Below are positions 1 to 32,000 of a DNA stretch of 32,000 bases, piece by piece. Under the pieces are notes generated by a model. That model did not search any database. It had not been told where the DNA came from and saw only the letters and a list, made by a program, of their open reading frames with translations. This stretch comes from an uncultured Opitutales bacterium (GTDB taxonomy: Bacteria > Verrucomicrobiota > Verrucomicrobiia > Opitutales > Intestinicryptomonadaceae), in assembly GCA_934660865.1 (NCBI GenBank), contig CAKUIA010000020.1, forward strand, positions 14,619 through 46,618, read 5' to 3'. The position numbers were made by a program, and so were the translations under genes. Every line of letters begins with the position of its first letter. Position 1 is the first letter of the stretch.

Positions 1-158
1 ATGCCCTCGTCTTTAAGACGGCTCATCATCTGACTATTGTGGATAAGCGGGCCGTCGGTAAACACCTTTTTGTTTTCGCCCGCCAAACTTCTTGCTATGC
101 CTATGGCCCGTTCAACGCCAAAGCAAAAGCCCGCGCTTTTTGCCCTTATAACTTTCAT
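1..158 (-). CDS. ispH: IspH/LytB 4-hydroxy-3-methylbut-2-enyl diphosphate reductase, N-terminal 52 codons only (gene continues past the left window edge)
   Basis: The reverse complement from ATG at 158-156 reads MKVIRAKSAGFCFGVERAIGIARSLAGENKKVFTDGPLIHNSQMMSRLKDEG. The GFCFGV.RAI and GP(L/I)IHN blocks match the conserved IspH N-terminus. It is missing from the ORF track because it has no stop codon inside the window. Confidence 0.75.
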   Translation of the reverse strand, partial: MKVIRAKSAGFCFGVERAIGIARSLAGENKKVFTDGPLIHNSQMMSRLKDEG

Positions 159-243
159 ATTGCCCTTTACAAAATAGTATTCGTAAAAATTTTGCAAAAA
201 CATTTTGTTAAAAGAAACCTTTTTTGCGGCATAAAAAACACAT

Positions 244-451
244 TTAGGCAAAATTTGCGCAAAAGTTGGTAAAGACAATTTTTAACGCATTTTTTTGAAA
301 GTGCCATTTTAGGCACGCGGCACATAGCAAAAAGGCGTTTTAATTGCGGCAAATTTAAACTAATTTTTTGCGCAATTTAAAACACGGAATTTAGGCATAA
401 ACTATAACCGAAAAATTAGGCGCAAATTATGCCGCAAAATTTAGGCGCAAA
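244..451. repeat. Five dispersed copies of TTAGGC, the last two as AAAT(T)TAGGCGCAAA direct repeats 25 bp apart, in the ispH upstream region
   Basis: TTAGGC occurs at 244, 309, 391, 416 and 441. The extended 11-mer TTAGGCGCAAA occurs at 416-426 and 441-451. Confidence 0.5.
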
Positions 452-487
452 AAAACGGCTTTTTAGAAACCCCAAAAAGCCGTTTTG
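449..487 (-). terminator. Rho-independent terminator after PEP-CTERM paralog 1
   Basis: Perfect 13-bp stem 452-464 (AAAACGGCTTTTT) pairing with 474-486 (AAAAAGCCGTTTT), with a 9-nt loop. On the minus strand the stem runs into a T tract. It lies 18 nt beyond the stop codon at 505-507. Confidence 0.7.
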
Positions 488-504
488 CAATCTAAAAATT
501 AGCC

Positions 505-3500
505 TTACTTTCTGCGGCGGTATATCGCAAAGGCCAAAGCCAAAGCGCCGAATATTGCCGCCCATGTCGAAGGTTCGGGAACTTCGAATGTAACGTTAAA
601 GTTTGTGCCGTCTATCGAGAATGTGCCCTTGTATTTTTCCGACGTTTTTGCGTCTACATATTCGAATGTTTTGCCGGCCAACGACTTTAACGATTCGTTC
701 ATGTTCGCTTCGTCGGCAAACGAGATAAGCGTCATTTCAACATCAAGTTCTTCCATGTCGAAGCCCGAGAAGAAGAAGTCGGTGCTCAAAATGTTGCCGA
801 TTAGGGTGTTTTCGATATTGATTGTGTAGTCGGCCTGAGAGAAGTCGAAGGCCAGGTACCCGCCGTCGGCTTTGGTCAACGAATTAATATTCAACGAGCC
901 CGCAGCACCGAATGCCGCACCCGAAGCTATGGAAACATCGCCAACATTTGCGCTTGCAAGGAGCAATACGCCGCCGTTAACTGCAACCGAGCCGCCGTTA
1001 AGGTTGTTGTTTGTGCCCGAAAGAACCTGCGCATTTGTGCCCGTTTTTACAATGCTAATAGTGCTGTTTGTATTGTTGGCATAAATGTTGCCGGTGTATG
1101 TGCTTAACGAACCTACGTTGTTGCCGAACTGCAATGTGTAGTCTACATAACCGCCAGATTCGTTGCCGTAAATGCTGCCCGTACCGTTAAGGGTGCCTAT
1201 AACCGCCTTGTAGGCCGCTCTTTCTTCGGCTGTGCCCGTATACGAATAGCCAATCTTTAGGCGGCCGTCGTTCATGTTAAGTTCGCCGATATTTACGTTG
1301 TAGTCGGCCGACTTTGCAACACCGCGCAACTGCAACACGCCGTTTGCGTTAAGGGTTGCCTTGCCGATAGAGATATAGTCGCGGTCGTCGCCCGTGTTTG
1401 TGCCGTCTTTATTTACGGCGTATGTCGAGCCGTTCACCGTTACCCATACAGAATTTGCAGCGCTATCGGCGCCTATTGTCAATTCTTCGAAAGTGGTTTT
1501 TTCGAAGCTGTTGAATACGGTTTCGCAAGAACCGGCTTTGCTTGTGATATTGGCAGTGCCAAAATCCAAGTTCTTGGCCAGGAAATAACCGTTTTTATCG
1601 TTCTTATAGGCATAATTTATGTTCAAATTGTCTACCCTATAATCGGTACCATAGTAGCCTGCAACCGTGTTGTTGTACTCGTGGTCGACATTAAAAGCGG
1701 TTGTATCGATTACCAAGTTTTTAATTAAAATGCTGTGGGTATAGTGCGTGCCGAAGAAAATTCTCTGGCCGGATTTAAATGCACCTGTAAACTGTAAGTT
1801 GTCGATGGTTGCAACATTTGCAGTTGTTTTTGCCGTGTTAACGCGGGTTTGAACACTGTAGGTTGCGTCGGCAGTAGTTTCGCCGCCCTTAAGGACAAAT
1901 GTGCCAAAATGCGTTGTGGCAGTTGCCGCGTTAGAGGCGTTGCGGATATACAAATACTGATTGCCCAGCGTAGTGTCGCCTGCAAATGTAAGTTTGTTAA
2001 TGTCCAACTTATTGCCCGCCTTGATACGCGCGTGCCCCCAGTCTAGGTTGGCATTTGCATACGAGCTATCCAATTCGCCCATACCGCCAGCAATATTCAA
2101 TTCGTTTACATAAACGTCTTTGCCGTTTAGTTGGAAGAAATAGTCGCCGTAGGTCGAGCCGGGCACGCCGCCCGAATATTTGCCGTTACCTTTAAAGTTG
2201 ATAACGCCCAATATGTTAACGTCTGCCGAAGTGCCGCCGTCTACCTTGCTGCTAGAGGGGTTTATGTAGTTGATGTGGAACTTGTTTGTTTCGGCATTGA
2301 TAACGGCGTCGGCTGCCAATGTAAAGGCCGTGCCTTCGCTGCTTGTGGCAAACTGGCCGTCTTTAAACGTGGTTGTGCCGCTTAATGTGCCGCCGTAATA
2401 TTTAAGCAATGCGCCGTCGGTAAACGAAGCGTTTTCGGCAACGGCAGTGCCGCTCATATTCATCAAGCCGCCCTTTTGGGTGGAATTTACAAACTTGCCG
2501 CCGCTAAAGTGCGTTGTGCCGCCTACAATGGTTGTATCGCTTACAACTGCGCTGTCGTTGATATTTGTTGTACCTTCAACAGTTTCTTCGCCGTCGGTAA
2601 AGGTTTGCGTTATGGTTTTGCCGCTTGCCATAGAGGCGTTGGTTGTGCCCTTAATGGAAAGTGTACCGCGGTTGTTAATGTCGCCCAACAAATTGGCACT
2701 GGCAATATTGTTTATCAACAGGCTGCCGCCTTTGGCTATGTCTACATTGCCAATGTATGCGTTTTTAACTTCGCTGTCTATCTGCAAGGCCGAATTTGCG
2801 CCAACAGTAGAGGCCGCCAAAGAATTTAGCGTATAGCCGCTTTCGCTTTTGTCTACGCCAATTCTCAATTCGTTTATTGTACCCTGCCCGTTGCCGATTT
2901 TGAATGTTGCGGAGTTGTCGAAAGCAACGTCTACCCTGCCGAAATTGATGTAGTCGGCAGTTTTGCCTTTGTCGGTGTAAAATATAATGTTTTTGCCGCC
3001 GCCAATAGTCATTGTGTCGGCAACGTTCATTGTATTCTTGGAAGAATTTTCGCCTATAAAGTGGAATGTAAAGTTTGTATTTACATCGCTAGCGTTGCCG
3101 AAGAGATAGTCTTTTGCAAAGCTTATTGTTAAATTCTTTGCAAGAACATTGGCGCTGCCGTTGTGCAGACTCTGCAAAATTCTTTCCACATAGTTTGTTT
3201 TCGATACGGTTGTTTTTTCGGCGTCTTTATAGCCTGTTGTTACCATATCGTCGGTTGTGCCCTTTATCCAATACATCGGGTGCGAACCGTCGCCCGTTTG
3301 CCACGTTCCGTCTTCGTAAACCTGTTTCCAAGCGGCATCGTCGGCAACGTACTTATCGCCTTCGGTGTAGCCCGAAATTGTAACGTTGTCGTCAATAGTG
3401 GGGCTTCTGTGCACAGGATCTTTGTCTAGCACATAGTATTTTACGGTTGTGCCGTCTTCGTCGTAAACGGCAACGTATGTAGAGTCGGACGAATACCACA

Positions 3501-3624
3501 GCCTGCCGTCTCCATTATACGATGTATTGCCGTTGGCAATTTGCCTATATACTAAATCGGCACCCAAAGACACCGATGCTGCGGCTGCAAACACCGCAAA
3601 TATAGCTAATCTTGTTGTTTTCAT
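505..3624 (-). CDS. PEP-CTERM-anchored beta-helix surface protein, paralog 1 (1039 aa)
   Basis: Signal peptide MKTTRLAIFAVFAAAASVSLGA. The body is a G/N/T-rich repetitive beta-strand region. ISIVKTGTNAQVLSGTNNNLNGGSVAVNGGVLLLA resembles the autotransporter-associated beta-strand (PATR) repeat. The C-terminus VPEPSTWAAIFGALALAFAIYRRRK is a PEP-CTERM motif plus TM helix plus basic tail. It shares N-terminal (LAKNLT.SF) and C-terminal architecture with the ORFs at 19542 and 25526. Confidence 0.9.
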   Translation of the reverse strand: MKTTRLAIFAVFAAAASVSLGADLVYRQIANGNTSYNGDGRLWYSSDSTYVAVYDEDGTTVKYYVLDKDPVHRSPTIDDNVTISGYTEGDKYVADDAAWKQVYEDGTWQTGDGSHPMYWIKGTTDDMVTTGYKDAEKTTVSKTNYVERILQSLHNGSANVLAKNLTISFAKDYLFGNASDVNTNFTFHFIGENSSKNTMNVADTMTIGGGKNIIFYTDKGKTADYINFGRVDVAFDNSATFKIGNGQGTINELRIGVDKSESGYTLNSLAASTVGANSALQIDSEVKNAYIGNVDIAKGGSLLINNIASANLLGDINNRGTLSIKGTTNASMASGKTITQTFTDGEETVEGTTNINDSAVVSDTTIVGGTTHFSGGKFVNSTQKGGLMNMSGTAVAENASFTDGALLKYYGGTLSGTTTFKDGQFATSSEGTAFTLAADAVINAETNKFHINYINPSSSKVDGGTSADVNILGVINFKGNGKYSGGVPGSTYGDYFFQLNGKDVYVNELNIAGGMGELDSSYANANLDWGHARIKAGNKLDINKLTFAGDTTLGNQYLYIRNASNAATATTHFGTFVLKGGETTADATYSVQTRVNTAKTTANVATIDNLQFTGAFKSGQRIFFGTHYTHSILIKNLVIDTTAFNVDHEYNNTVAGYYGTDYRVDNLNINYAYKNDKNGYFLAKNLDFGTANITSKAGSCETVFNSFEKTTFEELTIGADSAANSVWVTVNGSTYAVNKDGTNTGDDRDYISIGKATLNANGVLQLRGVAKSADYNVNIGELNMNDGRLKIGYSYTGTAEERAAYKAVIGTLNGTGSIYGNESGGYVDYTLQFGNNVGSLSTYTGNIYANNTNSTISIVKTGTNAQVLSGTNNNLNGGSVAVNGGVLLLASANVGDVSIASGAAFGAAGSLNINSLTKADGGYLAFDFSQADYTINIENTLIGNILSTDFFFSGFDMEELDVEMTLISFADEANMNESLKSLAGKTFEYVDAKTSEKYKGTFSIDGTNFNVTFEVPEPSTWAAIFGALALAFAIYRRRK

Positions 3625-3705
3625 GTCGTTATTTATAAAATACGTATTTCTAGGATTGCGCGTATTTTTGACCGACCTACCTATTTTTGCAAGTATTTTT
3701 TATTC

Positions 3706-3720
3706 AAAAAAAAAAAAAAA
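3706..3720. repeat. A15 homopolymer (T15 in the orientation of the downstream gene), 82-96 nt upstream of the paralog 1 start codon
   Basis: Direct count: 5 A at 3706-3710 plus 10 A at 3711-3720. The flanks TTC and TGATT are the same as those of the A13 tract at 25421-25433. Confidence 0.9.
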
Positions 3721-3737
3721 TGATTAAAAAAATTACC

Positions 3738-3769
3738 CACGCTTTACTTTTAAAAAAAAGCAAAGCGTG
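3738..3769 (-). terminator. Strong hairpin, possible minus-strand terminator
   Basis: CACGCTTT (3738-3745) pairs with AAAGCGTG (3762-3769). The stem extends by CTTTT/AAAAG around an AAAA loop. On the minus strand it is followed by GGGTAA, then T7 (3726-3732), then T15. There is no T run on the plus side. Confidence 0.4.
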
Positions 3770-4140
3770 CAAAAACAAAGAAAGCCAACGGCATAACCGC
3801 ACAAGCCTACCCCACAAAAAACCTTGCCGCCCCAAAAAGGCAAAAAATTAGCCCTCTAAAAAACATACAAGCATGCCAAAGCCATAGTTAAAATTTTTAT
3901 CCCCCCAAAAAAACAAAAGAACACACCGCAATTAAAACGGAAAGTAAAACCCGCCGCAAAAAAGCTCGCATTGCCTAAACACGAAAATGCGCCCGCCGCA
4001 CACCCCCTACCCGCCCAAACAAAAGCCCGAATACCCTACCTTAAAATCGCCCCAAAATATGCCGATTTTTGCAAATACTTAGCATACACACCCACCCTTT
4101 TTTGCCCCCAAAACACCCCTTCCCCCAAAAGTCCATCAAA
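3770..4140. other. Non-coding, strand-asymmetric A+C-rich block with recurring CCCC(C)AAAA(A) motifs
   Basis: In 3781-3840, 47 of 60 nt are A or C. CCCCAAAA-type motifs occur near 3811, 3830, 3901, 4050, 4105 and 4122. The only ORFs here are low-complexity proline/lysine-rich shadows. Confidence 0.6.
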
Positions 4141-4190
4141 AAAGGTGGAACTTTCCACAAAAGTCGATGGACTTTTGTAAAAGTTTCCAC
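4127..4190. other. Nested hairpin with a third, competing repeat copy
   Basis: The outer stem is 11 bp and perfect: AAAAGTCCATC (4127-4137) with GATGGACTTTT (4166-4176). It encloses GTGGA-ACTT-TCCAC (4145-4158). A further GTTTCCAC at 4183-4190 could pair alternatively with 4144-4152. Confidence 0.5.
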
Positions 4191-4241
4191 TTTTTCCTAC
4201 CCACTTTTTCAAAAAAGTTTTTTAGGGCGGGTTAGGTACGC

Positions 4242-4272
4242 AAAAAGGCCGCAGGTAAAACTGCGGCCTTTT
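4242..4272 (-). terminator. Rho-independent terminator after the giant gene (symmetrical, could act in both directions)
   Basis: GGCCGCAG (4247-4254) pairs with CTGCGGCC (4261-4268) around a 6-nt loop. It is flanked by A5 on one side and by TTTTGGGGTTTTT on the other. It lies about 65 nt beyond the stop at 4337. Confidence 0.75.
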
Positions 4273-4336
4273 GGGGTTTTTAAGAGTGGTTGTTTTTTGC
4301 GCGGTGGTTAGCTTGCGCTATTTTTGCGCGCAAATA

Positions 4337-7300
4337 TTAAATTTCCCTTTCCGACAGCCAGCGGAACGACACCACCTTAAAGCGCCTGCCCAAGTATTTG
4401 TTGGACAAGTTGCCGTCGCTTAGCTCGGTGTATATCGTATCGTAGTCGGTCTTGTTCTGCGTGCCCAATTCCCTGTCGCGGTTTTCAATGTCGGTGGGGG
4501 CGTTTGCAACCGAGTCTACATATTCGGGATAACGCTGAACAACCATTTCGCACCAAGCTTTGCTTTCTATTGTGCCTGTAATGGGGTTGCGTATTTCGCC
4601 GTAGGCTCTAATCTTAAAGGTGTCGCCCCTTACGGTTATAAACGAGCCAATTTGCTGCAGAATATCGGCCTGGGTAAGATACGCCGAAGAACCCGCCAGC
4701 GAAGAGCCTAAAACGGCGCGGTAGTTTTCCCACGATTCGCGCGGGTCGCCCATATTAGACCAAATTTGCCCTAACGACGAAGCCGACGGGAAACTTCCGC
4801 AAACGGCAAGCGTCCAGTTGGCGGAGCGGTCGTCGTAGCTGGCTATTTTTGCAAAGCGCGAGTTTAGCGCGCTTTCGCCCAGCTCTATAAGATATGCCGA
4901 ATCGAAGAACGCTTCGTTTATTGTAGTCATATCTATTGCCGACTGCAACGCACCCTTTTGCATGTGGTTTTGCATAACGTAGAACGACTCTTTGTTTTCG
5001 TCTTTATTCACGTTAATTTTCGAGGCGTCGGCAAGGGCGTCGCCCGCGTAAAAGTCGTCGTTTAAGTCGTATACGCGCTGTTGGTGCATTCTCCTTACCT
5101 CGGCCGAGCGCATTTCAACCGTGCGGTTTACAAAGTCGGCCAAAGAGTAGAACGGGCCTCGGTCTTTTACGTTTTCTACCATCGAAAGCGCAAGCTCTTC
5201 AAGCTCTTCGGTGTCCAAAGCCCTGAAGTATGTCATGGCTTCTTCGGCGCTGTTGCTTATGGTAGAGCGGTCGAATTCCATACTCTTTGCGGGCAAACCG
5301 TTTCTCGGGAAAGGCGCTTTTTTGCCGATTTTCTTCGGCGAAGAGCTCTCCACACTCATAACCGAATCGCCAAAGCTTGTGGCCAAAACGGCTTTCCATG
5401 CGTCTACATCGGTAGAATTTACGTTGAAAGGCCCGTTAATCCACACCCTTGCTGCGTTTGCCTCGAAGTCTAGCTCGAGATTGCGCGAGTCGGAAACCGT
5501 GCTCTTTACATCGCCCCTTAGGTGCGGCACCTGAATGTCGGGGCCAAGAGGGTCTACATACTTCATGCGCGGGTTGCGCGGGTTCCAATAGTTGCGGTCC
5601 AGCCTTGTAGAGCGCTCTTCGGTTCTATAGGGTATGGTAGAGAAGAAGTATTCGTCCCACAAAACGTCGTTTAAGTGCCACGACAAGTCGTAGTTAATGC
5701 CCAAATATTCCGATTCTATTTGGAAAGTTCCGTTTCGCGTGGGCGAAGCGGTTGTTCCCTGCGCGCCGTCGCACCACCAAAAGTCGTATGTTCTTTCGGG
5801 AGCAATGCGCATATTGGCAAACGAGTTGCCTATTGAATATGTCGGGTACAAAATGTCGCCCGTGGCAACGCCGACACCCCAAGCCGAAAAGCCGCCTCGG
5901 CCGACTTCGGCGCCAAACGACAAGTCTGCCGAAGACAACTGCGCCATATTCGAAACAACTTCGTTTTCCCTTAAAAAGTGCCTCATGGGCAAGTCGTATG
6001 TGCTTGTAGAAGTCGGGTTCGGGCCAACTTGCGCCCTTTCGCCCAAATTTCTCAGCACGTTAATTGTTTTGTATATGTTTTGGCTGCCTGCATTTGTGCC
6101 GTCGCCCGAAAATTCTACCGCGGCATATTGCATATTGTTTAGGCGCCCAAAACGGCCGTGGCCTTCGCCGGTAAATATCTGCCCCGTACGCGGGCCGTAG
6201 CTGCTGTCGCGCAAAGAGCCGCCGCGGGCGTTGGTCGGGTCGCCGTAAAACTTGCCCGTTATGTTTGTGTTTGTTATATACGGGTATTTTAGCGGATACT
6301 GCGTCTGCCAGTCTACGGAGCCGTCGAGCCTTGTAGAAACCGGCCTATATGCGCTTACGCCAACCGACATAACAATGCGGTTACCGTTTTGCCCCGTAAA
6401 ATCTTTAATTGGCAAAGCCGCAGTGCTCGAGGCCGAAACTACAAAGGGAGTAAAGTTTTGGGGTTGGCGGTCGTAGCACTGCCCACCGCTTTGGTTGTCT
6501 TTATCCGTGGTATACGCCGTGCTCCAAAACGATGGGCTTATGCGGCGCGGGTCGGTAAAGAGGAAATTAAAGTCTTCCCAAAACCAGTAATTGTCAAATG
6601 GAACGTTCGACAACCCTGCTCTCTTTTTAAATTCTTTATAAAATTCATATTCATCAGCAAACGCCTCATTCCAATCGGGAACAGCTTCTTTAATCTTGCT
6701 CAATAAATATTCGTCGTACGGAGATCTGTTTGTTTTCCCATTGTCAGTCGACTGTAAATAAGGCTGAGAGAAAAAGCCCTTTAGATAGTTGCTTTCATAG
6801 CGTATCCCGGAGTAACCACTGCGTCGAACGTTGTAGCTTAAGCCCGCATGGCCGAACATGGTGTTTGCACCGCCAAGCATATTTGCCGCCCCTATGGCAC
6901 TGCCGCCCGTGCCGCCGTATCTCCACAAGGGGTGCTCGCCCCACGAAACTGTATCTTTTGACCAGTTCATTCTGGGGAAGGGGAAAGACGTTATGTTGTT
7001 GCCGCCCGTAGAATCCCAACAGTTTTGGTTAAGCAAATACCTTTTTAATGTTTGGAATGTTGCCGTGTTATAGGTGGCATTTGCCGTGCCATTGTCGGCT
7101 TCATACAATTTCACCTTGTTGTTGTCGTCGGAATAGTTCCACATCAAAAGGGGCGTTCTTTCTATACCCCAACTCAACGTATCGTTAAATGCGCCCAGCT
7201 TGCCCTTGTCGGGAATTTCCGTCATCGGGTTGTTGCTGCCAAGCCAATATTTGTCGTATCTATAATAGCCATAGGGCGAAGCAAGCACATCTATTCGTTG

Positions 7301-10018
7301 ATTGCCTGAATGAGGCACCATAGCCTCTGCATCGTAGTCTAACCTAATTTGACTAAGACTTACGGTTTCACTTGCAAAGCCGTCGTTGCTAGTGCCCAAA
7401 GCGTCGCTTGTATTGAACAATACGCCGAGGAATTTGTTGTCGGCTCCTTTATAGCCTTTATCGATTTCAAATGGATCCGTTTTAAAGGCAGGGCCTCTGT
7501 TAGTATTTGTCTCTGAACTGTCCCACATAATATTTGCATGCGCCCTTTCGGCGTGTAAAATATCTATGAAGAAACCGCCCATTTTGTTGCTGGAAATGCC
7601 CTCGGTTAGACACCAATCGTTTGGGTGCGATTTTTGCGCCCTGTAAAAGTTGCCCGCATACCCCGCAGCGTTGTTAAACTTAAGATTATAGGGCACAGAT
7701 TCTTTTAAAGAATATATTTTCGCCTGCCCCGGCTGCAACTCGCTAGAGTTTACCAAAAAGCGGAAGTTTACATCGTAGCCGTTGCCGTTGTCTACAATGG
7801 TGGCGTTGTTCACCCTACTTGTACTCATATAGCTCATAGAGCCGCGGCTAGACAAGGCCCTTTGCCCTACCCTTGCAATGGAGGTTTTTACATCGTTTAA
7901 ATAGAGCCTTCTAAAATAGAAAGAATCTCTGGTTAATACTTTAAACGATATATTCGCTGTTTTTGTAGTTTTCCCTCCTTCAGAATTGGGAACTTCATAT
8001 TCAAATGATAAAGACCTAGGTTCATAGAAACGTATTAGACCGCCATTCGTTGGATCGTTAGGAATATCACTATCGTATTTAAAGGTATCTTCCCAAGTCC
8101 ATGGGCCGTAGCCGAAATACGATTTATTCACGGTAGCGTCATTTTCTATCGTGACACCATTAGAAGAAGATCGAGGATTACGCCCCTCAAGAGCGGGAGG
8201 AACATAGCGATAGTGATTTAAAGCCCCACTATCGTATCCAGGCAAGGTCTTGTCGCCGCTGTTTGTAGTACCATTAATTTTTGAATTTATAATCGGGCGC
8301 GTGATTCTTTCGGTTCTGTAATCGCGTATGCACTGGAATACGTTGGTGCCTTTTAGATATCCTATAGCAACCCTTGAAGACGACAAAAAGCTTGAGTTTG
8401 CCGCACCTATTTGGAAAGCGTAAAAGTTTGCTTCTATCTTTGCGTCGTACGGGTTCCAAAGAACTACAATAGGAATGTAGTAGATTCTAACACCGTAATC
8501 GCCGTCGCTGTAATCCGTCAAAGCGGGAACAACCAACAGCTGGAAGTGCTGAAGCACGGGGCTTAGCCCTGTTGTAGTGTCGGTCTTTACCTTAACTTTG
8601 TTGTCGTACGAAGCGTTTGTACCCGTGCCCGTTTGGTCTACACGGGTGTTGTAGTAGCTGCGCAAAGAATCCCACAAAGGGCCGCCTGGGTCTTTATGCT
8701 GGCGCGCATAGCCGTATGTTTGCGTGTTGCCCGTATTGTAGTTTAGACCTCTGTAGTTAAGGTTAATGTCGTCGGCAGCCTGCGGGCCGAACATGTGGCC
8801 TGCGCCGTTTAGCTTGTTCTTTTGAAACTGGTTATATTCGCCCTGACGGTTGTGGAAATATGCGTCGTAGCCCTCTACACCGTAAGGACGCTCGAAATAG
8901 TTTGGGTTATAGGGGTCGTTATTAATGCGAAGCAGGCCAACGCTAAGGTCTTTTTTAAGGCCGCCTGCCCTTGTGTTTACCAAAAGCCCCTTTGTGCCGA
9001 AAGTTATGCTGTTAAAGAAAATCTTGCCCAAGCCTATGTTCGACGACGATTCGCTTAGCAAATCCAGCTGGGAAAGCTCGCCAACCTTTTTAAGCAGGTT
9101 GCGGTCGTCGCGGTTGTCCATATTAAAATTGAAGGCCTCCATTCTGGAATTCGGAATGGTTAACGCCGCCAAGCCCGAATTGTAGGGCATTTGCTGAAGC
9201 CTTATGCGGTTTTGGCCGCTGCTTGCGTCGGAATATTCGTCGTACGAGGCAACCGCGTCGGCCGAGGCCTTTTGCGATTCGTCGGAAACCCACCAGGCTA
9301 TTCTTGTTTCGTAGGGCGAAGCCGTTGTTCTTGCGGGATTTTCGGGTATGGTTACAAGGGGAACTTTTACGCGCATAGTTTGCGTGTCGAACGAGCCGTT
9401 CTCGTCGGTATACGAGTTTTTGCGAACCATGTTTATGTAGTTGTCGGTAAGGTCGTTGGTGGGCAAATGCTTTAGGGTTTCAGACCTGTCGCGTATTATG
9501 TTGTTGCCCGAAACCAAAAAGGTTATGGCCCCGCGCATTACGTCGTCGGAATAGTCTATGCGGCTTTGGTCGGGCCCGCGCCACAGTGGGTGCTTGCCCG
9601 GGGTGGAATTCCATACGCCAACCCAAAGCGGATTTGCAATGCCGTCTATGCGCTTGGCGCTTTGTCTGGAAAAATTGGGGTTTGCATTCCACCAATCGTA
9701 GTTTTTGTCGCTTTCTAAATCGTCAAAAACCGAGTCTAAACTTTGGTCTAAAATTGCGGCGTTGGCGGTTATTCTTTGGTCGGGGCCCAAAGTTTTTTGT
9801 ATTTCGCCCAATGCCTGATAGGCCGCAAAGCGGGCGGCCTGCTTGGCGCGCTGGTCCAGCATGGCCTGCTTGTTTGCCTTAAGTTCTATCTGTACAATAG
9901 CCGAAAGCGTTACCACCAATAAGACGAGAAACGCCATCAACGCAAGCGCAATAATAAGCGCAAAACCCTTCCTGTTTTTTGGGGAGCGGTGTTTCAATAA
10001 AGTAAAGTGTTTTTTCAT
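4337..10018 (-). CDS. Giant (1893 aa) protein with a GspK-like minor-pseudopilin N-terminus; resembles Verru_Chthon cassette protein A as I recall that family
   Basis: This is an uninterrupted 5.7-kb ORF. The N-terminus ...NRKG|FALIIALALMAFLVLLVVTL looks like a prepilin-type cleavage site followed by a hydrophobic helix, without Glu at +5, as in GspK. RIAWWVSDESQKA and the C-terminal ITVRGDTFKIRAYGE...AWCEMVVQRYPEYVD resemble GspK-like conserved blocks. The CDS call is solid; the family assignment comes from memory of motifs only. Confidence 0.8.
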   Translation of the reverse strand: MKKHFTLLKHRSPKNRKGFALIIALALMAFLVLLVVTLSAIVQIELKANKQAMLDQRAKQAARFAAYQALGEIQKTLGPDQRITANAAILDQSLDSVFDDLESDKNYDWWNANPNFSRQSAKRIDGIANPLWVGVWNSTPGKHPLWRGPDQSRIDYSDDVMRGAITFLVSGNNIIRDRSETLKHLPTNDLTDNYINMVRKNSYTDENGSFDTQTMRVKVPLVTIPENPARTTASPYETRIAWWVSDESQKASADAVASYDEYSDASSGQNRIRLQQMPYNSGLAALTIPNSRMEAFNFNMDNRDDRNLLKKVGELSQLDLLSESSSNIGLGKIFFNSITFGTKGLLVNTRAGGLKKDLSVGLLRINNDPYNPNYFERPYGVEGYDAYFHNRQGEYNQFQKNKLNGAGHMFGPQAADDINLNYRGLNYNTGNTQTYGYARQHKDPGGPLWDSLRSYYNTRVDQTGTGTNASYDNKVKVKTDTTTGLSPVLQHFQLLVVPALTDYSDGDYGVRIYYIPIVVLWNPYDAKIEANFYAFQIGAANSSFLSSSRVAIGYLKGTNVFQCIRDYRTERITRPIINSKINGTTNSGDKTLPGYDSGALNHYRYVPPALEGRNPRSSSNGVTIENDATVNKSYFGYGPWTWEDTFKYDSDIPNDPTNGGLIRFYEPRSLSFEYEVPNSEGGKTTKTANISFKVLTRDSFYFRRLYLNDVKTSIARVGQRALSSRGSMSYMSTSRVNNATIVDNGNGYDVNFRFLVNSSELQPGQAKIYSLKESVPYNLKFNNAAGYAGNFYRAQKSHPNDWCLTEGISSNKMGGFFIDILHAERAHANIMWDSSETNTNRGPAFKTDPFEIDKGYKGADNKFLGVLFNTSDALGTSNDGFASETVSLSQIRLDYDAEAMVPHSGNQRIDVLASPYGYYRYDKYWLGSNNPMTEIPDKGKLGAFNDTLSWGIERTPLLMWNYSDDNNKVKLYEADNGTANATYNTATFQTLKRYLLNQNCWDSTGGNNITSFPFPRMNWSKDTVSWGEHPLWRYGGTGGSAIGAANMLGGANTMFGHAGLSYNVRRSGYSGIRYESNYLKGFFSQPYLQSTDNGKTNRSPYDEYLLSKIKEAVPDWNEAFADEYEFYKEFKKRAGLSNVPFDNYWFWEDFNFLFTDPRRISPSFWSTAYTTDKDNQSGGQCYDRQPQNFTPFVVSASSTAALPIKDFTGQNGNRIVMSVGVSAYRPVSTRLDGSVDWQTQYPLKYPYITNTNITGKFYGDPTNARGGSLRDSSYGPRTGQIFTGEGHGRFGRLNNMQYAAVEFSGDGTNAGSQNIYKTINVLRNLGERAQVGPNPTSTSTYDLPMRHFLRENEVVSNMAQLSSADLSFGAEVGRGGFSAWGVGVATGDILYPTYSIGNSFANMRIAPERTYDFWWCDGAQGTTASPTRNGTFQIESEYLGINYDLSWHLNDVLWDEYFFSTIPYRTEERSTRLDRNYWNPRNPRMKYVDPLGPDIQVPHLRGDVKSTVSDSRNLELDFEANAARVWINGPFNVNSTDVDAWKAVLATSFGDSVMSVESSSPKKIGKKAPFPRNGLPAKSMEFDRSTISNSAEEAMTYFRALDTEELEELALSMVENVKDRGPFYSLADFVNRTVEMRSAEVRRMHQQRVYDLNDDFYAGDALADASKINVNKDENKESFYVMQNHMQKGALQSAIDMTTINEAFFDSAYLIELGESALNSRFAKIASYDDRSANWTLAVCGSFPSASSLGQIWSNMGDPRESWENYRAVLGSSLAGSSAYLTQADILQQIGSFITVRGDTFKIRAYGEIRNPITGTIESKAWCEMVVQRYPEYVDSVANAPTDIENRDRELGTQNKTDYDTIYTELSDGNLSNKYLGRRFKVVSFRWLSEREI

Positions 10019-10042
10019 TTGCGTTTAGAATAGTGTAAATAG

Positions 10043-10531
10043 TTGCCGTTTGACAAGCAATTTTTTGCCCGTGTTTGCGTTAAACGCTTAATATTTTTTA
10101 GCCGCTCTTTAACCATGCGCAGCGGCAAAAAGCGAAACGCACCCGACAAGCCGTACAGCCAAAAAAATTGGGAAGTCTGCACTTGGCAAAAGCCCGTATA
10201 TTTGGGCAATGACGGGCGCTTCGGCGTTGTAGGGCGCCCCTGTTGCACGCGCGACGAAGCCTCGATTGCGGCGGTTGAAAGCGGCGGATTTTTGGCGAAC
10301 TCGGAAAAACTAAGCCAAACCCGGCCAAGCGGCGAGAAAGGAACCTATGTAAAAGCCAACTGGAACAGAGTGCTGTGCGACAGTTCCGACCCCGCAACGG
10401 TTAAGCTCGACTACATTTTCGTTTCGAAGCCCGTAAAGGTGCTTTCGTGCAGTGTTTTGGCCGACAATCGAAAGGGGCATTATCCGTCCGACCACAGGCC
10501 GATTATGGCGGTTGTTAAAATCTTAAAATAG
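10043..10531 (+). pseudogene. Probable 5'-truncated remnant of an endonuclease/exonuclease/phosphatase (EEP) family gene
   Basis: Only the C-terminal part looks EEP-like: VKLDYIFVSKPVKVLSCSVLADNRKGHYPSDHRPIMAVVKI, with the SDH.P motif. The upstream 100 codons lack the usual catalytic blocks such as GDFN. The ORF begins 25 nt from the giant gene start. Confidence 0.45.
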
Positions 10532-10588
10532 AATCTAATTGGGCGACTTTTTAGATAAACCCCAAAGAGAGCGGGGGTTCAGCCAAAA

Positions 10589-10624
10589 GGGGCTTAAAAA
10601 ACTGTTTGCACTAAGCCCCGTTTT
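10589..10624 (+). terminator. Hairpin plus T run between the EEP remnant and folA
   Basis: GGGGCTTA (10589-10596) pairs with TAAGCCCC (10612-10619) and is followed by GTTTT. A second, weaker hairpin AACCCC...GGGGGTT lies at about 10558-10579. Confidence 0.5.
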
Positions 10625-10644
10625 GCGCCATAAAGCGTGCCCAT

Positions 10645-11118
10645 ATGAAATACAAAGCAATAGCGGCCGCCGACGAAAACATGCTTATAGGCAACGGACT
10701 TGAGATTCCGTGGCACATAGCCGACGACTTTAAGCACTTTAAAAGCACCACAATGGGCGGCGTAATTTTGTTCGGCAAAAACACATGGCTAAGCTTGGGC
10801 AAACGCCCGCTAAAAGGCAGGCTAAACGCGGTTTTAAGCCGTTCTTTAACCGAAACGCCCCCCGAAAACGCAATGTATTTTAAAAGCAAGGCCGATTTCG
10901 ACAAATATTTTGAAAACGACCCGCGCGATGTGTGGATTTGCGGCGGAGCGAATATTTACAAGCAGTTTTTGCCCGACTGTTCCGAAATTATTTTAAGCAA
11001 AATAAAGGGCAAATTTAATGGCGACACGTTTTTTCCCGATATATCGAAAAGCTTTGCGCAAAGCGAAATTTTGCTGGAACACCCGCAGTTTACCGTCGTA
11101 AGACTTAAACGCATTTAG
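10645..11118 (+). CDS. folA: Dihydrofolate reductase
   Basis: 157 aa. MKYKAIAAADENMLIGNGLEIPWHIADDFKHFKSTTMGGVILFGKNTWLSLGKRPLKGRLNAVLSRS follows the DHFR pattern: IG...(L/I)PW, F+..T, G+.T..S(L/I) and PL.gR.N.VLSR. Confidence 0.9.
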   Translation: MKYKAIAAADENMLIGNGLEIPWHIADDFKHFKSTTMGGVILFGKNTWLSLGKRPLKGRLNAVLSRSLTETPPENAMYFKSKADFDKYFENDPRDVWICGGANIYKQFLPDCSEIILSKIKGKFNGDTFFPDISKSFAQSEILLEHPQFTVVRLKRI

Positions 11119-11300
11119 CGCAAAGCCCTTGCGGCGCAAAATGCCGCGCTTTTTGCGGGGTTTTGCCGCAACGGTTAAAAATTTATTAAATTTTCAAAAT
11201 ATTTGTAATAAAAAGCTTGCATTTTGCAACTTAGCACAGACAATACACTCTTTTATATAAAACAGGTATACCAAATATACTTTCATTGAAAGGATAAAAA

Positions 11301-11705
11301 ATGCCTATCAAACACAGAACACCTAGAAGAAACGCAGTAAAGAGCGCAGAAACCAAGGCCGCCGCAAAAGCGACGACTGTTAAAAAAACCGCTGCTGCGG
11401 CAAAAAAGCCCGCAAAAGCTAAAAAATGCGATTGCACTTTGGGCGACGCAAAATTGACCATTGTTGTGGCCAAGATAGACGCCGGTTGGGGCAACAGCCT
11501 CTACATTAGGGGTCAGGGCGCGGGTCTTAGCTGGGACAAAGGCGTGCTAATGCAGTGCGTAGGCGACCAGGAATGGATTTGGGAAAAGAAAAACGTTAAG
11601 GAAAACTTCGAATTTAAATTCCTGCTTAACGACACCGTTTGGGCCGAAGGCGAAAACATTGCAGGCCAGCCCGACGAAATCCGCACATACTACCCCAAGT
11701 TCTAG
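11301..11705 (+). CDS. Small protein with a Lys/Ala-rich histone H1-like N-terminal tail and a CBM20-like (starch/glycogen-binding) beta-sandwich domain
   Basis: 134 aa, with AGGA 8 nt upstream of the ATG. The tail is KAAAKATTVKKTAAAAKKPAKAKK. The C-terminal LTIVVAKIDAGWGNSLYIRGQGAGLSWDKG...WIW...FEFKFLLNDTVWAEGEN follows the CBM20 pattern G..(L/I)Y(L/I/V).G....L(G/S).W ... W ... (F/Y)E(F/Y)KF ... V.WE.G.N. Confidence 0.75.
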   Translation: MPIKHRTPRRNAVKSAETKAAAKATTVKKTAAAAKKPAKAKKCDCTLGDAKLTIVVAKIDAGWGNSLYIRGQGAGLSWDKGVLMQCVGDQEWIWEKKNVKENFEFKFLLNDTVWAEGENIAGQPDEIRTYYPKF

Positions 11706-11734
11706 TATCTGCACAAAATATTTACAAAAACAAA

Positions 11735-11766
11735 CCCCACGGGCTTTGCCGCCTGCGGGGTTTTTT
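11735..11766 (+). terminator. Rho-independent terminator after the CBM20-like gene
   Basis: CCCCACGGGC (11735-11744) pairs with GCCTGCGGGG (11751-11760), with one mismatch and one G-U pair. A 6-nt loop is followed by T6 at 11761-11766. Confidence 0.7.
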
Positions 11767-11881
11767 GTTTTTTAAAAATTCCCGAAAAAAATCTTTGCGC
11801 ATTAAGCTTTGCAAACTTGCGCGACAAAAATTTTTAAAGATTGCGCATTAAAGCGGCGCAAAAAAACGCCCTTAAAAAAGG

Positions 11882-13234
11882 CTACTTTTTAAACACGGCG
11901 TAGCCGGCGCCGTCGTTATCGGCGGCAGGCATAACTATGGCGCTTTCAATCAATTTTGCGCTTTTGGCAAATTCGGCAACGTTTTCGGTATTTTCAAGCG
12001 CGTCTATCGAGCACGTAGAATATACAATAACCCCGCCCTTTTTTACGAAATTAAGCGCCTTAAAAAACATCTGCCTTTGAATTTCGGCACAGTTTTGTAT
12101 GTCGGATTCGGTTAGGCGGTATCTGGCGTCGGCGCGGCGGCCAAGCACGCCCGTGTTCGAGCAGGGGGCGTCTAAAAACACAATGTCGTATTGCAAAGGC
12201 AATGCCGAATCTTCAAGTTTGGCGGCCATATCGTCTTTTAACAAGTCGAACGCAACTTGCTTTGTTTTTAAATTGGAGAACTTGCGCACCGCAAAATTGG
12301 CCTTAAGCGTTTCGAACCTTTTGTTGGGCAAATCGCAACTTACCAAAAGCGAAGCCGTGTTTTTTTCGGCATTCTTTTGGTTTAAAATATCGGCAATATA
12401 GGCGCTTTTGCCGCCGGGGGCTGCGCACAAGTCTAAAACGTTTTGCCCCGCGCAAAAGGAAACCGCATTTACGGCAAAGCTTGTAGATGGGTCTTGCGCG
12501 TAGGCGTAGCCATTTTTAAGCATAAACAAAACGTCGTTAAACCTTTGGGGCTTTACGGCGTAAAAATCGGCAAAAGGCGTCGGCAAAAAGGCGTCTTTTG
12601 CCTGCAAAAAAGCGTTGTGCGCTTCCGGCGAACGCGCCAGCCTAAAATATACCGATTTTTGGGAATGAAAATCCTTTAAAATTTTTAGCGTCTTTTCTTC
12701 GCCAAACTGCGCTTTAAAACGCTTTGCAAGCCATAGCGGCATTGAATACAACAAGGCATAATCTTCAATGTTTTTCGAATTTTTCCTTAAGGTATCCAAA
12801 TAGTCCAAAAATTTTCTTTGGGCTGCATTTACAAGTTTGGATTCGGGCACGCTAAAGAGCGCCTTTGCCGAATTTACGGAATAGTCGGCGCGCTTGCAGG
12901 CTTTATCGTATTGACAATCAACCAGTTGCGAGCACGCCATACACAGGTACGCATAAAGCTTGGCCTTAGGCTTTTTATGCAAAAAGCCGCCCAAAAAGTG
13001 TTCAGTAAGCCCTTTGTTTCGCAGAAAATCTAAAAAGATACATTGACAAACCCGCCTTTCTTCTGTGTTGTAGTGTATAGAATTATAGTGAGTTGCTATA
13101 GCCGTATCGCTTTTGCCGCCGCGGTTAATGTGGTTCATTATCAACTCCAACGCCGACAATGCGGCTTTTTCGGCGGCGCAGTTTGCTCCGTTATTAAGGG
13201 CTTTGTTCATTTTCGGTTGAGGGAAAATGTACAA
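11882..13234 (-). CDS. rsmB: 16S rRNA (cytosine-C5)-methyltransferase, NOL1/NOP2/Sun family (RsmB-like)
   Basis: 450 aa. SAM-binding motif DLCAAPGGKSAYIA, catalytic PC motif FLDAPCSNTGVLGRRADARYR and TC motif VYSTCSI. There is a NusB-like helical N-terminal region. The true start may be the Met at aa 9 (13210). Confidence 0.85.
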   Translation of the reverse strand: MYIFPQPKMNKALNNGANCAAEKAALSALELIMNHINRGGKSDTAIATHYNSIHYNTEERRVCQCIFLDFLRNKGLTEHFLGGFLHKKPKAKLYAYLCMACSQLVDCQYDKACKRADYSVNSAKALFSVPESKLVNAAQRKFLDYLDTLRKNSKNIEDYALLYSMPLWLAKRFKAQFGEEKTLKILKDFHSQKSVYFRLARSPEAHNAFLQAKDAFLPTPFADFYAVKPQRFNDVLFMLKNGYAYAQDPSTSFAVNAVSFCAGQNVLDLCAAPGGKSAYIADILNQKNAEKNTASLLVSCDLPNKRFETLKANFAVRKFSNLKTKQVAFDLLKDDMAAKLEDSALPLQYDIVFLDAPCSNTGVLGRRADARYRLTESDIQNCAEIQRQMFFKALNFVKKGGVIVYSTCSIDALENTENVAEFAKSAKLIESAIVMPAADNDGAGYAVFKK

Positions 13235-13293
13235 AATTTTCCCGATTACAACAAAAAAATTTCAAAACAAACAAAAAATCGCAGGTAAAATAT

Positions 13294-15354
13294 ATGGAAG
13301 CATCGGCAGTAGCCACAATATTGGGAAAACACCCGAATCTCCAGTCGAAAAAGGAAAAGCTGGACATTCTAAAACAGGGAACTTTCTGCATACACAACGC
13401 CTGGGGCATTGGTATGATAACGGCTCTAGACCCTGAAAGCAGCAGGGTTACTATAGACTTCGAAAACAAAAAAGGCCACTCGATGGACATAGCCTTTTGC
13501 GTGGAAAAACTCCAGATTTTGGAAGACGACAACATTATTGTGCGCAACATAAAAGACAGGGCGGCCGTTGAAGGCGAAATGAAAAACCCCGCCGAATTTG
13601 TTAAGGCCATAATTTCGAAAAAGCCCGATTTGTCGATTAGCTCGATAGAGCTTGAACAGATTTTAACGAGACTTTTCGCCGACGAAAAATCGTATAAAAA
13701 CTGGTGGAAAGTTGCCAAGAAAGACCTTGAAAGAGACCCCTCTGTAGGGTGCCCCAAAAAGAAGAACGACCCGTATTTCCTCCGCGCCGAGCTAAAGACC
13801 CCCGAAAGCGAAGCATTGGAAGAATACATGCTTTATAGAGACCCGAAAAAGAAAATAGAACTGGCCGAAAAGCTGCACGCCGTTGCCGAAAACGTAGACG
13901 AAATTGCCGAAAAGCTGCCCGTAATAAGAGACGAGCTTACCGAGGCAATCAAAAAGGCAAAGGGTTTGACACAGGCCGACAGGCTTAGGGGCATTTGGGT
14001 AAGAAACGACTTTATCCGCGACATAGAGCGCAAAAAGTATATAAAGACCGCCGAAGACAAACTTAGCCCGGAACAGGCAAAGGAAATAGAAAACGAGCTT
14101 GAAAAGGTGGAACCGCGCTCGAAAGACATTTTGGCCGAAACCCGCGAAAAGAACGAAAAAGACGGTCTTAACATTTTGGCGCGCAACCTTTGCCCCGCCT
14201 ATTACGAAAGGTTTTTGGACCTTCTTACAAGAACCTACGATTCGGAATGGAAAGACATTATAATAGACCTGCTAAAAAATTCCGAGGGCAGGTTTACAAA
14301 CGAATGCGTAAACTTCCTTATAGGCAAAGACAGGCAGCAGTCCAGCAAATTTACGGGCGAAAACATCAACCTTGAAGCGACCGCCAAAACAAAGAAAATT
14401 ACCGACGAAAACAGCTGCCAGCAGCTTGTAAAGGCGGCCTTCCAAAAATGGCTCGACGAACAGACTTTGCACGGCCCGGTAATTCTCTGGATTGCCAAGA
14501 ACAGAAGTTCCGACAAGCACAAGGCAATGCTTGCAAACCTTATAAACCACAAGCTGCTTAGCGCGCTTTTGGCCGCTATCGACGAAGAAGCCCTGCTTAG
14601 CGACTCGAACCGCAAAATAGCCCTGGCCGAAGCCCTTAGCGAAGACAAGTCCCTTGTTTTAGACCTTTTGGCCGGCCGCGTTTTGACCGCCGACGAGCTT
14701 AAGAAAAAGAAAATTTCGCGCGACGAACGCTCGGCTTCCGACGAAACCGCAAGAGACTTGGCTCAAACATTGCTGCTTAACCAGGGCTTTGAAGACCTTA
14801 CAAAAAAATCCATTTTGGCAAGGTTTATCAGGTATTCAAAAGACGTGCAGTCTCTCATATCGAGCGGGGCAAAGCAGGTGGAACGCCTCTTTGTTTCGAA
14901 ATGGAGCCTGCAGGCGCGCATGGAGGAACTCGACGACATCATCAAAAACCAGCAGCCCGCAAGCAAAAAGGCAATCGAAGCCGCACGCGAATTGGGCGAC
15001 TTGCGCGAAAACTCCGAATACAAAATGGCGCGCGAACACGACGAAGTTCTTTCGGCTCGCAGAATGGAATTGGAAAGGGATATTTCGATGGCCGAACCCA
15101 TCGACTTTTCGCAGGTTTCGACAGACCGCGTAAACATCGGCTCGGTTGTTACATTGCAAGACCCCGACGGCAAGCAGCATGTATACACAATCTTGGGCGC
15201 GTGGGATTCGGATACCGACAAAAACATATTCTCGTACAAGACGCCTATTGCCCAGGCCATGATGGAAAAGACCGTAGGCGACACATTCGAAACGAACGTG
15301 GAAGGCCACAAGACCTCCTACAAGATTTTGAAGATAGACCGCTACGTTCCCTAG
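13294..15354 (+). CDS. greA: Long-form GreA-family transcript cleavage factor (686 aa) with a large N-terminal extension
   Basis: The C-terminal 160 aa form a canonical GreA. The coiled-coil tip is AARELGDLRENSEYKMAREH, with the acidic D..E.(S/A)EY finger. The globular domain is VNIGSVVTLQDPDG...YTILGAWDSD...ISYKTPIAQAMMEKTVGDTF. The N-terminal roughly 520 aa are an extension. The first 80 aa (GTFCIHNAWGIGMITALDPESSRVTIDFENKKGHSMDIAF) look like a CarD/TRCF-type Tudor RNAP-interaction domain. Confidence 0.85.
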   Translation: MEASAVATILGKHPNLQSKKEKLDILKQGTFCIHNAWGIGMITALDPESSRVTIDFENKKGHSMDIAFCVEKLQILEDDNIIVRNIKDRAAVEGEMKNPAEFVKAIISKKPDLSISSIELEQILTRLFADEKSYKNWWKVAKKDLERDPSVGCPKKKNDPYFLRAELKTPESEALEEYMLYRDPKKKIELAEKLHAVAENVDEIAEKLPVIRDELTEAIKKAKGLTQADRLRGIWVRNDFIRDIERKKYIKTAEDKLSPEQAKEIENELEKVEPRSKDILAETREKNEKDGLNILARNLCPAYYERFLDLLTRTYDSEWKDIIIDLLKNSEGRFTNECVNFLIGKDRQQSSKFTGENINLEATAKTKKITDENSCQQLVKAAFQKWLDEQTLHGPVILWIAKNRSSDKHKAMLANLINHKLLSALLAAIDEEALLSDSNRKIALAEALSEDKSLVLDLLAGRVLTADELKKKKISRDERSASDETARDLAQTLLLNQGFEDLTKKSILARFIRYSKDVQSLISSGAKQVERLFVSKWSLQARMEELDDIIKNQQPASKKAIEAARELGDLRENSEYKMAREHDEVLSARRMELERDISMAEPIDFSQVSTDRVNIGSVVTLQDPDGKQHVYTILGAWDSDTDKNIFSYKTPIAQAMMEKTVGDTFETNVEGHKTSYKILKIDRYVP

Positions 15355-15375
15355 TTTTCAAAAAAACATTTAAAC

Positions 15376-15405
15376 AAAAAGAGCGCATTTTTATGCGCTC
15401 TTTTT
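15376..15405. terminator. Bidirectional rho-independent terminator between convergent greA and fic1
   Basis: GAGCGCAT (15381-15388) pairs with ATGCGCTC (15393-15400) around a TTTT loop. It is flanked by A5 (15376-15380) and T5 (15401-15405). Confidence 0.8.
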
Positions 15406-15441
15406 GTTGTTATGTCGACATAGGCGACAATCTTTTAACGA

Positions 15442-16548
15442 CTACAAGCTCTCGGTAAGAGAAAGCAGGTCTTTTAGGTAATACACTGTTTTTGCACGCC
15501 CCGCCCCCTTTTCGTATACTGATATGATTTTTTTCTCCGACAATTTTTGCAGAAGATTATACATTGTAGCTTTCGAAGGCTTGCTGGAAACCTTTAGCGA
15601 CGATTGCGTAAACATGGGGTTTGCAACCATCGCGTCTAGCAGTGGCACCGCATGTTGCGACGAAGTTGCGCCGATAATCTCCGACTTGGTTTTTTCGTAG
15701 TAGCCTATTATGTCTTTGGCAATTTTATAGTTTTTGTCGGCCTGCCATTTTATCGCGTCCAAGAAAAACTCTATCCACTGCGTCCAGTTGCCGAGGGCGG
15801 TTATGGCGCGCAAAGAGTCTTTATAGGCCATTTCGTTTTTATCCAAATATTGGCTTATATATAGCGACGGCGTTGCAATAATATTTTTCTTGTACAAAAA
15901 CAAAGGAACAAGCATTCGCCCAAGTCTGCCGTTGCCGTCGCAAAACGGGTGTATTATCTCGAACTGCGCATGCAAAACGGCGGTTTGCGCCAAAAGGTCT
16001 TTGTCGTTTATGCAAAGGTAGTCTATAAAATTATCCATATATTCGGGCACAATAAGAGGGTCGGGCGGAACATAGCGCGCGTTTTCTATACCGCCGCTTT
16101 TCGAGCCTATATAGTTTTGAATTTCCCTTATTTTGCCAGGGCTTTTAGACTTGCCGCGAACGCCGTCCAATAAAATCGTGTGTAACTCCTTTATCAACGA
16201 AAGCGAAATCGAGCGGTTTTCCAACGATTCGGTACCGTGTATAAGAGCCTTTTTGTAGTTCAGAACTTCGTGAATATCGTCTTTTTTTTCTTCCGAATCG
16301 TCTCCTATGTTTGCCTGATATTTCAAAACGTCTATAGTATCGGCTTGCGTTCCCTCTATTTTGCTAGACAATACCGCTTCGTTGTCGACAAGCGGCGAAA
16401 GCAGCAAGTTGGCGTTTGGCATTACATTTAAAATGCCGTTAAAATTCGACACCGCTCTATTCGCCTCGCCCATTTTCGGTACAAGACTAGTCCAATCTAT
16501 AGAATTCAAGGGAAGTTTTTGCGGAATAAAAGGTTTCATTATACCCAT
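15442..16548 (-). CDS. Fic family protein 1 (class II, AMPylase-type motif) with a C-terminal winged-helix domain
   Basis: The Fic motif HPFCDGNGRLGR fits H.F.(D/E)GNGR..R. The N-terminal inhibitory-helix motif SSKIEG fits (S/T)xxxE(G/N). The C-terminal KATMYNLLQKLSEKKIISVYEKGAGRAKTVYYL looks like a wHTH. I prefer the ATG at 16548 (MGIMKPF) or 16539, because the 25 extra codons of the tracked ORF (to 16623) merely read through the palindrome array. Confidence 0.85.
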   Translation of the reverse strand: MGIMKPFIPQKLPLNSIDWTSLVPKMGEANRAVSNFNGILNVMPNANLLLSPLVDNEAVLSSKIEGTQADTIDVLKYQANIGDDSEEKKDDIHEVLNYKKALIHGTESLENRSISLSLIKELHTILLDGVRGKSKSPGKIREIQNYIGSKSGGIENARYVPPDPLIVPEYMDNFIDYLCINDKDLLAQTAVLHAQFEIIHPFCDGNGRLGRMLVPLFLYKKNIIATPSLYISQYLDKNEMAYKDSLRAITALGNWTQWIEFFLDAIKWQADKNYKIAKDIIGYYEKTKSEIIGATSSQHAVPLLDAMVANPMFTQSSLKVSSKPSKATMYNLLQKLSEKKIISVYEKGAGRAKTVYYLKDLLSLTESL

Positions 16549-16567
16549 AATATACAATAATCGGCGC

Positions 16568-16788
16568 TTTTGTGTCAAGCAAAAGGCGGTTTTGTTAGAC
16601 ACAAATATGCTTGTGTCTAACAAAAAGGGTTTTAATTAGACACAAAACATTTTGTTTCTAATTAAATAGACTCTATTGAATTTGTGTCTAACAAAAGTGC
16701 GTTTGGTTAGACACAAAGTATTTTGAGTCTAATAGAATAAACACTAGCAAGTTTGTGTCTAACAAAAGTGCGTTTGGTTAGACACAAA
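16568..16788. promoter_or_regulatory. Array of four 37-bp palindromes (half-site TTTGTGTCTAAC, 13-bp spacer) plus degenerate half-sites, directly upstream of fic1
   Basis: TTTGTGTCTAAC-AAAAGTGCGTTTG-GTTAGACACAAA is identical at 16681-16717 and 16752-16788. Diverged copies lie at 16611-16647 and 16568-16605. Extra half-sites are TTTGTTTCTAAT (16651) and TTTGAGTCTAAT (16722). The unit period is about 70-71 bp. Confidence 0.7.
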
Positions 16789-16831
16789 ATAAAATCGGGC
16801 GCGCAAAACTTTTAAACGGTTTTTGCAAAAA

Positions 16832-17938
16832 CTAAAGCAATTCTTTTACGGCTTCTTCGCCGCCCGAGCACATAATGTTGTATACACAGTTCCTTAACAC
16901 GCGCATTCTGTGGTGGTTGTCCAGCCTTTTTATAAGGGCTACGCTTGCTTTGCCGTCGCCCGCCATGGCGAATGCGGTTGCGGCATACATAACATAGTTT
17001 ACCCTGTCGCGCTTTGTGTCTAAAAATTGCCTGTCGCTTAGCGAAAGCGCTTTGTAGTGCGCATACAGCGCCTCGCGCCCGTTTGCCTTTGCCACAAACG
17101 CATATAGCGGGAAAGTTGCATTATACCACTTTTCGCCGTTTTGCGTTATCGGGAAAACCCAAGCCGAGCCTATCGCCTTTTCCTCCGATTTTCTTATGTC
17201 GTCTTGGCTGTCGCTTTTCGGGAAAGAGTCGTAAAACCAAAACAAACACCAATACAGCGTTCTGGCCTCTTTGTCGAAATCGGCGCGTTTTGCAATCCAG
17301 CTTTTCCTTAAATAATCCATAAGCGGCCTGTTTTTTGTCTGCCAATAAAGCTCCAGCAATCTTTCGTTAGACCAACTCGACTTGCCAAGCAGTTTCTCGA
17401 ATGCCGCAAAATTGTTTGTATCGCCCAAAATACGCATAACCCTTGCAGTTTGGCGCACCGACACCATATTTTCGCACGAATCTACCGCCTTTTGCGCAAA
17501 AATATCCCTGTTTTTAATGTCGCCTTTCTTTGCGTATATTTGCGAAAGTTTTGCGTATACCAAAGCCGCATACTCTTTGTTTTTAAGGAAATCCGCCCGC
17601 GAAGCGCATACCGCCAACGGCGCGTTTTGGTTTTTTATGTCGTAATTTAGCAGCAAATAGCGGTATAAAGACCTGTCGTAGTCGCCCTCTTTTGCGGTTT
17701 GCGGCAAACCCTTAATTTGCCGTAAATATTTTTGCGAGGCCCTTGCAATTTTTTTGTTGTGCGTGCCAACTATCCGCCCCAAACATAGCTCCAATTCCGG
17801 CAAATTTTCGCTTTCGGCATAATATATGCACATTTGCGCCAACACGTTGTCTTTGTCTAGGCTGTGCGAATTTTTTATGTCGAACCCAACAAGCGCCGCA
17901 ATTAGGCAACACACAATAAAAAACAGTTTTTTAAGCAC
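16832..17938 (-). CDS. Signal-anchored all-helical (TPR/Sel1-like) repeat protein, function unknown
   Basis: I prefer the GTG start at 17938 (VLKKLFFIVCCLIAALVGF, a hydrophobic N-terminus). This gives an 8-nt overlap (GTGCTTAA) with the stop of the upstream gene. The tracked ATG at 17989 would overlap that gene by 59 nt. Helical repeat-like segments include EYAALVYAKLSQIYAKKGDIKNRDIFAQKAV. Confidence 0.65.
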   Translation of the reverse strand: MLKKLFFIVCCLIAALVGFDIKNSHSLDKDNVLAQMCIYYAESENLPELELCLGRIVGTHNKKIARASQKYLRQIKGLPQTAKEGDYDRSLYRYLLLNYDIKNQNAPLAVCASRADFLKNKEYAALVYAKLSQIYAKKGDIKNRDIFAQKAVDSCENMVSVRQTARVMRILGDTNNFAAFEKLLGKSSWSNERLLELYWQTKNRPLMDYLRKSWIAKRADFDKEARTLYWCLFWFYDSFPKSDSQDDIRKSEEKAIGSAWVFPITQNGEKWYNATFPLYAFVAKANGREALYAHYKALSLSDRQFLDTKRDRVNYVMYAATAFAMAGDGKASVALIKRLDNHHRMRVLRNCVYNIMCSGGEEAVKELL

Positions 17939-19301
17939 CTTTGCCCCCTTTCGACAGCGAATTTGCGCCCAGCACCAGCGCAACGGCAAAGAAAACCATA
18001 ACGGGCAAAAAGTGCATTGCCATATCCATGCACGAGTGCGCGCCGCAAATAGCCGCCGAGACCAGCAGCATATAGTTTTCGGCGGAAAGATTTTTTATGT
18101 TGCAAAAAAGCAAAACTGCATATGCAACAAAGCCGCCAAAAACGCCCAAAAACCCAATAAAACCGAATTCTATAAGATATTCTAAAATGTCGCTATGCGC
18201 CCTTTCGGGCACCGAAATTTTTGCGCCGCCCGTTTTTAGCAGCTCTTTTTTTGCCTTTACGGGCAGCGCATATTTGCAACATTCGCCGCCGACGCCCCAC
18301 AGCGGGTTTTCGCGGATAAGCGCAATGGCGAACTTATGAAACTGCAGCCTTGAAGAAAGCGATGCTCTTAATTCTGTTCGCTTTATTTTTGCGCTTTCGC
18401 CCGAAAGGCGGTGCGCCGCTTCGTTGTAGGCTAAAAATGCAAAACCCAAACCGCACATTGCAACAATAAGGGCGGCCGCCCAAACATTCATTGCGCGCCT
18501 TAAAAAAACATACAGCGCAATAGCGGCAAAAGCGGCGCAGTTTGCGACGGCAAAACCAATAGCCCCCGCAGATTGCGACTTGCAGGCTCCGCATACGCAA
18601 ACCGCTGCCGAAAGCGCGAATAATAGCGAATAAAAAATATGCCTTCTTTTTGCGTGGTATATAAGCAAGCTAAGGCAAAAGCCCAAGCCCAAATTTATGA
18701 ATGCGCCCGACACGTTCGAAACAAACGAGTTTGCGTAGAAGTCTGACGTTGCCGCAAATATGCCGTAAAGCCACGCAAAGCCGAAATATTTTTCTACTAT
18801 GCCGTAGGCGGCGCACAAAACGCCGCAAAAGGCTGCAAAATTCAACACATACAGAGCATTGCCCCGCTTTTTGCATACAAAAAACAAACTAAGCACGGTT
18901 AAAAAAACCGTTGTAAGTTTGCAAAGGCTTGCCAACGCGTTCACGTTTTCGGCTGGAGTTTTTACCGACTTTGGCAAAAACGGAATGTGAGGCAAATTGT
19001 TAAGCAAAAAGTAGCCGTCGGCTATCTCGAATTCGGCATAGCAGTTAAAATATTGAACAACGCAAACCGCGGCGGTATATAGCGCGCAAAAAACAATGCG
19101 TTTTTCGAACGCGCTTGGCGCATATTTGCAAAAGGCCGCGGGCAAAAACGCCAAAACAGCCGCCAAAAAGCAGGGATACACAAAAATTTCGCGCGAATTT
19201 GGCGCCCAAAACGCGCAAACAAAAAGCGAAAAAAGCAACAAGGCAAGGCTTGTTTTGTTTTGCGGGGAAAGTCTTTGGGCGTTGTCCATATAATTACGCA
19301 A
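17931..19301 (-). CDS. O-antigen ligase / Wzy_C-like polytopic membrane protein
   Basis: 456 aa with about 10 or more hydrophobic segments. There is a periplasmic-loop signature SRLQFHKFAIALIRENPLWGVGGE...PERAHSDILEYLIEFGFIGFLG. It matches the family pattern R..w..a...i..nP..G.G.G ... aH(N/S)..L(e/q).l.E.G..G. Confidence 0.7.
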   Translation of the reverse strand: MRNYMDNAQRLSPQNKTSLALLLFSLFVCAFWAPNSREIFVYPCFLAAVLAFLPAAFCKYAPSAFEKRIVFCALYTAAVCVVQYFNCYAEFEIADGYFLLNNLPHIPFLPKSVKTPAENVNALASLCKLTTVFLTVLSLFFVCKKRGNALYVLNFAAFCGVLCAAYGIVEKYFGFAWLYGIFAATSDFYANSFVSNVSGAFINLGLGFCLSLLIYHAKRRHIFYSLLFALSAAVCVCGACKSQSAGAIGFAVANCAAFAAIALYVFLRRAMNVWAAALIVAMCGLGFAFLAYNEAAHRLSGESAKIKRTELRASLSSRLQFHKFAIALIRENPLWGVGGECCKYALPVKAKKELLKTGGAKISVPERAHSDILEYLIEFGFIGFLGVFGGFVAYAVLLFCNIKNLSAENYMLLVSAAICGAHSCMDMAMHFLPVMVFFAVALVLGANSLSKGGKGA

Positions 19302-19445
19302 GTTAGAGAATTTACGGCACGCCTATTAGTCAAACAAAAAAGCATTTTTGCGGCATAAGGGCTTAATATGTTCCGTATTTTTTTGCTTTTTTGGCCCCGC
19401 AAAGCCCGAATTGCATATCGCCTTAATTTACAAGTAGTTGCATTT

Positions 19446-19497
19446 TTCAAAAAAAAAAAAAATACCTTTGACATTCCGGACATAAAACGATTATTTT
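19446..19497 (+). promoter_or_regulatory. A14 tract fused to a candidate sigma70-type promoter of PEP-CTERM paralog 2
   Basis: TTC, then A14 (19449-19462), TACCT, TTGACA (19468-19473), an 18-nt spacer containing ATAAAACG (19482-19489), then TATTTT (19492-19497). The ATG is at 19542. Confidence 0.5.
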
Positions 19498-19541
19498 GGA
19501 AGGGCAAAAACAATAATAGCTAATTGTATATACACAAGATT

Positions 19542-22376
19542 ATGAAAAACATAAAAAACACATTGGCATTGTTGCCAATATTCATAGCTTCGGCAGCCTT
19601 TGCCGCCGACTACGTATACATACAAACAGCCGGCAGCGGCGGCCACACCGCCTGGAATAACGGCAACTACTACCTTGCAAGCGACGTTATGACCGACGGC
19701 AAGATAGACATCGAAAAGGTAAAGAACGCAAAAACTGCGGGCATAAACACTCCATCGGCCAGCGACAACGTATTCTTCGGCACCTACACCGGCTCGCTAG
19801 ACGCAACTTCTCCCGAAGTTACCAACGCAAACGGCGACACTGTGTGGCAGATGTACTACACCTTCCACAACAACACGGCGGCAATTCTTGCGCAAAACCT
19901 GACTTTTAGTTTCGATTACGACCAAATTTTCAGAAACCAAACCGCGCACCACGACTACGAAATTTACACAAATAGCGCAGCTTCCACAACGCTTACCGAC
20001 AAGAGCCGCAATGTAATACAAATAGGCGACACCCTTTCGGTTTTGGGCGGCACTTTGGTAAATATACACGGCATTGCAAACCGCTATTCAGGCGAAAATG
20101 TTTTGGAAAACTACGCCAACTATTCGCTTATAGACATAAACAAGCTTTACCTTGAAACGACCGACTCGGCCGAAAACGCGCAGGCGGCTTTAACCCTTGG
20201 CAACTACATAGAGGAAATCCGCATAGGCGTAAACAAGGTGGGCGACGCGTACGAATCTAACGGCGTTGCCTCCGAACTTAAAAAGAACACAAAGCTTAGC
20301 ATAGGCGGCACCACCTACGAAGAACATACCGGCAATTATTTGGGCGACGTTAACAACGCGGGCGACATTTTAATTAACGGCGGCAACTTCTACGGCGTTG
20401 GCACCATAAACAACGCGGCCGACAGCGAAAACATAGGCCAGGTTCGCATTGGCTCGAACGGCTCGGTAAAATCGCTAAACGTTGCGGGCGGCACATTGCT
20501 GTATGGCGGCGCCGAAGTAGACGGCAAAATAACGCTCGACAATGTTGCGTTTAAAACGTCGAACACCAACACAAAGCTGAACTTTACGGCAAACAGCTCC
20601 ATAGACGCCACAACAAACCAATTTTGGGTAAACTTTTCGCCCACGGCGGGCGGCAACCCCGTTTACGACGGCACAAAGACAGCCGACGTGAATATGCTTG
20701 GCGTATACAACCTAAAAGGCACGGGCGAATACGGCGAGCTTTACAATAACGACCGCTCCCTGCAGCAGGTTCTTATTGCGGGCAACAACATTGCCATAAA
20801 CGAAATTAACTTCTTGGGTAATTTCAATATGACAAAGGCCACAATAGACTACGGCAATATGATTTCGGCAAACAGCAGCCTGAACATAAACAAGCTTTCC
20901 ATTTCGTCGGGCGGCTACACCGTAGGCACGCAATACCTCTTGGTAAGGTCGGTAGGCGAATTGAATATCGGCACGCTCGACTTTGTAGGAGCAGCCGACG
21001 CAGCCGACGCCGTAAATAGCTCGAACTACATTCGCATATACAACTGGTTTAAGGGTATAACTGCAAAGATAGACAATATCAACGTTACAGGCTATTCAAA
21101 AGCGGCCGACACCCTCGGGTTCCACAGCACTTCAAGCGTGGAAATCGGCAACTTGAATATCGAAAGAACATTTGCCATAGACCAACAGCAAAACCCTGAC
21201 GTAAGCAAATACCAGGGCACCGAAGCTACTATAGGCAACATAAACAGCAACCTTGTAAGCAACTCGGGCAACTCGGCCTGGAACTTAAGGAAGCTAACCG
21301 TTACGGGCGACGCCGTATTTTCGAACGCTACAAGCAGCCAGCACTACACCCAGGTTATACTGTTTAAGAATGCGGATTTCCAGGGCACCCTAACGGTTGG
21401 CGGCGAAAACGACACGGCCACAACCTTCCTGCAATTCGAAAGCAGAACCTACACAAAAGACAGCTCGACAGGCGAAGTTATAGACGAACGCGCGGCCCAC
21501 ACATTCAACAACGTTGTTGTAAACCAAAGAGGCACGGTTTACTTCGGCGGCGTTAGAGCCGACGACAACAGCTTCGACACAACCGTAAATTCGCTGACAT
21601 CTAAAGGCAATGTACGTTTCGGTTGCGGCACTAGTGTAGACACATTCGCAAAGATTGGCACTCTTAACGGCACGGGCGGCACTTTGGGCGCCTACGGCGA
21701 AAAAGGCAGGGCATTAACCCTTGTTTTGGGCGACAACGTTGCGGGAACAAGCACATACTACGGCACCATTTTCGACAACACGCACGAAAACGACGTTGTA
21801 AACATTGTTAAAAACGGCACAAACCGCCAAATTTTGGCAGGAGCAAGCAACACCATTAAAGGCACAATTACCGTAAACGAAGGCATGCTGGGCTTTGCCT
21901 CTAAATCGAAAGTTGCAAGCATTAACCTAAACGGCGGCGAATTTGCAAGCTGGAACGGCGCTTCGGCCAACGCCCTTAGCATTGGCACGCTTAATATGAA
22001 CGGCGGCAAATTGCACTTCGATTTCAACACAGCCTTAAACTCGGCATTGTCTTTTGCGCAAGGCAGCGACATTATCGGCAAAATTTTGTCGAGCGACTTT
22101 ACTTTCGCCAACATTGTGCAAGACAGCTCCTATATGCTCTTTAGCTTTGAAGACGGCTCTTTAAACAGCTACCTACAAGCCCTTATAGACAGCGAAGACA
22201 ACGGCCAATACCAGTATATAGACAAAGCCACGGGCAAAACCTATATGGCAAAGTTTGCAAGCGAATTGGAATCGGGCGAATTTAGCGTAACATTCACCGT
22301 TCCCGAACCCGCAACTTGGGCCGCAATTTTCGGCGCTTTGGCATTGGCCTTGGCCATTTACCGCCGCCGCAAATAG
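19542..22376 (+). CDS. PEP-CTERM-anchored beta-helix surface protein, paralog 2 (944 aa from the MKNIKN start)
   Basis: Signal peptide MKNIKNTLALLPIFIASAAFA. PATR-like segment VNIVKNGTNRQILAGASNTIKGTITVNEGMLGFA. C-terminus VPEPATWAAIFGALALALAIYRRRK. The start at 19542 aligns with paralog 3 (MKNISK); the tracked start at 19524 adds 6 codons. Confidence 0.9.
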   Translation: MKNIKNTLALLPIFIASAAFAADYVYIQTAGSGGHTAWNNGNYYLASDVMTDGKIDIEKVKNAKTAGINTPSASDNVFFGTYTGSLDATSPEVTNANGDTVWQMYYTFHNNTAAILAQNLTFSFDYDQIFRNQTAHHDYEIYTNSAASTTLTDKSRNVIQIGDTLSVLGGTLVNIHGIANRYSGENVLENYANYSLIDINKLYLETTDSAENAQAALTLGNYIEEIRIGVNKVGDAYESNGVASELKKNTKLSIGGTTYEEHTGNYLGDVNNAGDILINGGNFYGVGTINNAADSENIGQVRIGSNGSVKSLNVAGGTLLYGGAEVDGKITLDNVAFKTSNTNTKLNFTANSSIDATTNQFWVNFSPTAGGNPVYDGTKTADVNMLGVYNLKGTGEYGELYNNDRSLQQVLIAGNNIAINEINFLGNFNMTKATIDYGNMISANSSLNINKLSISSGGYTVGTQYLLVRSVGELNIGTLDFVGAADAADAVNSSNYIRIYNWFKGITAKIDNINVTGYSKAADTLGFHSTSSVEIGNLNIERTFAIDQQQNPDVSKYQGTEATIGNINSNLVSNSGNSAWNLRKLTVTGDAVFSNATSSQHYTQVILFKNADFQGTLTVGGENDTATTFLQFESRTYTKDSSTGEVIDERAAHTFNNVVVNQRGTVYFGGVRADDNSFDTTVNSLTSKGNVRFGCGTSVDTFAKIGTLNGTGGTLGAYGEKGRALTLVLGDNVAGTSTYYGTIFDNTHENDVVNIVKNGTNRQILAGASNTIKGTITVNEGMLGFASKSKVASINLNGGEFASWNGASANALSIGTLNMNGGKLHFDFNTALNSALSFAQGSDIIGKILSSDFTFANIVQDSSYMLFSFEDGSLNSYLQALIDSEDNGQYQYIDKATGKTYMAKFASELESGEFSVTFTVPEPATWAAIFGALALALAIYRRRK

Positions 22377-22398
22377 TTTAAATTTTGCACAAAAAACA

Positions 22399-22431
22399 AA
22401 AAGCCTTTCGGACTCCCGAAAGGCTTTTTTG
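22399..22431 (+). terminator. Rho-independent terminator after paralog 2
   Basis: AAGCCTTTCGG (22401-22411) pairs with CCGAAAGGCTT (22416-22426) around an ACTC loop, followed by a T run to 22430. Confidence 0.8.
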
Positions 22432-22840
22432 TTGCCGTGTTGCAATGCAAAAAAATTTTTATATCCTATAATTAAAAAAATCTTCCCCGTCGCAAAAAAA
22501 TGCCGAAACATCTATAGCCTAACATAGTTTGCGGCAATTACTCCATATAAAAACGGCCTTTCGGAAAATTGCGCCAGCTACAACCAAATTCAAAAATACC
22601 GCAAGCTGTGTTTGTAGCGTAATTGCCGATAATCGCCTATTATACGCTCTTTTAAAACTTACGCTGCCAATAAAAAGTTATATAAAATGTAGCGCAAGTG
22701 TAAATGCAAGCAAGGCAAACCTGTTAAACAATATGCAAAGCGCACAAAAGCGGTATGCCGAATAAGACTACATCAAAACAAAGTGTTTTATATGCCCGAA
22801 ACAATGTATTTACAAAGATAGGCAACTTTTAACTACCACA

Positions 22841-22946
22841 AACTACAAGTTTTTACAAAAATTGTAGTTGCAACATAATATTTTGCTTATTAGCTTTATA
22901 CAAAAAATATCTTGACAAACTACCAGTTTAAACAAAAGTTGTAGTT
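22841..22946. promoter_or_regulatory. Two related palindromes (ACTAC[A/C]A-N13-TTGTAGT) upstream of and abutting the fic2 start
   Basis: Palindrome A spans 22841-22869 (ACTACAA 22842-22848, TTGTAGT 22862-22868; 12 of 14 pairs). Palindrome B spans 22918-22946 (ACTACCA 22919-22925, TTGTAGT 22939-22945). Their centres are 77 bp apart. TTGACA lies at 22912-22917. Palindrome B ends 1 nt before the GTG start. Confidence 0.6.
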
Positions 22947-24293
22947 GTGAAAATTCCCCAACAGCCACCAGCTTTGCAAAACATTGCCGAATTTTTAAAA
23001 CACAAAAAAATCGACATTGCAAATCTGCTTGCATTAAACTTTGACGAAAGCGCATATCTTAGTTATTCGGATACCAAATACAGGCCGCTTCCGCCGCAAA
23101 TAGCCGAATTAAAAGGCAACAGAGAAGTTTGGTGGGCTGCCATTGCGCTAAAGCGCTCGGCAAAATTTAAAAACCTGCCCCTATGCGACAAAAACGGCAA
23201 GCCGTTTAAGTTTTTTCTGGACAACTGCGATTTGCAATTATTGCACGAATTAGACCTAAACGCAAAAGACCTTTCGCATATACAAGCCGGCCTTGACGAC
23301 AACGGCAAACTCTCGAAATATATTTTCGAATCGTTAGTGGAGGAATCGTTTTCGTCCAGCGCAATAGAGGGCGCGCTTTCTACGCGCGACTTGGCAAAAA
23401 AAATGATTGCCGAGAAACGCCCGCCAAAAGACAAAAGCGAACAAATGATTTTAAACAACTTTTCGGCAATGCAAAGCCTTATCGGCTGCATAAACGAACC
23501 GCTAACTGCCGCTTTAATCTGCAAAATACACGCGCAAATATGCGAAAAAACACTGCCTTACTTCCAGCTTGGCGTATTTAGAACGCAAAATTCGCAAGAC
23601 ATTGTTGTAGGCGACGACGCCGGAAATATTTACCATACCCCCTGCCCGCCCGAAAGCGTGGCGAATATGATAGAAGATTTATGCGATTTTGCAAATTCGC
23701 AAACCGCGGGCGAAGACTTTATACACCCCATAATAAAGGCCGCAATAATACATTTTTTCTTTGCATACATACACCCGTTTTACGACGGCAACGGCAGAAC
23801 GGCGCGCGCGTTGTTTTACTGGTATCTATTAAAAAACGGCTACGAAATTGCAAAATTCATTTCCGTTTCGAAAATAATTTCGCAGACGGGAAACCGCTAT
23901 TATCAGGCGTTTTTAGACACCGAAACCGATTATAACGACCTAAACTACTTCATAAAATTCCAGTTGGAAATCTTAAACAGGGCAATAAAGGCATTTGCCG
24001 ACTACGCAAAACAAAAAACCGACAACTTCAACAAAGCCCTTTTTAAATTTAAAATTCCCGACAACCTTAATTACAGACAGTCCGAAATTTTACTGAAACT
24101 TTTGCAGGAAAACCCTTTCGATTTTGAATGTACGATTCTTTCGCACGCAGCCGTCAACAACATTTCTTGGGAAACTTCGCGCAAAGACCTTGCAGCGCTT
24201 TTAAAACAAAACATTTTAAAGCGCGTAAAATCCGGCAAAAAATTTGTCTTTAGGGCATCTAACGAAATCATAGAACGCGCAAAAAACCCGTAA
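22947..24293 (+). CDS. Fic family protein 2 (class II, AMPylase-type motif) with a C-terminal winged-helix domain
   Basis: 448 aa with a GTG start; there is no in-frame ATG for 160 codons. The Fic motif is HPFYDGNGRTAR and the inhibitory motif is SSAIEG. The C-terminal region YRQSEILLKLLQENP...ISWETSRKDLAALLKQNILKRVKSGKKFVF is wHTH-like. Confidence 0.85.
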   Translation: MKIPQQPPALQNIAEFLKHKKIDIANLLALNFDESAYLSYSDTKYRPLPPQIAELKGNREVWWAAIALKRSAKFKNLPLCDKNGKPFKFFLDNCDLQLLHELDLNAKDLSHIQAGLDDNGKLSKYIFESLVEESFSSSAIEGALSTRDLAKKMIAEKRPPKDKSEQMILNNFSAMQSLIGCINEPLTAALICKIHAQICEKTLPYFQLGVFRTQNSQDIVVGDDAGNIYHTPCPPESVANMIEDLCDFANSQTAGEDFIHPIIKAAIIHFFFAYIHPFYDGNGRTARALFYWYLLKNGYEIAKFISVSKIISQTGNRYYQAFLDTETDYNDLNYFIKFQLEILNRAIKAFADYAKQKTDNFNKALFKFKIPDNLNYRQSEILLKLLQENPFDFECTILSHAAVNNISWETSRKDLAALLKQNILKRVKSGKKFVFRASNEIIERAKNP

Positions 24294-24294
24294 T

Positions 24295-25227
24295 ATGCAA
24301 AGCAAAGAGTATCAGTGGAAGATTTTTAGCGACAGGCAGCTTAAGCTTTGGCCGCCAAACAATATTCCCACCTACCTTAATTTTGCGGAGGAAAGCTTTT
24401 TCCACAAATCGCTGGATTGGGGGCAAAACGTAGCATTTCCACCTTTGTTTACAAACAAAATTTGGGAAAAATTTTCGATACTGTCGCTGGGGCATGTGTG
24501 CCATACAAAGGGCTTTTACCACTCGCGCCAGCAAAACCCCTACATAGACATAATTTTTGTGGCCAGCGGCAAATTCGGCGCAAAATTCGGCAAAAAAAAG
24601 CTTTTGTTGACAAGCGGGCAAATGCTTGTAATTACGCCAAATAGCCAGTGCGATACCTTTGTAAACGGCCGCAGCGCGTTTGTGTATTGGGCGCACCTAA
24701 AGCCCGTAAAATATTGGCAGTGCCTGCTAAAAAAGCAGCCATTTGCGGTAAAAATCGACTGCCTAGACCTGCTTGCAAGCATTTTGCAGGGCTACGAGCT
24801 GGAACTTTTTTCGCAAAAGCCCTCGCCTTTTATTTTAGAGCAGTTTGCGGGCATTTTTGCCCATGTCTTAAGAAGGCAGCTTTGTAAAAATCCGGGCAAA
24901 GGCGAAGCGCAAAACAACCCCATTTTGCATGCCTATGCCGAAAGCATTGCGCAAAATCCAAAAGCTGCGTTGCCAATAAAGGAATGTGCAAAAAAGTTCG
25001 ACATTCAAACAAGGCAAATAGACAAATTTTTTGCCGACAATTTTTCGCTTAGCTACAGCAAATATGTTTCGGCAAAGAAAATGGCAAAGGCGCTGGAATA
25101 TTTAAACACCCCGCTAACAAACGCACAAATTGCCGAAAAGCTGGGCTATGCCAACGCATTTTCGTTTTCAAAGGCGTTCCGTTTATTCTACAAAAAGTCG
25201 CCTAAATTTGTAAAAGCGCAAATGTAG
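24295..25227 (+). CDS. AraC/XylS-family transcriptional regulator
   Basis: 310 aa. The ATG lies 1 nt after the fic2 stop codon. The C-terminal HTH is LTNAQIAEKLGYANAFSFSKAFRLFYKKSPKFV, the AraC signature GF.....FS+.F+..(F/Y)G.SP. The N-terminal region is cupin-like. Confidence 0.85.
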   Translation: MQSKEYQWKIFSDRQLKLWPPNNIPTYLNFAEESFFHKSLDWGQNVAFPPLFTNKIWEKFSILSLGHVCHTKGFYHSRQQNPYIDIIFVASGKFGAKFGKKKLLLTSGQMLVITPNSQCDTFVNGRSAFVYWAHLKPVKYWQCLLKKQPFAVKIDCLDLLASILQGYELELFSQKPSPFILEQFAGIFAHVLRRQLCKNPGKGEAQNNPILHAYAESIAQNPKAALPIKECAKKFDIQTRQIDKFFADNFSLSYSKYVSAKKMAKALEYLNTPLTNAQIAEKLGYANAFSFSKAFRLFYKKSPKFVKAQM

Positions 25228-25417
25228 CGGCAAAATCGCGCACGGCTTTGCCGCAGCCTAAATTTGCCCATAAAACGAAAAACTTTTAGCCAAAAATATA
25301 ACCGATTTACGCCGCATTTTAATCAATACACAAATTGCGCAATTTTAAATCGAAACACAGCATATAATGCGGGCGTTTTATTCGTATCTTATTATATATC
25401 AGCGCTTACAGTTCCAG

Positions 25418-25467
25418 TTCAAAAAAAAAAAAATGATTTGACAGTGTGCAATAAAACGGTTTACATA
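25418..25467 (+). promoter_or_regulatory. A13 tract fused to a candidate promoter of PEP-CTERM paralog 3
   Basis: TTC, then A13 (25421-25433), TGAT, TTGACA (25438-25443), ATAAAACG (25451-25458), then a weak -10 candidate TACATA (25462-25467). The ATG is at 25526. The leader shares AGCTAATT with the paralog 2 leader. Confidence 0.45.
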
Positions 25468-25525
25468 TTAAACGTTTTAAAGATTTAGCTAATTTTTTAA
25501 GATTAACACACATATAACAACAAAA

Positions 25526-28342
25526 ATGAAAAACATATCAAAAATACTGGCAGTTTTGCCTATTCTTGCAGCGTCTTCGGCGTTTGCCGAAAGCTATGTT
25601 TACATGCAAACGGCAAGTTCGGGCCACACAGCCTACAACAACGGCTCGTGGTACAAAACTTCCGACGTTATGGATGCCGACGGAAATATCGACACATCGC
25701 TAATACCCGATGTTGCCCGTGCCGGCATTGCCAAACCCTCTATAGACGACGACGTATTTTTCGGAACCTACGTTGGTTCCGCTTCGAGCGAGTCTACACT
25801 GGTAAACAAAAACGGCGAAATCGTTTACACAATGACGGAAATGTTGCACAACGCAAATTCGCCCGTTTTGGCTAAAAACCTTACTTTTAAATTCGACTAC
25901 GCGGATAATTTTAGAAGCTCTAGCACGGGAGTATCCTACAAATTCCAAACAGATGGCGCAGGCACTACAAACGAAGAAAACAACACTATAACCGTTGCCG
26001 ACACCCTTTCGGTTTTGGGCGGCAAAGAAGTTAGATTCTACGGCCAGAAAAACGACGCCAACACGGGTGTATTCCGCAACTACAAGCTTATAGACTTAGG
26101 CCGCGTGTATTTGCAAACAACCGACACGGCTTCGGAAGACGCAAAGGCGCAGTTGACCTTTGGCGACTATATCGAAGAAACCCGCATTGGCGTAAACAAG
26201 ATAGGCGAAAGCTACGAATCTAACGGATTAGTATCGGAGCTTAAAGACGGAACCGTTCTCAATTTGGGCGGCTCGAACTACGACAACCACACGGGCATTT
26301 ATTTGGGCGACGTTAAAAACGCCGGCACAATTAACATTCAAGGCGGCACCTTCTACAACGTAGGCACAATAGAAAACAGCGGCACGCTTTCGGTAAGGAA
26401 CAATGCCGTTGTTAAAAACGCAAGCGTAAACGGCGGCGCTTTCCGCATGGAAGGCGGCAGCTTAGACGGCACGCTTAACCTTACAAACGCATCGTTTTCG
26501 ACCAAAAACGGCTTTGCCGCAAACTTTGGCGACAACACCGTTGTAAACGCAACCGTTAAAGACGGTTTTTGGGTAAACTTTAACGCAACGCAAGGCTCTA
26601 CCGAAAATTACGACGGCGACAGAAACCAAGACGTTGTAATGGGCGGCATATACAACCTTAAAGGCTCGGGCGAATACCTAACCTACAGCAACGGCAAGAT
26701 AATTCAGCAAGTTTACATTTCGGGCAAAACCATAAAGATCAACGAACTGAACTTGTTGGGCAACTTTGCCTGCAACGGCGGCGTAGACCTTAATATGACT
26801 ATCAATGCGGCCAACGGCATAGACATCAACAAAATGACTATTGCAGGTTCCGACAGCACAGCGGTTGACGCGGCAAAGAACCAAATGGGCAGAATTACAT
26901 CGGGCGGCAACATAAACATTGGCGCTCTCGAATTTAAGGGCGGCGCCGACGCCGACAACAAGTTGGGCAAGATAGAATTTCGTATCTACAACAACAATAG
27001 CGACGCAAACCAAGTAAGCATTAACGACTTGAAGTTTACGGGCTATTCTTCCGACGGCAACTACTTAAGCCTATTTGGCACACGCAACATAACGGTAGAC
27101 AATGTAACCGCCGAAAAAACATTTGTTGTTCAGCAGGAACACAATAGCGGCAATGCCTCGTATTACCCCGGCACGGTTGGCAAGTTTGGCGACATTACCT
27201 TAAACCAAACAAACTATACCACCGACTCTTCCAGATTCGACCTAAAACAGATAGACGTTTCGGGCACGGTTTCGCTAAAGAATATTGCAGGCGATAAAAT
27301 GCTTTATGTAGATTTCTACACCTATGTTAACACCAACATAGAAAACCTTATTGTGGGCGGCAGCGATTCGTTGGGAACTATGTGCGCACGTTTCCACGGC
27401 AGAGACTACATCACTTCGGCCGGAACAGAAGACCTACGCACAACCGACACCTTCGGCACGGTTACCGTAAACCAAAGGGGCACGGTTTACTTTGGCGGCA
27501 GGCAGAACAACGGCGAAGAATTTTCGACGACAATTAAAAGCGCAACGGTTAACGGCGGCACAATGTTCTTCGGACAAGATACAAAGGCGGGCGAAACATT
27601 TGCGGCCAAAATCGGAACCCTTGCGGGCACAAGCGGCCAAGTTGGCATGTTCGATACCGCAACCCAAAACGCCGACAAAAGAACCCTTAACCTGACGTTC
27701 GGCACCGAAACTAAGGGCACAAGCGTATTCTACGGCCGTGTTCACGACACAATGCACGCCAACGACTATATCAACATAGTTAAAAACGGCGCAAACACCC
27801 AAATCTTGGCGGCGCAAGACAACTCGATTAAGGGCACAATTACCGTAAACGAAGGCAAATTGGGCTATGCCTCGAATAGCAAGGTTGAATCGGTTACCGT
27901 AAACGGCGGCGAATTTGCAAGCTGGAACAGCTCTAGCTGGCTTAGCATTGGCACGCTTAATATGAACGGCGGCAAACTGCACTTCGACTTTAATACCTCG
28001 ATAAACTCTACATTGTCTTTTGCGCAAGGCAGCGACATTATCGGCAAAATTTTGGAGGGCGATTTTACTTTTGCCAACATTGTAACCGATACTTCCTACA
28101 TACTCTTTAGCTTTGAAGACGGCTCTATGAACAGCTACCTGCAGGCCCTCATAGACGGCGAAGACAACGGCAAGTACCAGTATATCGACAAAACCACGGG
28201 ACAAACCTACATGGCAAAGTTTGCAAGCGAAGCTGAATCGGGCGAATTTAGCGTAACGTTCAGCGTTCCCGAACCCGCAACCTGGGCCGCCATATTCGGC
28301 GCGTTGGCATTGGCTTTGGCCGTTTACCGCCGCCGCAAATAG
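25526..28342 (+). CDS. PEP-CTERM-anchored beta-helix surface protein, paralog 3 (938 aa)
   Basis: Signal peptide MKNISKILAVLPILAASSAFA. PATR-like segment INIVKNGANTQILAAQDNSIKGTITVNEGKLGYA. C-terminus VPEPATWAAIFGALALALAVYRRRK. It is collinear with paralog 2 along its whole length. Confidence 0.9.
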   Translation: MKNISKILAVLPILAASSAFAESYVYMQTASSGHTAYNNGSWYKTSDVMDADGNIDTSLIPDVARAGIAKPSIDDDVFFGTYVGSASSESTLVNKNGEIVYTMTEMLHNANSPVLAKNLTFKFDYADNFRSSSTGVSYKFQTDGAGTTNEENNTITVADTLSVLGGKEVRFYGQKNDANTGVFRNYKLIDLGRVYLQTTDTASEDAKAQLTFGDYIEETRIGVNKIGESYESNGLVSELKDGTVLNLGGSNYDNHTGIYLGDVKNAGTINIQGGTFYNVGTIENSGTLSVRNNAVVKNASVNGGAFRMEGGSLDGTLNLTNASFSTKNGFAANFGDNTVVNATVKDGFWVNFNATQGSTENYDGDRNQDVVMGGIYNLKGSGEYLTYSNGKIIQQVYISGKTIKINELNLLGNFACNGGVDLNMTINAANGIDINKMTIAGSDSTAVDAAKNQMGRITSGGNINIGALEFKGGADADNKLGKIEFRIYNNNSDANQVSINDLKFTGYSSDGNYLSLFGTRNITVDNVTAEKTFVVQQEHNSGNASYYPGTVGKFGDITLNQTNYTTDSSRFDLKQIDVSGTVSLKNIAGDKMLYVDFYTYVNTNIENLIVGGSDSLGTMCARFHGRDYITSAGTEDLRTTDTFGTVTVNQRGTVYFGGRQNNGEEFSTTIKSATVNGGTMFFGQDTKAGETFAAKIGTLAGTSGQVGMFDTATQNADKRTLNLTFGTETKGTSVFYGRVHDTMHANDYINIVKNGANTQILAAQDNSIKGTITVNEGKLGYASNSKVESVTVNGGEFASWNSSSWLSIGTLNMNGGKLHFDFNTSINSTLSFAQGSDIIGKILEGDFTFANIVTDTSYILFSFEDGSMNSYLQALIDGEDNGKYQYIDKTTGQTYMAKFASEAESGEFSVTFSVPEPATWAAIFGALALALAVYRRRK

Positions 28343-28374
28343 CACATAGATTTTTGTTGTTAATCCCCAATAAT

Positions 28375-28413
28375 AGAGCCTTTCGGGTTATCCGAAAGGC
28401 TCTTTCCTTTTTT
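28375..28413 (+). terminator. Rho-independent terminator after paralog 3
   Basis: AGAGCCTTTCGG (28375-28386) pairs with CCGAAAGGCTCT (28392-28403) around a 5-nt loop, followed by TTCCTTTTTT. The GCCTTTCGG/CCGAAAGGC core is the same as in the paralog 2 terminator. Confidence 0.8.
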
Positions 28414-28523
28414 GCGAATAACGCGCAAAATTTTTTGGCCGCGCGCAAAGCGGCAAGCTAAAAAAAGCGAATTTGGTGTTTGTATGTTTTGCAAAAATTT
28501 TTGTATATTCAACCCCGATATTT

Positions 28524-30083
28524 ATGAAAAATTTTGCATACATTTTTTGTTTTTGTCTTTTGGCGTGCGGCTGTGTAGCCCAGCAAAACCAAGCGCAGGA
28601 AGGCGGCGCCTTTAAGCTTGCAAGCCCCAAAGCCGCGCAAAGCCAGCCGGCCTTAAACGCGGAAAGCGACAACGACGAGACCGAAGGCGACGAAGACGAC
28701 GAAGAAGACGACGAATCGGTCCTATTCAACTCGGTTGTAAAAATACAGACAACATCGTGCTCGCCCGATTTTGTTTCGCCATGGGCAAACCACCCGCAAC
28801 AGCAAAGCTCGGGCACGGGTTTTGTTATAGACGGCAACCTTATTCTTACCAACGCCCACAATATTGCCGACGCCACCTACATTACCGTATCTAAAAACAA
28901 CGACGGCTTTCCCTCTACGGCAAGGGTTTTTGCCGTTTGCCACGACAGCGACCTCGCCCTGCTTAAGGTGCAAAACGAAAACTTCTTTAAAGGCACAAAG
29001 CCCCTGCAGCTGGGCGAAACGCCGAAAATACAAAGCGTTGTAAAGGCGGTCGGCTACCCCATTGGCGGCAACGAAATTTCGGTAACGCAGGGCATAATTT
29101 CGCGCATAGAGTGCATAGACTACGCTCAGTCGTTCTACGGCAACTATTTGGCGGCCCAGCTAGACGCCGCAATAAACCCCGGCAACAGCGGCGGCCCCGT
29201 TCTATACAACGGCAAAGTTGTGGGCATTGCCTTTCAGGTAGACATTTCGGGCGAAGGCATTGGCTATATGATTCATTCCGACGTAATTAAGCGCTTCCTT
29301 AAAGACGCCCAAGACGGCAAAATAGACGGTTACGGAGTTATGGGCATAAGAAACCAGGATTTGCTTTTAAACCCCGACGCCCGCAAGGCCCTGAATTTAA
29401 AAGACGGCCAAAGCGGAGCGGTTGTAGTAGACCTTTTAAAATCGGTGCAGGCCTCGCCCGCCATTATGGTAAACGACGTTATTACCGCAATAGACGGCTA
29501 TAAAATAAGCAACAATTTGAATATAAAAAACAGGCGCGGGCAAAATGTGCGCCTGGAAACCGTTGTAGCCGAAAAGCAGCTTGGCGAATATGTAACGCTT
29601 TCGCTTTTGCGCAACGGCAAAGCCTTTACAAGCAAAGTTAAAATCTGCAAGCCCTGGCACAAGGTTGCGCCCTTTATATACGACAGCCGCCCGAAATATC
29701 TGCTGGCGGGCGGGCTTGTGTTCTCCACTTTGTCGCTTAGCTATATGGGAGACCTGGCCGACGAAACGCCCCCGCAATTTGCCCAAATGCTTAACGAATT
29801 TAAGGACGACGGCGAGCTTGAATATATAGTTTTAACCCAGGTTTTGGGCGACGAAACCACAACAGGCTACCAAACCGTTAGCGCCCAACTTTTGGAAAGC
29901 GTAAACGGCAAGCGCGTAAAAACGCTTGGCGAACTTGCAAAAATAATAGACGGGCAAAAAGCGGGGTATTTGTCGTTTAAATTCAATTCGGGGCTTTCGC
30001 TTGTTGTAGACGCTGCGAAAATAAAAATCGCAATGCCCGACATATTAAAACGATACAACATTGCAAAAGACCGCAATTTGTAG
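28524..30083 (+). CDS. HtrA/DegP-like trypsin-fold serine protease (S1C) with PDZ and C-terminal domains, probable lipoprotein
   Basis: I prefer the start at 28524: MKNFAYIFCFCLLACGC, a signal peptide with a lipobox-like LLAC. The catalytic triad contexts are LTNAHNI (His), DSDLALLKV (Asp) and NPGNSGGPV (Ser). An acidic linker ESDNDETEGDEDDEEDDES follows the signal peptide. Confidence 0.85.
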   Translation: MKNFAYIFCFCLLACGCVAQQNQAQEGGAFKLASPKAAQSQPALNAESDNDETEGDEDDEEDDESVLFNSVVKIQTTSCSPDFVSPWANHPQQQSSGTGFVIDGNLILTNAHNIADATYITVSKNNDGFPSTARVFAVCHDSDLALLKVQNENFFKGTKPLQLGETPKIQSVVKAVGYPIGGNEISVTQGIISRIECIDYAQSFYGNYLAAQLDAAINPGNSGGPVLYNGKVVGIAFQVDISGEGIGYMIHSDVIKRFLKDAQDGKIDGYGVMGIRNQDLLLNPDARKALNLKDGQSGAVVVDLLKSVQASPAIMVNDVITAIDGYKISNNLNIKNRRGQNVRLETVVAEKQLGEYVTLSLLRNGKAFTSKVKICKPWHKVAPFIYDSRPKYLLAGGLVFSTLSLSYMGDLADETPPQFAQMLNEFKDDGELEYIVLTQVLGDETTTGYQTVSAQLLESVNGKRVKTLGELAKIIDGQKAGYLSFKFNSGLSLVVDAAKIKIAMPDILKRYNIAKDRNL

Positions 30084-30163
30084 AAATTGTCTTTACACAA
30101 AGTTTTCCCGAAGATTTAATTTTCGGCGTTATTGGAAATTACACCACGCAAAAATTAAATACT

Positions 30164-31978
30164 ATGGGAAAACTATTGACAACAATTCTGGCCTTTCTGT
30201 TTTTGGGCAATCTGTTTGCGCTAGACAAAGCCACCGTTACAATACTCTTGTCGGACAAAACAACCGAAACGAGAACCGTTAGCCTTACAAAAATAGGCGA
30301 AAACGCATACCGTTTTAGGCTGCCTACCGCCGAAATACCGCGCAACGCCCTTGCAGTTGAAGTTGTAAACGACTGGGCAACCGCCAAAAAGGGCGACGAC
30401 GGCTACTTTATTACCCCCGACTGCCACTTGGGCACATTCAGGGCCGACAAAGGCCAATATATTAGCTACCGAAACCGCGTTTGCATGTACGGCATGAAAG
30501 GCCCCAAAGGCACATTTGTAGGCATTATGAAGGGGCTTAAGATGGAGCAAAAGGTGTATGTGCGCGTAAACAAGGGCGTTTACAAGCTTATGGTTGTATA
30601 CAACCTAAGGCTTACCGAATTTGAACCCTACGAAGACATTGTTATAGACTACTACAAGCTGGAGGGCGAAAACGCAAACTATGCGGGCATGGCAAAAGTT
30701 TACCGCCAATACCAGCTTGACCGCAACGAGGTTGTGCCCCTAAAGGAAAGGGTAAAAAACAACCCCGTTTTGGATTTTACCGCAAAATCCATTTACGTAA
30801 GAATAAAATTGGGCAGGTGCGACCGCAGGGCGTATCCGCCGTCGGAATGGGGCAAGCGCGAGTTCCCGCTTGTTGTAGACCACCATTTTAACGAAGTACA
30901 GGACATTATGAAGGGCATGAAAGCCCTTAATGTAGACAACGCCGAAGTTTGCCTTGTAGGCTGGCAAAAAGGCGGCCACGACGGGCCTTTCCCCGACTAT
31001 TTCCCCGTACCGCAGGAGTTTGGCGGCATAGAAAAAATGCGCGAAACAATCGACTTGGGCAAAAGCCTTGGCTATGCGATGACGGTTCACGTTAACCACA
31101 CAAGCTTTTATCTAAAATCTACAAGGCTGCACCCCGACGACCTTTCGCAGACCATAGACGGCAAATTGCGCCGCTACACATTTTGGCCGGGCGGGCAGGC
31201 GTATCACGCGTGCTTCCAAACCGTGTGCAACCGCTATGTAGACGAAGACATTAAAACATTTAAAGATTTGGGCATTAACGGAACTTTCCATGTAGACGTA
31301 ACTTCCGCCCGCTGGCCGGACCCCTGCCACGCCCCAATGCACGCAAACAACCGCAAACAGGTTGTAGAATGGCAAAACGCCGTAAACCAAAAGCTTAAAG
31401 ACGCATTCGGCGCATATAGCTCGGAATGTACGCTAGACCACGTTGCAAAAACGCTCGACTACGGGCTGTATGTTTCGTGGATAGGCGAAGAGGCCACAAA
31501 ACAGGGCTATTTGCTGGACCGCCCCGTTCCGCTTTCGGAATTGGTATACCACGGCATAATTTTAAGCAACCCGTTCTACGGCACAATAGACGCCCCCTAC
31601 GAACGCGGCGAAGACAAGCTTTCCGACGTAAAAGAGTCGTACGCATATTTGGACACACCCGCAAACAGAATGCTTAAGGTTGTCGAATTCGGCGGCAGAC
31701 CCTCTTTTTACTATGTAGACTACAAAGACCTAAAGCCGCTGGCGAATATGTACAACGAATACGAAAAAATCAAGTGGCTGCAGTTCGAATTTATGCAGGA
31801 CCACAAGCAGCTCGAAAAAGACGTGTTCCTTACCGCCTATTCCGACAATACGAGAATTGTCTGCAACTACAATAATCTGCCCGTAAAGTTCGAGGGCTTT
31901 AGCGTTCCCGCCAAAGGCTACATTGTGTTCAAAAAGGGCGAAAAAAGCCCCAGCATAACACATTCGTATGCAAACTAA
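30164..31978 (+). CDS. Secreted protein of unknown function, possibly glycoside-hydrolase-like
   Basis: 604 aa with signal peptide MGKLLTTILAFLFLGNLFA. The central VCLVGWQKGGHDGPFPDYFPVPQEFGG...TVHVNH...FHVDV pattern is reminiscent of a (beta/alpha)8 hydrolase core, but I cannot assign a family. The CDS call is solid; the function is weak. Confidence 0.7.
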   Translation: MGKLLTTILAFLFLGNLFALDKATVTILLSDKTTETRTVSLTKIGENAYRFRLPTAEIPRNALAVEVVNDWATAKKGDDGYFITPDCHLGTFRADKGQYISYRNRVCMYGMKGPKGTFVGIMKGLKMEQKVYVRVNKGVYKLMVVYNLRLTEFEPYEDIVIDYYKLEGENANYAGMAKVYRQYQLDRNEVVPLKERVKNNPVLDFTAKSIYVRIKLGRCDRRAYPPSEWGKREFPLVVDHHFNEVQDIMKGMKALNVDNAEVCLVGWQKGGHDGPFPDYFPVPQEFGGIEKMRETIDLGKSLGYAMTVHVNHTSFYLKSTRLHPDDLSQTIDGKLRRYTFWPGGQAYHACFQTVCNRYVDEDIKTFKDLGINGTFHVDVTSARWPDPCHAPMHANNRKQVVEWQNAVNQKLKDAFGAYSSECTLDHVAKTLDYGLYVSWIGEEATKQGYLLDRPVPLSELVYHGIILSNPFYGTIDAPYERGEDKLSDVKESYAYLDTPANRMLKVVEFGGRPSFYYVDYKDLKPLANMYNEYEKIKWLQFEFMQDHKQLEKDVFLTAYSDNTRIVCNYNNLPVKFEGFSVPAKGYIVFKKGEKSPSITHSYAN

Positions 31979-32000
31979 ACCCGCAAGGCTTTTGCGTTAA

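Follow-up and report, generated by a model that had tools for sequence, protein, structure and literature searches.

A giant protein with a GspK-like N-terminus from an uncultured Opitutales bacterium is a long-form, partner-less variant of a large Verrucomicrobiota family

Results

The gene and its surroundings

The DNA analysed here (the window) is a 32-kb stretch from an uncultured gut Opitutales bacterium. It contains a complete coding sequence (CDS) of 1,893 codons plus a stop codon, with an ATG start on the minus strand, exactly as the first-pass annotation had described it (Table 1). A chance open reading frame is excluded, as the protein retrieved 85 homologues, including full-length relatives with 86 % and 42 % identity. 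Genes in two Opitutales MAGs encode proteins 86-87 % identical to it. Judged from its sequence, the CDS is a long-form, partner-less variant of a very large Verrucomicrobiota family of pilin-headed giant proteins.

The non-coding block of about 700 bp reported on one side of the gene measures 712 bp, and all ORFs in it are 80 aa or shorter; the longest, 4069..4311, had no Pfam match. At the 86 %-identical MAG loci the equivalent spacer is 1.9 kb long, with an AAA_14/DUF4143 gene encoded on the opposite strand. The hairpin within the spacer of the window is terminator-like in either direction, consistent with a monocistronic gene. On the other side of the gene a truncated EEP remnant had been proposed; the candidate, 10043..10531, matched PF03372 weakly and with the C-terminal end only (E 0.036).

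Eighteen of the larger ORFs of the window, a count that excludes the giant CDS and includes 10098..10397 and 10611..10904 as overlapping alternatives on the opposite strand, were scanned with Pfam. The matches comprised PEP-CTERM proteins, DHFR, RsmB, GreA, Fic, Wzy_C, AraC, HtrA and DUF5696, and no ATPase, secretin or peptidase was found among these ORFs. In a six-frame motif scan of the 32 kb the prepilin-like N-terminus of the giant protein was the sole one. These scans agree with the earlier observation that no pilin, ATPase, secretin or prepilin peptidase flanks the gene. An Rfam scan of the entire window at the gathering threshold gave no match.

Table 1 Features of the giant gene and its flanks (window coordinates)
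Feature	Position	Strand	Basis or remark
CDS, complete, 1,893 aa + stop, ATG start	4337..10018	(-)	long-form member of the Verrucomicrobiota 'A-like' family
Leader, aa 1-18 (MKKHFTLLKHRSPKNRKG), basic, ends in Gly18	9965..10018	(-)	sequence and family census
Pilin-type alpha-1 helix, aa 19-77	9788..9964	(-)	AF2, hhalign to GspK, NF037980 match
N module, conserved, aa 1-570	8309..10018	(-)	family alignments
Long-form insert, ~775 aa, aa 571-1344	5987..8308	(-)	profile comparison
FFIDILHAERAH, aa 816-827, D-x2-H-x-E-x2-H	7538..7573	(-)	alignment of long forms
C module, conserved, aa 1345-1893	4340..5986	(-)	family alignments, AF2
Spacer, 712 bp, no credible gene, no remnant of the partner gene that is usual in the family	3625..4336	(.)	ORF and partner-gene search
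GC-rich 12-bp hairpin between A and T runs, 65 nt beyond the stop codon	4243..4272	(.)	consensus match only
Sigma-70-like promoter match (TTGTCA, 18 nt, TATTCT), ending 9 nt 5' of the ATG	10027..10056	(-)	consensus only, 9/12

The N-terminal region

The protein begins with MKKHFTLLKHRSPKNRKG/FALIIALALMAFLVLLVVTLSAIV (KNRKG/FALII..., the slash marking the Gly18/Phe19 junction) and has Ile, not Glu, at position +5. This is the prepilin-site geometry without Glu+5 noted in the first-pass annotation, and G18/F19 is a putative prepilin-peptidase site. In a census of 193 relatives, position -1 was Gly in 81 % and Ala in 17 % (together 98 %), +1 was Phe in 97 % and +3 Leu in 96 %, and none had Glu+5. 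Among the long forms, Ala replaced Gly at -1 in 25 of 36. The hydrophobic half of the predicted alpha-1 helix covers aa 19-42 (about 24 residues, with Ile23 as +5), and the helix is followed by an invariant GPDQRITA (aa 78-85). AF2 modelled a helix at residues 18-77 with pLDDT values of 79-97.

The proposed GspK-like character of the N-terminus was borne out when the family profile was aligned with a GspK profile in hhalign (probability 93.5 %, E 2.3e-7, 66 columns, columns 14-79). Of 220 family proteins, 212 had an N-terminal match to a GspK HMM (best i-E 9e-11). When 40 homologues were scanned with NCBIfam (18,950 models), only GspK (26/40), TIGR02600 (23/40, best E 2.7e-10) and ComGE (2/40) were matched, and GspK and TIGR02600 alone recurred in short homologues. 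With Pfam, PilX_N matched 12 of 40 homologues, always below its cutoff (best E 0.006), and T2SSK matched one of 40 (E 0.038) and not the window protein.

On the window protein itself, the GspK model NF037980 scored 13.6 bits against a cutoff of 130, over aa 17-66 only, and TIGR02600 gave no match at E<=1. Homologues aligned residue by residue to TIGR02600 reached 13.6-20.5 bits over model positions 1-60 only, the cutoff being 332.3 over 1,296 positions. Since the matches are far below the cutoffs and confined to the N-terminus, the protein belongs to neither GspK nor Verru_Chthon cassette protein A (TIGR02600). In the HMM check that had been suggested (TIGR02600, GspK PF03934, N_methyl PF07963), the window protein reached no cutoff, but the sub-cutoff N-terminal GspK match was obtained. 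TIGR02532 and PF07963 (N_methyl, G/F-x-x-x-E motif) did not match the window protein; the signature is missing because there is no Glu+5, which agrees with expectation for cap-type subunits. By sequence comparison the N-terminus is of the GspK/PilX (filament-cap) class, with significant similarity, and this likeness is demonstrable for the first ~65-100 residues only.

Modules and predicted structure of the body

The body consists of N and C modules common to the family, between which the long forms have an added insert. The motif noted in the first reading was located in the N module (RIAWWVSDESQKA, aa 239-251, nt 9266-9304), which also contains GGLKKDL (aa 352-358) and LWNPYD (aa 520-525). 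The C module holds GPFNVNSTDVDAWKAVL (aa 1529-1545) and the helix-hairpin-helix-like LALSMVENVKDRGPFYSLADFVNR (aa 1609-1632). Its terminal strands are ...TVRGDTFKIRAYGE (to aa 1808), AWCEMVVQRYPEYVD (aa 1821-1835) and LGRRFKVVSFRWL (aa 1876-1888); the C-terminal block noted earlier was found here, with FKIRAYGE within aa 1782-1808 and VVQRYPEYVD within aa 1821-1835.

The insert is homologous among relatives of ~1,750-2,070 aa to about aa 1160, and its profile had no match at E<=1e-3 in any form of ~1,100-1,400 aa. These shorter forms have a ~350-aa middle of their own, which has a PGE..F[SA] motif in common with the insert. AF2 modelling of the insert (aa 561-1354, 32-sequence alignment) gave a pLDDT of 39 and a pTM of 0.40. 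In the motif FFIDILHAERAH, D819, H822 and E824 are invariant and H827 nearly so across 32 long forms, and its D-x2-H-x-E-x2-H pattern may be a metal-binding site.

The joined N and C modules were modelled with a pTM of 0.83 and are predicted to pack into one body. In Foldseek this model had no PDB match at E<=0.001; the top match was GspK (3ci0_K, E=1.3, TM 0.16), with XcpX (5vtm_X) at rank 7 and 9a1f_T, a chain of an XcpGHIJK pseudopilus model, at rank 20. Against a 38-sequence GspK profile the C module gave E values of 0.03-0.14 and a probability of about 1-2 % (HMM and hhalign), and the rest of the N module only non-significant motif matches (hhalign and hmmsearch). The order of motifs is collinear with that of GspK, also without significance: DE..K...N corresponds to D.Q..FNLN, FNVNST to INvNT and TVRGDTFKIR to l.v.S.yF. 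Beyond the helix, neither sequence nor fold similarity to GspK was significant by HMM, hhalign or Foldseek. No Pfam or NCBIfam model reached its cutoff on the 1,893-aa protein. Searches with the whole protein and the family profile gave nothing above threshold in Pfam or NCBIfam and no PDB sequence match, in line with the earlier statement that most of the protein is without recognisable motifs.

The family and its gene neighbourhoods

A profile of the conserved parts matched 6,538 clusters (50 % identity) at E<=1e-3. Most members have 1,100-1,350 aa, and the window protein belongs to the long form of ~1,750-2,070 aa. The description of the protein as an orphan is thus correct for its neighbourhood but not for its sequence. 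In UniRef two homologues are named 'cassette protein A' and one 'PilX N-terminal'. Cerasicoccus, Puniceicoccus and Luteolibacter are cultured carriers of the family, and several short-form loci sit among glycan-degrading genes. A full-text literature search on 'Verru_Chthon cassette' returned no papers, and a broader pseudopilin/Verrucomicrobia search returned nothing on this family.

Directly downstream of the homologue, 69 of 83 loci have a gene for a ~250-aa protein with a Sec signal. This usual partner, overlooked in the first-pass annotation, is missing from all five loci of the window clade. A decayed partner gene was found neither in the 712-bp spacer nor in the equivalent spacers of relatives, and the giant ORF was likewise found to contain no fused partner domain. 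The partner family had no Pfam or PDB match.

Prepilin genes were present in one of 51 family loci with at least 2.5 kb downstream, locus L081 being a second case with a shorter flank. At the distant locus L012 the partner gene comes directly after the homologue, and after it come three prepilin-type genes (sites A/FSLLE, A/FSLVE and A/FTLVE) with weak matches to GspH/cassette D, PilV/cassette B and GspI/cassette C. The order is the same at L081, also distant, where the first pilin scored above the Pfam GspH cutoff and the contig ends after the second pilin-like gene. The earlier lead to cassette protein A was therefore productive in that A-like genes do occur with prepilin-type genes at these two loci, but it does not extend to TIGR02600 membership of the window protein. 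The closest relatives of the window gene have no pilin, ATPase, secretin or peptidase genes nearby. As a lack of pilus neighbours is the family norm, it does not mark the window gene out.

Discussion

The explanation we prefer, and to which we give about an even chance, is that the window protein is a cap-type minor pilin without Glu5, carrying a ~200-kDa body and using machinery encoded elsewhere. The protein would insert into the inner membrane and have most of its mass outside the cytoplasm, and a prepilin peptidase encoded elsewhere would cut after Gly18. Together with GspH/I/J-like minor pilins, also encoded elsewhere, it would prime and cap a type IV filament, either a short pseudopilus or a pilus. 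Glu5 would be dispensable in a cap subunit, since there is no subunit above it with which to form a salt bridge. The part on display that does the work would be the ~200-kDa body with its insert, and its most plausible task is ligand binding. Display at the tip, and a role as adhesin or enzyme, are what we infer and no more than that.

The GspK-type N-terminus, GspK as the top fold match, the collinear motifs, the contexts of L012 and L081 and the precedent of modular pilins all speak for a cap. Against it, nothing is significantly GspK-like beyond about the first 100 residues, the window and its closest relatives are without pilus genes nearby, prepilin neighbours are rare across the family, the conserved neighbour is a Sec-signal protein and not a pilin, and Ala prevails at -1 in the long forms. 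At ~205 kDa, a globular cap would exceed the largest modular pilin of a 2021 survey (860 aa; PMC8179133) by a factor of more than two, and it may be too bulky for a secretin channel.

Several of these points favour the main rival explanation, an envelope protein anchored by a pilin helix outside any filament, which we regard as a serious possibility somewhat short of an even chance. The N-terminal helix would then be a signal-anchor, cleaved or not, and the body would be periplasmic or at the surface, accompanied in most lineages by the Sec-exported ~250-aa partner. The frequency of that partner and the rarity of pilin neighbours agree with this, as do the non-significant evidence for a pilin fold past the helix and a body very large for a filament cap, and the short-form loci among glycan-degrading genes would fit substrate capture. 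Class III signal peptides on non-filament surface proteins of Sulfolobus are documented (PMC3047682); an anchored protein would resemble the archaeal sugar-binding proteins that have such signal peptides without being flagellum or pilus subunits. However, the near-invariant Gly/Ala-Phe-Ala-Leu junction is required by a prepilin peptidase but not by a plain anchor, the similarity is specifically with the cap pseudopilin GspK and not with generic transmembrane helices, and L012 and L081 place the family beside GspH-, PilV/GspI- and cassette C-like pilins. It is also conceivable, although we consider it rather unlikely, that the family is an unrecognised two-component envelope system of Verrucomicrobiota that borrows only the cap-pseudopilin head and serves either at filament tips, as a giant module, or independently of filaments, as a substrate-capture machine. 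In the long forms the role of the partner would have been replaced by the ~775-aa insert with its D-x2-H-x-E-x2-H site, possibly catalytic or metal-binding.

An ordinary Sec-secreted exoprotein (adhesin, toxin or enzyme), whose normal, cleavable signal peptide would be only superficially like a pilin leader, appears improbable. The N-terminus does have a basic n-region and a hydrophobic h-region, and the large neighbours in the window are exported PEP-CTERM proteins, but a small-x-small cleavage site is missing after the h-region (TLSA/IV, with Leu at -3). Instead, the hydrophobic stretch passes into a helix of 60 residues, predicted with confidence, whose conservation reaches far beyond any signal peptidase I site. 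Conservation peaks where the n- and h-regions meet (G-F-A-L), a pattern typical of class III signals but not of class I signals, and the GspK match in hhalign is significant. We give hardly any weight to a degenerating or non-functional gene, in which the giant ORF would be a relic in a clade without the partner gene. Such decay could account for the loss of the partner from the whole clade and for the indels that distinguish the flanks of close relatives, but the 5.7-kb frame is intact in the window and in the relatives at 86 % and 42 % identity, and all family-invariant residues are kept. Full-length partner-less genes in lineages only 42 % identical indicate long-term selection.

If the family members are true filament caps, they would exceed all known pilin-type subunits in size by a wide margin, and Verrucomicrobiota, including gut Opitutales, would display modules of ~130-220 kDa via type IV filament machinery. 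Signature-based surveys miss such proteins, as without Glu5 they have no N_methyl signature. The family is very large and unstudied, and the partner gene that accompanies it at most loci is unstudied as well; prepilin-type genes are found at two loci. Cultured carriers exist, so that bench tests are feasible. Taken by itself, the window gives a modest result: its hypothetical protein is well conserved, the head can now be classified, and the body is still unexplained and the function unproven.

Comparison with known systems

There are documented cases of modular pilins with grafted modules on display, and in GspK, too, a domain is inserted in the pilin sheet (PMC8179133). The window protein is similar to modular pilins and tip proteins (PilB/PilC of S. 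sanguinis, CofB of ETEC, ComZ of Thermus, and the non-pilin PilY1/PilC) in the proposed display of a bulky module at the tip via a pilin module (PMC8179133). In those proteins, however, the pilin domain that carries the module, as an appendage or as an insertion, is recognisable and has Glu5 or a known fold, whereas the body of the window protein is without a recognisable domain and the TIGR02532 N_methyl signature was not detected. A PilY1/PilC tip adhesin was rejected, as there was no such Pfam match (C-terminal PilY1 beta-propeller) and the N-terminus is pilin-like.

PilX-type minor pilins of type IVa pili (PF14341, PilX_N) also lack Glu5. They are thought to sit at the filament tip. The window family differs from them in being far larger and in lacking the fimU-pilVWXY1E context.

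Cassette protein A (TIGR02600) is likewise verrucomicrobial and similar in size (1,296 model positions compared to 1,100-1,350 aa in the short forms), and a pilin-like N-terminal region is present in the window protein and its homologues. At L012 and L081 the A-like genes are followed by D-, B- and C-like prepilin genes (at L081, two before the contig end). In contrast, the B, C and D genes (TIGR02598, TIGR02599, TIGR02596) are absent from the window and from beside the closest relatives, most family members are followed by the extra partner gene, which is outside the described four-gene cassette, and the long form has the ~775-aa insert.

The nearest systems are GspK and XcpX, minor pseudopilins of type II secretion (NF037980, PF21687 and PF03934; 3CI0 chain K, 5VTM chain X). 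GspK has a pilin fold whose beta-sheet carries two inserted SAM/HhH-like domains. The window protein is about six times larger (1,893 aa compared to ~320 aa), its gene lies outside any gsp operon, as do the relatives' loci examined, and the usual neighbour in the family, absent in the window clade, is a Sec-signal protein. The order of body motifs is nevertheless similar, the matches being non-significant: DE..K...N, (F/I)NVN(S/T), a helix-hairpin-helix-like A..IV..V..RGPF.S..F and terminal strands. GspK and the window protein alike lack Glu+5 and start with a Gly-terminated leader that is followed by a hydrophobic alpha-1 helix, and the insert of the window protein may correspond to the foreign domain inserted in the pilin body of GspK.

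Reading frame and family

The giant gene at window 4337..10018 (-) is one ORF of 1,893 codons with an ATG start. Its product (the window protein) has the N-terminus MKKHFTLLKHRSPKNRKG|FALIIALALMAFLVLLVVTLSAIV, with Gly18 and Phe19 at the putative junction and Ile, not Glu, at +5. This prepilin-like N-terminus without Glu at +5 and the motifs quoted in the first-pass annotation were all found as claimed. A promoter-like site ends 9 nt 5' of the ATG and a GC-rich 12-bp hairpin lies 65 nt past the stop, both being consensus matches only; they would fit a monocistronic gene. In Pfam and NCBIfam scans of the window protein no model reached its cutoff, the sole notable match being to GspK (NF037980; aa 17-66, 13.6 bits, E 0.035).

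The gene had been described as an orphan, which is true of its gene neighbourhood but not of its sequence. Genes of two uncultured Opitutales MAGs, of which one came from a gut sample of the Hadza, are 86-87% identical to it. A word-indexed search with the window protein gave 85 homologues, which fall into three tiers. The first is a single protein at 86% identity and the second comprises four full-length ones at about 42%; the third holds about 27 further long proteins of 1,741-2,072 aa and about 50 of 1,094-1,400 aa, with named sources including Cerasicoccus, Puniceicoccus, Luteolibacter, Haloferula, Rariglobus and Terrimicrobiaceae. According to BLAST and HMM mapping, an N module (aa 1-570) and a C module (aa 1345-1893) are present in all homologues, and the middle is variable. 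When a profile of the two modules was searched against 1.84 billion cluster representatives, 6,538 proteins matched at E<=1e-3 and 3,993 at E<=1e-30; the best 150 of the 6,538 were mostly 1,100-1,350 aa long. Judged by sequence, the window protein belongs to the long forms of a family, here called A-like, that is very large and unannotated; literature searches found no papers on it.

Pilin-like head

Among 193 relatives in which the junction could be located, position -1 was Gly (81%) or Ala (17%), +1 was Phe (97%), +2 Ala (90%) and +3 Leu (96%), and none had Glu at +5. Ala occupied -1 in 25 of 36 long forms, whereas Gly did so in 145 of 157 short forms; the window protein retains Gly, unlike most long forms. 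Such a conservation peak at the boundary of basic and hydrophobic residues is the signature of a putative prepilin-peptidase site and is not seen in Sec signal peptides. GspK is reportedly, from work by Korotkov and Hol in 2008, a cap subunit without Glu5 and with a domain inserted in the pilin sheet.

The proposed GspK-like pseudopilin N-terminus was borne out by profile comparison. With an alignment of 38 GspK sequences, collected by a search that started from E. coli K-12 GspK, the family profile aligned by hhalign over 66 N-terminal columns (Prob 93.5%, E 2.3e-7), and in 212 of 220 family proteins the GspK HMM matched the N-terminus. Of the 18,950 NCBIfam models, those that recurred in short homologues were GspK (26/40), TIGR02600 (23/40) and ComGE (2/40) alone, and PilX_N (12/40) was the sole recurrent Pfam family in homologues. 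An AF2 model of a chimera that joins aa 1-570 to aa 1345-1893, made with a 54-sequence alignment (pTM 0.83, mean pLDDT 72), shows residues 18-77 with confidence as one helix of 60 residues. The head resembles a pilin, and what supports this is specific to pilins of the cap type.

Body and insert

Outside the helix, the GspK HMM and hhalign gave no significant match. Two segments of a collinear set aligned below threshold, namely FNVNST with INvNT of GspK (E 0.14) and LTQ..TVRGDTFKIRAYGE with the C-terminal 'l.v.S.yF' strand (E 0.03); by eye, WWVSDESQKA resembles the D.Q..FNLN strand and LA..MVENVKDRGPFYSLADFVNR the helix-hairpin-helix segment of GspK. Foldseek of the N+C model against the PDB (350,542 chains) returned nothing at E<=0.001. 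Its top hit was GspK (3ci0_K; E 1.3, TM 0.16), with XcpX (5vtm_X) at rank 7 and 9a1f_T, a chain of the XcpGHIJK pseudopilus model, at rank 20. That the pre-specified GspK should come first among all chains is suggestive, although the match itself is poor, and a pilin topology of the body is plausible.

The long-form insert (aa 571-1344), whose AF2 model is of low confidence (pLDDT 39), is conserved as far as about aa 1160 among the long forms. In its D-x2-H-x-E-x2-H motif D819, H822 and E824 are invariant and H827 nearly so. The motif may be a metal site and differs from the zincin HEXXH.

Coordinates of features in the window and in fetched homologue loci (L numbers)
Feature	Locus	Position	Remark
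Motif RIAWWVSDESQKA	window protein	aa 239-251	
Motif FKIRAYGE	window protein	ends aa 1808	
Motif VVQRYPEYVD	window protein	ends aa 1835	
Motif FFIDILHAERAH (D-x2-H-x-E-x2-H)	window	7538-7573, aa 816-827	consensus FYxDVPHPExEH
PEP-CTERM paralogues	window	505-3624 (-), 19524-22376 (+), 25526-28342 (+)	~950-1,040 aa, 28-30% identical
Partner gene	L004	15737-16495	
Partner gene	L005	11794-12552	
Partner genes	L006	11555-12361, 1654-2382	
Partner genes	L010	11641-12408, 12473-13159	
Partner genes	L011	6997-7656, 11466-12152	
Partner genes	many of L013-L092		
Cassette	L012 (Terrimicrobiaceae)	8001-14446	A-like, partner, three prepilin-type genes
Cassette	L081	7-4559	same order as L012; contig ends after second pilin-like gene

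Window neighbourhood

Pfam scans of 18 of the larger window ORFs besides the giant gene (two being overlapping opposite-strand alternatives) matched PEP-CTERM (three paralogous proteins of ~1,000 aa), DHFR, RsmB, a long GreA, two Fic, Wzy_C, an AraC regulator, HtrA and DUF5696. A six-frame motif scan of the 32 kb found no other prepilin-like N-terminus, which together with the Pfam scans upholds the claim of a neighbourhood without pilins. The adjacent 712-bp block 3625..4336, taken to be non-coding, indeed holds no credible ORF. The 'EEP remnant' at 10043..10531 has weak support, a match to the C-terminal end of PF03372 only (E 0.036).

The spacer 3' of the giant gene differs among close relatives: window 3625-4336 has ~150 bp in common with the L007/L008 spacer (15674-17599), which carries an opposite-strand gene for a 445-aa AAA_14/DUF4143 (NERD-like) ATPase. 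The EEP-like fragment sits in a ~500-bp stretch (10098-10596) without equivalent in L007 or L008, where the flanks are 64 bp apart; this stretch is either an insertion specific to the window or a deletion in the relatives. One of the PEP-CTERM genes directly follows the giant gene, and L001 has a different PEP-CTERM protein at the same position (16131-18251), possibly by chance, such genes being common here.

Elsewhere in the window, a 686-aa protein (13294-15354, +) has GreA/GreB domains confined to aa 536-682, and its ~530-aa N-terminal extension had no Pfam match. Two Fic/DOC-domain genes, 15442-16623 (-; also with Fic_N) and 22947-24293 (+), are less than 8 kb apart. A tandem array at 16555-16808, of four ~71-nt units each made of inverted copies TTAGACACAAA / TTTGTGTCTAA, overlaps the 5' end of the first Fic ORF (listed with a TTG start) and extends to just before ORF 16832-17989. 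Its conservation in L007 and L008 is ~80%, and it resembles a multi-operator or a structured element of another kind.

Partner gene and prepilin cassettes

Ten loci fetched around named homologues and 80 more metagenome loci were searched with a profile of nine proteins encoded downstream of A-like genes. The partner gene that it detects (~220-290 aa, Sec-type signal peptide, motif like PPGSFKxxNLS) directly follows the A-like gene in the same orientation in 69 of the 83 loci with at least 900 bp downstream, is sometimes duplicated, and had no match in Pfam or PDB. It is missing from the window and from the four loci most closely related to it (L001, L003, L007, L008), where neither a remnant in the spacer nor a copy fused into the giant ORF was found; other long forms (L004, L013) keep it. 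Short-form A-like/partner pairs often stand amid glycan-related genes: the flanks of L005, L006, L011 and L012 encode alpha-amylase, PA14/CBM9 giant proteins, GH20, polysaccharide lyase 14, GH28, GH43 and a trehalase-like GH, a setting that hints at polysaccharide capture or use.

Of the 51 loci whose downstream flank is 2.5 kb or longer, one (L012) has prepilin-type genes adjoining the A-like gene; L081, with a shorter flank, has them too. The L012 prepilins begin A|FSLLE, A|FSLVE and A|FTLVE. The first of them scores above the TIGR02532 cutoff, and the weak matches of the three were to GspH/XpsH and cassette D, PilV and cassette B, and GspI/HpsC and cassette C (B, C and D being the small prepilin-type Verru_Chthon proteins). 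The first L081 pilin passes the Pfam GspH gathering score. The cassette is a possible complete minor-pilin set; at least some family members are thus encoded with a set of minor pilins, in which the A-like protein would take the GspK position.

Proposed filament cap or anchored envelope protein

The established parts are the GspK/PilX-type head, the conserved N and C modules, the long-form insert, the solitary gene and the occasional cassette context; the two modules are predicted to form one body. The protein would be inserted in the membrane with its body outside the cytoplasm, be processed after Gly18 by a prepilin peptidase whose gene lies elsewhere, and assemble with GspH/I/J-like minor pilins into a type IV filament as its cap, so displaying a ~200-kDa body. 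The cap features of GspK, i.e. no Glu5 and a domain inserted in the pilin sheet, are summarised in PMC8179133.

The main rival is an envelope protein anchored by the pilin helix and never part of a filament, for which the Sulfolobus sugar-binding proteins with class III signal peptides offer a comparison (PMC3047682). The size of the body, the lack of nearby pilus genes in most family members, a conserved neighbour that is a Sec-type partner and not a pilin, and the Ala at -1 of most long forms speak against a cap. The L012 pilins also use Ala at -1, which suggests that the local peptidase accepts it.

Comparison with known systems

Two homologues bear the source name 'Verru_Chthon cassette protein A' (annotation only). 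The window protein is not a cassette protein A: the curated TIGR02600 score was missed by a wide margin, with matches covering the head only. GspK membership was rejected likewise, its curated score being missed widely by a match restricted to the head. We rate the window protein as representing a branch, long-form and without the partner, of a verrucomicrobial family that is uncharacterised and has the head of a cap pseudopilin. Of more interest than the window gene is the family-level pattern of size, two-gene module and rare five-gene cassettes. To a GspK/PilX cap or a modular pilin the window protein is alike at most in its way of working.

Follow-up and report, generated by a model that had tools for sequence, protein, structure and literature searches.

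Long, length-variable poly(dA:dT) tracts upstream of three PEP-CTERM paralogs in a human-gut Opitutales lineage as possible promoter rheostats

The window analysed here, a stretch of 32,000 nt (32 kb) of DNA from an uncultured Opitutales bacterium, encodes three large PEP-CTERM proteins (paralogs 1, 2 and 3, hereafter p1, p2 and p3), and a long homopolymeric A/T tract lies 80-95 nt 5' of each of the three genes. The tracts keep their positions in related genomes, they remain pure in DNA that has otherwise diverged, and their lengths differ between strains. Based on these observations, we suggest that selection maintains them as hypermutable poly(dA:dT) elements next to the promoters, where they would tune the transcription of each paralog in a graded manner and independently of the others, a tentative reading to which we give a probability of about 0.45. 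The lineage that carries the tracts belongs to the Opitutales of the human gut, and the best match among known mechanisms appears to be the 'rheostat' of the Helicobacter pylori sabA promoter, in which a T/A tract adjoins the -35 element (Aberg et al. 2014, PMC4081817).

In a mechanical count of the homopolymer runs across the window, exactly three exceeded 8 nt (A15, A14 and A13; Table 1), all of which are A on the plus strand. The next longest runs are three of A8 and one of T8, and no run of 9-12 nt was found, so that the run-length distribution shows a gap between 8 and 13 nt. The original prediction had held that these three are the only long homopolymers of the window and that each sits upstream of a PEP-CTERM paralog, and the census bears this out. 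When we calculated the number of A/T runs of at least 13 nt using a first-order Markov model, 0.26 were expected in the window compared with three observed, and none of 100 dinucleotide shuffles attained the observed count of A13 matches. The tracts are of a slippage-prone length (at least 9 nt) that is far above chance, as is the case for simple-sequence-repeat contingency promoters. The chance of three random intergenic positions falling one each within 150 nt 5' of the three paralogs was ~3e-4, a figure that overstates independence because p2 and p3 share their upstream region by duplication. Rfam and tRNA scans of the window gave no matches.

Table 1. Coordinates of the paralogs, tracts, predicted promoters and neighbouring features in the window.
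Feature	Position	Strand	Description
Paralog 1 (p1)	505..3624	-	1039-aa PEP-CTERM protein
A6-TAC-TTGCAA, p1 proximal A-tract and -35-like hexamer	3687..3701	-	TTGCAA at 3687-3692
A15 on the plus strand, T15 on the p1 sense strand	3706..3720	-	13 nt 5' of the -35-like TTGCAA
Terminator-like hairpin, conserved	3738..3769	-	17 nt 5' of T15; terminator scan: 14 pairs, then GGTAATTTTT
Wzy_C (O-antigen-ligase-like) gene	17931..19301	-	Pfam Wzy_C; divergent from p2
A14 tract	19449..19462	+	5 nt 5' of the predicted p2 -35
Predicted sigma-70-type p2 promoter	19468..19497	+	TTGACA, 18-nt spacer, TATTTT; 10/12 in consensus scan
Paralog 2 (p2)	19542..22376	+	944 aa; signal peptide, all-beta body, PEP-CTERM tail
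AraC-family regulator gene	24295..25227	+	Pfam HTH_18; directly 5' of p3
A13 tract	25421..25433	+	4 nt 5' of the predicted p3 -35
Predicted p3 promoter	25438..25467	+	TTGACA at 25438-25443, 18-nt spacer, TACATA; read from sequence
Paralog 3 (p3)	25526..28342	+	938-aa PEP-CTERM protein

Each of the three proteins carries a signal peptide and a C-terminal end of the form VPEP[SA]TWAAIFGALALA.A.YRRRK. With the NCBIfam profile TIGR02595 (PEP-CTERM), p1, p2 and p3 scored 21.1, 18.6 and 18.4 bits, respectively, all above the cutoff of 16; with Pfam PF07589 they scored 17-19 bits, under the cutoff of 20.7. TIGR02601 (autotransporter beta-strand repeat) also matches p2 and p3, which share ~50% identity overall and 72-88% in the last 180 aa, and the identity between p1 and p2 is ~28-33%. 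In the AlphaFold (AF2) model of p2 (pLDDT 76), a signal helix at the N-terminus and a membrane helix at the C-terminus (residues 925-943) flank a body that is entirely beta. A Foldseek search of this model against the PDB gave no significant match (best E = 0.026), and the best of the non-significant matches were beta-helical adhesins and autotransporter passengers, which is only suggestive of a beta-helical adhesin-like fold for p2. No exosortase (EpsH/Xrt) gene was found within the 32-kb window by Pfam and NCBIfam profile searches.

Among about 11 distinct alleles of p2 and p3, we observed three independent inactivating mutations, namely a 5-nt deletion, a TCG-to-TAG nonsense change and a GG-to-GGG change (+1 G). 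Inactivation through coding repeats was considered and rejected, since none of the three sits in such a repeat. Surface proteins subject to fluctuating selection typically show such a pattern, which lends indirect support to the reading proposed here.

The predicted promoter of p2 is organised as the original prediction described it, with every coordinate exact: the A14 tract is followed by TACCT, the -35 hexamer (19468-19473), the spacer, the -10 hexamer (19492-19497) and the ATG at 19542. A ATAAAACG block lies at 19482-19489, 8 nt past the -35, and TTGAC[AG] and TAT.T. are kept in the orthologous p2 promoters. The p3 locus reads TTC-A13-TGAT-TTGACA, also as predicted, with the ATAAAACG block at 25451-25458, 7 nt past the -35 (7-8 nt had been claimed for the two loci), and identity between the -35 and the ATG amounts to 93-99% across strains and the sister species. 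The two loci thus share the tract-promoter module that had been proposed, from which p1 departs: it lies on the minus strand, and its sense strand carries T15 followed by GAAT-A6-TAC before TTGCAA. In all p1 orthologs, AAAAAA(A)TACTTGCAAA is kept. As for the promoter assignments themselves, the consensus scan called that of p2, the only call among the three; the p1 promoter and the p3 -10 candidate TACATA failed its criteria, p3 being missed because its -10 ends in A. By eye, neither a sigma-54 -24/-12 motif nor an ECF-type promoter gave a convincing match around the ATAAAACG block.

Most genes of the window carry an A5-7 run 2-5 nt 5' of a TTGnnn hexamer, a layout of putative promoters that resembles the proximal UP subsite. 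The long tract takes the place of this short run at p2 and p3, and at p1 and at L014, a locus of a more distant species described below, the A6 is kept with the long tract farther 5' (13 and 24 nt, respectively). Since the tract stands anywhere from 4 to 24 nt away from the -35, and in inverted orientation at p1, no single precise geometry can be assumed. By inspection of the aligned upstream regions, clearly phased A-boxes common to p2 and p3 were not seen 5' of the tracts. The neighbourhoods of the tracts hold further features. Upstream of the p1 tract, the terminator-like hairpin shows a compensatory change between species (CACGC..GCGTG vs CACAC..GTGTG). The A14 tract sits in the intergenic region common to p2 and the Wzy_C gene, whose own TTGACT, on the opposite strand, is ~105 nt away from the tract. 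The AraC-type gene next to p3 is syntenic in L001, L002 and L091-L096; the best NCBIfam match of its product is a YSIRK surface-antigen regulator, under the cutoff of that profile, and we infer only that this regulator may act at these promoters. TTGCA[AT] hexamers recur 6-35 nt 5' of the tracts at p2, p1 and the two species C loci L013 and L014; this is a 6-mer in AT-rich DNA, with inconsistent spacing, and it is absent close to the p3 tract.

All three tracts lie 5' of the predicted -35 and none lies between -35 and -10. Tract length therefore has no bearing on the distance between -35 and -10, and a clean switch between ON and OFF, as the original prediction had allowed for, is not to be expected. 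Homopolymer switches of the spacer type are reportedly found at porA and opc of Neisseria meningitidis. The poly-A of vlp in Mycoplasma hyorhinis is located between -35 and -10 (PMC2268961), and the C-stretch of Bordetella fim overlaps the functional promoter (PMC1891110). These systems share with the window a homopolymer at the promoter of a variable surface protein gene and slipped-strand mispairing as the source of mutation. However, in vlp, fim and porA the tract length sets the spacer geometry and thereby ON or OFF, whereas the window tracts stand 5' of the -35, so that vlp and fim, the precedents first put forward, fit badly.

UP elements and upstream A-tracts of E. coli promoters contact the C-terminal domain of the RNA polymerase alpha subunit. 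Like the UP element, whose E. coli consensus is quoted in PMC4081817, the window tracts provide A/T-rich DNA at about -40 to -60, and the A6-N3-TTGnnn of the window approximates the proximal UP subsite. UP elements are short, mixed in A and T and fixed in length, whereas the window tracts are pure homopolymers of 13-15 nt that vary between strains. In eukaryotes, promoter poly(dA:dT) and unstable promoter repeats provide transcriptional evolvability via nucleosome exclusion. The window tracts are likewise rigid promoter homopolymers, of the kind that in eukaryotes scale expression with their length and mutate quickly, but nucleosome exclusion is inapplicable in bacteria.

The anatomy of the window promoters is closer to that of sabA. 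In H. pylori, tracts of at least 9 nt near the -35 give a multiphasic promoter output with a period of ~10 bp, and the effect is exerted through alpha-subunit and UP-like contacts and altered RNA polymerase binding (PMC4081817). Strain 26695 contains 25 such loci, 15 of which encode outer-membrane proteins, and both A and T orientations occur, with some tracts common to divergent promoters (PMC4081817). All three window loci show the same arrangement, an A/T tract of at least 9 nt located at most 20 nt 5' of the predicted -35, typically of 13-16 nt and in either orientation; in both systems surface or outer-membrane paralogs are over-represented and tract length varies between strains. The differences lie in the organism (Verrucomicrobiota, order Opitutales), in the protein class (PEP-CTERM/exosortase substrates instead of Hop outer-membrane proteins) and in the promoters, which in the window are predictions from sequence. 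In addition, unlike the 'great length variability' described for H. pylori (PMC4081817), the spread here is far narrower, at 12-15 nt plus collapsed A6 alleles.

Homologs of the paralogs are few and come from MAGs of the Opitutales (Verrucomicrobiota), several of them from Hadza human-gut metagenomes (assemblies ERZ4559945 and ERZ4561717). L091 derives from ERZ28614456 (SAMEA4765554) and L001 from ERZ15610011. Based on the housekeeping flanks, we distinguish species A, with 98.3-98.6% identity between the window and L001, and a sister species B, with ~90-91.5% identity between the window and L002, L003, L004 and L092-L094. Species C is more distant (MAG CAKTSY) and contains other paralogs of the family, which have the C-terminal ~200 aa in common. 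For the p1 tract, read on the sense strand, species A has T15 in the window and T14 in L097; species B has T12 (L004, L005, L006, L007 and L010), an interrupted T4CT7 (L012) and T10 (L008 and L009), the last being down-weighted since no more than 6 nt separate the tract from the contig ends. Apart from the tract, L007 (T12) and L008 (T10) do not differ over 6 kb and may be re-assemblies of one sample. For the p2 tract, A14 (window and L091) and A13 (L001) occur in species A, and A13 (L002 and L096), A12 (L092) and A6 (L003) in species B. The p3 tract is A13 in the window and L001 and A14 in L091, and in species B it is A13 (L002 and L096), A14 (L092), AAGAAAATATA (L093) or A6-TATA (L094 and L095). 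Comparing tract lengths across related genomes had been proposed along with the original prediction, and the lengths indeed differ, being 15, 14, 12 and possibly 10 nt at p1, 14, 13, 12 and 6 nt at p2, and 13 or 14 nt plus degenerate forms at p3.

Length differences among closely related strains, a feature of contingency promoters, are thus present at p1, p2 and p3; those of 1 nt could be technical, since at A13-A15 they can stem from Illumina sequencing or assembler error. When L091 was aligned with the window over 16,475 nt, we found no mismatch and a single gap, which is one A in the p3 tract. Three of the eight p1 contigs shown begin at or within the tract; assemblies can therefore break there and the tract length is easily mis-called, and the breaks are compatible with heterogeneity and equally with poor read quality. 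For the A6 allele of L003, a long-read homopolymer collapse was considered and rejected, as this MAG is a MEGAHIT (k141) assembly of Illumina reads. The evidence for a link between short tracts and dead genes proved weak: of the three alleles whose tract is short or degenerate, two have a frameshift, but in L092 a nonsense codon interrupts p2 behind an A12 tract, and in L093 the gene is intact behind a degenerate one. Variable-gap pattern scans for p3 and p1 alleles in JGI metagenome contigs gave no matches, and the organism seems to be absent from that collection; exact look-ups of the p2 of the window and of P0005 also gave no match.

The DNA around the tracts has diverged between species A and B to 58-68% identity at p1 and p2 and to 79-93% at p3. 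Despite the 58-68% flanks at p1 and p2, the long tracts are uninterrupted at 12-15 nt in both species, and the probability of 12 unchanged sites at a flank-like divergence is ~0.003, indicating that something keeps the tracts long and pure. At the syntenic loci of species A and B that were retrieved for comparison, no other run of at least 9 nt was found in a census with that threshold. In species C, tracts of A13 (L013) and of A15 and A13 (L014) are located 50-110 nt 5' of three further paralogs of the family; their flanks, ATTC-A(n)-TA[ACG]CCT, are the same as those at p2, and their distances to the -35 are 11 nt (L013) and 24 nt (L014).

A genome scan provided a further, independent set of 79 loci (713 kb), in which 5 of 79 PEP-CTERM ORFs have a homopolymer of at least 10 nt in the 150 nt 5' of them; for the remaining ORFs the count is 2 of 352 (Fisher p = 0.003). 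Two of the five PEP-CTERM cases, G12 in L042 and G11 in L063, are poly-G runs inside the predicted -35/-10 spacer, where T-run and G-run sum to a spacer of 18 nt. These two poly-G promoters, which are unrelated to those of the window, are true spacer-type cases in the PEP-CTERM class, and among the promoters compared they alone have the tract between -35 and -10. In the cultured Intestinicryptomonas porci Cla-KB-P66, a member of the same order, an A27 run (L059, 6287-6313) stands 19 nt 5' of a gene.

Based on the arrangement at the three loci, we propose the following mechanism. Each tract would be a selectively maintained poly(dA:dT) element by the promoter of a gene for a large, beta-rich PEP-CTERM surface protein presumed to be sorted by an exosortase. 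It would occupy the site 5' of the -35 at which most genes of the organism bear a short A5-7 run, and this may be the site where, as in E. coli and H. pylori, the alpha subunits of RNA polymerase contact UP-type DNA. A homopolymer of 12-15 nt would slip in replication, letting its length drift by one to a few bases between close relatives, and each change would alter the rotation and the position of the DNA 5' of the tract with respect to the core promoter. The outcome would be a rheostat for each paralog, independent of the others, with no ON/OFF switch. In proposing this, we infer that the hexamers beside the tracts are promoters and that changes in tract length affect transcription, are reversible and are put to adaptive use; the three tracts together could then give the combinatorial surface variation of the original prediction. 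The long alleles are tight at 12-15 nt over ~10% genomic divergence (13-14 nt in every long allele of p3), which resembles an optimum that is maintained, with slight drift, more than it does free switching, and this narrow spread fits a fixed optimum as well as a switch.

Here, we need to consider that a long A-tract, UP-like or rigid, might simply be a static promoter element for strong constitutive transcription, with length drift as a by-product of slippage that has no regulatory use. We regard this as rather unlikely, though a serious competitor. The tracts of p2 and p3 look like enlarged versions of the short run borne by most window genes, A6 alleles occur with otherwise intact promoters (L003 and L094), the degenerate allele of L093 stands beside an intact gene, and confinement of the long alleles to 12-15 nt across sister species is what a stabilised optimum would give. 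However, a run of 6 nt suffices at every other promoter of the window, and a hypermutable run of 13-15 nt that is kept pure in DNA of 58-68% identity would be a costly design. At p1 and L014, a proximal A6 is present in addition to the distal long tract, so that the long tract is not merely an enlarged UP subsite. The confinement of the tracts to one fast-evolving, often pseudogenised family of surface proteins also argues against a static element. That the tracts are sequencing or assembly artefacts, or low-complexity DNA arising by chance, is effectively refuted: homopolymers of such length are error-prone and some p1 contigs start at or inside the tract, but more than 10 independent assemblies of three species (SPAdes NODE_, MEGAHIT k141 and k99, and Logan) have the tracts in the same places, and the 0.26 runs expected per window speak against chance.

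The tract could also serve to vary the distance between RNA polymerase and an activator site located farther 5', its length setting the helical phasing and thereby gating activation. The upstream repeat of N. meningitidis nadA reportedly works in this way, as a variable spacer between activator and polymerase. The AraC-type gene that accompanies p3 in every strain, with a surface-antigen regulator as its sub-cutoff best match, would suit such a mechanism, and the TTGCA[AT] hexamers would be candidate factor sites; moreover, upstream repeats commonly work through trans-factors (PMC4081817). We nevertheless consider a variable spacer improbable, as the spacing of the candidate hexamers is inconsistent, p3 has none close to its tract, and no regulator gene accompanies p1. 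For p1 alone, T15 might be the extended U-tract of the upstream terminator hairpin, insulating the gene from read-through with no role in the promoter. The hairpin, with its compensatory change and with GGTAATTTTTTT after it, lies 17 nt 5' on the same strand, yet it already has a T7 run of its own, and T15 begins 17 nt past the stem, too far for intrinsic termination. At p2, at p3 and in the sister species, in addition, the tract reads A on the sense strand and no hairpin accompanies it, which makes a terminator role for T15 highly improbable.

The rheostat reading could be extended to a true contingency system acting on the exosortase-sorted surface proteins of human-gut Opitutales. In such a system, each beta-rich PEP-CTERM paralog of ~650-1040 aa would have its own hypermutable homopolymer, which would be poly(dA:dT) beside the -35 in the window species, the sister species and the third species, and poly-G in the promoter spacer in related MAGs, and the combination of paralogs expressed in the gut would differ from one cell lineage to the next. 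We consider this wider claim doubtful.

The class of mechanism is well known, and the window presents the sabA anatomy in a different phylum and protein class. In the literature searched, no paper was found that links PEP-CTERM/exosortase substrates with repeat-driven variation, in agreement with the original prediction, which knew of no such report; the Akkermansia genome paper mentions homopolymers only within coding genes. If true, the wider contingency system outlined above would be the first repeat-driven surface variation system described for the Verrucomicrobiota and for PEP-CTERM proteins. Promoter repeats that bring about phase or rheostat variation have hardly been described outside pathogens such as Helicobacter, Neisseria, Bordetella and Mycoplasma; if confirmed, the present case would mean that a commensal of the gut, uncultured and from a phylum that has received little study, uses the same trick. 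Confirmation would also mark p1, p2 and p3 as likely targets of host immunity or phages and provide a cheap marker of strain dynamics in metagenomes.

Most genes in the window have a TTGnnn hexamer that is preceded, 2-5 nt upstream, by an A5-7 run. This general promoter layout suggests that, in this Opitutales lineage, genes normally carry an UP-proximal-like A-tract. Several paralogs from different species share a conserved leader motif, AGC[CT]AATTGTATA[AT]AC or TAGCTAATT, located 10-35 nt 5' of the ATG, and the region of the third PEP-CTERM paralog (p3) between the -35 element and the ATG is 93-99% identical among sister species, exceeding the conservation of the coding sequence. In addition, the long tracts are preceded, at distances of 6-35 nt, by recurring TTGCA[AT] hexamers, and at L013, a locus of a third species, a direct repeat, ATTGCAACA-N6-TTTGCAACA, is found among them. 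These hexamers are candidate factor-binding sites. A separate array of TTAGACACAA / TTGTGTCTAA boxes, with a period of 71 nt and many inverted pairs, looks like a multi-operator region.

Coordinates of the features described in the text (L-numbers, related loci or contigs)
Feature	Locus	Position	Remark
A5-7 + TTGnnn layout, examples	window	10019-10100; 10560-10644; 22880-22946	
Leader motif	window	19520-19535; 25493-25501	
Leader motif	L014	about 3070-3090	minus-strand gene leader
TTGCA[AT] hexamers	window	19415-19447; 3687-3692	
TTGCA[AT] hexamers	L013	3590-3615	
TTGCA[AT] hexamers	L014	3340-3350; 5880-5890	
Array of ~8 boxes	window	16555-16808	upstream of Fic/Fic_N gene (15442-16548)
Terminator-like hairpin, 14 bp, conserved	window	3738-3769	minus strand; 17 nt upstream of p1 T15
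Contig starts at p1 T-tract	L008; L009; L011	1-16; 1-16; 1-10	
Strain-variable gene content	window	22947-24293; about 4190-4340	adjoining paralogs
Inactivated p2/p3 orthologs	L092	1157-3997	
Inactivated p2/p3 orthologs	L003	9130-11773	
Inactivated p2/p3 orthologs	L094/L095	3829-6652	
p2 and p3 3' ends	window	21743-22376; 27715-28342	
A27	L059	6287-6313	19 nt 5' of ATG
G12	L042	4131-4142	in predicted spacer of TTGATT-N18-TATCGT, upstream of PEP-CTERM gene
G11	L063	336-346	in predicted spacer of TTGATT-N18-TATTTT, upstream of PEP-CTERM gene

The hairpin upstream of the first paralog (p1) differs between species by a compensatory change (CACGC/GCGTG vs CACAC/GTGTG) and lies, in the window, about 570 nt past the stop codon of the nearest upstream gene on the same strand. 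Three independent contigs start at or inside the p1 T-tract, and two of them (L008 and L009) begin at the identical position, 6 nt ahead of the tract. These contig starts are compatible with tracts of mixed length in the samples or with a collapse of read quality at the homopolymer.

Gene content adjoining the paralogs varies among strains. In the window, L091 and L092, a Fic-domain gene separates the second paralog (p2) from the AraC gene, and the same interval is without it in L001, L002 and L096. Upstream of p1, an AAA_14/DUF4143 ATPase gene is found in L004 and L097 and is missing from the window.

Among the p2/p3 orthologs of sister-species strains, we observed three independent inactivations. 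One is a nonsense change from TCG to TAG, another a deletion of 5 nt, and the third a frameshift by +1 G; all three lie outside long repeats. When p2 and p3 were compared with each other, their 3' ends were 84% identical at the DNA level across about 640 nt and the middles of the proteins just 23-50% identical, as would be expected if the C-terminal module is conserved or if gene conversion has taken place between the two genes.

Within the 713 kb surveyed, an A27 tract of Intestinicryptomonas porci Cla-KB-P66 exceeds every other homopolymer in length except a C63 run at the contig end of L026, which looks like an artefact. The gene downstream of A27 encodes a non-PEP-CTERM protein of 362 aa. 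Since this strain is cultured, the tract is open to experiment.

Poly-G tracts occupy predicted -35/-10 spacers in two different gut Opitutales MAGs, upstream of PEP-CTERM genes other than the window paralogs. The spacer is 18 nt in both, as the lengths of the T-run and the G-run offset each other. We suggest these tracts as candidates for a classical spacer-type switch, which would act on the same protein class as the window paralogs.
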